From positions 1 through 64,000 of the IMG/VR virus record IMGVR_UViG_3300020472_000018: a stretch of DNA of 64,000 nt; one strand, given 5' to 3'. This DNA is from a virus. Of this stretch, positions 1 through 64,000 are shown in pieces. The position numbers and the translations under genes are program-made. How positions within the stretch are numbered: the first letter of the stretch is position 1; each line of letters starts with the position of its first letter. The notes under the pieces are model-generated. The model did no database searches. It saw nothing but the letters and a program-made list of their open reading frames with translations, and had not been told where the DNA came from.

Positions 1-420
1 CCTGAGTTTGAGGATGAGGAAGCAATCGATCCATTCGATTTCTGGCAAGGTGCTAACTTCAAGTTGAAGGCAAAGAACGTTGCTGGTTATCGTAACTATG
101 ACTCTTCTGAGTTCGCTGCCACTAGTGCTTTACTAGATGATGACGATGCGATGGAAGGAGTCTGGAAAAAGGAATTCTCTTTAGCAGAATTAGTTGCTGC
201 CGATCAGTTCAAGTCTTATGATGAACTGAAGACCCGTCTTGGTTATGTACTTGGTAATAAGCAAGTTCGTCAAGATGCTGAAACTGTAGAGCAAGAGGTT
301 GAAGATGTTCAAGCATCTGCTCCTGTTGTTGAGACAGTGGAATCAGTATCCAGATCTTCTGCTACAGAAGATGAAGATGATGACGCATTATCATATTTCG
401 CCAAATTAGCTGAAAGTTAA
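1..420 (+). CDS. gp32: Single-stranded DNA-binding protein gp32 (C-terminal part, truncated at window start)
   Basis: Frame open from base 1: PEFEDEEAIDPFDFWQGANFKLKAKNVAGYRNYDSSEF...; acidic tail EDEDDDALSYFAKLAES typical of T4-like gp32. Confidence 0.95.
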   Translation, partial: PEFEDEEAIDPFDFWQGANFKLKAKNVAGYRNYDSSEFAATSALLDDDDAMEGVWKKEFSLAELVAADQFKSYDELKTRLGYVLGNKQVRQDAETVEQEVEDVQASAPVVETVESVSRSSATEDEDDDALSYFAKLAES

Positions 421-551
421 TGAAAATCAAGCCTCTTAGACATTGTCGATTGTCCCAAATGAAGTTCTTCTACTGGGACCCCAAAGACGATCCAAGAGAG
501 CCTGAATATTGGAAAGACTCACCTTCGGGTGGGTCTTTTTTATGTGATTAA
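420..551 (+). CDS. Small hypothetical protein (43 aa, MKIKPLRHCRLSQMKFFYWDPKDDPREPEYW...)
   Basis: ATG overlaps the gp32 stop (TAATG); open to TAA 549-551; not in the ORF track. Confidence 0.45.
   Translation: MKIKPLRHCRLSQMKFFYWDPKDDPREPEYWKDSPSGGSFLCD
513..541 (+). terminator. Rho-independent terminator with cUUCGg tetraloop
   Basis: AAAGACTCACC-TTCG-GGTGGGTCTTTTTT between convergent gp32 and gp53. Confidence 0.85.
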
Positions 552-1259
552 ATCTGTATTTTCTGTAGTAATTAATCTATTAGTTACGTATTGACTATTT
601 CTATCATATCTCATTATTCTATCATGTTCAGTTAAAAACATCTGTAAGAATTGTTTTTTCAATGGTCTTATCTCTCTTTTCTTTTCGTTTTTGAGTGTTT
701 CATATTCAAAATTAGATACTCCTACAATAGGTGCAATTTTTTCACCAGTATATGTAAATTTACTCTCACCTGCAGATGATGGATTGCTACCATTCCATTT
801 ATTACCAGAACCTCCAATTCTTACAGCAGGTCCATCAATTGTAAACGATGAATCTACTATATTACCTGCAGGTAGAATTAATCTATCATTTTCATCTTTT
901 ACTTCTAAAGTTTCATAATGATGAATAGAATTCATCTCTGTGAGACCATATTTATTTTCAGTATATTCATATAAATCTTTATTTGATAATGGCCATTCAT
1001 CCCTAAGATTGACTATACCGCAAGAAATAATAATTACATAATCTAATTCTGGATCTCCGTATATGTCTTCAGCAACCATATCAGGTCTAGCACCATCAGC
1101 AACAATAAATTTATTAAAAATAGTTGCTGCATTAGTTACATCATCTAATAGTTTGTTCTTTCGGAAAAGATTTTTAACTATAATAAAATCTTTTGATGAA
1201 TTTTTATCTGGTAAGAATGATTGATATCTTACATTAGGTAATTTTCGTATATATGCCAT
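540..1259 (-). CDS. gp53: Baseplate wedge subunit gp53
   Basis: RPDMVAEDIYGDPELDYVIII (LysM-like), EWPLS, HHYET, NEKKREI motifs; position next to gp48. Confidence 0.85.
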   Translation of the reverse strand: MAYIRKLPNVRYQSFLPDKNSSKDFIIVKNLFRKNKLLDDVTNAATIFNKFIVADGARPDMVAEDIYGDPELDYVIIISCGIVNLRDEWPLSNKDLYEYTENKYGLTEMNSIHHYETLEVKDENDRLILPAGNIVDSSFTIDGPAVRIGGSGNKWNGSNPSSAGESKFTYTGEKIAPIVGVSNFEYETLKNEKKREIRPLKKQFLQMFLTEHDRIMRYDRNSQYVTNRLITTENTDLIT

Positions 1260-2482
1260 TAGAATCCAACTCCTTTTACGTCTTCGGTATAATCTTCAAA
1301 GTAAACTGGATTGGTTTCTTTAAATATCATATTAACTTTCATATGAACAGGAGTTGAATCACCATATGATGCATATACTCCTCCTGCTGAGTAATTTACA
1401 CTAAGTGAAGTTAATGCACACGGTTTGAATGAATTTAAAAATGGATGATCTTCACCTGCACTTAGATATCTTAATAAGAATAAATCTGGGGAATTTATGA
1501 ATAGTCCTTCACTTCCAGTTTTTGTTACTTCATCTCCAGCTCTGGGTGACATATGCTGTTTTAATTTTCTTATTATTTTTAGTGCTCTATCAGCTTCATC
1601 TTTACTTCTTGGTGTAAAAGTAAAGTCAAAAGCAAATTCTCTTAATTTAGATCCATTAAATAATAGTTCTTTATTTGCATTAAGAACCTTTCCAGATGCT
1701 CTTGACATAAACTGGTTAGTTGTTGTATTTCCACCAAATACGTTAACAGCCATCCCACCTACAGCAGCTCTTATTGCACTTGCAATATCCTGCATTCCTT
1801 CCACTCCTGAACCTTCTTCTCCAATGTCCATCTTACCAGCTTGAAGAGTATTGATAACTGCTTGAATTTCTTCAGGAGCATTACCACCAGCAGCCATATT
1901 AAAAGCAGTCATTTGGAACATATTCAGAGAATTTTCACCCCAATCAACTGATTTATTATCACCGATTTGTTTTGGAATTGGTAGTTCTACATAAAATTGA
2001 GTATCTGTATTATATGTGTCTCCATTATATCCAGATTGATGTTGGTTATATCTTCTATCAGCTCCCTCTGCATATGCATTAAAATTCTCTTGATGAAACA
2101 CCGAACCAGTTGGTTTAGATCTTTTACCATTATAAACCTGTGTTCCAGCTTTAATAGTATCTCCTGCTTTAAAGAATCCACCACCAAATTTTGGAACCTC
2201 TTGACCTTCACCTAATGTAAGATCTTCATTATTACTAACTAGGTCTCCATATGCTCTAGAAACTATAGGACCGTTTTTCGTGGGTGGTTTATATTTAACG
2301 CATCTTATAAGTAAACTATCTTCCTTTCCACTTCTTTTTAATGGATATTGTAAATGTTCTTTAGATTTTCCCGTTGTAGTCAGCAGTTTCCCTACTTCTA
2401 TTCCAGTTTCATCTTTTTTCGCCCCTTCTTGGGTAGTTTGTGTATCAGATCCTGAATTGTTTTCTACTACTGCTTCTGTCAT
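1259..2482 (-). CDS. gp48: Baseplate tail-tube cap gp48
   Basis: ELPIP, NxNKELLFNGxxLREFxFDFTFTPRSxxEA, FKPCALTSLSVNY, FKETNP motifs. Confidence 0.85.
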   Translation of the reverse strand: MTEAVVENNSGSDTQTTQEGAKKDETGIEVGKLLTTTGKSKEHLQYPLKRSGKEDSLLIRCVKYKPPTKNGPIVSRAYGDLVSNNEDLTLGEGQEVPKFGGGFFKAGDTIKAGTQVYNGKRSKPTGSVFHQENFNAYAEGADRRYNQHQSGYNGDTYNTDTQFYVELPIPKQIGDNKSVDWGENSLNMFQMTAFNMAAGGNAPEEIQAVINTLQAGKMDIGEEGSGVEGMQDIASAIRAAVGGMAVNVFGGNTTTNQFMSRASGKVLNANKELLFNGSKLREFAFDFTFTPRSKDEADRALKIIRKLKQHMSPRAGDEVTKTGSEGLFINSPDLFLLRYLSAGEDHPFLNSFKPCALTSLSVNYSAGGVYASYGDSTPVHMKVNMIFKETNPVYFEDYTEDVKGVGF

Positions 2483-2504
2483 TATCGACCTTATTTTGTT
2501 ATTA

Positions 2505-2852
2505 TCAGCTATTTATACGGAATCTCGCAAAAGGTATCCCATCAAGATCATTTAACTCTTCATTACTAATTTCATACAACCCACCAGATACTTCACCCCA
2601 AGTATATTGTCGATGTTCGTTCCAATGAAAATTGATACCACGAAATCCCCATTCATACAAGTTTGTTACACCAACTAGGGGATTCTGATCATACCTTATA
2701 TTAGGTGTTTTTGGATTATATACAAAGACATAGAATTTTCCTATTGTTGGCATTTTACTACCTTCCTGTAATGCATCAAGAATTTCCATCATTAAATCAT
2801 CAGGATCTTCTGTCCCAATTAAATTATAACGAATGTCTTTAATTCTATTCAT
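2505..2852 (-). CDS. gp2: DNA end protector gp2-like protein
   Basis: GKFYVFVYNPKT...YDQNPLV...GFRGINFHW resembles the T4 gp2 core; adjacent to gp4. Confidence 0.65.
   Translation of the reverse strand: MNRIKDIRYNLIGTEDPDDLMMEILDALQEGSKMPTIGKFYVFVYNPKTPNIRYDQNPLVGVTNLYEWGFRGINFHWNEHRQYTWGEVSGGLYEISNEELNDLDGIPFARFRINS
2510..2517 (-). promoter_or_regulatory. T4-type late promoter (TATAAATA) for gp48-gp53
   Basis: TATTTATA on + strand = TATAAATA on - strand, ~28 nt upstream of the gp48 ATG. Confidence 0.75.
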
Positions 2853-3286
2853 TATACTCCAAGTTCTTTTTCTGTAATTACTTTGAACTCCAATTGTCTA
2901 TCAGCACACCATTCTCTTGCTTCTTTCCATTTTGTTTGGTTTGTAGCATATGTATATGCTTCTTTTATATAACCCTTTGTTTGACGTTTTGGTTTTTTAG
3001 GTGGACTACATTGTTTTAATGGTTTCACTTCAATAACATATTTTTTTATTCTACCATCAGTTTCCTTTACCTTCATATAGAAATCTGGAAAGTATCTATG
3101 AGAGCGATGATCAACTGGAGATATGTAAGGTATTGCTATTTCTTCACTATTCCATTCTAATACGTTGGCATTAGAATCACAGTAAACCATGAATTTTCTT
3201 TCCCATAATGATCGAAATACTATGTTAGTAGGATCACCTTTATATTTGTGAGGAAATTTTGGATAATATTTTCCTTTATAAGCCAT
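2852..3286 (-). CDS. gp4: Head completion protein gp4 (TnsA-like endonuclease fold)
   Basis: YKGKY.P..PHKYKGD, RSLWERKFM, WNSEE..IPY, HRYFPDF, IEVKP, N..KW..A. Confidence 0.92.
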   Translation of the reverse strand: MAYKGKYYPKFPHKYKGDPTNIVFRSLWERKFMVYCDSNANVLEWNSEEIAIPYISPVDHRSHRYFPDFYMKVKETDGRIKKYVIEVKPLKQCSPPKKPKRQTKGYIKEAYTYATNQTKWKEAREWCADRQLEFKVITEKELGV

Positions 3287-3287
3287 C

Positions 3288-3320
3288 TAAATAGAAATGA
3301 TATAATAAGAACTATTTAGA
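3288..3320. promoter_or_regulatory. Divergent pair of late promoters (TAAATA on each strand)
   Basis: TAAATA at 3288-3293 (+, for gp54) and TATTTA at 3313-3318 (-, for gp4). Confidence 0.6.
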
Positions 3321-4163
3321 GTGCCAGCCCCAATTCCAAAGAAAATATCTCAGATATTGCCCAAGTTTCAGAATGTTGCTCAAACTTCTCATTACTTAGT
3401 TAAGTTTGGTTTACCTTCTAAAGGTGGTTTAAGAAGTCATCTTCAAGATAAGGGAGTGGATGTTAGATTTTCTGGTGAGGATATAGGTTTACTTTGCAGT
3501 TCCGCAGTTTTACCTGGATCATCTATGGCTACTGTTGCTGTAACTGGTGAGTATCAGGGATTAGTTGAAATAATACCCCATACTAGAAATTTTACAAGAA
3601 TTAAGTTAGAATTTTATGTTGATAATAGATATAAATCATTGAAATTTCTAGAGCATTGGATGGAATATATTACTGGTGGTTCTAGTGCAGGGACATTAGA
3701 TGATGGTTATCATTTTAAACTTCATTATCCAGAGGAATATAGATCAGAATCAACCAAAATTATTAAATTTGAAAAGAATTATAGACAATTCTTAGAGTAT
3801 AATTTTAGAGGATTATATCCTATAAATTTAAGTTCAACAAAAGTTTCTTATAAGAATTCTGATGTATTAAAAGCAACTTGTGAATTTGCTTATGAAAGAT
3901 ATATTTGTGGTGAAGCAACTTCTGCCTCAGAATCTGCAGGTACTGATCAAAATAATTCACTTAGTAGATTTGGGATGAAGGCAGGTGATGTAACTGTTAT
4001 TAATAATGAAGTTACTAAAGAGTTAGAGGCTACTATTGTAACTGGAAAGAGTGGTTGGAATCCTACAGGTGATAATGATGGTGATGGTATTTTAAATAAT
4101 CAAGATACCTTTGACCCATCTTTAGACGGTTTAAGACCTGGTGATAGGAGACCAGGTACTTAA
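3321..4163 (+). CDS. gp54: Baseplate tail-tube initiator gp54-like (tail-tube fold)
   Basis: LLCSSAVLPG, FLEHWMEYI, F.GLYP.NLSS..VSY, FAYERY; GTG start; synteny. Confidence 0.65.
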   Translation: MPAPIPKKISQILPKFQNVAQTSHYLVKFGLPSKGGLRSHLQDKGVDVRFSGEDIGLLCSSAVLPGSSMATVAVTGEYQGLVEIIPHTRNFTRIKLEFYVDNRYKSLKFLEHWMEYITGGSSAGTLDDGYHFKLHYPEEYRSESTKIIKFEKNYRQFLEYNFRGLYPINLSSTKVSYKNSDVLKATCEFAYERYICGEATSASESAGTDQNNSLSRFGMKAGDVTVINNEVTKELEATIVTGKSGWNPTGDNDGDGILNNQDTFDPSLDGLRPGDRRPGT

Positions 4164-4208
4164 AAAAACCTCCTATATACTCTACGAATAATAATATTAT
4201 AATTTATT

Positions 4209-4925
4209 ATGCCTTTACCAAAGATTACTGCTCCTAGCTATGAGTTGGTTATACCTTCTTCCAAAAAGAAGATTAAATTTAGACCATTTTTAGTTAAAGA
4301 GGAAAAGATCCTTATTTTGGCTATGGAAAGTCAAGATAGTAAACAGATTGCTAATGCTATAAAGGATGTTCTTACTTCTTGTATTTCAACAAGAGGTGTT
4401 AAAGTTGAAAAACTATCAACATTTGATATTGAATATCTATTTTTAAATATTCGTGGTAAGTCTGTTGGAGAACAAATTGAAGTTACTGTTACTTGTTCTG
4501 ATGATGGAAAAACACAAGTTCCAACAGTTATTAATTTAGATGAAATTCAAGTTCAATTTAGTGATGATCATTCTAGAGATATTAAATTAGATGATGATTA
4601 TACATTAAGGATGAGATATCCATCAATGGATGAATTTATTAAAACTAATTTTAATGTTGGTGATATTAGTGTTGATGATACTTTTAAATTAATTGCATCT
4701 TGTATAGAACAAGTTTATTCTGAAGAAGAATCTTGGGCAGGATCTGATTGTACAAAGAAAGAACTAACTGAATTTGTAGAGCAATTAAATTCAAAGCAAT
4801 TCAAAGAAGTTGAAAAATTCTTTGAAACAATGCCTAAACTTTCTCATAAAGTTAAAGTAACAAATCCAAATACAAAAGTTGAAAATGAACTTGTTTTAGA
4901 GGGGCTGCAGAGTTTTTTCGGGTAA
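4209..4925 (+). CDS. gp26: Baseplate hub assembly protein gp26
   Basis: MPLPKI..P.YEL..PS, FRPFLVKEEKIL, FDIEYLFLNIRGKSVGE, FFETMPKL, LEGLQSFF. Confidence 0.9.
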   Translation: MPLPKITAPSYELVIPSSKKKIKFRPFLVKEEKILILAMESQDSKQIANAIKDVLTSCISTRGVKVEKLSTFDIEYLFLNIRGKSVGEQIEVTVTCSDDGKTQVPTVINLDEIQVQFSDDHSRDIKLDDDYTLRMRYPSMDEFIKTNFNVGDISVDDTFKLIASCIEQVYSEEESWAGSDCTKKELTEFVEQLNSKQFKEVEKFFETMPKLSHKVKVTNPNTKVENELVLEGLQSFFG

Positions 4926-4927
4926 GT

Positions 4928-5101
4928 ATGTCGCATGAAGATCTTGCGTCATACTATCAAGTTAATTTTGCTTTAATGCAACACCATAAATATTCATTAA
5001 CAGAGCTAGAAAATATGATACCTTGGGAAAGAGAAATTTATCTCGCTCTTTTACAGCAATACATTGAAGATGAAAATTTAAAGGCACAACAAAATGGCTG
5101 A
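4928..5101 (+). CDS. gp51: Baseplate hub assembly catalyst gp51-like (57 aa); possibly made as a frameshift fusion to gp26
   Basis: MSHEDLASYYQVNFALMQHHKYSLTELENMIPWEREIYLALLQQYIEDE; missed by the ORF track (<60 aa). Confidence 0.85.
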   Translation: MSHEDLASYYQVNFALMQHHKYSLTELENMIPWEREIYLALLQQYIEDENLKAQQNG

Positions 5102-6590
5102 AATTAGATCACCATTAGGACAAATACGTGGAACACTTCGTAAAGTTTCTAATAGTGTCTTTCGTCCTCCTACACAGCAAGGTTCAAAAGAAGATTCTGT
5201 AGCAAGTAATTTAATTGCTAGAAATTCATCTTTATTGGGTGGTATTCAAAAACAAATTAATACATTAAATCAGCAGCAATCAGTAATAAACAAATCTTTA
5301 AGTATAATAAGTAAAAATTTAGTAACAGGATCAAAATTAGAAAAACAAAGACAACAAGCACAGAAAGCAAGAGAAGCTAAATTAGCAGCACAAGGATTAA
5401 GATCAGAAAAAGAAGCACAAATTGAAGGACCTCTTCAGAAAGCTCTTATGGCTCCAGTTAGAGCAGTGCAAGTTAGAACTATGAGTATTTTCACCAAACT
5501 AACTAGATTTTTAATGATATTAGCTGGTGGATGGTTATCTAATAAAATTCTTGATCTTTTTGAAGCAAATATTACAGGTAGTGTTGAAAGAATACAAGAA
5601 ATAAAGAAAAATCTTTTATCTGGATTTATGAAAGCTGGATTGGCTTTATTGCTCTTTAATCCATTTCTTGGGAAGTTAGTTTTAGGTGCAACGGCACTTG
5701 GAGTTGTTATTGATAACATAGCTAGTGGTGGTATTTTAGCAAAACCATTTAATTTTATAATGGAATGGTTGAAGGATGTAACAGATTGGTTTTCTAAAGA
5801 AGTAGATGCTGGTAACATAGAATTCAATCCTAAAAATTGGTGGTTTTTTGGAAATAATGATCAGAAAGAAAATACGAATGTGAATAAGGAGGAGGAGAAT
5901 AATAATGAAAATCCTGCAGAGAATTGGAAAGTTTTTCTAGATCCTGCTAATAAAGATGAATCAACAAATCAAAAAAATGAAATTGATACATCTAATAAGG
6001 ATAATCAATCTGGTGCTATAGAATCTAATAATAGTATTGATCTTGAAGCATTACGTTTGAAAAGAGAAAGGGGAGAGGAATTAACACAGGAAGAAAAAGA
6101 TGCATTAATAGAAGCAGAAGGTGGAAAGGATAATATTAGTCCTGCAATGATGAGTGAGATAACCGATAAGGATTTGTTGGCTGAGATAGAAGGTAAGAAA
6201 CCCTTCAGAACTGATTTTGGTCCTGGTAAATCTGGATCAGAGGAATATGCTGCAGCATTAACAGAGTATAACGAAACATACGGTCAAAGGATTAAAGATT
6301 TAAAAGCTAAGATTAATGGGAATAAAATTGATGACAATAAATTAATTAATAATAATAAAACGAATATCAAAGAAAGGACAACTAATTTAACTTCTCTTCT
6401 TGCTTCTTTATCTGATGCTACACCAACTATAGTTCCATTCCCTACAGATACTCAAGCTGCAGAATCTGGTGCAAGTGGAACTGTTTCAGTGCCTGGAGGT
6501 ACTGGTGGATCTGTCCCCGTTATAAAATCTTTTAATAAGGATAATAGTTATGTTTATCTTGCTTATAAGCATTATCAGGTAGCACCTTAA
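5094..6590 (+). CDS. Hub/tape-measure-like structural protein (coiled coil plus hydrophobic segments)
   Basis: N-terminal coiled coil, FLMILAGGWL hydrophobic segment; lies between gp51 and the hub genes. Confidence 0.5.
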   Translation: MAEIRSPLGQIRGTLRKVSNSVFRPPTQQGSKEDSVASNLIARNSSLLGGIQKQINTLNQQQSVINKSLSIISKNLVTGSKLEKQRQQAQKAREAKLAAQGLRSEKEAQIEGPLQKALMAPVRAVQVRTMSIFTKLTRFLMILAGGWLSNKILDLFEANITGSVERIQEIKKNLLSGFMKAGLALLLFNPFLGKLVLGATALGVVIDNIASGGILAKPFNFIMEWLKDVTDWFSKEVDAGNIEFNPKNWWFFGNNDQKENTNVNKEEENNNENPAENWKVFLDPANKDESTNQKNEIDTSNKDNQSGAIESNNSIDLEALRLKRERGEELTQEEKDALIEAEGGKDNISPAMMSEITDKDLLAEIEGKKPFRTDFGPGKSGSEEYAAALTEYNETYGQRIKDLKAKINGNKIDDNKLINNNKTNIKERTTNLTSLLASLSDATPTIVPFPTDTQAAESGASGTVSVPGGTGGSVPVIKSFNKDNSYVYLAYKHYQVAP

Positions 6591-6594
6591 TATT

Positions 6595-8256
6595 ATGGAT
6601 ACTAAAGGTTTAATTTCATCTTCTAAAAGTCTTACTAATATTGGTAAGTCTCTAGGATCTTTTACAACAAGTCTTAATAGTGCTGCTAATGCCACTGGAG
6701 CAATTGCAAAAACAATTAATGAAGATAATAAGTTAAAAGGTAAATCAATATCAGATGATGCTACATTTTTTGCAAAAAGAAGAACTGCATTTCTTAGAAA
6801 AAGGAAAGAAGAACAAATAGAAGCTACTGGAGCTAAAGGAGCAGCTAAAGCTTCAAAGGGTATTTTAAAAAATCCAGTAAGAGGATTTTTAGGTAGAATA
6901 TTAGATTTCTTTGCTATAACTTTAATTGGTTGGATAACTTTTAAATTACCTGCAATTTTGAAGCGTTTTGAAGGTTTAATAAAAGTTATTGGCAAATTGG
7001 TTGGAATTTTTAATGGTTTTATCGATACACTTTCTAGTAATCTTATTGAGTTTAATCAACAAGCAGACTCAGTAAATGAATCTATATCACAACCAGATTC
7101 TGATAAATTTAAAAGTGATATAAGTCAACAATCAGATAAAACTGATACTTCATTTTATAAAATGAAGAAAGATTTGTCTGATACTATGAAGGTATATGCA
7201 GATCCTAAAACTTATAAATTAAAACCACCATCTGCTGATGGTCCTCCAGGTCCTACAGGTGATGGTCCTCCAGGTCCTACAGGTGATGGTCCTCCAGGTC
7301 CTCCAGGTCCAAATGGTGGAGATGGTCCTCCAGGTCCTCCAGGTTCTTCAGATAACAGTTGGGAATCCAATCCTAATGATTGGGATTTCTCGTGGATGAA
7401 TCCTTTTAAAAAGGATGAAAGTAATGTGGAGGAAAATAATAATGAAGATAAAACTGGTGATTTATTCGATGAAACAATTGCAAATGATAAAAAACAACCT
7501 TTAATTAAAAGGTTTGAGGCTGGTTATACTCCTAAGAAAGAGATAGAAAAAGATGGAAAACTGATAATAAATCCTGAGTATGTTGAATATCAAGAATGGT
7601 TGAATAAAAGTGGATTTGAACTGAAAGCTGATGGTGGTCGCCTTGATGCTAAAACATTAAGTCTTGTAGGAGAGGAAGGACCAGAATTATTCATTTCTGA
7701 TAAACCAGGAACAATTGTACCAAATAAAGTAACTGTTGATTTTATAGATAGAATTATTGCAAATAAAAATAATGCATCAGTTGTTGATCAGAAAAGAGCA
7801 GCAAGAAGATTATATGAAAAACTTGTTGAACAGCATATTGAAAAATATGGTATTATAAGAATTGATGAGGATGAAAAATATAAAGCACAAACAATAGGTA
7901 GATTAAAAGAAGCACTTGGACAAATAGAAGTAGAGGCAGATAAAATTACTCCAGAATCTATTTCTGCTCAATCCAATAACAAATTAATAACTGAGATAAC
8001 TCCTGATAAGATAAGTTCTGAAATTAATATTCCTGAATTAAATATATCCCAATTTGAACTTCCTAAAATAAATATTCCTAATCTTAAAAAAGAAAGAAAA
8101 GGACCAGTTGTTATGCTTCCACCTATGATTTCACCAAATCGACCAACTCCACCGTCTCCACCTATGCAAAATTCAAAAGGATCTACTCCTTCTACTGGTT
8201 CTAGTGTAAATACAATGTATACACATTTAACAACCTTAGTAACAGCATATACGTAA
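6595..8256 (+). CDS. Second hub/tape-measure-like protein with a short collagen-like insert
   Basis: Paralogous N-terminus (R.RKEEQIE...FFAITLIGWI); ADGG...LVGEEGPELF..GTIVPN tape-measure-type motif; GPP insert. Confidence 0.55.
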   Translation: MDTKGLISSSKSLTNIGKSLGSFTTSLNSAANATGAIAKTINEDNKLKGKSISDDATFFAKRRTAFLRKRKEEQIEATGAKGAAKASKGILKNPVRGFLGRILDFFAITLIGWITFKLPAILKRFEGLIKVIGKLVGIFNGFIDTLSSNLIEFNQQADSVNESISQPDSDKFKSDISQQSDKTDTSFYKMKKDLSDTMKVYADPKTYKLKPPSADGPPGPTGDGPPGPTGDGPPGPPGPNGGDGPPGPPGSSDNSWESNPNDWDFSWMNPFKKDESNVEENNNEDKTGDLFDETIANDKKQPLIKRFEAGYTPKKEIEKDGKLIINPEYVEYQEWLNKSGFELKADGGRLDAKTLSLVGEEGPELFISDKPGTIVPNKVTVDFIDRIIANKNNASVVDQKRAARRLYEKLVEQHIEKYGIIRIDEDEKYKAQTIGRLKEALGQIEVEADKITPESISAQSNNKLITEITPDKISSEINIPELNISQFELPKINIPNLKKERKGPVVMLPPMISPNRPTPPSPPMQNSKGSTPSTGSSVNTMYTHLTTLVTAYT

Positions 8257-9551
8257 TGGCAGCATTAGATTCCTCAATTTATGAAGAGATTATAATAACA
8301 TCAGCAGATGGATCAAAGGATGTTGATGTTTCTTCTGGTGCAGTAATGATTGGTTATTATGAAGATATATTCTCACCAACAGTTACTGCTAAGTTACAGA
8401 TTGTTAATGATGGTGGTACTGTAGAAGGAGAGGATGGATCTTTACAGTCAATATATAACGGACTTCCATTAAGAGGTGGTGAAAAAGTTAGTATAAAAAT
8501 AAAAGGAAATTCTGAAACTAATCCAGGGTTAGATTTTACAGAAGAAAAACAATTTTTCGTTTCTAGTATTTCAAATGTAATTATTAAGAGGAAAACTGAA
8601 ACATTTACTTTAAATTTAGTCTCACCTACAGCAATAACAAATGAAACTTCTAGAGTTGGTAAAAAATATCCAACATCACTAACGATTTCAGAATCTGTGA
8701 AAACTATAGTTAAAGAAAATTTAGGGGTTGAGGGTGATATTGATGTTGATAATACGCAAAATGTATATGGTTTTATTGGAAATATGAGAAAACCATTTAC
8801 TATTTTAACATGGTTAGCATCAAAATCTGTACCAGAATTACCAGATGAAGGATCGAAGAAACCAACAAATGCTACTGCAGGATATGTATTTTATGAAACT
8901 AAATCTGGATTTCATTTTAGATCTATTGATAATTTAATAGAGTCTGCACCATATGGAATTGCATATAATTATAGTGAGATTATTGATAAACAAGCAGATA
9001 ATGATCATAAGATATTAAGATACCATACTTCTTTAAATGAAGATGTTTTGGGTAAACTTCAGAGAGGTGCTTACTGTAGTTACAGAACTTTCTTTAATCC
9101 TTTAACTTTTGAATATACTGATCCATCTAAGGGAAAATTTAAATTAGAGGATTATAAAGGAAAAGCAAAATCAATGGGTAAAGAAGTTACTTTACCAGGA
9201 GAACTTGGAAATTCTGCAAGTAGACAAATAACAGCTATTTTGGATGTTGGTACTATGGAGCAGGGTGTATCTAAACAAGAAAATGCAGATCCCTTTCTTA
9301 TTCAATCTCAAACAATGATGAGATATAATTCTATATTCTCTCAGAAATTGAGTATGACTATTCCATCAAACACTAATTTGGAAGCTGGAAATCTTATAGA
9401 ATGTAAATTTCCTAAAAGTGCTGCTAAAGATGAAATTGATTTGGAGCAAAGTGGTCTATATATGATTAAAGAATTATGTCATTATTTTGATCCAACTGCA
9501 TCATATACATCGTTAACCTTAATAAGAGACACATTCGGAACTAAAGAATAA
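8256..9551 (+). CDS. Baseplate hub protein (gp27-like)
   Basis: YYEDIFSPTVTA, GYVFYETKSGFHFRSID, SGLYMIKELCH..LIRD; immediately upstream of gp5. Confidence 0.65.
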   Translation: MAALDSSIYEEIIITSADGSKDVDVSSGAVMIGYYEDIFSPTVTAKLQIVNDGGTVEGEDGSLQSIYNGLPLRGGEKVSIKIKGNSETNPGLDFTEEKQFFVSSISNVIIKRKTETFTLNLVSPTAITNETSRVGKKYPTSLTISESVKTIVKENLGVEGDIDVDNTQNVYGFIGNMRKPFTILTWLASKSVPELPDEGSKKPTNATAGYVFYETKSGFHFRSIDNLIESAPYGIAYNYSEIIDKQADNDHKILRYHTSLNEDVLGKLQRGAYCSYRTFFNPLTFEYTDPSKGKFKLEDYKGKAKSMGKEVTLPGELGNSASRQITAILDVGTMEQGVSKQENADPFLIQSQTMMRYNSIFSQKLSMTIPSNTNLEAGNLIECKFPKSAAKDEIDLEQSGLYMIKELCHYFDPTASYTSLTLIRDTFGTKE

Positions 9552-11797
9552 TGATAGAAGAATCAATACTAAAAAGTAATTTTGTTGGAAGAGATGGTTT
9601 CCGATGGTGGATTGGTCAAGTTGCACCAGAAGAAGCTCAAGGTAGTCAGATAAATCAGATTAAAGATGATAAGGAAGATCAATCTGATCCTTGGGGCAAT
9701 AGAATTAAAGTTCGTATTATGGGTTATCATTCTCAAGATCCAGAGATATTGCCTGATAAAGATTTGCCTTGGGCACAAATTTTATTACCATCAACTGCTG
9801 GTTCTGGTGGAGCAGGTATTTTTAGATCAACCAGATTAACACCAGGTGATAGTGTATTTGGATTTTTTCTTGATGGTGATGACGCACAATTACCTGTAAT
9901 ATTAGGAATTTTTGGTAGACCTTCAACAAGTGAACCACTTGGTCCTTATTCAAAACCATTTAAACCATATACTGGATTTACTTCAAAAAATCAACCAAGT
10001 AAATATTTTTTAAATACAGAAGTTGGATCACAAGAAGGTGCTAGATCTACTTCTTTACCATTGGATCTAACTAAAGAATTAGTTGATAAAGTAAACACAG
10101 CTAAACTTAGTTCTTTAGTTGATAAACTTGGTGCAGAATTAGGTGAAATTAAGTTTAATCAGGAAAAGATAATTAGTTCTTTTGATGCTTTAGGTAGCAT
10201 AATTGATACACCTACTGTATCTGATGGAATTTCTGCTATGGAACTTGCTTCCAGAGAAATTAAGACTGAAATGACAAATATGTCTAAGGATTTAAAGGTA
10301 CTAACTGAGAAAATGGATACTGAGACTATTAAATCTCAGTTTGCAGATGTTCTTGGTGGTATTAATACTGAAGCATTTAAATTAAAAACAAAGGAAATAC
10401 AGGGATTTGTAAAAAGTCAAATTGAAGAGAGAAAACTTAATGCAAAGAAGCATATTGAATTATTGGGTGGTGGAATAGCAAAAGATATGATGGGTAAGTT
10501 GCAAGGTGAACTTGCCGAAAAAGCGAACGGTGGATTAAAGAAAACCTATGATGGAGTTTTTGCTGCAGTTTTTGCTGCAACTAAAAAAAGATCAATAGCT
10601 AAAAAGGCAGGTATAGCAGCACAAGCAGCATTTATTAATCCTCTTAAAGATTTTGGTAAGAATGTTCCTTGTCTTTTACAAAATGTTTTAGGTGGACTTG
10701 GGGATGCTATTGGGGGAATAATAGATCAGTTAGTAAATAATGTTACGAATTTTGTGTCTTGTATTATAGATCAAGCAATTGGTGGAATATTGAATCAGAT
10801 AATTGGAGGTCTTACAAAAGGAATTGCACCTTTCATAGGAGGTTTATCCAAAATTTTAGGTGGATTTAGTCCTGGTGATTTCCTTAGAGGTAAAGCTGCT
10901 AATTTAATGTCAATCGCAAGTATGTTTAAATGTAAGCCAGAGACAAAGTTAGGTGCTGAACAAGTTCAACAAAAATTACTTGGAGTTGGACCAATGCAAC
11001 ATCTTGATTCTTTGGTTGATGATATTTTATCTGTTGCTAATACTGCAGATTCTCTAACAGAGGGATTAGTTGGTGCTGTTCAAGGAATATCTGGACTTGG
11101 TGGTGGATTGGGTGTATTTGATTTTATGAATCCAAGTGTATCTGTTCCTGGATTTAAGAGTCCACTTGGTGAGTGTTATAGTGGACCACCTTTAAAATGT
11201 GCTGGAGTAAAACTCAATATTTTTGGTGGTGGAGGATTTGGTGCAAAAGCAGGAGCAATCTTTGGTGATAAAATAGGTACAGGTGTTGAAGCAGTTGGTA
11301 GTCTTATTGGTATAGATTTGACTAGTGGTGGTTCTGGGTATAATGCTGCACCATTTATTGAAATAGTTGATACCTGTAAGCAAGGATATGGTGCAACTGC
11401 TAGAGCAGTAGTTGATTTTGATCCAGATTCACCTACTTATCAGCAAGTTGTTGATGTTATTATTATTACACCTGGTGAAAATTATCCAATTAAAGATGAT
11501 GCAGAACCTGTTGTAGTTGATCATGTAACAATTGTTAATCCTGGAGAGGATTATGATAAAGATGATAAGGTTACTGATAATGCTGGTAATGAATATGAAA
11601 TTATTGTTGATAATTTTGGTAGAATTATTAGGGTAACTCCACCTAATTCTGCAATGGTTAGTGCACCAGAAATAACTGAGTTCCCAGAACTTATAGTTGA
11701 ATCTAAAACTGGATTTGGTGCAATATTAAGAGCACAGTTGAAACCAAGACCTCCTTATCAGGGTGAAGTCAAGCAAGTTATTGACTGTATTAGTTGA
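9551..11797 (+). CDS. gp5: Baseplate hub/central spike gp5 (N-terminal OB-fold; no recognisable lysozyme domain)
   Basis: GFRWWIGQV, RIKVRIMGYH, DLPWAQIL, GDSVFGFFLDGDDAQLPVILG. Confidence 0.85.
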   Translation: MIEESILKSNFVGRDGFRWWIGQVAPEEAQGSQINQIKDDKEDQSDPWGNRIKVRIMGYHSQDPEILPDKDLPWAQILLPSTAGSGGAGIFRSTRLTPGDSVFGFFLDGDDAQLPVILGIFGRPSTSEPLGPYSKPFKPYTGFTSKNQPSKYFLNTEVGSQEGARSTSLPLDLTKELVDKVNTAKLSSLVDKLGAELGEIKFNQEKIISSFDALGSIIDTPTVSDGISAMELASREIKTEMTNMSKDLKVLTEKMDTETIKSQFADVLGGINTEAFKLKTKEIQGFVKSQIEERKLNAKKHIELLGGGIAKDMMGKLQGELAEKANGGLKKTYDGVFAAVFAATKKRSIAKKAGIAAQAAFINPLKDFGKNVPCLLQNVLGGLGDAIGGIIDQLVNNVTNFVSCIIDQAIGGILNQIIGGLTKGIAPFIGGLSKILGGFSPGDFLRGKAANLMSIASMFKCKPETKLGAEQVQQKLLGVGPMQHLDSLVDDILSVANTADSLTEGLVGAVQGISGLGGGLGVFDFMNPSVSVPGFKSPLGECYSGPPLKCAGVKLNIFGGGGFGAKAGAIFGDKIGTGVEAVGSLIGIDLTSGGSGYNAAPFIEIVDTCKQGYGATARAVVDFDPDSPTYQQVVDVIIITPGENYPIKDDAEPVVVDHVTIVNPGEDYDKDDKVTDNAGNEYEIIVDNFGRIIRVTPPNSAMVSAPEITEFPELIVESKTGFGAILRAQLKPRPPYQGEVKQVIDCIS

Positions 11798-11825
11798 AAT
11801 AAATAAAAGGGTAAAGTATTAGAAT

Positions 11826-12353
11826 ATGTCAAAACAACCAAGTTGGCAAAAAAGACAAGTAGATTCTTTTGGAAAATTTAGAATCGAATATGGAAATCCT
11901 TCAAGTAACTTGGGTGGACCTAGTGTCTTTAGCCTTGTTGGAGAGGGAGAAGGTGGAAATGGTAAGTTGGGATTATTAGAGAATGGTAATTTTGATATTA
12001 TGGTTGATCAAACTGTAAGAATCACTGGTGCTGCTAATAATCAAAGACCTGATGGTGGATCTGGAGTTGAAATTGTTTCTAAGGAAGGTGGAATTGATAT
12101 TAATTGCCAGAAAGGAACTCTTAAAATAAATGCAGAGAATATAGAAATTACTTCTGCTTCTAATATAACATTTAAAGCTTTAGGGCAAATTAAACTTGAT
12201 GCAGATCATGTTCATTTTGTGGTTAGGGATTTAGATATAGATCCAGGTCAAAAATTTCAAGGAAATTATAAAAAAGGTGATATTGTTGTTAGGGAAGCTG
12301 GTTATTTGTTTAAAGCATATACTGGAACCGAAGTAGGAGAGTGGGGAACTTAG
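11826..12353 (+). CDS. Probable spike beta-helix protein (gp5 C-terminal-like)
   Basis: Beta-strand repeats GIDINC.KG.LKINAENIEITSASNITFKA.GQIKL; TAAATA at 11800. Confidence 0.5.
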   Translation: MSKQPSWQKRQVDSFGKFRIEYGNPSSNLGGPSVFSLVGEGEGGNGKLGLLENGNFDIMVDQTVRITGAANNQRPDGGSGVEIVSKEGGIDINCQKGTLKINAENIEITSASNITFKALGQIKLDADHVHFVVRDLDIDPGQKFQGNYKKGDIVVREAGYLFKAYTGTEVGEWGT

Positions 12354-15300
12354 ATGACACAGGACACCAATTTTACAGGAATAAATGAAGGTGGGAATCA
12401 TCAGGTAAGTAATGTTGCCGAATTTTATAATGACGTTCATGTTTATGGAAAATTATATGCTGATTTAGTTGGTGGATTATCTGGTGATGGTGATACATTA
12501 ATAGTAACTAATTTAGAAGTTACTAAAAATGCTTTTTTTGGTGGTGATGTAACCATAGAAGGTCTTCTTGATACAGATTATCTTACAGTTTATCAAAGGT
12601 TAGATGTTGGTGCTGGTGGAACAGTTTTTACTGCTATTTCTACAACTAACGGTAGAGATGGATATGGACAAACTGGAGGTCGGGTTGGTATAGGTAGTAC
12701 CCAACCAGATGCTTTGTTCCAAGTGGGTGCAGGTGATACTTCTTTTGTTGTTACTGATTGGGGTAATGTTGGAGTGGGAACTACCATTCCTGGTGGAAAA
12801 TTCCAGGTTGGATTGGAATGTTTAACAGTTACTACTGATCCTTGTAGTGTTGGTATTGCAACTACACAACCACAGGATAAATTCCAAGTTAGTAGTGGAA
12901 CACAAGGTGCTGTTATAAGTGATGCTGGACAAGTTGGTGTAAGAACCTCTATGTTCGAGGGGACAGAAGTCTTTAAAGTAAATTCAACAGATAATTCGTT
13001 TGTTATTACTGATACAGGTAATGTTGGTATAGGAAGTTTAGATCCTACTGCTATTCCTGGTTATGATGCAGCTACAGAAGGTATAATAAAATTAAATGTA
13101 GAAGGAACAGTTAAGATTGATAGAAATCTAATTGATTCTGCTGATTCTCCAGGTGCAAATGGATATTATTTGGCAAGAGATGGGAATGGTATAAGATGGC
13201 AACAAGCATCTCCCGTTTCTTTGGATGGAATGTATGTTCAGGATGAAGGTGCTAATTTACCTACAAATGGAACTGCACAGTTATTCCAGTATTTAAATTT
13301 TGTAGAAATAGAGAGTCAAGGTCTTGGAGTAGATACATTACTTCCAATACCAGATCCAGTAAACCCAACTGCAGTTGCAAAGATTCAAACACAGGCTTTA
13401 TGGGGTCATACTAATTCTACCAATACTTCTCCAATCTATAGGATGACTAAGGTTGGTATTCTTAATAATAATCCTCAAGTAGAATTAGATGTAAGTGGAG
13501 AACTTCATGTTACTCAGGCAGTTGATTTTGATGATACCTTAAATGTTGATGGTGATGTTACTCTTAATGCTAAAGTAGATGTAGATGGATTAGCAACATT
13601 TAATGATACTACTGATGCAAGTAGTACTACAAGTGCATCTGTTCAATTAGATGGTGGACTTGGTGTTCAGAAGAAAGTATATATTGGTGGATCAACAAGG
13701 ATTCAGGATACTACTGATTCTTCATCATGTAATACTGGTGCTTTAGTTGTATCTGGTGGTGTTGGCATAGGTAAAAATCTTCATGTTTGTGGTGAAGCTG
13801 ATTTTGATAAGAGTGTTGTAATAGATGATACAACACAATCTGTAAACTGTACTACTGGTGCTTTAATAGTTAAGGGTGGTGTTGGTATTTCTAAGAATTT
13901 GAATGTTTGTGGTGATGCGGATATTTACAGTACAACACAGTCAACAGATAAGAATAGTGGTGCATTAGTTGTTGAAGGTGGTGTAGGAATTGAGAAGAAT
14001 TTAAATGTAGGTCAGAATACAAAACTTACTGGAACATTAGAATTAGAAAATCAAATAATTGATAAGTTTGATAGTAATGGTGTTGGTATATGTAAAACTG
14101 ATTATAGGTTATCTACTTTTAGTACTGGTGTTGGTGTTGGGGTATCTTGGAGACCTTCTGGAGTTCAAACTAAGAGAACTATTTGGGTTACAAAGAATGG
14201 ATGTGATAGTAATAGTGGATTATTAGAAGGTGATGCAAAAGCAACAATTGCTTCTGCAGCAGCAGTAGCACAGATGGGTGATACTATTAAAGTTCGTTCT
14301 GGTGTTTATTTTGAAGATAATCCAATTGGATTAAATTATGATGTTGCCATTTCTGGTGAGGATTTAAGATTAGTTACTGTTGTTCCAAATAATACTGATA
14401 AAGATATATTCCATGTTAGAAATGGATGTTTAGTAGAAAATATGAGTTTTAAAGGATCTGATGGTGTGTTGACAACTCATCATGGTTTGGCAGCAGTAGC
14501 ATTCCCACCAACAGATAATGCTAAAAAGGCAATTAATGGTTTTATTCAATTAGGTCCATCCAATGAAGGACCTAGTGGTAGATATAAGAGTCCATATGTT
14601 AGAAACTGTACTAACTTTATGACTGGTAGTATTGGTATGAAGATTGATGGTGATCATGTTAATGCTGCATATACTGGAACTAATAACTTAGGTCAGGATA
14701 TTAAGAGTATGGTTTGTGATTCCTTTACTCAATATAATGAAGCAGGTATTGGTGTTTCAATTACTAATAAAGGATATGCTCAGTTAGTTTCTATCTTTAC
14801 TATTGGATGTGAGAAAGCAATTTATGCTGATAGTGGTGGACAATGTGATTTGACAAACTCTAACTCATCTTTTGGTACTTATGGATTAGTTTCTGATGGT
14901 ACGAGTGGTGTAGAATTTGATGGAACTTTAAGTACCAAGATGGAAGCGGAAGCTGATAAGATAGTTGTTACCAACTGCCAAGATCAAAGTAATAATAATA
15001 GGACTCCTTTTGATGGGCAGGGTGCATACTTCCATTTAGATATGAATGATTATCCAGATACCATTTCAACTGCATCAATAACTTCACCAATGCAGATTAT
15101 TAGATCTATTAATGTTGTTAATGGTGGTAATCCTGGTGATTATGCTGCATCTGCACCACCTCTTATTACTGCTACTCTTCCAGATGGTCCAGAATCAATT
15201 ATTGCAGAATTTTCTCCCAATGTAAGTGCTGCTGGAACAATTACATCTGTGGATGTTATTTCTAGTGGTAGAAATTTCTTACCCACACAAAGTATTGTTA

Positions 15301-15746
15301 TAAGTATATCTGGGTCTGGTGCTGCACAATTAACTGCAGATATGGACCCCATTTTATATACTGTTGATGAAGCAACAGAAGTTACTTCTAGTGGTGGAAC
15401 AACAGTAACCTTTAATGAATTTATTCCTTATGAAATAAAATCTACTGCAAAGGTTGAATTTGTAAGATTAAGTAGGATTATAACCAGTTCACATTCATTT
15501 GAATATGTGGGTGCTGGTGTAGACCTAAATACAGCTAACCCATTCCAAGCTGGAAAACCAGTGCCAGAAAATGAAGTTATTGCCATTAATGGTGGTCAAG
15601 TTCCTTTCACAAGTACGGATCAAAAAGGTAACTTTAGAATTGGTGATGGTTTGACTATTGATCAGACAACGTCTACAATACGTGGTAGAGATTTCAATAG
15701 AGCAATACAAGCACAATTAACACCACTGATATTAGCACTTAGATAA
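12354..15746 (+). CDS. Large tail fibre/structural protein
   Basis: GRVGIG/GNVGVG repeats, GALxVxGGVGI repeats, C-terminal beta-helix (SPYVRNCT, SMVCDSFTQ, SHSFEYVG). Confidence 0.7.
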   Translation: MTQDTNFTGINEGGNHQVSNVAEFYNDVHVYGKLYADLVGGLSGDGDTLIVTNLEVTKNAFFGGDVTIEGLLDTDYLTVYQRLDVGAGGTVFTAISTTNGRDGYGQTGGRVGIGSTQPDALFQVGAGDTSFVVTDWGNVGVGTTIPGGKFQVGLECLTVTTDPCSVGIATTQPQDKFQVSSGTQGAVISDAGQVGVRTSMFEGTEVFKVNSTDNSFVITDTGNVGIGSLDPTAIPGYDAATEGIIKLNVEGTVKIDRNLIDSADSPGANGYYLARDGNGIRWQQASPVSLDGMYVQDEGANLPTNGTAQLFQYLNFVEIESQGLGVDTLLPIPDPVNPTAVAKIQTQALWGHTNSTNTSPIYRMTKVGILNNNPQVELDVSGELHVTQAVDFDDTLNVDGDVTLNAKVDVDGLATFNDTTDASSTTSASVQLDGGLGVQKKVYIGGSTRIQDTTDSSSCNTGALVVSGGVGIGKNLHVCGEADFDKSVVIDDTTQSVNCTTGALIVKGGVGISKNLNVCGDADIYSTTQSTDKNSGALVVEGGVGIEKNLNVGQNTKLTGTLELENQIIDKFDSNGVGICKTDYRLSTFSTGVGVGVSWRPSGVQTKRTIWVTKNGCDSNSGLLEGDAKATIASAAAVAQMGDTIKVRSGVYFEDNPIGLNYDVAISGEDLRLVTVVPNNTDKDIFHVRNGCLVENMSFKGSDGVLTTHHGLAAVAFPPTDNAKKAINGFIQLGPSNEGPSGRYKSPYVRNCTNFMTGSIGMKIDGDHVNAAYTGTNNLGQDIKSMVCDSFTQYNEAGIGVSITNKGYAQLVSIFTIGCEKAIYADSGGQCDLTNSNSSFGTYGLVSDGTSGVEFDGTLSTKMEAEADKIVVTNCQDQSNNNRTPFDGQGAYFHLDMNDYPDTISTASITSPMQIIRSINVVNGGNPGDYAASAPPLITATLPDGPESIIAEFSPNVSAAGTITSVDVISSGRNFLPTQSIVISISGSGAAQLTADMDPILYTVDEATEVTSSGGTTVTFNEFIPYEIKSTAKVEFVRLSRIITSSHSFEYVGAGVDLNTANPFQAGKPVPENEVIAINGGQVPFTSTDQKGNFRIGDGLTIDQTTSTIRGRDFNRAIQAQLTPLILALR

Positions 15747-15747
15747 T

Positions 15748-16740
15748 ATGGCAATTGCACCAGTAAATAAGTTTATTAATATTGCTGTTCCTGTTGCACC
15801 AGGAGTACAGAAACTTTATGAGGTTCCTACAGGAACTTCTGCATTATTGTTATATGCACAAGTATCTAATGTTGCTGTTGGAACAACTTATCCTACAACT
15901 ACATTTTGGCAGAGAAGAACGCAGAGAAGTACTGGTAGTACAAGAGATGTAAGAGTAATAAAATCAGCAGAAATACCACCACAGGATGCATTAATAATGG
16001 TGGATGGTAGAATTGTATTAGAAAAAACTCCTTTAGTAGTTGATAGTTTATTCATTAGAGGAACACAACAAGGAGTTGGTATTATTACTGATGTTCAATA
16101 TGATGAACCATCAGGAATTGCTACAGTTCATACTGAGATAAAGCATGGATTTAGTGCTGGTGATCAGATTAGTATGGGTGGTATGTATTTCACTTGTGCT
16201 TCTTATTCTGGTATAACAACTAATATTTTTCCAGATCCTCAGAGATCTTATACTATTGATCAGATTCAAGGTAATGTAGGAACATCAAAAACATTTTCAA
16301 TTGATATTGGTGGTGCTGGTGGAAATGCTCATACCTATAATTCAGCAATACATAGATTTGTTAGAGCAGCTACTGAATGTGTAGAAGTTGTTTCCAGTTC
16401 AAACTATACTGCTGGTGATAAATTTAATGTAAGTAATGCAAGTTATGAAGGATCTACTGGAGAATTAGTTTTAACTTTAGGTGCAAATAATCTTCAAGCA
16501 AATGATACAATAAAAATTGCAGATAATTCTTTAGTATTTACTTGCACTATGGATAATAATTATAGTGAACATTCTTATCCAAGATCAACAGATCCAGCAT
16601 TTAATACTCCATTAACACTTGCTATTGCTATTGCAAATGAATCAATTAGGGTTCAAGTTGGTAAGTCAAGTGCTGGTGGATTTGTTGCTCCATTAGAAAT
16701 GGAGTTAATCGCAAGTATTCTAGAGAATAGTAATGTCTAA
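15748..16740 (+). CDS. Virion structural protein (fibre adaptor candidate)
   Basis: Beta-rich; FTCxxD..H.YPR.TDP cyanophage repeat; overlaps the next gene. Confidence 0.5.
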
Positions 16741-18550
16741 GCGATATTTGAGTGGTCGGGTTAAGAGAACCCCACAAGACCAATTAAAAGATGATAGGTA
16801 TAAGTATCTCGGATTAGAACAGGCAGAACCTAATCTTGCAGATCCTGGTACAACACCACCAGTTCCTTCTGGACAGCAATATCAGTTAGTTGCTATTCCT
16901 GCGTTTCCAGGTAAAAGATATTGGGTTCCTGTTGGTGGTGGATTAATTCCAGGTGCTATTAGTGTATATGATGAAGGTATTCTTGTTAGTGCTGCAAGTA
17001 GTATTACCCAACTTAATTTTGTTGGAGCAGCAGTAACTGCTGCAGCAGATCCTCAACATCCTTCAGGGCATCCAGGTATTGCTGCAACTGTAACTGTTAT
17101 ACCTGTTACTATTGGTTCTGATCCTCCAGTTAATCCAAATCATGGAGAGTTATGGTGGGAAGATGATATAGGTGATTTATGTATTTGGTATGATGATGGT
17201 GATAGTAGTCAGTGGGTTACTGTAGTTGCTAGTGGAAATGGAGGAGGTCCTACAGGTCCTGCAGGTCCTCCAGGTGGTCCAGGTGCTCCAGGTGGTGGCG
17301 GTCCTGCTGGTCCTCCAGGTCCTCCAGGTTCAGATGGTCCAGTAGGACCAGGTGGAACAGGACCTACTGGTCCTCCAGGTCCTCCAGGATCAAGTGGTCC
17401 TACAGGTCCAGCAGGTGGTCCTCCAGGTCCCGTAGGTCCTCCAGGTCCAACAGGTACTCCAGGATCTGATGGTGCTGATGGCGATACTGGTCCTCCAGGT
17501 CCTGCTGGTCCTCCAGGTCCCGATGGTCCTACAGGTGGATCAGGTCCTACAGGTGGTCCAGGTCCTACAGGTCCTCCAGGTCCAGATGGTCCTACTGGTC
17601 CTGCTGGTGGTCCTCCAGGTCCCGATGGTCCTCCAGGTCCTCCAGGAACAACAGGTGGATCAGGTCCTCCAGGTCCAGATGGTCCCGCAGGTCCTCCAGG
17701 TCCAGCAGGTGGTCCTCCAGGTCCTGATGGTCCAGATGGTCCCGCAGGTCCTCCAGGTCCCGATGGTCCTCCAGGTCCAGGTGGTCCTCCAGGTGCAGGT
17801 GGTGGTTCTGGTATTCCAACTGGTGCAATTTTAATATGGTCTGGTGCTGCAAATGCTATTCCTTCTGGATGGGTATTATGTGATGGAAATAATAGTACTC
17901 CAAATTTAACAAATAGATTTGTTGTTGGTTCTGGTGCTAGTTACTCAGTTAATGATACTGGTGGTAGTGCTAATTCAGTAGTTGTATCACATAACCACGG
18001 TGCTAATGTTAATATTAGTGGTGGAGGTGCTCATACACACTCATTCTCAGATTCCTTTACTGCATCTGGATCTCACTCTCATAGTTTTTCAGATTCTTTC
18101 TCTGCATCTGGATCTCACTCTCATACTTTCTCTGGATCTAATTCACACAGCCACGGTTTAAATTTAAGCGATTCTGCTCACCAACATACTACTGCAATAC
18201 CTTCTGGATCTCAGGGTATTGATACTGATAGTCATGGTCATGATATGAGCATTTATTCAGGTGCTACCAATTCTTCATCTTGGGGTGCAACTGCTAATGT
18301 TAGTGGTACTGTTTCATCATCCTCAATTTCTGTTTCTGGAAATACAAGTAGTCAAAGTGTAAGTATTTCTGGATCTGTTTCTGGAAATACAAGTAATGAA
18401 AGTGTAAGTATTTCTGGATCTGTTTCTGGAACTACTGGTTCTGGTGGTAGTGGTGTAAGTGGATCAGCAACAATTGATTCTGAAGGTGTTACAGGAACGA
18501 ATAAGAATCTTCCTCCATATTATGCACTATGTTACATCATGAAAACTTAA
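16733..18550 (+). CDS. Collagen-like tail fibre with tail-collar domain and HxH needle
   Basis: ~185-aa Gly-X-Y tract; [11 protein letters not shown]...[21 protein letters not shown] collar; 7 HxH motifs; [14 protein letters not shown] end. Confidence 0.85.
18045..18435 (+). repeat. Tandem 42-nt and 45-nt coding repeats in the fibre needle
   Basis: 2x TCAGATTCYTTYWCTGCATCTGGATCTCACTCTCATA; 2+ copies of TCTGTTTCTGGAAATACAAGTA..AAAGTGTAAGTATTTCTGGA. Confidence 0.8.
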
Positions 18551-18578
18551 AATAAATAAAGAGGTATATTAATATTTA

Positions 18579-20204
18579 ATGTCAGGACATACTCCCAGAA
18601 TTGATTTTCCAGCTAATCCCAATGTAGGAGAAGATTACTCCTATAATAACTCCATTTGGAGATGGGATGGATATGTGTGGAGAAGAATTCCTGATCCTGG
18701 TGCTCCAGGTCCAACAGGTCCTGCAGGTCCTCCTGGTTTTACTGGTCCCACAGGTCCCACAGGTCCCGATGGTCCTGTAGGACCTCCTGGTCCTGCTGGT
18801 GGTCCTCCAGGTCCTCCAGGTAATGATGGAACTCCTGGTCCTCCAGGTGGAGATGGTCCTCCAGGTATTGGTGGTCCTACTGGTCCTCCAGGTAATGATG
18901 GTCCTCCAGGTCCTCCAGGTCCTAATGGTGTTGGAACTCCTGGTCCTCCAGGTAATGATGGTCCCACAGGTCCTACTGGTCCCACAGGTCCTACTGGTCC
19001 TCCTGGTCAAAATCAAGGTCCAGCAGTTACTGAAGTATTTGTAAAACAATATAAGCAAGATGGCGTAGAACGAAGTTGTGAAAGTCCTGTTTTTGTCACT
19101 GGTGGTGATACAATTGGGATTGGATCGACAAGTAATGCTTACGGAAATAGATTTGCTCAAAATGATGATCCAACAACGGCTCCTGGTGGTAGTTGGAATG
19201 TTTGTGATGGAGATTTATGGTATGATTTAGATTCTGGTGCTGGTGGTGGTCCTGGTCCTGCTGGTCCTCCTGGACCTCCTGGTCCTCCTGGTGGTGGACC
19301 TCCTGGACCTCCTGGTCCTCCAGGAAATGATGGTGGTGTTGGTGGAGATGGTCCTCCTGGACCTCCTGGTCCTCCTGGATCTGGTGGATCAGGTGGTGCT
19401 AATGTAACCACTGATGATAATCCACCTAGTAATCCTACTGATGGAGATCTTTGGTGGGATTCGGCTAATGGTCGATTAAATGTATATTATGATGATGTTG
19501 ATAGTTCACAATGGGTTAGTGCTAGTGCTGCAGGAGTTGGACCTGATGGTCCTGCTGGTCCTCCAGGTAATGCTGGTCCCCCAGGTCCTCCAGGATCTGG
19601 TGGTGCAACTGATAAAATAGAAGAAGGTAATACTTCTGTTGAAACTATTGATACTGGTACTAACGGTAAGATTATTTTTGAAACAGAAGGAAGTGATAGG
19701 TGGGAAATTAGTAGTGCTGGTCATCTTCTTCCAGTAGATCATGAAGATTATGATATAGGATCAGCATCTAGAAAGGTAAGACATTTATTCTTATCTGATA
19801 ACAGTATAAAATTTGTTAAGAGTGATAATACAGTTAATTCATTAGGCATATACACAGGCACTGATGCATTAACTTGGACTGGATCATACGGTGCTATGAG
19901 ACTAGGTGGACATATTATCCCTACATCAAATGCAGTATATGATCTAGGTAATGCAGAATATAAGATTAGACATTTATTCTTATCAGATAATAGTTTAAAA
20001 TTCGTAGGTGCTGATGATGTAGTACGTGCGGTTGGTATTACCAATGGCAATTTAACCTATATGGGTAATCAATTATTAACAGTTTCTCTTGATAGTCCTC
20101 AAGCTGGACATATTTTAGAGTATAATGGTACAGTATGGGCGAATAAGGTTAATAGTGGTTCTGCAACATCTCCATTTGAAAGTAATTGGCATATGCCACT
20201 CTAA
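18579..20204 (+). CDS. Collagen-like fibre protein (plug, half-socket and socket motifs)
   Basis: [16 protein letters not shown]-terminus; three Gly-X-Y tracts; GDLWYD and GDLWWDS...SSQWV; duplicated [13 protein letters not shown]. Confidence 0.8.
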
Positions 20205-20228
20205 ATAGTAAACAGGAATTTAAAGATT

Positions 20229-20627
20229 ATGGCAGCAACAATCTATAACGGAGTAATGCAGGGTACGGGAGCAGATCATACACAAACTCTCTATACTAAC
20301 AATACAGGTGGAAATGTTAGATTAATATTTAATTACTTTCAAACTGGTGCAGCAAGTCCTGGAATTTTTCGTATCTATATTGGAACAACAAGTGCTCCTA
20401 CCCATCCTAGTGGTGGTGATCTTGATACAATGGAGCTTAATCCACCTAGTAATACTATATACGGAAAAAATATGATCAATAATCCTATAAATGAAGCAGG
20501 TAATGCTTGGCCTACTGAATTAATGTTAGCTAATAATAATTCCATTTGGGTAAGAATGCCTACACAGATTCATAATTATAATACGGCAATAATTTATAAT
20601 TTTACGGTAGTACCAGAGACTAACTGA
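20229..20627 (+). CDS. Small fibre-tip/cap protein, paralog 1
   Basis: MAATIYNG..YTNNTGGNVRLIFNY..PTELML..FTVVPE; paralog of 21122 and 24708. Confidence 0.6.
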   Translation: MAATIYNGVMQGTGADHTQTLYTNNTGGNVRLIFNYFQTGAASPGIFRIYIGTTSAPTHPSGGDLDTMELNPPSNTIYGKNMINNPINEAGNAWPTELMLANNNSIWVRMPTQIHNYNTAIIYNFTVVPETN

Positions 20628-21097
20628 TGGCAGTAAATTTTCCAAATAGTCCTTCAACTAACGACACCCACACCGAGAATAGTTTAACTTGGAAGTGGGA
20701 TGGGACTACCTGGATTATTCAATCTGTTGCACCTCCTGGTCCTGCTGGTCCTCCAGGTCCTCCTGGTAACGATGGTAATGATGGTAATGATGGTACTCCA
20801 GGATCTGATGGTAACGATGGTACTCCAGGTGGTGCAGGACCTCCTGGTCCTCCTGGTTCTCCAGGACCTCCTGGATCTGGGGGTGGTGCTAGTGTAACTA
20901 CTGATGATACTCCTCCAACTTCACCTAATGATGGTGATCTTTGGTGGGATTCTGAAGAAGGAGTTTTAAATGTGTATTATGAGGATGCTAATAGTTCTCA
21001 ATGGGTTAATGCTTCTGGTAGGGGTAATATAGATCTATCATCTATTAAATCTCCAAATCTTTTATTCCAAAGTCAGAATTGGAATATACCTTTCTAA
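20627..21097 (+). CDS. Short collagen-like fibre/linker protein
   Basis: [15 protein letters not shown], Gly-X-Y tract, GDLWWDS..SSQWV, C-terminal [10 protein letters not shown]. Confidence 0.75.
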
Positions 21098-21121
21098 ATA
21101 TTAAACAGGGATTATAAAATT

Positions 21122-21508
21122 ATGGCAGCAACAGTACATAACGGATCTATAACACCAGGTAGCACTTATACTTATGTTAATAATACTAATAAAAATGTAA
21201 GGATTGTTATTAATTATCTGTGGTTTGGACAATCTGGTAGTAATCCTTGGCTGTATATTGGAACGGGACAAGGTCAAAATGGTGATGCTACAACAATAGC
21301 TATTGAATTACTTGCTGGACAGGCATATGGAAAACAACTTGGTTTTATTAGAGGTGATGATCATACAGCAATTCAAGCACAAGGTCCACAAGGTTTTCAT
21401 TGTCCTCTAGAGTTTTTTCTAGCTGAAGGAATGCATTTTATTATAGAGATATTAGGTAATCATAATAAAAATACAATGTTTAATTTTGTAGCAATAACTG
21501 AAGATTAA
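21122..21508 (+). CDS. Small fibre-tip/cap protein, paralog 2
   Basis: MAATVHNG..YVNNTNKNVRIVINY..PLEFFL..FVAITE. Confidence 0.6.
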   Translation: MAATVHNGSITPGSTYTYVNNTNKNVRIVINYLWFGQSGSNPWLYIGTGQGQNGDATTIAIELLAGQAYGKQLGFIRGDDHTAIQAQGPQGFHCPLEFFLAEGMHFIIEILGNHNKNTMFNFVAITED

Positions 21509-21510
21509 TA

Positions 21511-22455
21511 ATGGCAATAGATTTTCCTGCGAGTCCTAGTACCAATGATACCCATACTCATAATGGGTTGACTTGGACTTTTGATGGGACAACGTGGAAA
21601 ATAAACACAACAGTTCAGAGTGGTTCAACTACATTTACAGGTTTAACAGATACACCTTCAAGTTATACTAGTCACGGTAGTAAATTTGTTAAGGTTAATA
21701 GTGCTACTAATGCATTAGAATTTGATTCTGCTGGTGGTGGAGTAACAGATGGTGATAAAGGAGATATTACAGTATCAAACTCTGGTGCAACTTGGAATAT
21801 TGATGCTAGTACTATTGGTACTACTGAATTATCTGCAACAGGAACAAAAGATGCTACAACATATTTGAGAGGAGATAATACTTGGCAAACTATAAGTAGT
21901 GGTGCTAGTGTAACTACATCTGATACACCACCTTCTAGTCCTAGTGATGGTGATCTTTGGTGGGATTCACAAAATGGTAGATTACTTGTATATTATGAGG
22001 ACGCTAATAGTTCTCAGTGGGTTGATGCTTCAGGTAGAGGTGTAAATAATTCTGTTTCACAGGAGACTGGAACATTCAGTTTAACATTAAGTCCTAATTG
22101 TCAAAATGCTGCAGTTAGTACTGGTAATTATGTAAAGACTGGTAATATGGTTACTGTTGATTTTAATGTATATCATAATGGTGGAACTGCTGGAGATACC
22201 AATTTACGATGGGGTGGACAGAATCAATATTTTACAATAAATGATACTTCATTACGTCCTGTGGCTACAGCAGGACTTTTCTACAATAGAAGATATTTTG
22301 ATTGCCCACCTGGCAATGTTACTGGTACATTAGGGGTGTGGGTAGGTACTTGTGGTGTTACTCCTACTGGTGAAATATATACTTCTAGTTCAATGGCAGC
22401 AGGACCAGGACAATATGGAATATATTATTTTAGTGGTAGTTGGAGGGTAGCATAA
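21511..22455 (+). CDS. Fibre protein with C-terminal beta-sandwich receptor-binding domain
   Basis: IDFPASP plug; FTGLTDTP, TDGDKGDIT, TYLRGDNTW fibre motifs; GDLWWDS socket; ETGTF..GNYVKTGNMVTV C-terminus. Confidence 0.7.
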   Translation: MAIDFPASPSTNDTHTHNGLTWTFDGTTWKINTTVQSGSTTFTGLTDTPSSYTSHGSKFVKVNSATNALEFDSAGGGVTDGDKGDITVSNSGATWNIDASTIGTTELSATGTKDATTYLRGDNTWQTISSGASVTTSDTPPSSPSDGDLWWDSQNGRLLVYYEDANSSQWVDASGRGVNNSVSQETGTFSLTLSPNCQNAAVSTGNYVKTGNMVTVDFNVYHNGGTAGDTNLRWGGQNQYFTINDTSLRPVATAGLFYNRRYFDCPPGNVTGTLGVWVGTCGVTPTGEIYTSSSMAAGPGQYGIYYFSGSWRVA

Positions 22456-23918
22456 TGGCAATAGATTTTCCTACAAGTCCTAGTCTTAATGCCACTCATA
22501 GTCATAATGGTTTAATTTGGAAGTGGGATGGTACATCTTGGATTTTACAAACAACTATACAATCTGGTGTAACTCAAATACCACCTATGGTTAATGTTGC
22601 AGACTATGGAGCACTTCCAAGTGCTAGTGGTGCAGCAAATAGAACTGGTATTGAAAATGCTATTAACTCATTAGCATCTACGGGAGGAATGGTTTATATT
22701 CCTACAGGAACTTATGATATAACAGGTACTATATTATTAGATAGTGGAACTTTGGGTGATGGTGGTGGTATAAGTATTATTGGTGCAACTGAGAATTATA
22801 GAATTAGTGCTGCTGATGCTGAAGGCACTTTGCTAAGATCTACTGATGCTGGTAGTGATATAATCAAAGTAAATAACGTAAGAAATGTAACTTTTGCCAA
22901 CTTAGCATTTGATCATAAAGACGGCACACCTAGAAATGGTGGAAATGCTATTCATTGTTATTCTAATGTAAATACTCAACAAATTAGAATGGATAGGATT
23001 TATATCCGAAATCAATTTGGTGGTATTAAAATGGATGGACATTCCATTTCAACATTCAGAGATATAGAGATTAGAGATATTGTAAATGAAGGTGGTTCTT
23101 TTGGAATGTTATTCAGTGCTTCTGCTGGTGGATCGGAAAGAGTTGATCAGATAAGATGTGAGAATGTTTTAATTGATGGTGTGATTAGTGGAAGTCCACA
23201 TCCAACTGCAAATGGATTATGGGTTAAGGATTTTGTAAATTCAATATGGTTCCTTAATTGTGTATCTAATCGTTGTAATAAAGGATTATTAATGGATGCA
23301 ACTGTTCCTAGTGGAGATACAGGTAATCCTGGTTCATTCTTTAGAATAAATGATTGTGATTTTGATACTAATAATTCATATGGTATTGAGATTGCTGGTG
23401 GTAGTTTTATATGGATTAATAACCCATATATAAGTAGTAATCTTATTAATGGTTTGAGAACTAGTTCGACTTTTAGTGGTGTTTTAAGATTGAATGCTGC
23501 AGATTGTAGAGGTAATGGTCAGCACGGAATTTATATTCGCTCTGATCAACATAAAAAAATTCATATAAGAGACTCTCAGTGTTCTTATAATTCTGCATCT
23601 AATACCAATGCTTATGATGGACTTCATATATACGATGATGGTGCTGCATCTGTAAATCAATCTGATATAATGATTGATGGTGGACAGTATGGTGGAGATA
23701 TGATGGGAGGCATTAATGATGGTGGTGGTGGTCCTGGAACAACACAGAGGTATGGAATTAATTTTACTGCTAATATTAAATACAAAAGAATCATTATTAA
23801 TAATGTAGATTGTTCTGCAAATTTAACAGGATCACATAGATTTACAGTTGGTAATGGAACTGATAATATGATTCATAATGTTATTCCATTCCACGGATCA
23901 CACTCAGGTGCTCATTAA
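22455..23918 (+). CDS. Tailspike-like right-handed beta-helix (pectate-lyase-like) protein
   Basis: Start reassigned to MAIDFP (TAATG coupling); [22 protein letters not shown] pectate_lyase_3 entry motif; N/D ladders. Confidence 0.8.
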
Positions 23919-24682
23919 TGGCTGTTAAACTCAGAAAAGATGGCAGTTGGGTAACTATAGTAGGTAATGGACCTCCAGGTCCTGCAGGACCTCCAGGTCC
24001 TGATGGTCCCGATGGTCCTGCAGGTCCTCCAGGAAATGATGGTGCTGATGGTACTCCTGGTCCCGCAGGTCCTCCTGGTCCTATAGGTCCTCCTGGTCCT
24101 CCAGGTCAAGATGGTAATGATGGTGGTACAGGTCCATCAGGACCTCCAGGTCCAACAGGTCCCGATGGTCCAGTAGGTCCTACTGGTCCTTCAGGTGGTC
24201 CTCCAGGTCCCGATGGTCCTCCAGGTCCTCCAGGAAATGATGGTGCTGATGGTCCTGGTGGTCCGCCAGGTCCTCCTGGTCCTGCTGGTGGTCCTCCAGG
24301 TCCCGCAGGTACTCCAGGTCCTGCTGGTCCTCCAGGTGTTGCTGGATTAACTATTGCAGAAATTCCACCAACTACTCCTACTCCATCTCATGGTGATATG
24401 TGGTGGGAAAGTGATACAGGACATCTATATGTTTATTATGATGATGGTGATAGTAGTCAATGGGTAGCAACATCTCAAGGTCCTGCTGGATCTCCAGGTG
24501 CTCCTGGTGGTCCTCCAGGTCCTGATGGTCCCGCAGGTCCTCCAGGTCCCGATGGTCCTCCAGGTCCTGGTGGTGGTGGACCTCCAGGTCCTCCAGGTTC
24601 TCCAGGTCCTCCAGGTTCATCTGGTACTGCTGGAACATATCCATTTGAGACTGGTAATTGGCTTCTTGGAATAGGTCACTAA
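23918..24682 (+). CDS. Collagen-like fibre/linker protein
   Basis: [13 protein letters not shown]-terminus, long Gly-X-Y tracts, [15 protein letters not shown]-terminal PFETGNWLL. Confidence 0.8.
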
Positions 24683-24707
24683 ATATTAAACAGGAGATTT
24701 AAACATT

Positions 24708-25109
24708 ATGGCAGCTGAAGTATTTACAGGACAATTAGCAGCAAATAATACGTTTACCTATACTAATAGTACAGGTGGTAATGTTCGTGTTGTTATTAAT
24801 TACATTTACACTCAAACTAGTAGTACTCCAACTATTGAATTTGGAGATGCATCAGCAACTGGACAGAATGCATATTGGACTACTAGAACATTCTTTAACT
24901 TGACTCAAAATACAACTTTTGGAAAGTCTGTAGGTTGGTCTTCTCCTACAAAAACTACTGGTCAAGCTGCAGTATCTTCTGGTGGTAATGACACTGGTGG
25001 TCCTACTGAAGTGTATTTGAAGAATACTGAGACTTTTAAAATTACTGCAAGTTCTGGATCAAGTTATGCTTGGGGTTGTAGATATCAAATTGTAGTAATA
25101 CCAGAATAA
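24708..25109 (+). CDS. Small fibre-tip/cap protein, paralog 3
   Basis: [35 protein letters not shown]. Confidence 0.6.
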
Positions 25110-25110
25110 T

Positions 25111-27723
25111 ATGGCAGCATTCGATTTTCCAAATAGTCCGTCCCTTAACGATACCCATACAGAAAATGGGGTAATTTGGAAGTGGAATGGATATGCTTGG
25201 GATCGAGTTCCAAGTAGTGGTCCGCAAGGTGCTCCTGGTCCAACTGGACCAACTGGACCAAATGGTCCTTCAGGTCCATCAGGTCCTCCAGGTACTCCAG
25301 GTTCAGGTGGTGATGATGGTCCTCCAGGTCCAGATGGTCCTCCAGGTGCAGATGGTCCTCCAGGTCCTCCAGGAACTGGTGGTACTGTTGGTCCTCCAGG
25401 TCCAGATGGTCCTGCAGGTCCTCCAGGTGCTGGTGGTCCTCCAGGTCCTCCAGGTGTTGCTGGATTAGATATTGGAGTTGATCCTCCAACTGGTCCTTCT
25501 ACCCACGGAGATATGTGGTGGGAAAGTGATACTGGAGATTTACATGTTTATTATAATGATGGTAATAGTTCTCAATGGGTAGCAGTATCTCAAGGACCTG
25601 CTGGACCTGAAGGACCTCCAGGACCTCCTGGAACTGGTTCTGGTCCTCCAGGACCTCCTGGTTCTTCTACCTTTATAGGTTTAACAGATACCCCGAATAG
25701 TTTTACTGCTGATAAATGGTTAAAGGTTAATAGTGGTGGAACTGCTTTAGAATGGACTCCTGCTGGTTCTGGTACTCCTGGTCCTCCAGGTCCTCCTGGT
25801 AATGATGGTAATGATGGGCAAGATGGTAATGATGGTCCTCCAGGTCCTCCAGGATCAGGCGGTGCAACTTATGACTTTATTACAGTTGATCATGGTTCAT
25901 CTACTGGATCTGGAACTGGTAATGATGTAGTTTTACGTCATAGTGATGGTACAACACATAATGATGTAAGACTTGTTGCTGGAAGTAATGTAACTTTCCA
26001 ACATAGCTCAGCTAATAATTTCTTTACTATATCATCATCAGGTAGTGGTTCTACTACTTTAGATAAGATAATAGAGGGTGATACAAAAGCAGAAGTAGTT
26101 GATAGTGGTACAGATGGATATTTTACTGTTGAAACAAACGGTACAGAAAGAATACGTATAACTGATGGTGAATTAAGACTTAAGAGAACTGATACTACTT
26201 TAGAGGGTGGGCAAATATGCTTTGATAATATTGATGGTGATCGAGCATATGCAATTGATGCTTATGGAAATAATGCTGCTAATACTATCCTTAGAATTAT
26301 TGATGAACAAACAATAACTGGAGGTGTAGGTACTCAAAGGTTTGCTATTGATAGAGGTGGTGCTCTTGGGTTAGGTAATGTAGGAGCTGAAGATTGGGGA
26401 TCTTCAGGTGATGTATTAACAAGTCAAGGTGCTAATGCATTACCTATATGGGGTCCTGCTGGTTCTGGTAGTCCTGGTCCTCCTGGACCTCCAGGTTCTG
26501 GTAGTGCTGCTGGAAATAATACTGAATTCCAATATAATAACAATGGATCATTTGCTGGTAATGAGCTTTTATTAGCAACCAATGACACATCATTTACTGG
26601 TAGTGGTGCAAGTATAACTCTTAATGGAGCTACACGTTGGGGTTTTGGTAATATTACTTGGGAACCTGATGTTGGTTGTTTAGCTCTCACGAGAGATTCA
26701 TTCTTAATTTTTGGATCACCTGATAATGCTGTTTATCAGATGAAAGCTAGCATAGGTTGGGCTAGCTCTGTTAATAGATGGATTATGAATAATCCCACTG
26801 ATGGAATGCCTTGGCATTTTGAAACCAGAGGTGAGATGGTATTCAAAAAGCAGAATAGTCCTGAAACTATTCATATGACTATTGATCCTACTAGTGGTGT
26901 TAGTATTAAGAATCAGTTAGATTTAGCAACTGCTACTATTCTTGATAAGGATGGACAAGCAGGAAGTAGTGGTCAAGTATTAAGTTCAACTGGAACTGGA
27001 CTTGATTGGGTTAGTGTTTCTAGTGGATCTCCTGGACCTCCTGGACCTCCTGGACCTCCAGGTGATGATGGTGAAAATGGTACTCCAGGTATTCCAGGAC
27101 CTCCTGGGGAATCAACGACTACTGATCAAGGATTTAATATGGTACAATGGACTAGTACTACTAATGCAACTTATGTGTACTATACTCCTGATACAACTAA
27201 GTATAATAGGTGGGTTGTAATTGTCACTGGCGGTGGCGGTGGCGGTGGGGGAGGTTCTGCTGCTAACGCTGGAGGTGGTGGCGGTGGTGCTGGTACTGGA
27301 ATAAGAGAATTTACCAAAGCAGAAATGGATGATAATAGCTATTACAGTGGACAATGTCGTATTTTTGTAGGACAACCTGGATCTGGTGGAACAGGTGGTG
27401 GTAATGGTGGTAATGGAAATTATTCTGAATTTGTAGTACCTACTGGAACTGCAACCTTTGGTCATAGTGGTTATGGTGGTGCTGGTGGTAACAGTGGAGC
27501 CATAGCTGCTGGTGGTAATGGTAGGTTTGGTGTTGGTGATATTGAATGTGGTGGTGATGAAGGTCATCCTGGAGATAATGGAATCACAGGACATGGCGGT
27601 GGTACTTTCTGGGGTGGTGCAGCCTATGACTCAGCTGGTAGAGGTGGTAGAGGTGGTCAAACTGGTAGTAATAATGGTGGTGACGGTGGTCACGGACAAA
27701 TAGTTCTGTTGGAGTTTGCTTAA
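25111..27723 (+). CDS. Collagen-like fibre with C-terminal glycine-rich adhesin-like domain
   Basis: FDFPNSP plug, several Gly-X-Y tracts, HGDMWWESD socket, [12 protein letters not shown]...[11 protein letters not shown] glycine-rich tip. Confidence 0.8.
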
Positions 27724-27729
27724 TCAATT

Positions 27730-28272
27730 ATGTCTTCTTTTAGTAGTAAATCTTTAGTTGAAATATTGGCACTTACTCGGTCTCAAGTCATAGCATCTAA
27801 AAATACTGATTTTAGTTCTTTTAGAACTGGTATTGGAACTGATAGATTAGATTTTGCTGTAGTTAAAGATGGAACTAATATAGTGAATCACATTTATGTT
27901 GGATATGCAGATACTTCTAAAAATCCAACTAATTCGGAAATAGGATTTGCTGGACATTATACTGTTGGTATTGGTAGTACATATAGAGGAACTTTTAATG
28001 ATATAGATAATCAATGCCTTGTAAGACTTGGTTGGAAATATACTCAATCATCTGGATTTTATGATGCTCATGATTATACAGAAGAATGGACTGCAGGTTT
28101 AAGGCAAACTAGAGATAAATTTTTACTTGAATCTGATTGGTCTCAAGGTGCTGATTCTCCATTAAGTTCTAGTAAAAAAACTGAGTGGGCTACATATAGG
28201 CAAGCATTAAGAGATTTACCTGCAAATACTTCAGATCTTGCAAATCCACCTTGGCCAACAAAACCATCATAG
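27730..28272 (+). CDS. Tail fibre assembly chaperone
   Basis: LRQTRDKFLLESDWSQ..D.PL...EWATYRQALRDLP..WPTKP. Confidence 0.85.
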   Translation: MSSFSSKSLVEILALTRSQVIASKNTDFSSFRTGIGTDRLDFAVVKDGTNIVNHIYVGYADTSKNPTNSEIGFAGHYTVGIGSTYRGTFNDIDNQCLVRLGWKYTQSSGFYDAHDYTEEWTAGLRQTRDKFLLESDWSQGADSPLSSSKKTEWATYRQALRDLPANTSDLANPPWPTKPS

Positions 28273-28281
28273 AGTAAGAAT

Positions 28282-29430
28282 ATGGCAGCGTTTGATTTTC
28301 CAAATAGTCCTAGTACAAATGATACCCATACAGAAAATGGTGTTACTTGGAAGTGGGATGGATATGCTTGGAAAAGAGTTGAATCAGTAGGACCTTCAGG
28401 ACCTCCTGGACCTCCAGGTAATGATTCAACAGTTCCAGGTCCTCCTGGTTCAACAGGTCCCACAGGTCCTACAGGTCCCACAGGTTCAACTGGTAATACT
28501 GGAACTCCAGGATCTGATGGTAATGATGGTACTCCAGGTTCTGATGGTTCTGATGGTAATGATGGTCCTCCAGGTCCAGATGGTCCTGCAGGTCCTCCAG
28601 GTTCTGGTGGTTCTGCAGGTCCTCCAGGTCCAGATGGTCCCGATGGTCCAACAGGATCTCCAGGTGCTGATTCGACTGTTCCTGGTCCGACTGGTCCTCC
28701 TGGTTCAACAGGTGGTGATGGTCCTCCAGGTCCCGATGGTCCTCCAGGTCCCGATGGTCCTCCTGGTTCAACAGGTCCAACAGGTCCTGATGGTCCAACT
28801 GGTCCAACTGGTAGTGCAGCTAATCCATCTGTTCCTTCAGGAGCTGTTATGTTGTTTTATAGTTCATCTGCTCCTACTGGATGGACAAAACAAACATCAC
28901 ATAACAATAAAGCACTCAGAGTTGTGAGTGGTTCTGGTGGTGGTTCTGGTGGTAGTAATGCATTTACCAGTAATTTTGCTAGTAGATCTTTAAGTACTAG
29001 TGGATCTGGAAGTATTAGTGGATCTACAAGTAGTGATAATTCTGGATCTGTAAGTATTAGTGGTAATTGTGGTGGATCACAGATAGTGTATGTTACTACC
29101 ACTCAAAATTGGTTATCGATAGATCAGATGCCATCTCACCAACATCAATTCCCTAGTAAAGTTGGAACTTCTGGTGGCAACTATGGTTTTCTAGATACTT
29201 TAAATGCTGGTTCTTCAGGAACTCCTAGTGTTAATGCTACTGGTGGCAGTAACTACCACACACATGCTGTAATAATGTATACTATAAGTGGTTCTAACTT
29301 CACTTTTAGTGGATCTGGTTCTCCTAGTGATCACAATCATACTGTCAGTGGATCTGCAAGTGTTAGTAGTTCAGGTTCTTTGGACTTGGCAGTTCAGTAT
29401 GTTGATGTTATAATATGTACAAAGAACTAA
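28282..29430 (+). CDS. Collagen-like fibre with collar-like domain and HxH needle
   Basis: FDFPNSP plug; long Gly-X-Y tract; PSGAVMLF..APTGWTK..ALRVVSG; LS.DQMPSHQH; VQYVDVIICTKN. Confidence 0.8.
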   Translation: MAAFDFPNSPSTNDTHTENGVTWKWDGYAWKRVESVGPSGPPGPPGNDSTVPGPPGSTGPTGPTGPTGSTGNTGTPGSDGNDGTPGSDGSDGNDGPPGPDGPAGPPGSGGSAGPPGPDGPDGPTGSPGADSTVPGPTGPPGSTGGDGPPGPDGPPGPDGPPGSTGPTGPDGPTGPTGSAANPSVPSGAVMLFYSSSAPTGWTKQTSHNNKALRVVSGSGGGSGGSNAFTSNFASRSLSTSGSGSISGSTSSDNSGSVSISGNCGGSQIVYVTTTQNWLSIDQMPSHQHQFPSKVGTSGGNYGFLDTLNAGSSGTPSVNATGGSNYHTHAVIMYTISGSNFTFSGSGSPSDHNHTVSGSASVSSSGSLDLAVQYVDVIICTKN

Positions 29431-29434
29431 TATA

Positions 29435-29770
29435 ATGAAGATTGAAGCAGGTAAATTCTGCCCTTTAATTGGTAAGGATTGTATACAATTACAATGTTCT
29501 TGGTTTACTCAGGTTCGTGGAATCAATCCTAATACTGGAGAAGAAATTGATGATTGGGGTTGTGCAGTTACTTGGTTGCCAACTTTAATGATTGAAAATT
29601 CACAGCAACAAAGAGCAACTGGTGCTGCTATTGAATCTTTTAGAAATGAAACTGTGAAATCAACTATGAAAGCACAAGAAATATATCAAAGAGAATTAGA
29701 ATTAAAAGCTCAAGAAAGATTAATGAAATCTAGACAGACAATACATAACGTAACGGACATAGAAGAATGA
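29435..29770 (+). CDS. Cys-rich fibre-associated hypothetical protein
   Basis: CPLIGKDC...CSWF...WGCA plus C-terminal coiled coil; lies between fibre and chaperone. Confidence 0.6.
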   Translation: MKIEAGKFCPLIGKDCIQLQCSWFTQVRGINPNTGEEIDDWGCAVTWLPTLMIENSQQQRATGAAIESFRNETVKSTMKAQEIYQRELELKAQERLMKSRQTIHNVTDIEE

Positions 29771-30276
29771 AATTAACAGTTGTTCCACCAGATAAAACCA
29801 TAGTTATTGACAATGTTTCAGTACATCCTTGTACTCATGTCGATCTTTCTTGGATTCCATCAGATGTTCATGGAATGTGTTTTGATACTACTACAGGAAA
29901 AGGTTTTATTGAATATAATGAAGATGCTGTAGATGCAAATGGAGATAAAAAATGGGGTGAGGATATTACTGAAATTGGTATCTGGCAACAAGCAGTAACA
30001 GATCATGCGAATGAACAAACCCTTGCAACTGCTGCATATGAAGCAGCAAGAAATCATTTAACTGAGGTAAAGGATCATAGAAATTGGTTGCTTGCTGTTA
30101 GTGATTGGACTCGTTTGGATGATGTTACACTTGCAGCAGATAAAAAAACTGAGTGGCAAACATATAGACAAGCATTAAGAGATCTTCCAGCAACCATATC
30201 AGCAGATGATAATTTAACTGCTAAATTATTAGCAGATAATCACTCACATTCTGGTTGGCCGACAAAACCTTCATAA
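29767..30276 (+). CDS. Tail fibre assembly chaperone
   Basis: RNWLLAVSDWT..D...EWQTYRQALRDLP..WPTKPS. Confidence 0.8.
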   Translation: MKLTVVPPDKTIVIDNVSVHPCTHVDLSWIPSDVHGMCFDTTTGKGFIEYNEDAVDANGDKKWGEDITEIGIWQQAVTDHANEQTLATAAYEAARNHLTEVKDHRNWLLAVSDWTRLDDVTLAADKKTEWQTYRQALRDLPATISADDNLTAKLLADNHSHSGWPTKPS

Positions 30277-30279
30277 ATG

Positions 30280-30288
30280 TGGTATACT
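30280..30288 (+). promoter_or_regulatory. Extended -10 sigma70-type promoter candidate
   Basis: TG-G-TATACT 22 nt upstream of the 2OG oxygenase ATG. Confidence 0.5.
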
Positions 30289-30310
30289 ATTCAAATACTG
30301 GTAAAAAATA

Positions 30311-30904
30311 ATGAATGATTTGATTCAAGCAATTAAAATTCTTAGTGTAAATGATCTTAAAAAGATTAATAAGTACATAGATACTCTTGATTTTCAAGAT
30401 AATACTGTTTTTGGTAAACCAGGTCAAAAATCAAAAACTAATACTAGTATTAGATCCAGCACAGGAACAACTTTAAAAGAAGATAATGAAATAACTGAAA
30501 TTGTTCATAATGCTATGAATAAAGGGTTGGATGAATATAAGAGAAGAGTACAAAAGGTTCATACCAATTTTAGTTATTATCCTGTTCCTGGTGGATCTGG
30601 AACTAAATCTTGGAGAGAGGGAATACAGGTATTAGATTATAAAAAAGGGCAAGAATATAAATTTCATCATGATGCTGCAACAGATCCTAGATTGAAAGAA
30701 TATCATAGAAAGATATCTATTATTTTATATCTGGAAGAAGCGACTAAAGGTGGAGGAACTTCATTTCCACATTTGGGAATAAAACCAAAACCAGGTTATG
30801 CTTTAATATTTCCATCTAATTGGTGTTATCCTCATGCAGGTGAACCAGTTTATGCTGGAAAAAAGAGAGTTGCTGTTACTTGGTATTATGTTGAAAACGC
30901 TTAA
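30311..30904 (+). CDS. 2OG-Fe(II) oxygenase, prolyl-4-hydroxylase-like
   Basis: EGIQVLDY..GQEYKFHHD (HxD), RKISIILYL, GGGTSF, LIFPSN..YPHAGEPV..GKK (distal His, 2OG-binding Lys). Confidence 0.85.
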   Translation: MNDLIQAIKILSVNDLKKINKYIDTLDFQDNTVFGKPGQKSKTNTSIRSSTGTTLKEDNEITEIVHNAMNKGLDEYKRRVQKVHTNFSYYPVPGGSGTKSWREGIQVLDYKKGQEYKFHHDAATDPRLKEYHRKISIILYLEEATKGGGTSFPHLGIKPKPGYALIFPSNWCYPHAGEPVYAGKKRVAVTWYYVENA

Positions 30905-30913
30905 GGAGTAATT

Positions 30914-31120
30914 ATGGAAACTGATGAATGTGTACAAGACATCATAATTGATGTATGTAAAAAAAGAATTACTTTAATTAGTAATGAAGGTGAAACTAGA
31001 ATTGTTGCTTGTGAAAGTACAGAACAATTTATGTCTGTAATGGAAGTTATAAGAGATCAAGCTGATCCTGAAATTATTACTTATGTTGATCCAGCGACTA
31101 AAGGTAATCAGGTAAGCTAA
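30914..31120 (+). CDS. Hypothetical protein (68 aa)
   Basis: AGGAG SD; ORF track. Confidence 0.7.
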   Translation: METDECVQDIIIDVCKKRITLISNEGETRIVACESTEQFMSVMEVIRDQADPEIITYVDPATKGNQVS

Positions 31121-31156
31121 ATAGAAACATAGAAATATTTTGGCCAATATTCTCCG

Positions 31157-34100
31157 ATGCCTCTTAATAAATTAGAAAATTTTATAAAGAATAGTGAAGG
31201 ACGCATTCTTTATGTAAACCCAAATGACCTTGATGCTACTGATGGTATTGAGAATCAGGGAAATTCCCTAACAAAACCTTTCAAAACGATTCAAAGAGCA
31301 CTCATTGAATCTGCTAGATTTTCTTATCTGAAAGGTAATGATAATGATATAGTAGAGAAAACAACTATATTATTATTTCCAGGTGAGCACCTTATAGACA
31401 ATAGACCAGGATTTGGTATAAAGGATGTAAATGGAACTGCTACAGCAATTAGTCCTAGTAGTTCAGAATCTGGAGCACAGAATACTCTTACATTAACTCT
31501 TAATTCTAATTTTGATTTAACGCAAGAGAATAATATACTCTATAAGTATAATAGTACAGAAGGTGGTGTTATAGTTCCAAGAGGAACATCAATTGTTGGA
31601 CTAGATTTAAGAAAGACTAAGATAAGACCTAAGTATGTTCCAAACCCAACAGATGATAATGTAAAACCTACTGCTATTTTTAGGGTTACAGGTGCTTGTT
31701 ATTTCTGGCAATTCTCTATATTTGATGGGGATGATTCTACTTTAGTATATACAGATCCTACTAATTTCTCAACTAGCAATCAATCTAAACCAATATTCTC
31801 TCACCACAAATTAACTTGTTTTGAGTATGCTGATGGTATTAATAAGTTAGATAATTTTGGTGGATTAACTGATTTAGATGTTTACTATAGTAAATTATCT
31901 AATGCTTACAATAGAGCATCTATTAGAGATATTGATGAGAAGTTTCCAGTTGCTTCACAGGGATTTGCAAAATCAAGACCTGAGTATGAAATAGTTGGTG
32001 CTTTTTCTTCAGATCGTATTCAGATACAGAATATTATTTCTGGTGATGGTAATACTGCTGGTCAGGTAGTTACAGTAACTACTGCAGTTCCACACCAATT
32101 AAGTGGTGATACTCCAATTAAAATTGAGGGTGTAAATGAATTAGCATATAATATTTCAACTAAAGTTCAAAATGTTTTAAATGAAACTCAATTTACATAT
32201 TTACTTCCATATGTTCCACCTAACCTGAAAGCAGGTCCTTCTGGTGGATTAAGTGCTGGTAGTGCTGAAGTTAGTGTAGAAGTTGATACTGTTACTGGTG
32301 CATCACCTTATATCTTTAACTGTTCACTAAGATCAGTTCTTGGTATGTGTGGTATGAAGGCTGATGGTGCAAAAGCAACTGGATTTAGATCTATGGTTGT
32401 AGCACAGTTTACTGGTGTTTCGCTACAAAAGGATGATCGTGCGTTTGTAAAATATAATCCTAATAGTAGATCATATGATGGTATTACATATCAGAGACAA
32501 ACTGGTGAGTTATTATCATCTGAAGCATCTTCTTTAAATCAAGCAACTGTTTATCATTTAGATAAGGATGCTGTTTATAGAGATGGTTGGAAGACGGCAC
32601 ATATTACACTAGAAAATGATGCTGTATTGCAGATCGTTTCTGTGTTTGCTATTGGTTATCATATTCACTTCTTAATGAAGTCGGGTGGTGACGCATCAAT
32701 TACAAACTCTAACTCTAACTTCGGTCAGTTTGCTCTTGCTGCTAGTGGATTTAAGAAAGAATCATTTGCAAAGGATAATAAAGGTTATATTACATCTATT
32801 ATTACACCAAAAGCAGTTGTTAGTCCAGAATCTGTAATTGATTTAACTCAACTTGATACTTCTGTAAACCAAGATTATAAAGCTGCTGATAGTTCACCTT
32901 GGACTGATAGTAAGTCTAAACTATTCATGTTGGGGCAAACTAATGGAAATCTTAAACCAACTGATATTGCACAAGGATTTAGAATAGGTGCGAGATTTAA
33001 TGAAAAGATTTATGTAGATTTAGCAAATGGTACTAAAACTGAAGCTACCATTTCTATGTCTAAGAAGACGGGTACTACCACAGTTAATGGTGTAGAGTAT
33101 GATATAACTGCAACAGTAGATATTACTTCTGAAAAGTCATATGAGGGTGTTCATAATGATACCACTCAAGGAAGTGCATCTTTAGTTCATAAATTAACAT
33201 TATCACAACCAAATGGTAATCCACATGATTTAAACAATGGTGAGTCTATAAGGATTATTGCTGAAAGTGGTGATCTTCCAGAAGGAATAGATCCTCATAG
33301 AAAGTATTATGCAATTACTTCTGAAAAGAATGGATCTAGACAGGATAGTATTCAGTTAAGTCAGTGGGAAATTCAGATTGCTTCATCTAAAACAAATGCT
33401 GAAAGGACAACTCCTGCATATATTAAATCTGTTTCAAATCCTGCTGCTGGTAAATTAAAAGTTATTAGTAGAGTTTCTGATAAGAAACCAGGTGAATTAG
33501 GACATCCAATGCAATTTGATGGTGTAAAACAAAATTGGTTTACACACGTTAGTGTTAATAATAATACTATATGGGATAATTTTGCAGATTTAGATGCTAA
33601 TGATGAGGATATTCCATACATTTTAAGGAGAACTGATGATAGGAGTTTAGATGATAAACTCTATAAGATCAGATATGTCATTCCAAAGGAATTAGAAAAT
33701 GCTAGAAACCCTAATGATAGTTTTGTAATTCAAGATTCTAGTTCTACTAATGTAAGATTTGATGCTGACTTTACTAGGACTTCAATTGGATCAACTGATT
33801 ATGATTATCATAGGAATTTAAGATTCGTTTCTCATCTTGATTATAATAGTACCACTAAGATTGTTACTATTAGATCTGATAAATCTCATAATTTAAATGC
33901 AGGTGAGCAAATTATTCTTAAGAACATAACTGATACCATTAATACAAATGGTGCAGCAGATAAGGGATATAATGGAACATTCCTTGTTAATAGTATTATT
34001 AATGATAAAACATTTACTTATAAAACAACTGATGTTTTAGGTAATGTTCGTAATGTAGGAACTTATAATAATGATACTAATATTAGGAATACTGGATTAC

Positions 34101-36844
34101 CTAGATTTGAAAGAAATGATAACAAAGAGAATCTATTTGTTTATAGAACAGAAACAATTCTACCATATGTTGAAGGATCACAAGATGGTGTTTTCCACTT
34201 GTATGTTCTGAATAGTAATAATGCTATAGAAGAAGAATTTACAACTGCAAAATACAATCAGAATGTTGTTAACCTTTATCCTCAATTAGATCGAGATAAT
34301 GTAAATGACAATCCAGAGGAAGCAACTAGTTATGCTAAGAGAAATCCAATTGGTGATGTAGTTACTAATGATCTTAAAAAGAGTATTACTAGAGAAACAA
34401 CTAATAAGTTATTGAATACCTTTGGAATTTCAAATACTATTAGTGATGTATCTGATAATACTACAACTGCTGTTCTAACATTTACAAAAGAACATGATTT
34501 AAATGGTTTAAAATATGGTGGAACTTTACAAGGTGGATCTGGACATACTGATGGTACATATTATAATGTAAAATTATTTGATGATGCATCTGCACCATCT
34601 TCTGCTGTTTGGAAAGGTGCTACTGCTAAAGTTGTTGTTAGTGGTGGATCAGTTACTGAATATGATATAACAGAATCGGGATCTGGATATAAGAGTTCAC
34701 TATCTCCATTATATTTTGATTCATCACTTACAGATCAAGGTGGTATTGGTGGTGCTCCCCAATCAAACATTGCTATTGCTGATGTAAACATTAGTTTAGC
34801 AACTAATAGTTATGTTCAGGTAACTGGTATTAGTACAGGAACTGATAATTATTTCAGAATTAATGATGTTACTGATATTAATAAGATTAATATTAATAAA
34901 ACTGCAAGTGAGGTTATTCTTGAAGGGCAGAGTGTTGTTAGTTTAGGTGAGGTAATTGAAATAACTGGAACTCCTACTCATGTAGGATCTACAAAAGTTA
35001 CTACATTTAGTACTACAAAGGCACATGGATTATCTGAAGGAAATGCTATTAGAATTTTAAATGCTTCTGATTCTAATCTTGGAGACTTTATTGTAGAATC
35101 TGTTATTGATGTAGATACATTTACCGCAGTTACTAGTACTATAGGAATAACATCTCCAAAATATATTCTTAAGCATGGATTATCTGCTAATAATTCACAA
35201 TCTGGAAAGGATGGAGAGAGATTAGGAACAAGAGGATTATCATTCTTTGATAATGAATCTTTAATCTTAAATCAATCAATTACTACTCAAGATGAATTTA
35301 AGGTTACTTTATCCGATGGAACTACAACTGCTGCATCTATTCAAGCAAGATTCCCATTAGGATCATTTATTCAAATTGATAGTGAGATAATGAGAATTAT
35401 CGATGAAACTATCGGTAATCAAACTACAATTAAGGTTATTCGTGGTGCATTAGGTACTATTGTTGATAATCACGTTATTAATTCTCAGATTAAGAAGATT
35501 AAACCACTTCCTGTTGAATTAAGAAGACCTTCTATACTTCGTGCATCTGGTCATACCTTTGAATATCTTGGTTATGGTCCAGGTAACTACTCAACTGGTT
35601 TACCTCAAGTTCAACTTAAGACTCTAACTGAAAGAGAAGAATTCTTATCACAATCACAAGAAATGTCTTGTGGTACTGTTGTTTACACAGGTATGAATGA
35701 TAAGGGTGATTTCTATATTGGAAACACTAAGATTTCATCTGACTCTGGTGAGCAGATAACATTTGATATTCCAGTTCCAACTGTAACAGGTGAAGATCCA
35801 AGTACACTTAGTGTTGTATTTGATGAAGTAATCATTAAAGATAGACTACTTGTTGAAGGTGGTGCATCTAAACAAATACTATCTCAGTTTAATGGTCCAG
35901 TTACATTCAATGGAAATGTAAGATTCAATAAGGATCTTAGAATTACTAAGAAATTAATTGTTGATGGTGAAAGTAGATTTACTAATGGAACAGAAGCTAC
36001 ATCTGCATGTGGTGGAGTACCATCTGGTGGTGTAATTATTGAAGGTGGTATTTCTATAGGTAATAAGTTATCTACCTCACAAAGAGCAATAAGTGTTCTT
36101 GAGGGTAATGTTAGTTTATGTAATACTACTGACAGTACAAGTGTTGATTCAGGATCTTTCATTACAGATGGTGGAGCTGGATTTGCTAAAAATGTACATA
36201 TTGGTGGTATTCTAGATGTTAGTGCTAATATTAATGCTGATGGTGGTTTACATTTACCCGATAATGATGTTTTAACTGCTGGTGCAACTGCTTCCAATTC
36301 TCACTTTGCTATCTGGCACAATGTTAGTGGTTCAGGTACTCGTACCAATATTATCAGAGATAATACTGCTGCAAACATATACATTCAGAGTGATGCTAAT
36401 GTTGAGATAACCAACAAAAATAATACTGAGCAAGGTTTAATTTATACTGCTGGAGCAGGTATTCAATTACGACATCAAGGTCAACTAAGACTTGAAACTA
36501 ATTCTAGTGGAATTAAAGTACATGATGATATAGAAGCTATAGGTGATATTACTGCATTCTTAGCTTCTGATAGAAGATTAAAGGATAATATAACACCTAT
36601 TCCTAATGCTCTTAAAAAGGTTCTTTCAATTAGTGGTAATACATTTGATTGGAATGAAGCATCTAAGAATGAAGGTAAAGGAGATACTGGTGTAATTGCT
36701 CAAGAGATTGAAGCATTAGATTTACCTGGTGTAACTACTATTAGAGATGATGGTACACACGCTGTTGCTTATGAAAAACTTGTTCCTCTCCTAATAGAAG
36801 CAATTAAGGAATTGAATTCTAAAGTTGATGCTTTTCATTCATAA
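31157..36844 (+). CDS. Very large tail fibre/structural protein with C-terminal intramolecular chaperone (peptidase S74)
   Basis: ILYVNP..D..GNSLTKPFKTIQRA N-terminus; beta-helix shared with 12354; SDRRLKDNI..GVIAQE..VAYEKLVPLLIEAIKEL. Confidence 0.8.
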   Translation: MPLNKLENFIKNSEGRILYVNPNDLDATDGIENQGNSLTKPFKTIQRALIESARFSYLKGNDNDIVEKTTILLFPGEHLIDNRPGFGIKDVNGTATAISPSSSESGAQNTLTLTLNSNFDLTQENNILYKYNSTEGGVIVPRGTSIVGLDLRKTKIRPKYVPNPTDDNVKPTAIFRVTGACYFWQFSIFDGDDSTLVYTDPTNFSTSNQSKPIFSHHKLTCFEYADGINKLDNFGGLTDLDVYYSKLSNAYNRASIRDIDEKFPVASQGFAKSRPEYEIVGAFSSDRIQIQNIISGDGNTAGQVVTVTTAVPHQLSGDTPIKIEGVNELAYNISTKVQNVLNETQFTYLLPYVPPNLKAGPSGGLSAGSAEVSVEVDTVTGASPYIFNCSLRSVLGMCGMKADGAKATGFRSMVVAQFTGVSLQKDDRAFVKYNPNSRSYDGITYQRQTGELLSSEASSLNQATVYHLDKDAVYRDGWKTAHITLENDAVLQIVSVFAIGYHIHFLMKSGGDASITNSNSNFGQFALAASGFKKESFAKDNKGYITSIITPKAVVSPESVIDLTQLDTSVNQDYKAADSSPWTDSKSKLFMLGQTNGNLKPTDIAQGFRIGARFNEKIYVDLANGTKTEATISMSKKTGTTTVNGVEYDITATVDITSEKSYEGVHNDTTQGSASLVHKLTLSQPNGNPHDLNNGESIRIIAESGDLPEGIDPHRKYYAITSEKNGSRQDSIQLSQWEIQIASSKTNAERTTPAYIKSVSNPAAGKLKVISRVSDKKPGELGHPMQFDGVKQNWFTHVSVNNNTIWDNFADLDANDEDIPYILRRTDDRSLDDKLYKIRYVIPKELENARNPNDSFVIQDSSSTNVRFDADFTRTSIGSTDYDYHRNLRFVSHLDYNSTTKIVTIRSDKSHNLNAGEQIILKNITDTINTNGAADKGYNGTFLVNSIINDKTFTYKTTDVLGNVRNVGTYNNDTNIRNTGLPRFERNDNKENLFVYRTETILPYVEGSQDGVFHLYVLNSNNAIEEEFTTAKYNQNVVNLYPQLDRDNVNDNPEEATSYAKRNPIGDVVTNDLKKSITRETTNKLLNTFGISNTISDVSDNTTTAVLTFTKEHDLNGLKYGGTLQGGSGHTDGTYYNVKLFDDASAPSSAVWKGATAKVVVSGGSVTEYDITESGSGYKSSLSPLYFDSSLTDQGGIGGAPQSNIAIADVNISLATNSYVQVTGISTGTDNYFRINDVTDINKININKTASEVILEGQSVVSLGEVIEITGTPTHVGSTKVTTFSTTKAHGLSEGNAIRILNASDSNLGDFIVESVIDVDTFTAVTSTIGITSPKYILKHGLSANNSQSGKDGERLGTRGLSFFDNESLILNQSITTQDEFKVTLSDGTTTAASIQARFPLGSFIQIDSEIMRIIDETIGNQTTIKVIRGALGTIVDNHVINSQIKKIKPLPVELRRPSILRASGHTFEYLGYGPGNYSTGLPQVQLKTLTEREEFLSQSQEMSCGTVVYTGMNDKGDFYIGNTKISSDSGEQITFDIPVPTVTGEDPSTLSVVFDEVIIKDRLLVEGGASKQILSQFNGPVTFNGNVRFNKDLRITKKLIVDGESRFTNGTEATSACGGVPSGGVIIEGGISIGNKLSTSQRAISVLEGNVSLCNTTDSTSVDSGSFITDGGAGFAKNVHIGGILDVSANINADGGLHLPDNDVLTAGATASNSHFAIWHNVSGSGTRTNIIRDNTAANIYIQSDANVEITNKNNTEQGLIYTAGAGIQLRHQGQLRLETNSSGIKVHDDIEAIGDITAFLASDRRLKDNITPIPNALKKVLSISGNTFDWNEASKNEGKGDTGVIAQEIEALDLPGVTTIRDDGTHAVAYEKLVPLLIEAIKELNSKVDAFHS

Positions 36845-36870
36845 TAAATAACTAAAAAATTAGTATATAA

Positions 36871-38901
36871 ATGGCTAATATCAAGAAGGCATTCAATTTC
36901 AGAAATGGTGTCCAGGTTGATGATGACAATCTGATCGTAAATGCAAATGGCTTGGTTGGAGTGGGAACTACCGTTCCGACTGAGGCTTTGGATGTCCGAG
37001 GTAAAGTCAAAGTAATTCAAGATCCAAATGTTGTTGGATCTGGTTTGATAAACGCTACATCTGGTATAATTACATCTCTTACTGTAACAGATACTTTAAT
37101 TGTAAATTCAAGTAATATAAGTTCTGGACAAGTTGGTGAAGGTGTTGCTGTAGGATCTCCTGCTGGAATTGTAACTGCTACTTCTTCTGGTATTGTTACT
37201 TATTATGGAGATGGTTCTAGTTTAGATGGTTTACCAACATCTCAATGGGATAATGTTGATGTTGGGTTAGGATATACAAGCATATATGCGAGGGGTAACG
37301 TAGGTGTGGGGACTGTAGATCCTCGATTTACCCTCCAAGTTGGTGGAAATAATGGTTTAACTCTTGTTGATGGTGTAGGAATTAATTCTACAGGTGGTAT
37401 ATTAGCAACTGGTGTTGTTACTGCTACTACTTTCAAAGGAAATGTTAGTGGAGATATATCTAGTGGTTTATCTACTATTACTCAACTAGAAAATACAAAT
37501 ACGAATACTGTAGGTGTTGTAACTGCTGGATCTGGATTTGTTGGTGATTTAACAGGTAATGTTACTTCTGGTAATAGTGCTCTTGGTATTGCAACTGCAT
37601 CTAGCCTTGATGTTAGTGGTAGTGTAACTGGTATTGCATTTACTGGTCCTTTATCTGGTAATGTTACTGGTAATGTTACTGGAGATCTTACAGGTGATGT
37701 TACTAGTGGTTTATCATCTATTACTAGAATAGAAACTACTTATATTAATTCTTCAACAACAACTGGTGTTGTTACAACAGGAAGAGTTATTGCTACAAGT
37801 GCTAACTTAGGAATTTCAACTGCTTCTACTTTTAATGTATCTGGTAAGTTGGGTGTAGGTATTAATGCACCTGAACATAATGTAGAAGTTTATAGTGCAG
37901 GTATATCTTCTGTAACTGTTATTGGACAAAGAAATTCAGTATTATCTCTCTGCCAAAGAATTCCACCTACTACTGGTGTAGGTGATAGTATGGGTGGTAT
38001 TAGATTTGGTAATGAAGCTAAATCTTTTGATATATTTAATGGTGATACTGGTAATATTAATCAGTATTTGCATCTAGGTGCTTTTGTTGGTGTTAATACT
38101 GGAAATTATAACTGGTATCATAGATCAACTACCAACTTGATGACTCTTACTTATGATGGTAAATTAGGTATAGGTAAGTCTCAACCAGATTCAAAACTGG
38201 ACGTAGTTGGTGTATCATCCTTTACAGGAAATGTTTCTGTAATTGGAGATTTAGAGGTTACTGGTGCTTTTACTGGAACTGCTTCTATTCCTGATATTAT
38301 AAATGGATCTAATATTAATTCAATATCTGGTATTTCAACATTTAATAAGTTAAATGTTGCAGGTAGTGTTGGTTTATCTACTTTAGCAATAGGTGTTGCT
38401 ATTGAAGATACTAAAGCAAATATTGATGCAAGAGGAAGTACTGCATTAATTAGTAGAGTTGCTATTGGAGCTTCAATAGAAAATATTGGTGATAGTAATG
38501 TATTGGTAGGTGGTCCTGCAAACTTTGCTTCTGGTATAGGTATTAACACATCTCTTACTGGAATAACATCTATACGTGTTGCTGATACTCCGATTGATAT
38601 TGGAGCATCAAATATTACTCTTGATCGTTCAAACCTTATCTTAGAGAATACTTCTGGAATTGTAGTAAAAGGTGAAGGTAATGTTGGTTCTGGTGTAGCA
38701 CAACCTAGAGCAGCAGTTGACTTTGGTGATGCTGGAAATATTTTAGGTAGGTATGTAATTTTACCAAGAGTAACTACTACTGAGAGGGGTAATCTTACCA
38801 ATATAACTAGTACTGGAGTTGAAGCTGGAGCATTGATTTTCAATACTTCAACTAATAAGTTCCAAGGTTATACTGGAAGTACTTGGGTTGATCTACACTA
38901 A
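36871..38901 (+). CDS. Tail fibre protein
   Basis: GLVGVGT, GNVGVGT, GIVTA repeats; LPRVTTTER..GALIFNTSTNKFQGY.G..W C-terminus. Confidence 0.7.
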   Translation: MANIKKAFNFRNGVQVDDDNLIVNANGLVGVGTTVPTEALDVRGKVKVIQDPNVVGSGLINATSGIITSLTVTDTLIVNSSNISSGQVGEGVAVGSPAGIVTATSSGIVTYYGDGSSLDGLPTSQWDNVDVGLGYTSIYARGNVGVGTVDPRFTLQVGGNNGLTLVDGVGINSTGGILATGVVTATTFKGNVSGDISSGLSTITQLENTNTNTVGVVTAGSGFVGDLTGNVTSGNSALGIATASSLDVSGSVTGIAFTGPLSGNVTGNVTGDLTGDVTSGLSSITRIETTYINSSTTTGVVTTGRVIATSANLGISTASTFNVSGKLGVGINAPEHNVEVYSAGISSVTVIGQRNSVLSLCQRIPPTTGVGDSMGGIRFGNEAKSFDIFNGDTGNINQYLHLGAFVGVNTGNYNWYHRSTTNLMTLTYDGKLGIGKSQPDSKLDVVGVSSFTGNVSVIGDLEVTGAFTGTASIPDIINGSNINSISGISTFNKLNVAGSVGLSTLAIGVAIEDTKANIDARGSTALISRVAIGASIENIGDSNVLVGGPANFASGIGINTSLTGITSIRVADTPIDIGASNITLDRSNLILENTSGIVVKGEGNVGSGVAQPRAAVDFGDAGNILGRYVILPRVTTTERGNLTNITSTGVEAGALIFNTSTNKFQGYTGSTWVDLH

Positions 38902-38913
38902 AGGGAATCATTA

Positions 38914-41900
38914 ATGGCAAGAAAGAATTATCAGGTCAAGGCTAAAGATGGTACTTGTTGGCAAAAGATACATCATTTTCTATGTTGTACAACTTATAAT
39001 GAATTAAATATTCCAGATCGTGAGTGTCTTTGTAAAGATGATGCTAAGTATGATGAAACTATTGGTACATATCAATTATCTCTTGCAGAAGCAGAAGAAT
39101 TAAGAAAACACCCAGACATTCAATATGTTGAATTAGATTCCACATTCCATGCACATGAAATGGGATCTAAAGGTGGTCATATGAATGAAGATATAGAATG
39201 GCATTCTAATAGGTTTGGTAAGAATGTAAAAAATTATAGAGATTTGCATTACGTTCCTGATACTCCACAGTTAGTTCAGAGTTCATTGATGACTATTACT
39301 GGTCAGTCGGGTCAAGGAACTACTAATTGGATTAAAGTTAAAGATGTGCATCCTAATACTGATGCACTGAATTATTGGCAGTTGGTGGGATTTCCTTTGA
39401 TATATGATTATGCTGTATATCCAAGTGCCCCTACAAATGCTAATGATCCTGATCCTTTAAGAAATTCAACTCAGACTGGAAGTAATCTTATTACCATCTC
39501 ATCTACAGGACCTTATCAACTTTTTGTAGCAGCAGATGGTGAGTATGCTTCTATAGAGTGGATTAGAGATGATGGATATAAAATTTTCCCAGATTTAACT
39601 TCTGGTCGAAGACAGTATCCTGCTAATACTATGGATCTAATACCAAACATACCTGCAGGAATGGAGAATTTTTATAGTGGTTGGAATGGTAGAACTGATG
39701 GAAAAACAGGTACAACTAAAGAAATTATAGATTCTTCTCTTTATTGGGGAATAAAATATCAAATCATTAATTTAGGTATTTTAAAAGCAGGAACCCATAC
39801 AATTACTTATCAAATAAGAAATGGTAGTCATGGTGATCCTAATAAAGAAGATTGGAATAATAACCCTGGTGGAATTGCTTGGCAGATTTATAGTATGGGT
39901 GGATACACTGCGGATTATTATACTCAGCAAGGTATTTCGGGAGATTATAAGAGTTATGTATCAGATGTAAATTATATAATTGGTACTTCAACTTGGGATT
40001 CTGCAGAATGGAATAGAACTGGTTATCAATTATTGAGATGTCAAGAAAGTTCGACTACTAATCCTTGGGCAAGTAGTACTCGTACAGTTAAAAATCAAGA
40101 TATTCAATATACAAATGATGGTTTAGATGTTGATGTAGTAGTAACAGATAATGGACATTGGTTTGCACATCCAGAATTTTGTACTGGTGAGAATGATCCA
40201 CCAAACTATATTTCAGGTAATGTATTAAATCGTTCAGGTAAATGTGGTGTCTTGGATATGATTTTAGACGCACCATATTATCTTGATCCTGAATGGTTTG
40301 ATTCAGATCCTTCTAATAGATTAACTACTCGTTGGGATGGTACAAGAGTTCCTGTAGAAAGTGTGGCAAGAGCTTGGTGGTATAGTGCATCACTTAGATC
40401 ACGGATATCAACAGGACAATCATACGATTTTCCTGATTTTGGTGGTTTTGCTATCTCTGCTACTTATACTAGAGCATATTGTAATGGTACTAAAACAAAT
40501 GTTCCATCAATTTTTTCTCGTGGTGATCATGGAACTCCTTGTGCTTCCCAAGCTTATGGTAAGAATTATGGGTGGGCTTTTAATGCTAATAAGTGGTCTA
40601 TTACTTTGTGGGCCGTAACTAGTACAGTTACTTATAGAGTAACTCAAATATTTCATAAGCATAAACCAAATAATCCTAAGTTTAATACAAAAAATCCAAC
40701 AATTTCATCTAATAGTTGGGGGAAAACGAGTAGAAATCTTTTGGATAATGATGATGTCTATACTTATGAATATAGGGGAACTGCGTATGGTCAAACTGAT
40801 CAGAATATAAAGGATGGGGTTTCTATACCTGGTGGAGTTTCTAAGATTCTAGATATCCCACACTTTATAAAGCAAGGTGGTGGACGTGAAAGTATATCTT
40901 ATCTAAACACTTTTACTCCAACCCCAGATCAAACCTTTATTAAACTTCCTTACTCTAGAGGACAGTCTTTGGAAGCAGGAGAGGAGAATGCTTTAAAAGC
41001 TGCTATTACTGAGGGAGTTATCTTTTCTTTTTCTTCTGGTAATCAGGCATTTTATCTTACACAAGAAGGTGATGTGGATCATAATAATAAAGTGATTAAA
41101 GAAAATGGGACAGAATGGTACATTCATAGAGCTCCTTATCCAATGGGAGTAAAGGATGATTCTGGTTATGATTTATTTTCTATTGGTGCTATTGATAATG
41201 AATTAAAAAGTAGATGGTCATTAACATCTGACACGATTTTTAAGGATAAAGGAACTGGTACAACAAGTAAATATCAAAACGATAATATTGAGACTTTAGC
41301 TAGAGGCAGTGCTGGAAAAAAAGTTCTTAGTGCTGCTGGAAATAATGATTTAAAATTTGCAGAATGTGGGATGGCTAATATTGAATCGATGGTGGACAGT
41401 GAGGATTATAGTAATAGAGGAAATCATATAGATTTTTATGCTCCTGCTGATGGTACACTAGCTGCAGATATTGCAATTAATTATGCTACTGATACACAAA
41501 ACCCCTCTACTGGAGGTGATGGACCACACCGTATGGAGATAGTTAGAGGTGAAATAGTCACAGGCAATAATCGTTTTTGTGACACTCAATTTAGTGGAAC
41601 TTCCTCTGCTTGTCCTGTAACTGTTGGATTACTGGCTTGTGCTATGCAGCAGAATAGAGGTTGGTCTTGTACTCAATTAAAAACATATTTAAAACAACAA
41701 ATTTCTCCAGAAACTAGTAGTACTTTTTATCTAGGATATGAACCTGGATCAAATCCAGACTCTTTGAAATGGGCAGCTGATTTTACTACAAATGAAACTG
41801 ATGTTAGAATAATTAGAGAGATTTCTGGTTCAAAAACAACACCTAATCCAGTTTATGAAGCAACTAGTGGATTAGCTCCATCTAGACCAAATTTAAATGA

Positions 41901-44900
41901 AAGGTTTAGTGTTACTTCTGGTTCTGCTAAAGTTAAGATTATTGGAATTAGAGAATTTACAGGTTCTGACGCTGGAAATCCTGTTGAATTAAGAATTGGT
42001 AATGGGTATTATTTGATGCAAATTACAACAGATACAGCATATTCGTATGGTAGTTTTGCTAATACAACAATAGCAGGTTATAAATTTAAAATTAAAGAAG
42101 GTAGTAATGATCAAGTTATTCAAGTAAGCGATAATAATGGATCATCTTGGACTGCTCTTGAAATAAGTACTGTAAATGGTAATTTTGTAATCGGATCTCA
42201 AGGTGAAGTATATTACTACTTAAATGTTGATGATAGTGTAGGATTACCTGAACAACCCTCTAATCCAACTTATGTTATAAATCTTTCTCCTAGTACTAGT
42301 GTTAATGAAGGTAGTACGCTTGTTACTACTATTACTACTACAGACGTTGATAGTTTTACTCCTTTATATTGGAGATTAGATGGAGCAGGAATTAATAGTT
42401 CTGATTTCTCTTCAGGATCATTAACTGGATTTGGAATTGTTAATAGTCAAGGATCATTCCAGTTTAGTCATACTCTTGCTAACGATTTAACTACCGAAGG
42501 AACACAAACTCTTAATGTAAAATTATTTACTGATAGTTCAAGGCAAATACAGGTTGCTACTACTTCTATTCAAATTATTGATACATCTATTTCTTCATCA
42601 TATGCAATATCTCCTACAAAAACTACTCCAAATGAAGGGGAAACTTTTTCATATGGTATTGGAACATCAGGTGTTGCTAATGGTACTACTTTATATTGGG
42701 AAATAACTGGAAGTGTTATGTCCTCTACCGATTTTACTCCTTCTTCTTTAACTGGTAGTGTAACAATTAATAATAATGGTGCTGCTGTTACTAAAACTAT
42801 TAGAGAAGATTTAGTCACAGAAGGTAATGAGAGAATAATTTTTAAAGTATATACTGATGCTGGTAGAACAAACGAGGTTGCTAGTAATAATTCTGTAGTT
42901 ATTCAAGATACATCAACAGCTCCTACTACACCTACCTATACTATTACTCCTTCAAATACTACTCTGAATGAAGGAGATACTCTTACAACAAGTGTAACAA
43001 CGCAAAATGTTTCTAATGGAACTACTCTTTATTGGTTAATAGATCAACATACTGGAGCAATAAACACATCTGATTTTTCTAACGGAATGAGTGGATCTGT
43101 ATCAATTAATAATGGTTCAGCTAGCTTTACTAACACCATTGTTGCTGATAATTTAACTGAGGGTGAAGAAAAATTTGCAATTAAATTATATACTGATTCT
43201 GGTCATACTAATAATGTAGCAAATACATCTACAATCACAATTACTGATACTTCTCAATCTAAAACTTATAGTCTTTCTGCAAGTAGTACAACTCTAAATG
43301 AAGGTTCTACTGTTACTACAACAGTAACAACTACTAATGTTTCTAATGGAACAGTTTTATATTGGGAACTATCAGGAACTGGTATAACATCTTCCGATTT
43401 CTCGTCAGGATCATTAACTGGATCTGGAACTATTAATGCACAAGGAACTTTTAATTTTAGTCATACTCTTGATAATGATGTAACACTTGAAGGAAGTGAA
43501 ACTATTGCTGTTAGATTATATACCGATTCTGGAAGAACAACTCAGGTTGGTAATACACTTAGTATTATTGTTAATGATACTTCTATACCTCAAGCAACAT
43601 ATAGTATAAGTCCTAATCCAACATCTGTAAATGAAGGTTCTTCATTCACAACAACAGTAACAACAACTAATGTATCTAATGGAACTACTTTATATTGGAG
43701 ATTAGAAGGTACTAATATTGATGGTAATGATTTTTCTACAGGAGCATTAACTGGATCTGGATCTATATCTAATAATACATTTAACTTTACTCATACTCTT
43801 GCTAGTGATGCAACAACTGAAGGAAGTGAAACCATTGCAGTTAAATTATATGTAGATTCTGCAAGAACAGTTAAGGTTGCTGAGGCTAGTGTTACTATTA
43901 ATGATACATCTCAAACTCCTTCAACACCTACTTATGTTATATCTCCATCCAAAACTTCAATAAATGAAGGAGAAACTCTTACAACTACAGTTACTACAAG
44001 TAATGTTGCTGATGGAACTACTTTATATTGGCAATTAGATCAGCATACTGGATCTGTAAGTGCTGCTGATTTTTCTTCAGGTGCTTGGAATGGTGCTGGT
44101 ACGACATCAAGTAGTCAATTTACTTTCCAACATACTGTTGCTGCTGATACAACAACAGAAGGAGAAGAAAAGTTTGCGATTGTATTAGCTACTGATGCTG
44201 GTTTTAGTAATATTGTAGCAACTTCAACAGTAATTACAATTAATGATACTTCAACTGATTCTGCTACTCCTACATATTCACTTTCTTCAAATTTAGATCC
44301 AGTTAATGAAGGACAATTCCTTTCTATTACAGTAACAACTACTAATGTTGCATCAAATACAACTTTATATTGGCAATTTAGTGGTACAAATATAACTGCA
44401 TCTGATTTTAATGAAGGAATTTTAGAAAGTAATATCGTTACTGATGCTACTGGTTCTAAGGCATTTGGTACTACTCTTAGAAATGATATTCTAACAGAAG
44501 GATCAGAAACTATGATGGTTAAGTTATTTACTGATTCTGCAAGAACAACTCAGGTTGGTAATACACTCAGTATTACTATTAATGATACATCAACATCTCA
44601 AGCACCAACCTATAGTATATCTCCAAGTGTAACTCAGTTGAATGAGGGGCAATCATTTACAACAACAGTAACAACAACTAATGTTAATGATGGAGTTACT
44701 TTATATTGGATAATAGATGAGCATACTGGAACTATAAATGCTGGTGATTTTTCTTCAGGTGCATTAAGTGGATCTGGAAATATTTCTAGTGGTGGTTTTG
44801 CTTTCTCTCATACTGTTGCGGAGGATGCTACAACAGAAGGAACAGAGAAAATTGCAATTAAATTATATACAGATTCTGGTTATACTAATAATGTAGCAAA

Positions 44901-45342
44901 TACATCAATAATTACAATATTTGATACATCAACAACTTCTAATCCAGTTTATGTTTTATCAACACCAGAATCTATTATTAGGGAAGGTGATACATTTACA
45001 ACAACAGTAACAACAACTAATGTTGTAGATTCTACTGATCTTTGGTGGAAATTAGAAGGTATTAATTCAAGTGATTTAACAACTGGATCTATTGAAGGAC
45101 AAGGTACTGTTATTTCTAATACGTTTAGTTTCTCTCATGCTCTTGCAAAAGATATGGCTGAAGAGGGTACAGAAATTATTCAGATAAAATTATTCAGTGA
45201 TTCTGCTAGAAATAATCAAGTTGGTAATACTCTTGGAGTTACTGTTAAGGATACATCTCAACCAGGATTTAATGTTGACGTAACAGCACCTAACAATAAT
45301 GAATATATATTAATAGGAAATGATACAGACGGAACTATCTAG
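38914..45342 (+). CDS. Giant subtilisin-family (S8) protease with propeptide and nine Calx-beta/Ig-like repeats
   Basis: Triad VDVVVTDNG / DHGTPCAS / FSGTSSACP; EAEELRKHPDIQYVE propeptide; 9 repeats NEG..T.T.T.V..GT.LYW..DF..D..TEG.E. Confidence 0.85.
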   Translation: MARKNYQVKAKDGTCWQKIHHFLCCTTYNELNIPDRECLCKDDAKYDETIGTYQLSLAEAEELRKHPDIQYVELDSTFHAHEMGSKGGHMNEDIEWHSNRFGKNVKNYRDLHYVPDTPQLVQSSLMTITGQSGQGTTNWIKVKDVHPNTDALNYWQLVGFPLIYDYAVYPSAPTNANDPDPLRNSTQTGSNLITISSTGPYQLFVAADGEYASIEWIRDDGYKIFPDLTSGRRQYPANTMDLIPNIPAGMENFYSGWNGRTDGKTGTTKEIIDSSLYWGIKYQIINLGILKAGTHTITYQIRNGSHGDPNKEDWNNNPGGIAWQIYSMGGYTADYYTQQGISGDYKSYVSDVNYIIGTSTWDSAEWNRTGYQLLRCQESSTTNPWASSTRTVKNQDIQYTNDGLDVDVVVTDNGHWFAHPEFCTGENDPPNYISGNVLNRSGKCGVLDMILDAPYYLDPEWFDSDPSNRLTTRWDGTRVPVESVARAWWYSASLRSRISTGQSYDFPDFGGFAISATYTRAYCNGTKTNVPSIFSRGDHGTPCASQAYGKNYGWAFNANKWSITLWAVTSTVTYRVTQIFHKHKPNNPKFNTKNPTISSNSWGKTSRNLLDNDDVYTYEYRGTAYGQTDQNIKDGVSIPGGVSKILDIPHFIKQGGGRESISYLNTFTPTPDQTFIKLPYSRGQSLEAGEENALKAAITEGVIFSFSSGNQAFYLTQEGDVDHNNKVIKENGTEWYIHRAPYPMGVKDDSGYDLFSIGAIDNELKSRWSLTSDTIFKDKGTGTTSKYQNDNIETLARGSAGKKVLSAAGNNDLKFAECGMANIESMVDSEDYSNRGNHIDFYAPADGTLAADIAINYATDTQNPSTGGDGPHRMEIVRGEIVTGNNRFCDTQFSGTSSACPVTVGLLACAMQQNRGWSCTQLKTYLKQQISPETSSTFYLGYEPGSNPDSLKWAADFTTNETDVRIIREISGSKTTPNPVYEATSGLAPSRPNLNERFSVTSGSAKVKIIGIREFTGSDAGNPVELRIGNGYYLMQITTDTAYSYGSFANTTIAGYKFKIKEGSNDQVIQVSDNNGSSWTALEISTVNGNFVIGSQGEVYYYLNVDDSVGLPEQPSNPTYVINLSPSTSVNEGSTLVTTITTTDVDSFTPLYWRLDGAGINSSDFSSGSLTGFGIVNSQGSFQFSHTLANDLTTEGTQTLNVKLFTDSSRQIQVATTSIQIIDTSISSSYAISPTKTTPNEGETFSYGIGTSGVANGTTLYWEITGSVMSSTDFTPSSLTGSVTINNNGAAVTKTIREDLVTEGNERIIFKVYTDAGRTNEVASNNSVVIQDTSTAPTTPTYTITPSNTTLNEGDTLTTSVTTQNVSNGTTLYWLIDQHTGAINTSDFSNGMSGSVSINNGSASFTNTIVADNLTEGEEKFAIKLYTDSGHTNNVANTSTITITDTSQSKTYSLSASSTTLNEGSTVTTTVTTTNVSNGTVLYWELSGTGITSSDFSSGSLTGSGTINAQGTFNFSHTLDNDVTLEGSETIAVRLYTDSGRTTQVGNTLSIIVNDTSIPQATYSISPNPTSVNEGSSFTTTVTTTNVSNGTTLYWRLEGTNIDGNDFSTGALTGSGSISNNTFNFTHTLASDATTEGSETIAVKLYVDSARTVKVAEASVTINDTSQTPSTPTYVISPSKTSINEGETLTTTVTTSNVADGTTLYWQLDQHTGSVSAADFSSGAWNGAGTTSSSQFTFQHTVAADTTTEGEEKFAIVLATDAGFSNIVATSTVITINDTSTDSATPTYSLSSNLDPVNEGQFLSITVTTTNVASNTTLYWQFSGTNITASDFNEGILESNIVTDATGSKAFGTTLRNDILTEGSETMMVKLFTDSARTTQVGNTLSITINDTSTSQAPTYSISPSVTQLNEGQSFTTTVTTTNVNDGVTLYWIIDEHTGTINAGDFSSGALSGSGNISSGGFAFSHTVAEDATTEGTEKIAIKLYTDSGYTNNVANTSIITIFDTSTTSNPVYVLSTPESIIREGDTFTTTVTTTNVVDSTDLWWKLEGINSSDLTTGSIEGQGTVISNTFSFSHALAKDMAEEGTEIIQIKLFSDSARNNQVGNTLGVTVKDTSQPGFNVDVTAPNNNEYILIGNDTDGTI
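42270..45260 (+). repeat. Nine ~110-aa Calx-beta-like coding repeats
   Basis: VNEGST, PNEGET, LNEGDT, LNEGST, VNEGSS, INEGET, VNEGQF, LNEGQS, IREGDT units. Confidence 0.8.
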
Positions 45343-45347
45343 GAATA

Positions 45348-48300
45348 ATGCCAAGTAATCCAGAAGTAAGAATTAAAGAAGGTGAGAGAATTAATTTTCA
45401 TGTAGATGCAACGGGTCATCCGTTCTACATTAAAACAACAGATACAACAGGAAGTGGAGATTTAGTTAATGGTGTAATTAATAATGGAGCAACTGATGGT
45501 ACGGTTAACTGGACACCATCACTTGGAGCTGCAGGAACTTATTATTATAAGTGTGGTAATCATGCTGCAATGGGTGGAACCATTACAGTATTAAGTGTTG
45601 CACCATTACCAGGATATAATATTGATGTAATAGCACCAAGTAATACTGGGTATAATCTTTCAGGAACAGATAGAAATGGTTCAGTAAATGGTAATGATGT
45701 AGATGTAACTATTAGGGAAGGAGATAGAGTTAATTTTTTAGTAAATGCTTCAGGGCATCCATTTTATATTAAAAGTGATCCTGTTACTGGAACTGCTAAT
45801 CAAATAGCAGGTGTTAGCGGTCAAGGATCTGAAACACAAACAGTTACTTGGATTGCTCCAGCAGGATCAACAGGAACTTATTATTATCAGTGTGGTAATC
45901 ATGCTGCAATGGGTGGAAAACTTATAGTACAATCATCAACTGGTAGTACTAATCCTGGTAATAGTAATAAAGTATCTAATGGTGGTCCTCTTACACAACA
46001 TCAGAGTGGACCATATTTTGATGTTGAGAAAGCAGGTCCTTATTTTACAGGTAGTGTTCCTATTAAATGGAGCAAGATGAGACAATATTTTAAAGAAATA
46101 TATCCTGTTAATAATGCAGTTCCTGTTTCTGCATCAGAGATGAAAAGGAATACTAATGTTGATGAATTAGATCCTATTGTTCCAAATTCTACTGAGAATG
46201 AACAGATAGCAGCTACTACTGAATTTAATTGGAAAGCATCTCAAATGAGAGGTTCAATTAAGAGATATTATGCAGATCAAAGATCTAATGCCACAGAATT
46301 GAGTATGGCTAGATTTACTGGTGGTAATGGTATTGATTGGTCAAATGGTGGAACAAGTGGAGTAGATAGTACTAATAATTCATATGGAAATATAACAAGA
46401 AATGTTCAGAAAATTACATTTCTGGATATGATAAGTGGAAGTGGTGATACTGGTAATAATGGTACAGTAGGTGGTGGGGGAGTAGGTAATGATAAAGTCC
46501 CTGCTGCTAGATTAACGCCAAGTAATCCTATACCTGCAAATAATTTTAGGATTCAAGTTGATGGTGCGATTTATGGATCTGCTGGTAGAGAAGCATTATT
46601 TAATTATGCTACTCAAACAGATAAAACTAAGAGTGATCCAGGTAAAGATGGTGGTACTGCGTTAAAGATAGTTCATACAGGAAATACTACTCAAGTATAT
46701 GTTGGTAATAATGCCAAGATTTATGGTGGTGGAGGTGGTGGAGAACAGGGTGCAATGGGATATATCCATCCTGATGGATTGGATGCGATGAAAGGTATAT
46801 GTGATAAAGAATATGCTGCTAATGCAGCTTGTGGTGCAACTCCAGGTTGTGATGGTGGAGATACTTTAATAGCACAGGCAAGTGGTGGATGTTGTAGATA
46901 TGGTCCTGATTGTATTGATAGTTGGTTTGGAACTTGGTGTACTACTGTTTGTAAGGCAAATTGGCAAACTGGAACTTGTTTAAATTCAGTTCCTTCTGAG
47001 AATCCAATCCAAGGTAAAGGTGGAATGGGCGGCTGGGGTGCTGGATATGGATATACACAATGGGTTGGTGGTGGACCTCAAAATGCAAAAGCTGGAGAAG
47101 ATGGTACTGAAGGTGGTTGTCCAACTTGTTTATCTGGTGCTGAACTTAGAGTAGATACTGGACTTTGTTCTACTGATGGTGGTAAAGGTGGAGATGGTGG
47201 TGATTATGGTCAACCAGGACAATCAACTACTGGTATAGATGGTGATGGTGGTAAAGCTGGTGCAGCTATTTGCGGATCTCCATTTGTACTTGGTGGTAAT
47301 ATTAGTAATAGTTCAATAAAAGGAAGATATGATGGACCTTGTGAAGGTGCAGGTTCACAACCAGCACCAAATCCTGATGCTCCTACAGTAACAATCGGGG
47401 CTCCTTACTATGTAAGATTTAAGGAAAATCCTGTTAGTCATTTAATGGTTAGTGGTCCAGGTACTTGCGACTTCAGGATGAAACATAGTTGGACTGATAA
47501 AGCTGATAAAGGATATGCGTTGGATAGTATGTCATTTGGTGGATTTGCTCAAACTTTTGCTGCTGGTAGAGCATACTGGGGTAGATCTTATGACAATCCA
47601 ATATCATATGCTATGGATGTTGCTTGGTCTCCGTTTATGAGAGAATATGCAGTATTCCCTGCATCTTCAAATGGAGGAACTCCAACTGATTGCTTACCAG
47701 ATCAAGCTCAAACCGCAGTTTATAGATTTAATGTTACTGGTGGTGCTAATGCTTATACATTTAAAGCACAGGCAGATAATAATGCAAAATTCTCTATAAA
47801 AGGACCTACTTTCCCTGGAGGATTTCCTTTAGGTGAAGTAGAAACATTTAGTAATCCTACTTCTGATTTTATAAGAGTACCAAACTTTACGTTGGCTGCA
47901 GGACAATATGATTTAACTGTAACAATAACAAACTCTTCCTTCCCTCCAGGACAAGAACCAGCACCAGGTGCTAATAATAATTGGTATTATAATCCAGGTG
48001 GTGTTGCTTTCTGGTTACAAGGTCCTGGTGATACTGATGAATCAGATGAACTTTCCGAAAGAGATTGGACTTGTTGTTCATTAGATTTCACTAAAATACA
48101 AGAAGATGGTGTGTTTATGAGTGATGTTATCTCTTTACCTGAAGGGGAATATCCTATTACATGGACTGGTTTAAATGCTACTAATGGCACTACTTATCCA
48201 AATCCAAATCAACTATCAAATAATACTAAAAAGATTATATTATTTGATAGTCATGGTACTGATGCTAACCAGACTTTTGAGTTATGGCATCCAACTTTAG

Positions 48301-48509
48301 ATGTACCTTATACAGCTGCTGCTATGACTTGGAATGTTAGTGGACAGGTTACTAGAATATTTGGATCATCTAATCCTAACGATCCAACATTCTCTTTACC
48401 TGCTAGTTCTTCTGGTACTACTACAATGAGTCCAGAGAGAACAACAACTTATACTGTAAATGCAACTGGTCCTGGTGGTACAAATAGTAAAAACTGTACG
48501 ATTAAGTAA
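45348..48509 (+). CDS. Structural protein with two cupredoxin-like domains, Gly/Cys-rich region and C-terminal beta domains
   Basis: 2x GHPFYIK...GTYYYxCGNHAAMGG; IYGGGGGG Gly-rich segment with many Cys; NWYYNPGGVA motif. Confidence 0.7.
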   Translation: MPSNPEVRIKEGERINFHVDATGHPFYIKTTDTTGSGDLVNGVINNGATDGTVNWTPSLGAAGTYYYKCGNHAAMGGTITVLSVAPLPGYNIDVIAPSNTGYNLSGTDRNGSVNGNDVDVTIREGDRVNFLVNASGHPFYIKSDPVTGTANQIAGVSGQGSETQTVTWIAPAGSTGTYYYQCGNHAAMGGKLIVQSSTGSTNPGNSNKVSNGGPLTQHQSGPYFDVEKAGPYFTGSVPIKWSKMRQYFKEIYPVNNAVPVSASEMKRNTNVDELDPIVPNSTENEQIAATTEFNWKASQMRGSIKRYYADQRSNATELSMARFTGGNGIDWSNGGTSGVDSTNNSYGNITRNVQKITFLDMISGSGDTGNNGTVGGGGVGNDKVPAARLTPSNPIPANNFRIQVDGAIYGSAGREALFNYATQTDKTKSDPGKDGGTALKIVHTGNTTQVYVGNNAKIYGGGGGGEQGAMGYIHPDGLDAMKGICDKEYAANAACGATPGCDGGDTLIAQASGGCCRYGPDCIDSWFGTWCTTVCKANWQTGTCLNSVPSENPIQGKGGMGGWGAGYGYTQWVGGGPQNAKAGEDGTEGGCPTCLSGAELRVDTGLCSTDGGKGGDGGDYGQPGQSTTGIDGDGGKAGAAICGSPFVLGGNISNSSIKGRYDGPCEGAGSQPAPNPDAPTVTIGAPYYVRFKENPVSHLMVSGPGTCDFRMKHSWTDKADKGYALDSMSFGGFAQTFAAGRAYWGRSYDNPISYAMDVAWSPFMREYAVFPASSNGGTPTDCLPDQAQTAVYRFNVTGGANAYTFKAQADNNAKFSIKGPTFPGGFPLGEVETFSNPTSDFIRVPNFTLAAGQYDLTVTITNSSFPPGQEPAPGANNNWYYNPGGVAFWLQGPGDTDESDELSERDWTCCSLDFTKIQEDGVFMSDVISLPEGEYPITWTGLNATNGTTYPNPNQLSNNTKKIILFDSHGTDANQTFELWHPTLDVPYTAAAMTWNVSGQVTRIFGSSNPNDPTFSLPASSSGTTTMSPERTTTYTVNATGPGGTNSKNCTIK

Positions 48510-48906
48510 AGAATAATTCAACTCCAATAGGTTCACCAAAACTATAATCATATTCTAAAGCATCTGCACAAACATAATGTGGGTGATCTATTGATACGTC
48601 TAGACGTTCACATATTTCTTTATGATTATCTTCCATTAATTCTATGCAATAAAGCATATTATCTAGTACGTGATCGAGATTATGATACTTAACTAATTCA
48701 TCTCTTAACTCAACTAGAAAGTTACCAGAACCTGCAGAGTTATCTAAAAACTTTGACTTTGGGTTCTTTCTAGTTTCTAATGGTATTCTTTCTATCATTT
48801 CTCTACAGATCTCAGGAGGTGTAAAGACTTCTTGAGTTTCTGCTATTCTTTCATCAGATCTTTCTATACTAGATCCTGTTTCTTGATTGTGTTTATTCTT
48901 TGCCAT
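48502..48906 (-). CDS. Small DNA methyltransferase subunit (motif X / SAM-binding motif I half)
   Basis: QEVFTP, KFLDNSAGSGNFL, LYCIELMEDN, ADAL; no NPPY. Confidence 0.7.
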   Translation of the reverse strand: MAKNKHNQETGSSIERSDERIAETQEVFTPPEICREMIERIPLETRKNPKSKFLDNSAGSGNFLVELRDELVKYHNLDHVLDNMLYCIELMEDNHKEICERLDVSIDHPHYVCADALEYDYSFGEPIGVELFFT

Positions 48907-49499
48907 TAGTGTATGTAAGTAGAGATAATATATTTTTTAGATTTGAGGGGTGGGCATCCACGATGTATGAAATTCCATACGGCAGGAAACATAACTAGCT
49001 TTCCCACAGTTGGAGTAACTAATGTTCCATCTGCAAATTCTGTATGACCACCACCATCATTTGTTAAATCATTTAGATAGTATAGCATAGCAAACATTCT
49101 AGGATGATCTTCTTGGGTATTATCATTATGCCAATTAAAATATCCACCTGGTTCGTAACTTTTTACATTATAACCTGCATCTTCAAACTTACAACTTCCA
49201 AATGGAGTTGGTACTGGATCTAGTTGATTAAAACCTTCATAACAATGATCGAGATAGTTTTGTATATTTTCTGAAACATTTTTTGAAAGTATATTATCAA
49301 TGTCTTTCCATTCTTTAAAGGGACTAATAAAAAGATCTTCAGAATCTTTTAGAGTTTTATCAACAACTAATTGACCTCTTCTTAGTATATGACCTGCTTG
49401 TTTTCTATCATCATTTTCAAATCTATCAATAATTTCTTTACACAGATCTTCTGGTAAAGCATTATTGTTAGTATAGATGTAATCTTCAAACTTTATCAT
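48906..49499 (-). CDS. 2OG-Fe(II) oxygenase
   Basis: YEPGGYFNWHND, RMFAMLYYLND, GGHTEF, FPAVWNFIHRG, KYIIST. Confidence 0.85.
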   Translation of the reverse strand: MIKFEDYIYTNNNALPEDLCKEIIDRFENDDRKQAGHILRRGQLVVDKTLKDSEDLFISPFKEWKDIDNILSKNVSENIQNYLDHCYEGFNQLDPVPTPFGSCKFEDAGYNVKSYEPGGYFNWHNDNTQEDHPRMFAMLYYLNDLTNDGGGHTEFADGTLVTPTVGKLVMFPAVWNFIHRGCPPLKSKKYIISTYIH

Positions 49500-50823
49500 A
49501 TGCCTCCATATATGCTTTGATTATTTTATTCTTGCCACAGTGACCTCTACCATTAGTATCTGCTTTAGCAACTTTCCGTAAAGTTGGTTCGAGATTTACC
49601 AATCTCTCTACAATCTCTGGTTTTGCTTTAATAAAATTATGTCCTTTTGCATAATGAGTAAAATCTTTAGTTAAAACTTTACCAGATGGGCCATCACCAA
49701 ATTCTCCAATAAAAACATCTGCGTCAAATCTGTCTTCATATTTTAAGAATTGGAAATCTAAATGTGTTCTATATACTGGAATTAATTTTCTATTACAATT
49801 TCTTACTTCCCACTCTTGAATACACGCATCAATTCCAGTAGGAAAACATTTAGGATCAACATCTTCACTAGATTTGCAATGTAGATCGAGATTTACCAAA
49901 TTCATATTGGAATCACCTTTAAGTGATCTTGGTAAAACTAAGAGGATCTGTCCATTTTCACCTACTTTCTCTCCTGATTTATTCAAGAAACTAACTGCTA
50001 GTTTACCACCTGTACCATAAGGAGGATTACCAATGATTGCATCAAATTTCATGTGTTTTCCTTTGAATTGATTTTGGGTGATACGAGTTATATATTCTGG
50101 ATTATCAATAAACTCATCTTTAGCAAAATATTTGTATGCTTGATCTGTAAAGAGATTGGTGAATCCCATTTTTGTTATCAAATAATTGCAAAAGTGTCCA
50201 TGAGCATCTTGTGGAATGTATATTCTAGCATCTTTTGGTAAATCTTTCAACCTTTCACATAGATCAAATATTACTTGACGATCAGGGATTCTGTGCATAT
50301 CATCTTTTCTTTTCTTTGAGTTCTTCTTAGTAACTAATGGAGAGAATCCTGTATCTTTTTGATAGGTTCTATAATAATTATCCATTCTCTTTACCAGTTC
50401 ACCAATATTATGAACTGCTTGAGACCAATTAGTCTCTAAAGGATTTACTCTTAGTTCTGGTGAACCACCAAAAGGATTTGTTTTACTCCATCCAATCTTT
50501 CTCATTTCTTCCCGAACATCATAATCACTAAGATCAGGATGTACTTCCCATTTAGCAAGTAGATTAACAGCTTCTGGACATTTGGAATAATCTCCATCAG
50601 TGAATCGAATTAAATTATTTCCTATCGTTCTTTCGGTTAAGGTTTCACCAACATACAAAGGTAAACCAAATTTAGTATAATCTGGGTCACCAAGATCATA
50701 CAATCTCACTATTGATGGAAATTGATGAACGTAAATTGTATTTGTTTTTTTGGGAACTTCTTCTTGCTCTTTAAAGAATGGATCAACCTGTTCTTGTATA
50801 GCAGCGACTAGTCCATTAGTCAT
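49486..50823 (-). CDS. Eco57I-like adenine methyltransferase catalytic half fused to an N-terminal GIY-YIG/T5orf172-like domain
   Basis: MKFDAIIGNPPY..FL..G.ILLVLP in the C-terminal half; N-terminal IYV...LYVGET..R..SDYDV..G..E. Confidence 0.65.
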   Translation of the reverse strand: MTNGLVAAIQEQVDPFFKEQEEVPKKTNTIYVHQFPSIVRLYDLGDPDYTKFGLPLYVGETLTERTIGNNLIRFTDGDYSKCPEAVNLLAKWEVHPDLSDYDVREEMRKIGWSKTNPFGGSPELRVNPLETNWSQAVHNIGELVKRMDNYYRTYQKDTGFSPLVTKKNSKKRKDDMHRIPDRQVIFDLCERLKDLPKDARIYIPQDAHGHFCNYLITKMGFTNLFTDQAYKYFAKDEFIDNPEYITRITQNQFKGKHMKFDAIIGNPPYGTGGKLAVSFLNKSGEKVGENGQILLVLPRSLKGDSNMNLVNLDLHCKSSEDVDPKCFPTGIDACIQEWEVRNCNRKLIPVYRTHLDFQFLKYEDRFDADVFIGEFGDGPSGKVLTKDFTHYAKGHNFIKAKPEIVERLVNLEPTLRKVAKADTNGRGHCGKNKIIKAYMEAYDKV

Positions 50824-50845
50824 TGGATTAATTAATTATGAGACT

Positions 50846-50900
50846 ACTATAATGGATTTGATAGGAAGTGTGACCGTACCTAGTCCACTTTGTAAACTGG
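50846..50900 (-). promoter_or_regulatory. Early-type promoter: CCAGTT-N4-AAGTGG box plus TATAGT -10
   Basis: Reverse strand CCAGTTTACAAAGTGGACTA-N29-TATAGT upstream of the MTase; same architecture at 55491. Confidence 0.6.
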
Positions 50901-50981
50901 GTTAACATTCTGGAATTTATACATACCTTTGGTATGGTTGTACGGGAAGCTTTATAATTCTTTAAGAACCAATGGGGGGGA

Positions 50982-51009
50982 TTGACATCCTCTTTTTTTA
51001 TGGTATAGT
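50982..51009 (+). promoter_or_regulatory. Sigma70-type promoter
   Basis: TTGACA-N16-TATAGT with TG extension, upstream of ORF 51036. Confidence 0.7.
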
Positions 51010-51035
51010 AGGATTGTCGTTACATATACAAACAC

Positions 51036-51227
51036 ATGACACAACAAATGAATCCTCTCTGTGAGGCAGAGTTTATTACAGACCTATACTTACATCACGC
51101 AGTTCAAAGTGTTGATGCTAGACTTGGTGAGGGTTATGCAAAAAAGAATCCTCAATTAGTATCTACTATGGTTTCTCTTACTGCAACAGAACACCAAAAT
51201 GCTATTGATAGAAATTTGAGGGACTGA
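51036..51227 (+). CDS. Hypothetical protein (63 aa)
   Basis: Own promoter and terminator; VDARLGEGYAKKNPQLV. Confidence 0.7.
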   Translation: MTQQMNPLCEAEFITDLYLHHAVQSVDARLGEGYAKKNPQLVSTMVSLTATEHQNAIDRNLRD

Positions 51228-51242
51228 TCTCTAACTGTCACA

Positions 51243-51266
51243 AGACCCCTTCGGGGGTCTTTTTTT
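51243..51266 (+). terminator. Rho-independent terminator (UUCG loop) embedded in the next promoter
   Basis: AGACCCC-TTCG-GGGGTCT-TTTTTT, followed by TGCTATAAT. Confidence 0.85.
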
Positions 51267-51295
51267 ATGCTATAATATATCCATATTAAAGTTTA

Positions 51296-52450
51296 GTGAT
51301 GCCATTACGTCCACACCAAATTGATGCTCTGGATGCTATGGCAAACCATTCTAAGGGGCAAATCATTGTTCCTACAGGTGGTGGTAAAACCATGTGTATG
51401 ATAGAAGATGCTAAGAAAGGGGGTACTATTGTTGTAGTTGCTCCTCGTATCTTATTGGCAGAGCAATTATCTTCTGAGTTTTTGGAACAGATTGATGATG
51501 TATCTGTGATGCACGTCCATAGTGGGGAAACATCCCACTATTCTTCAACAAATGTTTGGGATATTTATTGGTGGTATAGAAGAACAAAAGGAAATAAGAT
51601 TATATTTACTACCTATCATTCACTTGATAAGGTTAAAAGGTCTACAGTTGATGTAGATACCATTTACTTTGATGAGGCACATAACAGTGTTAATAGAAAC
51701 TTTTTCCCTGCTGTGGAACATTTTGCAACTGTGGGTGCTAACAGGTGCTATTTCTTTACTGCTACTCCTAAGCATAGTTCTGCTGTTAAGAAAGTTGGAA
51801 TGAATTATAAGGAAGTATATGGTGATGTAATTATGAATGTACCAGCACCTAAGTTGGTTAATGAAGGTTATATCCTTCCACCTAAAGTTGAGGTATATAA
51901 AACCAGATTGCTTCAAAAAGATGAGATATATGCTGAAACTGAATCAGAGAATATTCTCAGTGCTATTGATAACTTGAGTGTGGATAAGGTTCTTATATGT
52001 GCCAAATCTACTAAGCAGATTATTAGTTTAGTATCTCAAACTGATTTTTGCTATAAGTTAAAGGAGAATGGATATAATTGGATGTATATCACTGCTAAAA
52101 CAGGTGCTATAATCAATGGTAAAAAGGTGGGTAGAGAGGAGTTTTTTAATACATTGAATGGATGGGGTAGAGATGATACAAGGTTTATTGTACTCCATCA
52201 CAGCATCCTTTCAGAAGGTATTAATGTTGCAGGTCTTGAGGCAGCATTGTTTATGAGGAATATGGATTATATTAGCATCAGTCAAACGATTGGTAGAGTG
52301 ATCCGATTAGGAAAGTGTCATAAGACTCACGGAAAGGTATGTATTCCTGTGTATAATAATGTTGGGATTAGCACCGCAAGAAAGGTTGAGGCAGTAGTTG
52401 ATACTGTGTTCAATAAGGGTGAACCTGCAATTTCTGTTATTAAAAGATGA
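51296..52450 (+). CDS. SF2 DEAD/DEAH helicase (ResIII-like)
   Basis: LRPHQ, PTGGGKT, DEAH, TATP, LSEGINV, QTIGRVIR. Confidence 0.9.
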   Translation: MMPLRPHQIDALDAMANHSKGQIIVPTGGGKTMCMIEDAKKGGTIVVVAPRILLAEQLSSEFLEQIDDVSVMHVHSGETSHYSSTNVWDIYWWYRRTKGNKIIFTTYHSLDKVKRSTVDVDTIYFDEAHNSVNRNFFPAVEHFATVGANRCYFFTATPKHSSAVKKVGMNYKEVYGDVIMNVPAPKLVNEGYILPPKVEVYKTRLLQKDEIYAETESENILSAIDNLSVDKVLICAKSTKQIISLVSQTDFCYKLKENGYNWMYITAKTGAIINGKKVGREEFFNTLNGWGRDDTRFIVLHHSILSEGINVAGLEAALFMRNMDYISISQTIGRVIRLGKCHKTHGKVCIPVYNNVGISTARKVEAVVDTVFNKGEPAISVIKR

Positions 52451-52962
52451 TTGATTTCAAAACCTTTCAGTTGGATAGATTATCCAAACTTCTATATGCA
52501 ATTAGAGGTTATACTGATAACAATTTAAGATTTCCAAAAGCAGGTGAAATGGTTGAGAAAGCACTTGCTGAATATAGTAATGGTTTACTTGAAAGGGTAA
52601 ATCTACCTGGTATTGATTTACTTACTAAAGATAAAGTATCTTATGAATCAAAGGTAACACAGTTTAAGAACAAATCAGGTACAGCGATTAGAGGTTTAAT
52701 AATTAAAAATAGGAGAGCAGCAAAAGAATATGAGGATAAACTTGCTGATTACTTTATAGTTTCTGATGTAAAGAGTGGTAAGGCATGTTGCATATCCTCA
52801 GATAAATTATATAATTTTAAAGATACTGGAGCAGTATATACAGCATCAGCTGATCCTGAACCAGAAGATTTCTTTTTAATTGGTTATAATCAACTCAATG
52901 AATCAAGAGATTACTTTGAGGAATCTGAAGATTATGATCTACAATTCATTAGATCAATATGA
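52447..52962 (+). CDS. Putative PD-(D/E)xK nuclease
   Basis: GEMVE...PGIDL...YESK spacing; ATGA-coupled to the helicase. Confidence 0.45.
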   Translation: MIDFKTFQLDRLSKLLYAIRGYTDNNLRFPKAGEMVEKALAEYSNGLLERVNLPGIDLLTKDKVSYESKVTQFKNKSGTAIRGLIIKNRRAAKEYEDKLADYFIVSDVKSGKACCISSDKLYNFKDTGAVYTASADPEPEDFFLIGYNQLNESRDYFEESEDYDLQFIRSI

Positions 52963-53390
52963 ATAAAGTTGTATTAGTTACTGGTGGATTTGATCCATTA
53001 CATAGTGGACATATTGCTTACTTCAAGGCGGCAAAGGAATTTGGTGATACATTATGTGTTGCTGTAAATTCTGATGATTGGTTAAGAAGAAAAAAGGGAA
53101 AACCTTTTATGAATATAGATGAGAGAATGTCAGTTCTTAAAGAGTTAAAGACTCCTGATGTTGTTATTGAATTTAGAGATAAAGATGATACTGCTAATGA
53201 TGCGATTTATATGGCATTGCAGGTATATGATGAAGTGGTCTTTGCAAATGGAGGAGATCGTGGTAGAATGAATACTCCAGAATATATTAAATATAAAGAT
53301 GATCCTAGAGTTATATTTGAATTTGGTGTTGGTGGTGATAATAAGATGAATAGTAGTTCAAAACTTTTGGAGGAGTGGAATACTAAATGA
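52959..53390 (+). CDS. Cytidylyltransferase-like nucleotidyltransferase
   Basis: VTGGFDPLHSGH, VNSDDWL..KKG.PFM, FANGGDR, SSS. Confidence 0.9.
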   Translation: MNKVVLVTGGFDPLHSGHIAYFKAAKEFGDTLCVAVNSDDWLRRKKGKPFMNIDERMSVLKELKTPDVVIEFRDKDDTANDAIYMALQVYDEVVFANGGDRGRMNTPEYIKYKDDPRVIFEFGVGGDNKMNSSSKLLEEWNTK

Positions 53391-54574
53391 AGATAGCAAT
53401 TCTTGGTGCTGGTAATGCAGGGTGTATATCTGCATTACATTTTCAACATTATGGTAGATCTCATGGAATTGAGATAGACATATATCATAGTCCTGTTGAG
53501 CATCCAATGGAAAAAGTTGGACAAGGTACAACATTAGCACCCTTATTGTATTTTGAGTCAATTCTAGGGACTAATTGGTACAATAATAATATTGGTGCAA
53601 CATTCAAAAGTGGTATATTATATGAAGGGTGGGGTAAAAAGAATGATGAGATATTTCATCCATTTACTAAAGATGCAATGTCTATGCACTATGTTCCAAG
53701 TTTATTATCTAAGGCAGTATTAGAATCAGGTGTTTTTAATGTTACTGAGAAAACTATTAATGATCCTGAAAGTGAAGTAGATGCTGATTGGATTATTGAT
53801 TGTAGGGGTAAAGATAAGAGTGGTGAAACTGAATATCTACCATTAAAGAATCCTTTAAACTCTGCACTTCTTTATAGAAAGGAAGGTAGAGATCCTGATT
53901 TACATTATACAAGAACTGTTGCTACTCCTAATGGATGGGCATTTGTTATTCCTAATCTGGATAGTGTATCCTATGGTTATTTGTATAATGATACAATAAC
54001 ATCAACACAGGTAGCAAGAGAAGATTTTTTAGAAAGATTTGATCTTCCTGAAACTGATGGTTCTAATTTAACATTTGGTAATTACATTGCAAAAGATGTT
54101 TGTGTTGGTGATAGAACTATTCTTAATGGTAATAGATGTGCATTTTTAGAACCATTAGAAGCTACATCTACTGCATTTTATCAGAAAGTATGCCAAGTTG
54201 CTTGGGATTATATTAATCAAATGGATAGTATTGATGGAAATAGTATCTATGGGCATAAACATAAACCTTTGTTACCTACAAGAGCAGATAAAGAATATAT
54301 GAATGACCATATTCATGGTGCAATGCAACAGATTGAAACATTTGTACTATGGCATTATCAGCATGGTTCTAAGTTTGATACTCCTTTCTGGGAATATGCA
54401 AAGTCTATTCCATTTACAATGGATAGATACTTTGAGAATGTATATAAGGCAGCAAAGAAATATGATTGGCATGATGGATGTTTAATTACTAATGCTGGTG
54501 AAGAGGCGAAATATTACTTTTATTCACAATGGCATCTAAATTCTTTTAAATGTTGGGTTGATGGGGTAGAATAA
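53387..54574 (+). CDS. Tryptophan halogenase-like flavoprotein
   Basis: ILGAGNAG, VGQGT, ATFKSGI, IIDCRG, NGWAFVIP, FLEPLEAT, DTPFW. Confidence 0.8.
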   Translation: MKIAILGAGNAGCISALHFQHYGRSHGIEIDIYHSPVEHPMEKVGQGTTLAPLLYFESILGTNWYNNNIGATFKSGILYEGWGKKNDEIFHPFTKDAMSMHYVPSLLSKAVLESGVFNVTEKTINDPESEVDADWIIDCRGKDKSGETEYLPLKNPLNSALLYRKEGRDPDLHYTRTVATPNGWAFVIPNLDSVSYGYLYNDTITSTQVAREDFLERFDLPETDGSNLTFGNYIAKDVCVGDRTILNGNRCAFLEPLEATSTAFYQKVCQVAWDYINQMDSIDGNSIYGHKHKPLLPTRADKEYMNDHIHGAMQQIETFVLWHYQHGSKFDTPFWEYAKSIPFTMDRYFENVYKAAKKYDWHDGCLITNAGEEAKYYFYSQWHLNSFKCWVDGVE

Positions 54575-54578
54575 TATT

Positions 54579-55544
54579 ATGAGAGATACTATTTTATTTG
54601 GCGATTGTCGTGAAACTCTTAAGGAGTTTGATGAGAAGGCAAGGATGTGTGTTACATCTCCACCTTACTATGGTCTAAGAGATTATGGTGGTGAAGATTC
54701 ACAAATAGGTCTGGAGCAAACTCCAGAAGAATTTATTGATGAGCTAGTTAAAGTATTCAAGGAGGTAAAAAATGTGCTCACAGATGATGGAACTTGTTGG
54801 GTTAATCTTGGCGATAGTTACTATAATTACCGACCTGGAAGGGGACAAGGATTGGCAAAACAAACAGTCTCGCATACTAAACAAGACCTACCAGATGTGT
54901 GTCCTCGTAGAGCGAATAGAATCGGAGGACTCAAAGAAAAAGACCTCATTGGAATCCCTTGGATGTTCGCCTTCGCAATGCGAGCAGATGGATGGCATTT
55001 GAGACAGGATATTATATGGCATAAACCTAATCCAATGCCTGAGAGTGTAAAGGATAGGTGTACTAAAGCACATGAATATATCTTTTTGTTTAGTAAGAAT
55101 AAGAAGTATTTTTATGATAATGAAGCAATAAAGGAACCAGCAAAAGATTGGGGAACCAGAGATAGAAGTAAAGGTAAGTACACAAGTACAAATGAGTATG
55201 GACAAACTCCACACTCAGGATTAACTAAGAGTTATGAGAAGAAGAATAAGAGATCAGTATGGACTGTAACTAAGAAACCATACAAGGGGGCACATTTTGC
55301 TACTTATCCACCCGATCTAATTGAACCCTGTATCAAGGCAGGGAGCGAGAAAGGAGACATTGTATTAGATCCATTCATGGGATCAGGAACTACTGCTGCT
55401 GTGGCAAAATCGTTAGGTAGAGATTACATTGGATGTGAACTACACGAAGATTATGGTAACTTGATTCAGAAGAGAGTTGCAGAATATCATCCAGTTGAAG
55501 AAGTGTCACAAGAACCTAGCATAAACATATTAGATCTTGTATAA
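54579..55544 (+). CDS. DNA N4-cytosine/N6-adenine methyltransferase (beta class)
   Basis: TSPPY, IIWHKPNPMPES, HFATYP, VLDPFMGSGTT. Confidence 0.92.
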   Translation: MRDTILFGDCRETLKEFDEKARMCVTSPPYYGLRDYGGEDSQIGLEQTPEEFIDELVKVFKEVKNVLTDDGTCWVNLGDSYYNYRPGRGQGLAKQTVSHTKQDLPDVCPRRANRIGGLKEKDLIGIPWMFAFAMRADGWHLRQDIIWHKPNPMPESVKDRCTKAHEYIFLFSKNKKYFYDNEAIKEPAKDWGTRDRSKGKYTSTNEYGQTPHSGLTKSYEKKNKRSVWTVTKKPYKGAHFATYPPDLIEPCIKAGSEKGDIVLDPFMGSGTTAAVAKSLGRDYIGCELHEDYGNLIQKRVAEYHPVEEVSQEPSINILDLV

Positions 55545-55545
55545 T
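55491..55545 (+). promoter_or_regulatory. Early-type promoter: CCAGTT-N4-AAGTGTCACA box plus TATAAT
   Basis: CCAGTTGAAGAAGTGTCACA-N29-TATAAT inside the 3' end of the MTase gene. Confidence 0.6.
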
Positions 55546-55569
55546 TAGTACAACTAAAGGAAAACTTCT

Positions 55570-55734
55570 ATGTTTGGATTATTCAGTTCTGGCCCTCGTG
55601 TCGAAGTTAAACTCATTTTAAATGGAAGGCAATTTGTTGAAACAGTTTTTACTGATGATGTATTTCAAGCAGAGGATATTGCTATTGCAAGAAATCCTGG
55701 TGCTGAAGTTATTTTTGCTAATATAGTAATATAG
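55570..55734 (+). CDS. Small hypothetical protein (54 aa)
   Basis: MFGLFSSGPRVEVKLILNGRQFVETV...AIARNPGAEV; AAGGA SD; missed by the ORF track. Confidence 0.7.
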   Translation: MFGLFSSGPRVEVKLILNGRQFVETVFTDDVFQAEDIAIARNPGAEVIFANIVI

Positions 55735-55738
55735 TAAA

Positions 55739-56374
55739 ATGGTATTAGAATATCTTGTAGACACTTGGGATTATAGGTCTGAGGTACTACATCTTTTAAA
55801 GGATAGATGTTATAAGAAGGGTGATTTTACTCTTTCTTCTGGTAGAAAAACTCAACACTATGTTAATTGTAAGTCGATTACTTTAAATGGTGAATCTTTA
55901 TGTAAAATATGTCCAATGATATTGGAACATATTGAATCTAATGTTAAGGCAGTAGGTGGTCTGACTTTAGGTGCTGATCCATTGGTTACTGGTGTTGCTA
56001 TGATGGGATATGCTCTAGGTAATAATAAGATTAAACTTGCATCTTTAATTGTTCGTAAACAAGCAAAGGGGTATGGAACTAATGCTTACATAGAGGGGCC
56101 AAAATTACCTGAAGGATCTGAAGTCACAGTTCTTGAGGATGTAATTACTACAGGTGGATCTTCTATTGTAGCAGTAGAAAGATTGCGTGATGCTGGTTAT
56201 GTAGTTAATCGTGTTATTTCTATTGTTGATAGGCAAGAAGATGGTGAGGCAGATGATAACATGAAAGAAGCAAATTTAGAACTTATAAGTTTGTTTACAT
56301 TACAGGATTTAATTGAAGATAAGTCTCCTGTTCGTACTTTAAAAAGTCCAAAAATGATGGTGGATTATGAGTAG
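55739..56374 (+). CDS. pyrE: Orotate phosphoribosyltransferase
   Basis: GDFTLSSG, GGLTLGADP, VRKQAKGYG, VLEDVITTGGS PRPP motif. Confidence 0.95.
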   Translation: MVLEYLVDTWDYRSEVLHLLKDRCYKKGDFTLSSGRKTQHYVNCKSITLNGESLCKICPMILEHIESNVKAVGGLTLGADPLVTGVAMMGYALGNNKIKLASLIVRKQAKGYGTNAYIEGPKLPEGSEVTVLEDVITTGGSSIVAVERLRDAGYVVNRVISIVDRQEDGEADDNMKEANLELISLFTLQDLIEDKSPVRTLKSPKMMVDYE

Positions 56375-56612
56375 AAAAATACATCCTAGTGAATACTTTT
56401 CTAATGATTATTGGAAGTATAATTTAGATCCACCAGAATATAAAAGGGGAAGTAGGCACAATAAAATAGGAATGTGGATTATGTACATTTTCTATGGTAT
56501 TGTTCTTGTACAATTATTACACGCATTTACTGTAATACCATTTTTCCCTATTACCTTTTCTATACTATTAGGTTTAGGATTTATTTGCTATGTTGCTTGG
56601 AGGGCAAGTTGA
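56367..56612 (+). CDS. Small membrane protein (two TM segments)
   Basis: Two hydrophobic stretches. Confidence 0.65.
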   Translation: MSRKIHPSEYFSNDYWKYNLDPPEYKRGSRHNKIGMWIMYIFYGIVLVQLLHAFTVIPFFPITFSILLGLGFICYVAWRAS

Positions 56613-56788
56613 GATTAACTGAAGATGTAATTAACAAGATTGCAGTATTAATGCAACATACCAAAATGAATGGTGAAACCAACTGGAAAGATGGTGATGA
56701 GATTGATGTGTGTCTTGGAGGCACATTTGCTGGAGATAAGTTTATCTCTATTATAAACAGAACACGAAGTAACACAACTAAGAAATGA
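56609..56788 (+). CDS. Hypothetical protein (~59 aa)
   Basis: TTG start overlapping the upstream TGA; MRLTEDVINKIAVLM..WKDGDEIDVC. Confidence 0.6.
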   Translation: MRLTEDVINKIAVLMQHTKMNGETNWKDGDEIDVCLGGTFAGDKFISIINRTRSNTTKK

Positions 56789-57351
56789 AGAAACTATTAA
56801 CAGCATTAGTAGCAGCATCAATGCTGTTACCAACTGCAACACTAGCATCTAGTATAAGACCAGGTGCTAGGGTTACACATAAGACACTACAACAAGGTGC
56901 AAAAGATCCACTATGTCTTGTTGGTCAGGAAGAAGAGAAGGAATTGTGGGAAGAATGTAAGGTTACAATAGATGAGACAGGGGTAACACATCCAATAGGT
57001 AAGGTTGCTACTGTAGTTCAATGGGAAACAGAAGAGAAACCATTTAATACAGCAGGTGCTATCATAGGTGGTGCTGCTGGTGCTGGTGTAGGTTTTGCTG
57101 CTGGACTAGGTACTTGTATGTTTCTTGGCCCATTTTGTTTGATTACCGCACCAGCAGTAATGCAGAGTGGTATGATGGTAGGTGGTGCTGCTGGCGGTAA
57201 AGGTTTAGGAAGATACTTTACTGTTGTTGGTGATGATGAACAAGGCGAAAGATTAATTCAAGAGTGGTATGAGAAGTCAGGTAAAGCAGCAGCTAAAACA
57301 TCTAAAGACCTACTCAAGGCAAGCAAACTTGCAGAAGGAGAAATTAGGTAG
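56785..57351 (+). CDS. Secreted/membrane protein with glycine-zipper segment
   Basis: Signal peptide MKKLLTALVAASMLLPTATLA; GAIIGGAAGAGVGFAAG zipper. Confidence 0.65.
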   Translation: MKKLLTALVAASMLLPTATLASSIRPGARVTHKTLQQGAKDPLCLVGQEEEKELWEECKVTIDETGVTHPIGKVATVVQWETEEKPFNTAGAIIGGAAGAGVGFAAGLGTCMFLGPFCLITAPAVMQSGMMVGGAAGGKGLGRYFTVVGDDEQGERLIQEWYEKSGKAAAKTSKDLLKASKLAEGEIR

Positions 57352-57630
57352 ATGGGTAGTAGAGTAAGTGCTGACTATCGTAAGTTTTATACTTGCCCTA
57401 ATAGAGACATTCTTGATCCTGATGGTGGACAACCTGAAGGATGGGTGAATAAGGATGGATCATGGGCAGCAATTCCTCTTATGGGAAGTAAAAAGAAGTT
57501 GGGTATTATTCACAATGGTGAGTATATGCACACTGCCAAAAACTATAATGATGCAGTAACATACATAAAGAAACAAATTTCTATTGAAAACAAACTTAAG
57601 AAGAAAGGGTCATTGGAGAAGTTTTTATGA
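57352..57630 (+). CDS. Hypothetical protein
   Basis: ORF track; tight packing; C-terminal LEKFL. Confidence 0.65.
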   Translation: MGSRVSADYRKFYTCPNRDILDPDGGQPEGWVNKDGSWAAIPLMGSKKKLGIIHNGEYMHTAKNYNDAVTYIKKQISIENKLKKKGSLEKFL

Positions 57631-57935
57631 GTGAGACTAAACAAGAAAAATGGGATCGTGGTAAGACTCTTATGTTGGAGTCTTTACATAAACCTGATGA
57701 TAGATTGAGAGGATGTTCTCATAATCAACAATGTTATCACGAATTAATGGAGATAAGGGATCAGGTGATTGAGATGGTTCAAGCAATGCCTAATCCTTAT
57801 ACAGAACCATTGCCATTTGGTAAGAAAAATAATCATATAGAACCAACAATTAGTACACCTAATGGTGAAATTAGTGAAACTTTAATGAGTGGAACATTGC
57901 GTGAACATTATATGTCAGATCATAGGGAGTATTAA
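57627..57935 (+). CDS. Hypothetical protein
   Basis: ATGA coupling; ESLHKPD..LRGCSHNQ.C. Confidence 0.65.
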   Translation: MSETKQEKWDRGKTLMLESLHKPDDRLRGCSHNQQCYHELMEIRDQVIEMVQAMPNPYTEPLPFGKKNNHIEPTISTPNGEISETLMSGTLREHYMSDHREY

Positions 57936-57937
57936 TT

Positions 57938-58195
57938 ATGAGTAAGATTGATACACAGGGGATGAGTGGCCCTACTGATCCTAATTATAAACCAACTGGT
58001 AAAGCACAACCACATAAACCTATGATGATATATCCTCGTAGGTTACATACTCCTGAAATGGTTAGAGAGATGAAGATACTTATCAATGAAGTATTAGATG
58101 AGAGAGATGGTAAGAGAGGTAGATCATATTTTGATAGTGAGAAGTTTGCTCACCGCATTAATGAACCTGAACCACCTTATGAAAAATGGGAATGA
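57938..58195 (+). CDS. Hypothetical protein
   Basis: GGAG SD; MSKIDTQGMS..KILINEVLDER. Confidence 0.65.
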   Translation: MSKIDTQGMSGPTDPNYKPTGKAQPHKPMMIYPRRLHTPEMVREMKILINEVLDERDGKRGRSYFDSEKFAHRINEPEPPYEKWE

Positions 58196-58329
58196 TTAGA
58201 AATTGGATAAAAGAGATCATTAAAGAAGCACTTGTTGAGTGGGAGACGGAAGTTTCCTATCTTGGAAGACCAGGATATGAGTGGAACGGTGAGAACTGGG
58301 TTCCAAGAGATGAAGATGGAAAAGCATAA
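58192..58329 (+). CDS. Small hypothetical protein (45 aa)
   Basis: ATGA coupling; MIRNWIKEIIKEALVEWE..GYEWNGENWVP; missed by the ORF track. Confidence 0.55.
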   Translation: MIRNWIKEIIKEALVEWETEVSYLGRPGYEWNGENWVPRDEDGKA

Positions 58330-58579
58330 TTATAAGAACCCTTCTAAGGCACAAGATCTTTCGCACTTAGAGGCACAAGTTACTGAGGGTAAGAAGTATT
58401 ATGATGAGCAAGGGTGGGAGATCTCTCCACCCATAAGTGATAGAGAATGTATCTACCGTTGCTTAGAGAACTGTGAGCAACTTGCTGGACTTGATAAGAA
58501 ACAAGTGCAGAGATTGATGGAAGACTTTAAGACCAAGAAAACAGAGTTTGTACGCAACGAGGAGTATCCAGCACTATGA
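58316..58579 (+). CDS. Hypothetical protein
   Basis: Start reassigned to MEKHNYKNP, since the upstream part overlaps the preceding ORF. Confidence 0.6.
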   Translation: MEKHNYKNPSKAQDLSHLEAQVTEGKKYYDEQGWEISPPISDRECIYRCLENCEQLAGLDKKQVQRLMEDFKTKKTEFVRNEEYPAL

Positions 58580-58749
58580 GAACACAAAATAAAGAAAATT
58601 ATTATTATTTCTTTTGGGTTATAGCAATGGTTGCTTTTATAGCACCTCAAGTAATGACTGCTTTTGCTTATCACAGACTTGCTGAGATTCTTAGTAAACC
58701 TGTTCAAGTTGAAGTAATTAATCCTATGAAAATTAAAATGAGTTTATGA
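58576..58749 (+). CDS. Small membrane protein (57 aa)
   Basis: ATGA coupling at both ends; MRTQNKENYYYFFWVIAMVAFIAPQVMTAFAY. Confidence 0.65.
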   Translation: MRTQNKENYYYFFWVIAMVAFIAPQVMTAFAYHRLAEILSKPVQVEVINPMKIKMSL

Positions 58750-59009
58750 AAAACTGGTTTAACTTAAATGTAAATACACCTTGGGTAAAGGGGTATGAGG
58801 ATAAGAACTCACATCCTGTGTATAAACACGCTAATAGTCCATCAAAATGGGATATAAAATGTAGTAGATTAATTATGTCATGTTATGGAGAAGGTGCTGC
58901 AATAGATATTAGACTTATGGATACTGATAATGATCTACAGCATCAAATAAACATTACTGTTGATAAGGATGGTAAGTTACAGGCAATAGTTTCGGAGCAA
59001 ACCAAATGA
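58746..59009 (+). CDS. Hypothetical protein
   Basis: ATGA coupling; ORF track. Confidence 0.65.
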   Translation: MKNWFNLNVNTPWVKGYEDKNSHPVYKHANSPSKWDIKCSRLIMSCYGEGAAIDIRLMDTDNDLQHQINITVDKDGKLQAIVSEQTK

Positions 59010-59530
59010 GATTAGGAATTATGTGTTCTGGCAACGGAACCAACTTCGAGAACATAATTACAAATCCTAACTGCAATAAACATGAAGTAGTATTGATGAT
59101 ACACAATACAAAGAAGTGTGGTGCTATTGCAAGAGCAGCAAAATGGGGAATACCTCACTGTAGGGTTGCTCATAAAGATGAAGATCAAATGATAAAACTT
59201 TTTGAGGCATATCGTGTAGATCTTATCATACTAGCAGGTTATATGCGAGTATTAAAGAATCCATCTGCATTTCATTGTCCTATCATTAACGTGCATCCAT
59301 CATTACTACCAAAGTATAAAGGATTACATGCTGTTGAGCAAGCAATGGAGTCAGGTGATACTATTACTGGATGTACTGTTCACTATGTGAATGAAGAGTT
59401 AGATGGTGGAGAGATTATAATGCAAGGTGAGGTTCCTATATTACTTGATGATGATGTAGATTCATTAACTAAAGCTATACAACGTAAGGAGTATGCTATA
59501 CTACCAGTAGCGATTGATTCATTAGGATAA
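59006..59530 (+). CDS. purN: Phosphoribosylglycinamide formyltransferase
   Basis: MCSGNGTNF, LAGYMRVL, INVHPSLLPKYKG, GCTVHYV.EELDGG. Confidence 0.95.
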   Translation: MRLGIMCSGNGTNFENIITNPNCNKHEVVLMIHNTKKCGAIARAAKWGIPHCRVAHKDEDQMIKLFEAYRVDLIILAGYMRVLKNPSAFHCPIINVHPSLLPKYKGLHAVEQAMESGDTITGCTVHYVNEELDGGEIIMQGEVPILLDDDVDSLTKAIQRKEYAILPVAIDSLG

Positions 59531-59555
59531 ATAATTTGACCTATTAGGTTATTTT

Positions 59556-59855
59556 ATGCTATCTACGCAATACCGTTTGAGACTAGCATCTATATGTAAA
59601 GATATAGGTGCTGGAGTTGAAGTAAGTTTAGACGATATGATCTGGGCAGAAAAATTAGCAAAGGCAAATACCGCAGCAAGAGGCATGTTACAGACTGCAA
59701 GAAGAATCAGTACAGACCCTACCGATTCTTTTCTGAATAGTTTGAATTTAGGAGACCCCGATTCAAACAATCACCGTAGGGGTTTTGGAGATCCACAAGA
59801 TGTTGTGGATTGGTTTCATCAAGAAAGATCAGACGATTGGAGGCAACGTGACTAA
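59556..59855 (+). CDS. Conserved cyanophage hypothetical protein
   Basis: MLSTQYRLRL..IC..I...V.L.DMIWA.KLAK.N...DDWRQRD; TAAATA upstream. Confidence 0.75.
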   Translation: MLSTQYRLRLASICKDIGAGVEVSLDDMIWAEKLAKANTAARGMLQTARRISTDPTDSFLNSLNLGDPDSNNHRRGFGDPQDVVDWFHQERSDDWRQRD

Positions 59856-59856
59856 G

Positions 59857-60051
59857 ATGGCAAGAGGAGAAAAATTGAGATTAACAGATATTATCTGTAG
59901 AATCATAACAACTGATGGAACAGTTGATCTTAATGAGAGAATATGGATGAACAAACTATGTGAGCGTAATGATGAGGCAAAGGAACTAGCAGGTGCTATG
60001 CTTTGTCCTGATTTTTATGATCCTGATGGGATAGATCCTGCCTTCTACTAG
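59857..60051 (+). CDS. Hypothetical protein, paralog of the N-terminus of 59556
   Basis: MARGEKLRLTDIICRI..VDLNERIWMNKLCERN. Confidence 0.6.
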   Translation: MARGEKLRLTDIICRIITTDGTVDLNERIWMNKLCERNDEAKELAGAMLCPDFYDPDGIDPAFY

Positions 60052-60070
60052 GCATAAATTTTTGTTAAGT

Positions 60071-60114
60071 GTAGTTGATGATACGAACACATTTACCATA
60101 AATAATGATAGAAT
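60071..60114 (+). promoter_or_regulatory. NtcA-like box with downstream -10 and late-promoter core
   Basis: GTA-GTTGATGA-TAC (60071-60084); ATAAATA (60098-60104); TGA-TAGAAT (60106-60114). Confidence 0.5.
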
Positions 60115-60181
60115 CGAGGAGAACAAGATGATTCAAACTCCTTTGTTATGGGTCTACTAATTGTTGTTTACGGAGTTTTTT

Positions 60182-60334
60182 ATGCACAACTTAATACCGC
60201 ACAATCAGTTATCGGGATCAGAAGATATAGTTGATCCGCATAGCGATTTACTAGCAGAATACTATGAGTGCTTAATTGACTGCGAAGACACTGCTTCAAG
60301 TTGTAAACGAATATGTAAGGAGGTTTTAGTTTAA
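60182..60334 (+). CDS. Small Cys-rich protein (50 aa)
   Basis: GGAG SD; MHNLIPHNQL...EYYECLIDCEDTASSCKRICKEVLV; missed by the ORF track. Confidence 0.75.
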   Translation: MHNLIPHNQLSGSEDIVDPHSDLLAEYYECLIDCEDTASSCKRICKEVLV

Positions 60335-60419
60335 GTCAAACTGCAAACTCTATTCAAGGATAACATGTTAATTCATTCACATCCACCTTAAGTAAACCTA
60401 TTTAAATCGAATATTAAGA

Positions 60420-60454
60420 AAACCCTTGACTTATTCAGTTAGGGGTTTTATAAT
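60420..60454 (+). promoter_or_regulatory. Sigma70 promoter overlapping a terminator-like hairpin
   Basis: TTGACT-N17-TATAAT; AAACCCTTGACT/AGTTAGGGGTTT inverted repeat. Confidence 0.7.
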
Positions 60455-60460
60455 GTAAAT

Positions 60461-60991
60461 ATGGAAATAGAAGTATTTGATAATTATCTACCAGATCGAG
60501 AGTATTCTATTATTCACGATTGTATGTTAGGATATAATGATGGTGGAGATATTCATCATTCCTTTACTTGGAATTTTGTAGATCATATTGCATCATCACC
60601 TTGTCCAGATAAGTATTTTCAATTTATTCATATACTTTTTATGGATCATACCATATTAAGTCCATATTTTGATATAGTAAAACCTATTATTAAAAAGGAA
60701 TCTATGGTTGCACTTAATAGAATTAAATGTAATATGATTATTGGATCTGAAGAATTAAAAATCTTTAAGAACTCTTTTCATTGTGATGTTGCACCTAAAA
60801 CTGCTGAGAAGATAACAACTGCAATATACTATGTAAATAGTAATAATGGTTTTACATTATTTGAGGATGGTACTAAGGTGGAGAGTATTGGTAATCGTTT
60901 AGTTAAATTTACTGGTTATCTAAAGCATACTGGAACAACTTGTACTGATGCAAATCGTAGAGTATTAATTAACTTTAATTATTATACATAA
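60461..60991 (+). CDS. 2OG-Fe(II)-oxygenase-like (DSBH) protein
   Basis: FHCD, TTAIYYVNSNNG.T.F, NRLVKF...HTG, R.LINFNY. Confidence 0.65.
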   Translation: MEIEVFDNYLPDREYSIIHDCMLGYNDGGDIHHSFTWNFVDHIASSPCPDKYFQFIHILFMDHTILSPYFDIVKPIIKKESMVALNRIKCNMIIGSEELKIFKNSFHCDVAPKTAEKITTAIYYVNSNNGFTLFEDGTKVESIGNRLVKFTGYLKHTGTTCTDANRRVLINFNYYT

Positions 60992-61530
60992 TGTCTGATA
61001 TTAAAATATATAATGATTTTTTGAGTGATGAAGAGTATTCGCCAATATATCAATACTTTCTTGATAATGAAAGAGGATTGAATGGTGATAGTGTCCCTTG
61101 GTATTGGGTAAATGGTGTTACTACAATGGGTGATGGTAACATACAGTTTATTAGTTTAGGATATGGAAATTATCAGATAACTAATATGACTATGTTTAGT
61201 GTTTTATCACCTATTATACATAAAATTAAACCAATAGCATTACATAGAGTTAAAGCTAATTTAACTTTAAGTAAACAACTACAACCCATTGATGAGGAAA
61301 AGATTTATCATGTGGATAATGATTTTTGTATTGAGAATAAAGGTGTAATGACTACAGGCATTTATTATGTTAATACAAATGATGGTTATACATTATTTGA
61401 GGATGGTACTAAAGTTGAAAGTGTTGCTAACAGATTTGTTACTTTTCCCTGCCATATTAAACATGGCGGTATGCCGTACAATAATGATAAGTTTGGGAGA
61501 AGAATTGTAGTAAACTTTAATTGGATATAG
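60991..61530 (+). CDS. 2OG-Fe(II)-oxygenase-like (DSBH) protein, tandem paralog
   Basis: YHVD, TTGIYYVNTNDGYTLFEDGTKVES..NRFV.F...HGG, R.VVNFNW. Confidence 0.65.
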   Translation: MSDIKIYNDFLSDEEYSPIYQYFLDNERGLNGDSVPWYWVNGVTTMGDGNIQFISLGYGNYQITNMTMFSVLSPIIHKIKPIALHRVKANLTLSKQLQPIDEEKIYHVDNDFCIENKGVMTTGIYYVNTNDGYTLFEDGTKVESVANRFVTFPCHIKHGGMPYNNDKFGRRIVVNFNWI

Positions 61531-61581
61531 TTGTTTTTTATGATGTTTTATAGTAAAATGGAAACTAATGCGTTACTTGAT

Positions 61582-61729
61582 ATGAATAACCCTTTAAGTC
61601 CAGTTAAGATGGTAAGAGAGTCTTATTCTAGGTACTTACAAAAGAACTTTACTGAGGTTCAAGTGCAGTTTGATGAAGAAGAACCTGCATGGATACCTTA
61701 CGATACTTTATTAGCAATGATGAGGAGAG

Positions 61730-61746
<17 letters not shown>
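61582..61746 (+). CDS. Small hypothetical protein
   Basis: MNNPLSPVK..EVQVQFDEEEPAWIPYDTL; start uncertain (61558 or 61582). Confidence 0.55.
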
Positions 61747-63613
<1,867 letters not shown>

Positions 63614-63617
<4 letters not shown>

Positions 63618-63943
63618 AAAAAATATTATTTAATATTCATGAAGCAGTTTGGTGGGTAGTTGCTGAACTTGAAGATTGGTTATATCCATATAGAGATAGG
63701 GAAGTAACTCAACCTTTATGGGCAGAGAATTATGATGCTGATGTTAATGAATTAACATACCTTAAATCACAAATGGAATCTGCTAACCAGAGAATTGAGA
63801 GATTACAGAGTGAGATGATTTATGTTACGTCTGAAATACACAGTATAAATACTGGATTAAAAGAAAATCGAAATCCAAATCAATCCAATGAAGGACAAGA
63901 AGGCAGCGAAGCTATTGTTAAAGAGAGCAAAGAAACACCCTGA
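63614..63943 (+). CDS. Hypothetical coiled-coil protein
   Basis: ATGA coupling; ORF track. Confidence 0.55.
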
Positions 63944-64000
63944 ATGGTATTCTAAGAAAGAGATTAAGTATGCTAAGATGGTAAAGAAAAGAATTAAAAT
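63888..64000 (+). CDS. Small basic protein (truncated at window end)
   Basis: MKDKKAAKLLLKRAKKHPEWYSKKEIKYAKMVKKRIK. Confidence 0.6.
   Translation, partial: MKDKKAAKLLLKRAKKHPEWYSKKEIKYAKMVKKRIK

What the first reader, a model, noticed from the sequence alone, without database searches (positions are those of the whole stretch)
4899..4955. Complete -1 programmed frameshift signal that would fuse gp26 to gp51
Seen: gp26 ends AGT TTT TTC GGG TAA, giving an in-frame slippery heptamer T_TTT_TTC (4913-4919). An SD-like GAGGGG (4899-4904) lies 8 nt upstream. A hairpin starts 5 nt downstream (4925-4955: AGTATG/CATACT plus CGCA/TGCG) and buries the gp51 ATG, which has no good SD of its own. A -1 slip reads CGG GTA AGT ATG, exactly in frame with gp51, giving a 297-aa fusion (...LQSFFRVSMSHEDL...). 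Established: lambda G/GT and P2 E/E' tail-assembly chaperones use -1 frameshifts directly upstream of the tape-measure gene. Here two tape-measure-like genes follow. Inference: cyanophage gp26/gp51 are a G/GT-like pair, which I do not recall being annotated in T4-like phages.
Basis: partly seen in the sequence, partly recalled or inferred. Interest (0 to 1): 0.8.

Follow-up and report, generated by a model that had tools for sequence, protein, structure and literature searches.

The report
Frameshift joining cyanophage gp26 to gp51
The tail-assembly gene 26 of this ocean cyanophage very probably makes a short and a long protein, because some ribosomes slip back one base on a strictly conserved TTTTTTC and read on into "gene 51". 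The signal is real, but the gp26/gp51 chaperone pair and its poly-T slip site in T4-like phages were already published in 2022.

Summary
A slip would give a 297-aa fusion.

It is far more than chance:
- Of 149 related loci, from 99% down to about 25% identity (cyanophages, pelagiphage, Vibrio, Aeromonas, Cronobacter, Sinorhizobium, Pseudomonas and Stenotrophomonas myophages), 147 have T_TTT_TTY in phase, one has TTTTTTG, and only the T4-type phage has none.
- The slip site lies 0-3 codons before the stop.
- A gp51-like -1 ORF of 54-64 codons follows.
- In 28 of 102 distinct junctions no ATG precedes the conserved gp51 N-terminus.

The T4-type phage lacks the site and instead carries a second gene, gp51. 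That gene is a gp26-like domain fused in frame to the same C-terminal domain.

The predicted fold of the gp26 N-terminal domain resembles the HK97 tail assembly chaperone (Z 7.6).

An SD-like GAGG 10-11 nt upstream is widespread. The downstream hairpin is conserved only in this clade.

Papers citing Vladimirov, Gautam and Davidson (Virology 2022) report both points. This scan has also found the same slip repeatedly on other DNA. GenBank records still annotate two separate genes.

The parts
3321..4163 (+). tail-tube-like gene directly upstream (gp54/gp19-type)
   Evidence: PF23849 Phage_TTP_2 E 2.7e-17, phrog_45 tail tube. The same tube-then-gp26 order is seen in HTVC008M, phiN3, Vibrio D479, pf16, Aeromonas 65 and Cronobacter S13.
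4209..4925 (+). gp26, the short chaperone form (TAC-N), 238 aa
   Evidence: PF12322 T4_baseplate E 1.1e-76, phrog_150. AlphaFold2 model has pLDDT 94.5. Residues 1-91 match HK97 tail assembly chaperone 2ob9 at Z 7.6, with 3fgx at 7.8 and 3klu at 7.3; the next hit is 4.8.
4899..4904 (+). SD-like GAGGGG upstream of the slip site (candidate stimulator)
   Evidence: GGAG/GAGG/AGGA lies within 18 nt upstream in 89 of 102 distinct junctions, against 12% of control windows. The spacing is mostly 10-11 nt. The Glu codon here is GAG 77: GAA 11, against 643: 1543 elsewhere in gp26 genes.
4913..4919 (+). slippery heptamer T_TTT_TTC, in phase
   Evidence: Among 149 loci: TTTTTTC in 109, TTTTTTT in 37, TTTTTTG in 1, none in 1. 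In 79 close relatives AGT, TTT and TTC show no synonymous variation.
4923..4925 (+). 0-frame stop of gp26, one codon after the heptamer
   Evidence: The stop lies 0-3 codons after the heptamer in all 102 distinct junctions. The codon between and the stop itself vary freely.
4921..4958 (+). downstream hairpin (core stem 4926-4935 / 4945-4954) that contains the gp51 ATG
   Evidence: -14.8 kcal/mol, z -4.3. 90.5% of cells are paired in 49 clade sequences. The lowest synonymous variation of the whole gp26+gp51 alignment lies here: AGT, CTT, TCA and TAC are invariant. No such structure is found in 36 junctions of other clades.
4919..5101 (+). -1 frame extension (R-V-S plus the annotated 57-aa gp51 ORF 4928-5101), the C-terminal domain of the long form
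   Evidence: phrog_634, and also positions 238-278 of the gp26 profile phrog_150. It aligns to residues 207-246 of T4-type gp51, E 6e-7. The -1 ORF runs 54-64 codons past the stop in all relatives.
4209..5101 (+). predicted long form gp26-gp51 (TAC-NC), 297 aa, join(4209..4919, 4919..5101)
   Evidence: Inferred from the parts above. T4-type gp51 has the same two-domain architecture in one ORF.
5094..6590 (+). next gene, candidate tape measure (gp29 equivalent); identity not shown
   Evidence: The evidence is position only. There is no Pfam or PHROG hit. The nearest named Atlas cluster is PF25671 T4_Tape_measure at 0.92, a lead only. The HTVC008M gene in the equivalent place is annotated 'putative tail tape measure', but BLASTP shows no similarity to it.

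Best explanation
gp26 and 'gp51' are one recoded gene for the tail assembly chaperone pair of this P-SSM2-like cyanomyovirus.

Most ribosomes read gp26 to its stop and make the 238-aa short form. A minority slip back one base when the two tRNA-Phe sit on U_UUU_UUC (4913-4919), one codon before the stop. They then read CGG GUA AGU AUG... and add the 60-residue gp51 domain, which gives a 297-aa long form.

The SD-like GAGG 10 nt upstream probably raises the slip rate by pairing with 16S rRNA, as in dnaX. In this clade the hairpin starting 5-6 nt downstream probably does the same by pausing the ribosome.

By analogy with lambda G/GT, the common N-domain would hold the tape measure protein and the extra C-domain would recruit tube subunits. 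This step is inferred and was not tested here.

Shown: the sequence anatomy, its conservation, homology to T4 gp26/gp51, and the chaperone-like fold. Inferred: that slipping occurs, its rate, and the roles of the two stimulators.
For: Sequence verified.

Conservation of the slip site:
- 147 of 149 loci have T_TTT_TTY in phase and one more has TTTTTTG, each followed by a gp51-like -1 ORF of 54-64 codons. The loci reach about 25-35% identity and span several virus families.
- 28 of 102 distinct junctions have no ATG, and 21 have no ATG/GTG/TTG, before the conserved gp51 N-terminal motif. That domain cannot start on its own there. Annotators accordingly truncate or miss it.

Relation to T4:
- T4-type gp51 is PF12322 over residues 1-201 (E 4e-55) plus a C-terminus homologous to this gp51 (E 6e-7). 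T4-type gp26 ends GAG TTC TTT GAG TTA CTA TAA, with no slip site.
- P-SSM2, HTVC008M, Aeromonas 65 and Vibrio D479 each have one PF12322 copy. PP01 has two.

Other support:
- The phrog_150 profile spans both ORFs.
- Fold match to HK97 TAC 2ob9 at Z 7.6, and to 3fgx and 3klu, well above the next hit.
- SD-like element and GAG codon bias.
- Hairpin energy and synonymous constraint.
- Literature: PMC10274946 and PMC12846349, citing Vladimirov et al. 2022.
Against: - There is no direct evidence of the long product (no proteomics, ribosome profiling or reporter).
- In this clade an ATG two bases after the stop is invariant, so free gp51 by termination-reinitiation is possible.
- The FF motif is a conserved protein feature, which by itself keeps most of the T run.
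- The related sequences are not independent samples, so codon-bias counts overstate significance.
- The hairpin is absent in most other clades. One inner pair is broken in 16 of 49 clade sequences.
- The tape-measure identity of the next gene is unproven.
- I could not read Vladimirov et al. 2022 itself. [quoted passage not shown]
Confidence: 0.8

Rival explanations
1. Transcriptional slippage: the RNA polymerase adds one extra U on the T run. A fraction of mRNAs then encode the same fused protein (…SFFRVSM…) with no ribosomal slip.
For: The site is a pure T run of 6 (81 junctions), 7 (13) or 8 (8) bases. A one-base insertion gives the identical protein. The title of Vladimirov et al. [quoted passage not shown]
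Against: Six T's, as in this window and in 81 of 102 junctions, is short for efficient polymerase slippage (established knowledge: runs of about 8-9 or more are usual). The conserved SD-like element at the dnaX-type distance, and the clade's downstream hairpin, are ribosome-directed features. The run always starts exactly at codon position 3.
Confidence: 0.08
2. Two ordinary coupled genes: gp51 is made only as a free 57-aa protein by termination-reinitiation at UAA-GU-AUG, and the T run merely encodes a conserved Phe-Phe.
For: The ATG, and the 2-nt gap after the stop, are invariant in this clade. All public records annotate two genes.
Against: - It does not explain the invariant synonymous choices AGT-TTT-TTC.
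- It does not explain the -1 phase kept in every lineage.
- It does not explain the 28 junctions with no ATG before the conserved motif.
- It does not explain the fused T4 gp51, or the one-copy/two-copy pattern.
- There is no SD before the ATG, and the ATG lies inside the hairpin.
Confidence: 0.05
3. Both routes operate in this clade: the frameshift makes the fusion, and terminating ribosomes also reinitiate at the AUG to give free gp51. The locus would then have three products.
For: ATG is conserved in the P-SSM2-like clade, S-PRM1 and L106-111, whereas other clades have Leu at this position. A stop-GU-AUG spacing is typical of coupling.
Against: The AUG is also part of the conserved stem (GUAUG/CAUAC), which alone would fix these bases. 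No free short form is needed in clades without the ATG or in T4.
Confidence: 0.2

Closest known systems
Phage T4 gp26 (208 aa) and gp51 (249 aa), identified as the tail assembly chaperones of T4-like phages (Vladimirov, Gautam, Davidson, Virology 2022;566:9-15, as cited in PMC10274946 and PMC12846349)
   Same: Same protein families. The window's gp26 is PF12322, and its gp51 aligns to the C-terminus of T4-type gp51. The predicted long form has the same two-domain architecture as T4 gp51.
   Different: T4-type phages encode the short and long forms as two divergently transcribed genes, with no slip site at the end of gene 26. Here there is one gene copy plus a -1 slip site.
Lambda gpG/gpGT and P2 E/E+E' tail assembly chaperone frameshift (Levin et al. 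1993; Christie et al. 2002; Xu, Hendrix, Duda 2004; named in PMC12859696)
   Same: A short ORF and a -1 extension from an in-phase XXXYYYZ heptamer near its 3' end. The gene lies after the tube gene and before the presumed tape measure. The N-domain fold resembles a solved TAC, HK97 2ob9.
   Different: No detectable sequence similarity. gp26 is about twice as long, with an extra C-terminal part of about 145 residues. The heptamer is U-based, one codon from the stop. In this clade the extension also has its own ATG.
E. coli dnaX -1 frameshift signal (SD-like element, A_AAA_AAG, downstream stem-loop)
   Same: The same three-part layout: SD-like GAGG 10 nt upstream, the heptamer, then a stem-loop 5-6 nt downstream.
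   Different: The slip here extends the protein rather than truncating it. The heptamer is U_UUU_UUC, read by tRNA-Phe. The stem-loop is present only in part of the family.

Membership tests
Tail assembly chaperone pair with programmed -1 frameshift (lambda G/GT type; TAC-N/TAC-NC) | [quoted passage not shown] | tested here: met
   T_TTT_TTC at 4913-4919, one codon before the stop. An in-phase slippery heptamer is conserved in 148 of 149 loci: T_TTT_TTY in 147 and TTTTTTG in one.
Tail assembly chaperone pair with programmed -1 frameshift (lambda G/GT type; TAC-N/TAC-NC) | Conserved, stop-free -1 extension that often has no start of its own | tested here: met
   The -1 ORF runs 54-64 codons past the stop in all loci. 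28 of 102 junctions have no ATG before the conserved motif.
Tail assembly chaperone pair with programmed -1 frameshift (lambda G/GT type; TAC-N/TAC-NC) | Gene lies between the tail tube gene and the tape measure gene | tested here: inconclusive
   A tube-like gene lies upstream (PF23849). The downstream ORF has no family match, only a weak Atlas lead to T4_Tape_measure and the annotation of the HTVC008M equivalent.
Tail assembly chaperone pair with programmed -1 frameshift (lambda G/GT type; TAC-N/TAC-NC) | Fold of the common domain like solved TACs | tested here: met
   VIA-align on residues 1-91: HK97 TAC 2ob9 Z 7.6 (rmsd 3.8, 85 aligned), 3fgx Z 7.8, 3klu Z 7.3, next hit 4.8. In Foldseek, 2ob9 was the row with the highest probability (0.66) but E 0.74. 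Support is moderate.
Tail assembly chaperone pair with programmed -1 frameshift (lambda G/GT type; TAC-N/TAC-NC) | Both products are made at a fixed low ratio, are needed for tail assembly and are absent from virions | not testable with these tools
   Needs proteomics, reporters and genetics.
T4 gp26/gp51 family (PF12322 T4_baseplate) | Significant match of the short form to PF12322 | tested here: met
   E 1.1e-76 over profile positions 2-218.
T4 gp26/gp51 family (PF12322 T4_baseplate) | Long form = PF12322 domain plus gp51 C-terminal domain | tested here: met
   PP01 gp51 residues 1-201 match PF12322 (E 4.3e-55). Residues 207-246 align to the window's gp51 (E 6e-7). The window reaches this architecture only through the -1 shift.
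T4 gp26/gp51 family (PF12322 T4_baseplate) | Either two gene copies or one copy with a slip site | tested here: met
   One copy in P-SSM2, HTVC008M, Aeromonas 65 and Vibrio D479; two in PP01. The window's own record is a 30%-complete fragment with one copy.
dnaX-type tripartite -1 frameshift signal | SD-like element about 10-14 nt upstream of the heptamer | tested here: met
   GAGG ends 10 nt upstream. Present in 89 of 102 junctions against 12% of controls. The GAG codon is favoured 77:11. The effect itself was not tested.
dnaX-type tripartite -1 frameshift signal | Stable stem-loop 5-9 nt downstream | tested here: met
   Met for this window and its clade. Not a family-wide feature: 36 junctions of other clades have median z -0.6.

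The most novel reading that the evidence does not exclude
In the P-SSM2-like clade the locus may give three products: gp26, the frameshifted gp26-gp51 fusion, and a free 57-aa gp51 made by termination-reinitiation at UAA-GU-AUG. The clade-specific hairpin that contains the AUG would both stimulate the slip and gate reinitiation. This would be a tunable three-way output not described for tail chaperone genes.
Probability: 0.15. Interest if true: 0.45.

Novelty: already known. Interest (0 to 1): 0.3.

Why it matters
It places the T4-like phages, the abundant ocean cyanomyoviruses among them, under the general rule that long-tailed phages make a short and a long tail assembly chaperone from one locus. 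It also shows that T4's two separate genes are the derived state.

The practical value lies in annotation. Reference records (P-SSM2, HTVC008M, Vibrio, Aeromonas and Cronobacter phages) list gp51 as a separate, truncated or missing gene under the old names 'baseplate hub' and 'hub assembly catalyst'. They could instead carry a ribosomal-slippage join.

Because the point is published, and this scan has found it repeatedly, the finding adds detail rather than a discovery. The details are the SD-like element, the clade-specific hairpin and the one-copy/two-copy pattern.

Tried and rejected
I could not inspect the DNA behind the rare fused ORFs from metagenomes.
- Those fused ORFs are mostly singletons with garbled junctions, probably homopolymer errors. 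I did not use them as evidence. P0296 and P0297 look like genuine in-frame fusions, but this is unverified.
- Rfam gave no match in 4700-5200. No terminator was found and promoter-like sites did not exceed the shuffled expectation.
- NCBIfam has no family for gp26, gp51 or T4-type gp51.
- A profile search of PDB sequences found nothing. Foldseek found nothing significant.
- Tape-measure identity of the next two ORFs: BLASTP against the HTVC008M putative tape measure and Pfam at E up to 1 gave nothing.
- A second window of low synonymous variation in mid-gp26 (about 4650-4690) turned out to be a gapped region of AT-favoured two-fold codons, not a signal.
- A search of the protein database around gp26 returned only near relatives of 235-240 aa. 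The exhaustive representative search showed that the best 150 of 4,675 clusters all end at the same place, with no fusions among them.
- Vladimirov et al. 2022 is not held in the library. What it says is taken from two citing papers only.

Full report
**The sequence**

The window is a fragment of an uncultured relative of Prochlorococcus phage P-SSM2. It shares 82% nucleotide identity over gp26-gp51, and the record is 75.9 kb and about 30% complete.

Every coordinate in the finding is right.
- gp26 is 4209-4925 and ends AGT TTT TTC GGG TAA.
- T_TTT_TTC occupies 4913-4919 in the X_XXY_YYZ phase.
- GAGGGG is at 4899-4904.
- gp51 (4928-5101) is in the -1 phase. A slip reads CGG GTA AGT ATG and gives 237 + 3 + 57 = 297 residues.
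- Region 4920-4965 folds into a hairpin of -14.8 kcal/mol, z -4.3. Its 5' arm contains the ATG.

**Gene identities**

- gp26 is PF12322 (T4_baseplate, E 1e-76).
- The 57-aa ORF matches phrog_634. It also matches positions 238-278 of the gp26 profile phrog_150, so some members of that family are fused.
- The upstream gene is tail-tube-like (PF23849).
- Downstream come two ORFs with no family match, then a gp48-like and a gp5-like gene.

**Is it chance?**

The heptamer alone is common. The AT-rich window has 96 in-phase heptamers in 20,374 codons. Only two of them lead into a -1 ORF that runs more than 50 codons beyond the 0-frame stop.

Conservation settles the question. I collected 149 loci:
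- 80 close IMG/VR relatives.
- 60 more distant ones found with other queries.
- Annotated genomes of S-PRM1, Pelagibacter phage HTVC008M, Sinorhizobium phiN3, Vibrio D479, Pseudomonas pf16, Stenotrophomonas Mendera, Aeromonas 65, Cronobacter S13 and the T4-type PP01.

Of these, 109 have TTTTTTC, 37 have TTTTTTT and one has TTTTTTG, always in the same phase. The site lies 0-3 codons before the gp26 stop, and a -1 ORF of 54-64 codons follows that is recognisably gp51. The codon between the heptamer and the stop, and the stop itself, vary freely.

In 79 distinct close relatives the mean synonymous codon entropy is 0.85 bit. It is zero at AGT (68 of 68 Ser), TTT (79 of 79) and TTC (79 of 79).

**gp51 often cannot start on its own**

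- In 28 of 102 distinct junctions no ATG lies in the open -1 frame before the conserved N-terminal motif (...LSHxxLxxYY...).
- In 21 junctions there is no ATG, GTG or TTG at all.
- Public annotation reflects this. HTVC008M and Vibrio D479 gp51 are annotated from internal Met codons (45 and 30 aa), Aeromonas 65 has a 26-aa stub, and Cronobacter S13 has nothing.

**The T4 comparison**

- In the T4-type phage PP01, gene 26 ends GAG TTC TTT GAG TTA CTA TAA with no slip site. Gene 25 follows it, and gene 51 is a separate divergent gene.
- Its 249-aa gp51 matches the whole gp26 profile PF12322 over residues 1-201 (E 4e-55). Residues 207-246 align to the window's 57-aa gp51 (E 6e-7).
- T4 gp51 is therefore the hard-wired equivalent of the predicted fusion.
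- Complete genomes with the slip site (P-SSM2, HTVC008M, Aeromonas 65, Vibrio D479) have exactly one PF12322 copy. PP01 has two.

**Chaperone fold**

AlphaFold2 on 92 diverse homologues gave a confident gp26 model, pLDDT 94.5.

Foldseek found nothing significant, though the HK97 tail assembly chaperone 2ob9 was the row with the highest probability.

The exhaustive VIA-align search put three small phage or prophage proteins on top for residues 1-91:
- 3fgx, Z 7.8.
- HK97 TAC 2ob9, Z 7.6, rmsd 3.8 Å over 85 residues.
- YqbN 3klu, Z 7.3.

The next hit scored 4.8, and the lactococcal p2 chaperone 3d8l also appears lower down. This is moderate support for a TAC-like N-domain.

**Stimulators**

*SD-like element.* An SD-like 4-mer (GGAG, GAGG or AGGA) lies within 18 nt upstream in 89 of 102 junctions, against 12% of control windows. 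The spacing is mostly 10-11 nt, as in dnaX. The Glu codon there is GAG 77: GAA 11, against 643: 1543 elsewhere in the same genes. The sequences are related, so these counts are indicative, not a probability.

*Hairpin.* It is conserved within the window's clade: 90.5% of cells are paired, and one pair switches U-A to G-C but is unpaired in 16 of 49 sequences. This stretch has the lowest synonymous variation of the whole alignment. AGT, CTT, TCA and TAC are invariant, the last against the AT bias. In 36 junctions of other clades the downstream 48 nt fold no better than controls (median z -0.6). One pelagiphage-like locus, L147, has an unrelated 12-bp stem in the same place. The hairpin is therefore a clade-level addition, not part of the core signal.

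**Rivals**

- *Transcriptional slippage.* It would give the same protein. The run is only six T's here and in 81 of 102 junctions, and the SD-like element and hairpin point to the ribosome.
- *Independent translation of gp51.* It is conceivable in this clade, where the ATG two bases after the stop is invariant. It cannot explain the family-wide pattern, and the ATG bases are also fixed by the stem.
- *A mixed, three-product reading.* This remains open.

**Literature and novelty**

- Vladimirov, Gautam and Davidson (Virology 2022;566:9-15) is not held.
- PMC10274946 summarises it as showing that some T4-like phages carry a short TAC gene plus a separate fused long gene instead of frameshifting.
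- PMC12846349 cites it for poly-T slippery sequences in TAC-N genes of T4-like phages.
- This scan has reached the same reading on many other phage contigs. One of those reports said no publication existed, which these citations contradict.
- RefSeq P-SSM2 still lists gp26 and gp51 as separate genes with no slippage join.

**Verdict**

Confidence is about 0.8 for a ribosomal -1 slip, with a further 0.08 or so for transcriptional slippage giving the same fusion. The phenomenon is already known, so interest is low to moderate.

Noticed in passing
window 56367-56788: An in-phase TTTCCCT heptamer in the 81-aa ORF 56367-56612 opens a -1 frame of 79 codons that runs 57 codons past the stop and overlaps ORF 56474-56788. 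It is the only other heptamer in the window with a long -1 continuation. It is a poor slip sequence and probably just an overlapping gene.
   Followed up: no
L082:2496-2683, L084:2499-2680, L088:3206-3372, L089:3170-3332: Public records annotate gp51 from an internal Met (HTVC008M 45 aa, Vibrio D479 30 aa, Aeromonas 65 26 aa) or not at all (Cronobacter S13). The conserved -1 frame starts at the gp26 slip site in each.
   Followed up: yes
L147 (IMG/VR contig, 62% to HTVC008M gp26), 48 nt after the heptamer: A perfect 12-bp stem (-16.6 kcal/mol, z -5.5) starts at the stop codon. It is unrelated in sequence to the window's hairpin and shifted by one codon in register. This suggests that downstream structure arose more than once.
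   Followed up: partly
L132: The only junction with T_TTT_TTG (Leu in the A site) instead of TTY. It still has the SD-like GAGGG and a 62-codon gp51-like -1 ORF.
   Followed up: no
proteins P0296, P0297 (299 aa): Two distinct metagenomic proteins carry the gp26 and gp51 domains in one frame (...GIGAFFKVAMAH...). They may be naturally hard-wired long forms outside the T4 group. The other fused singletons have garbled junctions typical of homopolymer errors.
   Followed up: partly
precomputed Pfam column: The gp51 domain carries PF28602 in the collection's precomputed annotation. The local Pfam copy gave no such match for the gp51 ORF at E up to 1, so I could not read that family's name or description.
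   Followed up: no
L086:3379-3618 (PP01): The T4-type record annotates an internal in-frame product 26' (the last 79 residues of gp26), a second way in which this gene family makes two products. No equivalent was looked for in the cyanophage.
   Followed up: no

Follow-up and report, generated by a model that had tools for sequence, protein, structure and literature searches.

Organization of the fibre gene array

The window, by which we mean the whole 64-kb stretch of DNA that was analysed, is a fragment of a P-SSM2-like cyanomyovirus, that is, a marine T4-like cyanophage. It encodes eight tail-fibre proteins that carry two recurrent modules, an N-terminal one that we call the plug (n = 6) and an internal one that we call the socket (n = 6). 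The genes and features of the array are the following:

16733..18550, + strand: candidate anchor fibre g16733; PHROG 2097 and 1800 tail fibre, PF01391; N-domain (aa 1-124), socket, long collagen tract, tail-collar/HxH C-terminus
17105..17236, + strand: socket 1, in g16733; HGELWWEDD type, turn charge -4; interface in the complex prediction
18579..20204, + strand: fibre g18579; PF01391; plug (18600-18707), collagen, half-socket, collagen, socket, C-terminal domain with a terminal F..NW peptide
19173..19244, + strand: half-socket in g18579; [10 protein letters not shown] passing straight into collagen, so that only the first half of the module is present
19404..19535, + strand: socket 2, in g18579; DGDLWWDS type, turn charge 0
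20229..20627, + strand: cap paralog 1 (132 aa), one of three paralogs
20627..21097, + strand: adaptor-like fibre g20627; plug (20627-20737), collagen, socket (20894-21025), F..NW tail
21122..21508, + strand: cap paralog 2 (128 aa); modelled as a jelly-roll beta-sandwich
21511..22455, + strand: fibre g21511; plug (21511-21621), TDTP motif, socket (21910-22041), C-terminal domain
22455..23918, + strand: plug-only spike g22455; plug (22455-22565), then a pectate-lyase-like beta-helix (PF12708, 45.6 bits; PHROG 3449)
23918..24682, + strand: fibre g23918; half-plug (23918-23989; [12 protein letters not shown]), collagen, socket (24347-24484), collagen, F..NW tail
24708..25109, + strand: cap paralog 3 (133 aa), of the same paralog family
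25111..27723, + strand: fibre g25111; plug (25114-25224), collagen, socket (25465-25599), more collagen segments, Gly-rich C-terminus
27730..28272, + strand: tail assembly chaperone g27730; PF16778, 61.9 bits
28282..29430, + strand: plug-only fibre g28282; plug (28285-28398), collagen, HxH C-terminus
29767..30276, + strand: second tail assembly chaperone g29767; PF16778, 52.6 bits; paralog of 27730

A regex scan of the 64 kb in six frames found exactly six plugs, each opening an ORF (18579, 20627, 21511, 22455, 25111 and 28282), and exactly six sockets (in 16733, 18579, 20627, 21511, 23918 and 25111), with no further plug or socket elsewhere in the window. Profile searches of the whole 75.9-kb record returned the same six plugs and six sockets at E values of 1e-22 to 1e-27, so that both methods place the modules in the genes to which an earlier note on this DNA had assigned them; the gene order likewise agrees with its statement that every socket gene in the window is followed by a plug-bearing gene. 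The motif copies share only 50-81% DNA identity, which indicates conservation at the protein level and not recent duplication. Collagen repeats (PF01391) were detected in six of the eight fibres (16733, 18579, 20627, 23918, 25111 and 28282) at 31-67 bits, against a Pfam cut-off of 27.2 bits, and collagen tracts intervene between plug and socket where one protein of the window carries both, the two modules being 54-234 residues apart.

The N-domain of g16733 (aa 1-124), which matches PHROG 2097, is kept in 29 dereplicated loci and is restricted to the first fibre gene. The fibre g23918 has a half-plug in place of a full plug, and a half-plug gene co-occurs with the half-socket in P-SSM2, P-SSM5 and one further locus (L010). 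Four small ORFs lie between the fibre genes (20229, 21122, 24708 and 27730) and were absent from the earlier note, which had omitted the three cap paralogs and the two assembly chaperones of the array (Pfam cut-off for PF16778, 26.6 bits). The cap paralog family has 17 members, every one of them in a P-SSM2-like locus; the AF2 model of cap paralog 2 (pLDDT 85, pTM 0.76) matched only generic beta-sandwiches in a fold search.

Gene order and copy numbers across phages

The gene order was surveyed in 80 IMG/VR loci, with one small ORF tolerated between neighbours. A plug gene was the downstream neighbour of a socket gene in 64/113 cases and the upstream neighbour in 16/123, while for other long genes the neighbour was a plug gene in 11% of cases. 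Under a strict first-Met rule, 131 of the 137 full-length plugs in related loci are N-terminal, and the single clear outlier is explained by a spurious upstream Met. The socket-then-plug rule is also found in distant genera and in non-T4-like phages of 44-80 kb.

Copy numbers follow each other as well. In 25 of 40 whole IMG/VR records the socket count equals the plug count, over a range from 1/1 to 6/6, while permutation of the counts (1e5 shuffles) gave 7.6 equalities on average and never more than 19; none of the 40 records has more plugs than sockets. Within one anchor lineage, whose N-domains are at least 75% identical, the socket/plug counts are 2/2, 3/3, 4/4 and 6/6. P-SSM2 itself has 4/4, with the fourth pair at a distant locus, where PSSM2_295 ends at 220597 and PSSM2_296 opens with a plug at 220608. 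Parity is broken in six of the 14 complete motif-bearing genomes, namely S-H34 (15 sockets/10 plugs), S-B68 (10/2), S-CRM01 (9/5), S-H9-1 (1/2), ACG-2014f (2/4) and S-CAM7 (1/3), and in S-CAM7 the socket and plug partners are also far apart. Some giant proteins hold many tandem sockets; in the fetched loci, back-to-back sockets occur with a period of 46-64 aa, up to five per ORF, and resemble an ordinary shaft repeat.

Several anchors with tandem sockets are accompanied by an equal number of separate plug genes, in the order SS..P..P in locus L043, as an SSS anchor with three plug genes in L034 and as SSSS with four in L057, an arrangement that the duplication of a single junction does not yield. 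This bears on the explanation that the whole pattern is a mere by-product of tandem duplication of fibre genes, with the subtypes of the window matching 6/6 by chance. If the duplicated segment extended from one socket to the plug of the next gene, genes combining plug and socket with matching types would arise by this alone; in the window, socket, cap paralog and plug recur as a unit twice in a row; and the two-class match taken alone has a chance probability of 0.05-0.1. Nevertheless, the copies are old, as judged from their DNA identity, and the rule extends to distant genera, to the smaller non-T4-like phages and to the second P-SSM2 locus, so that this explanation, already disfavoured, is in our opinion highly improbable.

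Predicted docking of plug and socket

Complex prediction was performed for one pair, with three copies of g16733 aa 1-175 and three copies of g18579 aa 1-48; the g16733 chain thus ended immediately past the socket. Three runs gave ipSAE values of 0.76, 0.76 and 0.79, while the best control reached 0.13; the ipSAE mark used is reached by 58 of 80 solved complexes and by 2 of 110 mismatched pairs. The partner pLDDT was 76, at least 82% of the contacts were common to the runs and the arrangement was three-fold symmetric. The predicted interface comprises socket residues 128-131 and 143-168 and plug residues 5-12, 22-27 and 32-39, and coincides with both motifs and with the residues by which the earlier note had defined its subtypes. 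PDB sequence and profile searches found no solved homologue of plug or socket by sequence, which makes it unlikely that the model recalls a known complex. The trimer-on-trimer prediction that the earlier note had proposed as a check passes its controls for this pair, 16733 with 18579.

The same note had described a two-class subtype code linking each socket to the following plug. In the window the two classes do pair 6/6; across cyanophage genomes, however, the strict two-class code breaks down beyond the P-SSM2 clade. The charges match as well: the charge of the socket turn and that of the plug tail are inversely correlated over 68 unique adjacent pairs (Spearman rho -0.63), and within-locus shuffles give p = 0.00025, most of this within-locus signal being supplied by the P-SSM2 clade (p = 0.25 with the clade removed). 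In the window alone, the observed assignment of sockets to plugs is the most charge-complementary one possible (p = 0.033). The predicted contact 148/35 ranks third of 1628 pairs in mutual information, the overall enrichment at predicted contacts being weak (p = 0.076).

Taken together, the direction of the genes, the matching of counts and of charges, and the single structure prediction suggest that the plug docks into the socket. We consider it somewhat better than an even chance (about 0.55) that the array encodes a modular, multi-tip receptor-binding apparatus whose fibres are joined by this predicted docking. In such an apparatus g16733 would be the anchor, its conserved N-terminal domain presumably attached to the baseplate; the socket directly behind this domain is modelled as a small beta-meander, in which a lead-in strand precedes a hairpin and a third strand, and each later fibre would open with a plug that is likewise a three-stranded beta-meander. 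In the prediction the three plugs of a plug trimer are arranged around the socket trimer, with the final plug strand (Y32-R36 of g18579) parallel to the final socket strand (Q160-T163 of g16733) and the acidic socket turn (E143-D148) opposite the basic plug tail. Since this modelled pairing is parallel, both collagens would exit at the same end, a geometry that counts against this reading, as do the truncation of the g16733 chain in the prediction, the genomes with broken parity and the shaft-like tandem sockets. Fibres with both modules (18579, 20627, 21511 and 25111) may relay the connection onward, and the plug-only proteins 22455 and 28282 would each terminate a line. Physical binding, the assignment of each socket to its plug, the branched shape and the attachment to the baseplate are what we infer from these in silico data; of the collagen-based daisy chains that the earlier note had drawn, the docking idea itself is what the direction, counts, charges and prediction speak for.

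More tentatively, and with rather less than even odds, plug and socket could be a general, reusable connector system of marine cyanomyoviruses and some smaller phages. Charge, with an acidic socket turn facing a basic plug tail, would partly determine which plug and socket are cognate; the number of receptor-binding fibres on a virion would depend on its number of sockets; the assembly tree could be read from the gene order, with nesting in the case of tandem-socket anchors; and the half-socket of g18579 and the half-plug of g23918 would join both runs of the window into one eight-tip tree. It has long been asked how T4-like cyanophages discriminate between strains of Prochlorococcus and Synechococcus, and from the P-SSM2 genome paper onward most of their fibre genes have carried the label "hypothetical" or generic tail fibre (PMC1079782). 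If the connector reading is true, a mosaic gene list becomes an assembly plan of anchor, adaptors and exchangeable tips, in which the gain of one gene together with one socket would allow a phage to acquire a further receptor-binding tip or to exchange one; P-SSM2, which is cultured and has four pairs, permits direct testing of this idea.

Plug and socket might instead be one composite domain, within a chain or a single homotrimer, so that the inter-protein prediction is an echo and the pairs of the window have no binding role. Proteins in which the plug runs into the socket through a linker of 5-8 aa do occur in other phages (L050, L070, L086, L063 and L065), both modules fold confidently in the AF2 model of such a protein (pLDDT 81-87), and the complex model may therefore echo a learned intra-chain contact. 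In the window, however, the long, collagen-containing spacing makes an intra-chain fold-back implausible, g16733 has a socket without a plug, 22455 and 28282 have a plug without a socket, and modules that are fused in one genome but encoded by separate genes in another typically point to interacting partners. We regard this explanation as improbable.

A weightier alternative, which we nonetheless hold to be unlikely, is that plugs and sockets are autonomous trimerisation or register-setting knots for collagen-like or beta fibre segments and serve as recombination joints, the fibres attaching to the virion independently and synteny and counts resulting from the cassette-wise evolution of fibre genes. 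Collagen lies within about 35 aa downstream of 101 of 134 plugs and on at least one side of 134 of 223 sockets; the remaining 89/223 sockets have no collagen flank, so that collagen, from whose spacers the earlier note had built its daisy chains, is inessential to the module. Plug and socket share a lead-in, [FP]P.SP..GD (hhalign P = 4e-4 over 12 columns), and have an identical strand order in the AF2 model. In a large protein library the plug profile also matches tandem internal repeats of DUF2793-type and collagen tail proteins; a search of the 75.9-kb record for DUF2793 (PF10983) itself found nothing at E<=1. Sockets in tandem outnumber plugs in S-H34, S-B68 and S-CRM01, and it is well established that T-even phages exchange fibre segments by way of motifs (Tetart et al. 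1998, via PMC1079782). This explanation leaves unaccounted for the socket-then-plug direction, the confinement of plug-type modules to protein starts, plug numbers that follow tandem-socket numbers across separate genes, the charge complementarity, and the specific predicted interface with its clean controls. A role in trimerisation is moreover compatible with docking, as one module could serve both.

Relation to known fibre systems

Small beta-rich trimer knots beside triple helices are known from the trimerisation domains of multiplexins (collagen XV/XVIII) and from the foldon of T4 fibritin. The best VIA-align matches of the socket model were collagen XV/XVIII trimerisation domains (3n3f, Z 4.5, rmsd 4.0 over 45 residues; 9bnb, Z 4.1); they would favour a trimerisation knot but lie below the noise level stated for the tool. 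The socket may also resemble the foldon sequence (P..P.DG...RKDG.WV). PDB sequence searches gave no match to foldon-tagged chains, and a Foldseek search with the plug-socket model found nothing at E<=0.001. We know of no multiplexin trimerisation domain or foldon that acts as a docking site for a second fibre.

In the Ackermannviridae phage CBA120, the tailspikes TSP1-4, encoded by neighbouring genes, are mounted on each other via N-terminal modules. Unlike this array, they use XD/T4gp10-like domains and have no collagen stalks; no significant sequence or fold match to CBA120 tailspikes was found, and in Foldseek the plug-socket model matched TSP3 and TSP4 only weakly (E 0.2-0.3). In the long tail fibre of T4 (gp34-gp35-gp36-gp37), gene order is assembly order and each later N-terminus joins the preceding protein (PMC1079782). 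That fibre is linear and built end to end, whereas here each carrier has an internal receiving module and its own distal domain, so that any assembly would be branched.

The combination of an anchor, a branching site and an N-terminal docking peptide is already known from Klebsiella and E. coli phages; the modules of the array are different. Our comparison set comprised gp66-gp63.1 of E. coli phage G7C, Klebsiella phages KP32, K11 and KP34, K1-5/SP6, and the Menlow and PhiK64-1 groups. In these systems the first receptor-binding protein (RBP) has an N-terminal anchor followed by a docking site, a layout to which g16733, with its distinct conserved domain (aa 1-124), would correspond; the RBP of the next gene lacks an anchor and starts with a short conserved docking peptide, to which we liken the plugs, the N-terminal modules of proteins encoded after the primary fibre; and phages with multiple RBPs reuse the same parts. 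Branching domain and peptide were shown by experiment to be partners in KP32, K11 and KP34 (PMC13352976; PMC6872550). Their docking site is a T4gp10-like domain, whereas the candidate docking site of the array is a beta-meander of roughly 44 aa: Pfam and PHROG scans detected no T4gp10-like domain in the fibres (PF07880 gave nothing at E<=1 across the 75.9-kb record), and the PDB profile searches were empty. The docking peptide of the known systems measures 7-29 aa, while the plug, at about 35 aa, is a folded module. If the docking reading is true, the branched-RBP principle of enterobacterial phages would also hold for another kind of module and for marine viruses that are ecologically dominant. 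The hosts of these viruses are marine cyanobacteria, and their sockets, often located within collagen, number 1-5 per anchor, with up to six pairs per phage.

Plug and socket modules in the fibre array

The eight fibre genes of the array, named here by their start positions (g16733 to g28282), lie within a 75.9-kb IMG/VR contig that covers about 30% of a genome, and every gene of the array is on the + strand. Parts of the array are 76-80% DNA-identical to P-SSM2 and P-SSM5, and by its sequence we assign the contig to a T4-like cyanomyovirus near these Prochlorococcus phages (Kyanoviridae, Salacisavirus).

Two short modules recur in the fibres: an N-terminal plug and an internal socket. Six-frame scans of the 64 kb with the expressions xFPxxP...W.[WF][DN]G..W (plug) and P..P..G[DE][LM]WW...G.L..[YW]Y.D.[DN]SSQWV (socket) recovered six plugs, all at ORF starts (18579, 20627, 21511, 22455, 25111 and 28282), and six sockets (in 16733, 18579, 20627, 21511, 23918 and 25111), with no further copy of either. 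These are the copies listed in the earlier note, whose observation of plugs and sockets is confirmed. Profiles run over the whole record returned exactly the same copies (E 1e-22 to 1e-27), together with a weak match, covering part of the module, where 23918 begins. The copies are just 50-81% identical at the DNA level, which argues that the motifs are kept by protein-level selection and do not reflect recent duplication or gene conversion.

Incomplete modules were found as well. In g18579, the first half of a socket (window 19173-19244) is followed directly by collagen, and the likeness of the g23918 start (window 23918-23989) to a plug or socket is confined to the last strand. The half-socket and the half-plug occur together in P-SSM2, P-SSM5 and the related locus L010, and may form a split module linking both gene runs.

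Other short motifs are common to pairs of fibres, namely F.GLTDTP..[YF]......K.[VL]KVN....LE[FW] in g21511 and g25111 (approximately window 21625-21740 and 25660-25775) and DKI.EG.T...(V/I)D.G..G in g18579 and g25111; the array fibres are mosaics of several short modules.

Gene order and module numbers across related loci

A search of IMG/VR with the socket alignment gave at least 504 loci; 80 of them were fetched and, with six loci taken from the records of five cultured phages, form a comparative set of 226 sockets and 137 plugs. By a strict rule 131 of the 137 plugs lie at the N-terminus, the single clear outlier having a spurious upstream Met, and the first socket usually starts about 120-155 aa into its protein (interquartile range). 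With one small ORF tolerated between neighbours, a plug gene lies directly downstream of socket genes in 64/113 cases and directly upstream in 16/123, while it lies downstream of 11% of other long genes; socket-then-plug is thus a genuine rule, and a directional one. The same order occurs in other Kyanoviridae genera (S-H9-1, S-H34, S-CAM4, ACG-2014i) and in complete phages of 44-80 kb that are not T4-like (IMG/VR loci L050, L070, L055, L056, L074 and L042, all rated 100% complete), in some of which (L050, L070) the plug is fused straight before the socket through a 5-8 aa linker. P-SSM2 carries a second locus (L111, 217085-221372), about 195 kb from its main array, where PSSM2_295 (1170 aa) is followed after an 11 nt gap by the plug-starting PSSM2_296, its fourth socket-to-plug pair, and then by the subtilase gene PSSM2_297.

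Module numbers per record were taken from whole-record profile searches, tblastn counts being dropped as less sensitive. Sockets equal plugs in 25 of 40 IMG/VR records (1/1 in eight, 2/2 in eight, 3/3 in five, 4/4 in two, 5/5 in one and 6/6 in two); sockets outnumber plugs in all of the remaining 15, about six of which are cut by a contig end. When plug counts were shuffled among records, equality arose in 7.6 records on average and never in more than 19 in 1e5 trials. In one lineage, whose anchors (the first, socket-bearing fibres) are at least 75% identical in their N-domain, the pairs run through 2/2, 3/3, 4/4 and 6/6, which shows that socket and plug counts change together. Informative architectures combine tandem sockets in the anchor with equal numbers of separate plug genes farther along (SS..P..P, SSS with three, SSSS with four; S, socket; P, plug gene), an arrangement that duplication of one gene junction cannot yield.

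Among complete cultured genomes, parity was found in P-SSM2 (4/4), S-CAM4, ACG-2014i, -j and -e, S-RSM4 and Pag-Yong1, but not in S-H34 (15/10), S-B68 (10/2), S-CRM01 (9/5), S-H9-1 (1/2), ACG-2014f (2/4) and S-CAM7 (1/3), so that it is strongly favoured without being a law. There are also sockets that are simply repeated in tandem, with a period of 46-64 aa. In tandem-socket loci a plug gene with the tail W-x-R-[IV]-P-D-P-G usually stands last in the series of plug genes (L043, L034, L038, L059, L082, L026, L028), and in the window this plug type follows the first, anchor-proximal socket; its usual last place suggests a nested gene order, S1 S2 .. P2 .. P1.

Proposed docking of plugs into sockets

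Prediction of a trimeric socket with a trimeric plug had been proposed as a check of docking. For three copies of g16733 aa 1-175 and three of g18579 aa 1-48, each with its own alignment, scores of 0.76, 0.76 and 0.79 were obtained vs 0.13 for the best control, with a partner pLDDT of 76 and at least 82% of contacts common to the runs. In the calibration of the tool its mark was reached by 58/80 solved complexes and 2/110 mismatched pairs, counts that hold only roughly for a job with own alignments and multiple copies per chain. By the verdict of the tool, the model supports binding of g16733 and g18579 without demonstrating it. The predicted interface is three-fold symmetric and falls on the motifs, although chain 1 offered 124 other residues; it comprises residues 128-131 and 143-168 on the socket side and 5-12, 22-27 and 32-39 on the plug side. 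Its tightest predicted contacts, in register between plug Y32-R36 and socket Q160-T163, are read as a putative parallel beta-sheet extension. PDB profile searches found no solved relative by sequence, so that the predictor is unlikely to have reproduced a known complex. The contact can also be read as one within a single chain that the predictor has learned, plug-then-socket in one chain being known from other phages; such a fusion is also readable as a sign of interacting partners. The modelled chain 1 ends just past the socket, and in the model the downstream collagens of both proteins would exit at the same end, so that the predicted geometry is tentative.

The subtype positions singled out in the earlier note (socket WWE/WWD; plug GY.W.R / GT.W.[IL]) lie inside the predicted interface. 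The subtype pairing proposed there is present in 6/6 pairs of the window, which alone has a chance probability of 0.05-0.1; as a general code, E/D against R/[IL], it breaks down in many exceptions beyond the P-SSM2 clade. Socket-turn net charge (positions 143-148) and plug-tail charge (positions 32-37) are inversely correlated across 68 unique adjacent pairs (Spearman -0.63, p = 1e-8). With plugs shuffled within each locus the charge signal has p = 0.00025, and it comes mostly from the P-SSM2 clade (p = 0.25 with the clade removed). The observed pairing in the window is the most charge-complementary assignment possible (p = 0.033), and among anchor sockets EDD/EDT turns are matched by RR or KR plugs in 5/5 cases and ESD turns by a single R in 5/7 (p = 0.03). 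By mutual information, the predicted contact 148/35 ranks third among 1628 socket-plug column pairs; enrichment at predicted contacts overall is weak (p = 0.076), and interface vs non-interface columns gave p = 0.34. Unsupervised subtype clustering and co-occurrence gave lineage-level associations only, and GELWWE sockets co-occur with RIPDPG plugs in 27/31 loci; both were set aside as inseparable from shared ancestry.

Collagen lies next to 75% of the plugs and 60% of the sockets, which makes it plausible that the modules are trimerisation or register-setting knots, a role that may coexist with docking. VIA-align matched the socket best to the trimerisation domains of collagen XV and XVIII, with Z values (4.5 and 4.1) under the tool's threshold for a meaningful match, and neither Foldseek nor VIA-align placed the plug-socket model in a confident family. 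The resemblance to foldon is putative, and homology by sequence was rejected: the socket and plug alignments, run as profiles against the PDB, returned no foldon-tagged chain. The sole PDB match of the plug, the PhiKZ inner capsid protein gp184 (E 0.04; 31 columns in Foldseek), is taken as a common small hairpin motif and nothing further. In a large protein library the plug profile (20,289 hits) matched, among others, tandem internal repeats of DUF2793-type and of collagen-bearing tail proteins and, spuriously, Kelch repeats. Socket and plug have the same strand order; hhalign joined them over a 12-column lead-in only (34% probability, P = 4e-4), so that a shared origin of the complete modules is at most tentative.

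The best-supported reading is that plugs dock into sockets, and we put its probability at slightly better than even, about 0.55; the specific tree drawn in the earlier note, with two chains and eight tips, is a hypothesis. Branched receptor-binding complexes of the phages G7C, KP32, K11, KP34, K1-5 and CBA120 are the nearest established systems; in these the anchored first protein has a T4gp10-like branching domain and the next docks by a conserved N-terminal peptide, as recently shown by experiment in Klebsiella podophages (PMC13352976, PMC6872550). The array has the same logic and the same gene order, but its modules differ: it has no T4gp10-like domain (no PF07880 match) and no DUF2793 match, and its receiving module is about 44 aa long, often lies inside collagen and occurs in one to five copies per carrier. 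Full-text searches of the literature, by motif string and by cyanophage fibre structure, yielded no earlier description of the plug or socket motifs. The logic of branched receptor binding is already known, and it is the modules themselves that differ from known ones.

Proteins accompanying the fibres

The earlier note gives the eight fibres but not three paralogs of about 130 aa and two tail assembly chaperones. These and two genes beyond the array are as follows.

20229-20627, + strand: cap paralog, about 130 aa
21122-21508, + strand: cap paralog, about 130 aa
24708-25109, + strand: cap paralog, about 130 aa
g27730, + strand: tail assembly chaperone (PF16778)
g29767, + strand: tail assembly chaperone (PF16778)
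30311-30904: 2OG-Fe(II) oxygenase (PF13640, 58.9 bits)
31157-36844: 1895-aa protein with a C-terminal Peptidase_S74 intramolecular chaperone domain (PF13884, 49.9 bits)

The three cap proteins are mutual paralogs that start with MAAT..NG...NVR, and each is preceded by a fibre ending in F..NW (18579, 20627 and 23918, before 20229, 21122 and 24708, respectively). One of them was modelled by AF2 as a jelly-roll beta-sandwich (pLDDT 85), for which Foldseek and VIA-align gave generic matches only and no specific fold relative. The 17 hits of the family all lie in P-SSM2-like loci; detachable tip adhesins and chaperones are possible roles.

The oxygenase, annotated as piuC in P-SSM2, is the first gene past the array and could hydroxylate proline of the GPP-rich collagens. 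The 1895-aa Peptidase_S74 protein, outside the array, is another large fibre or spike.
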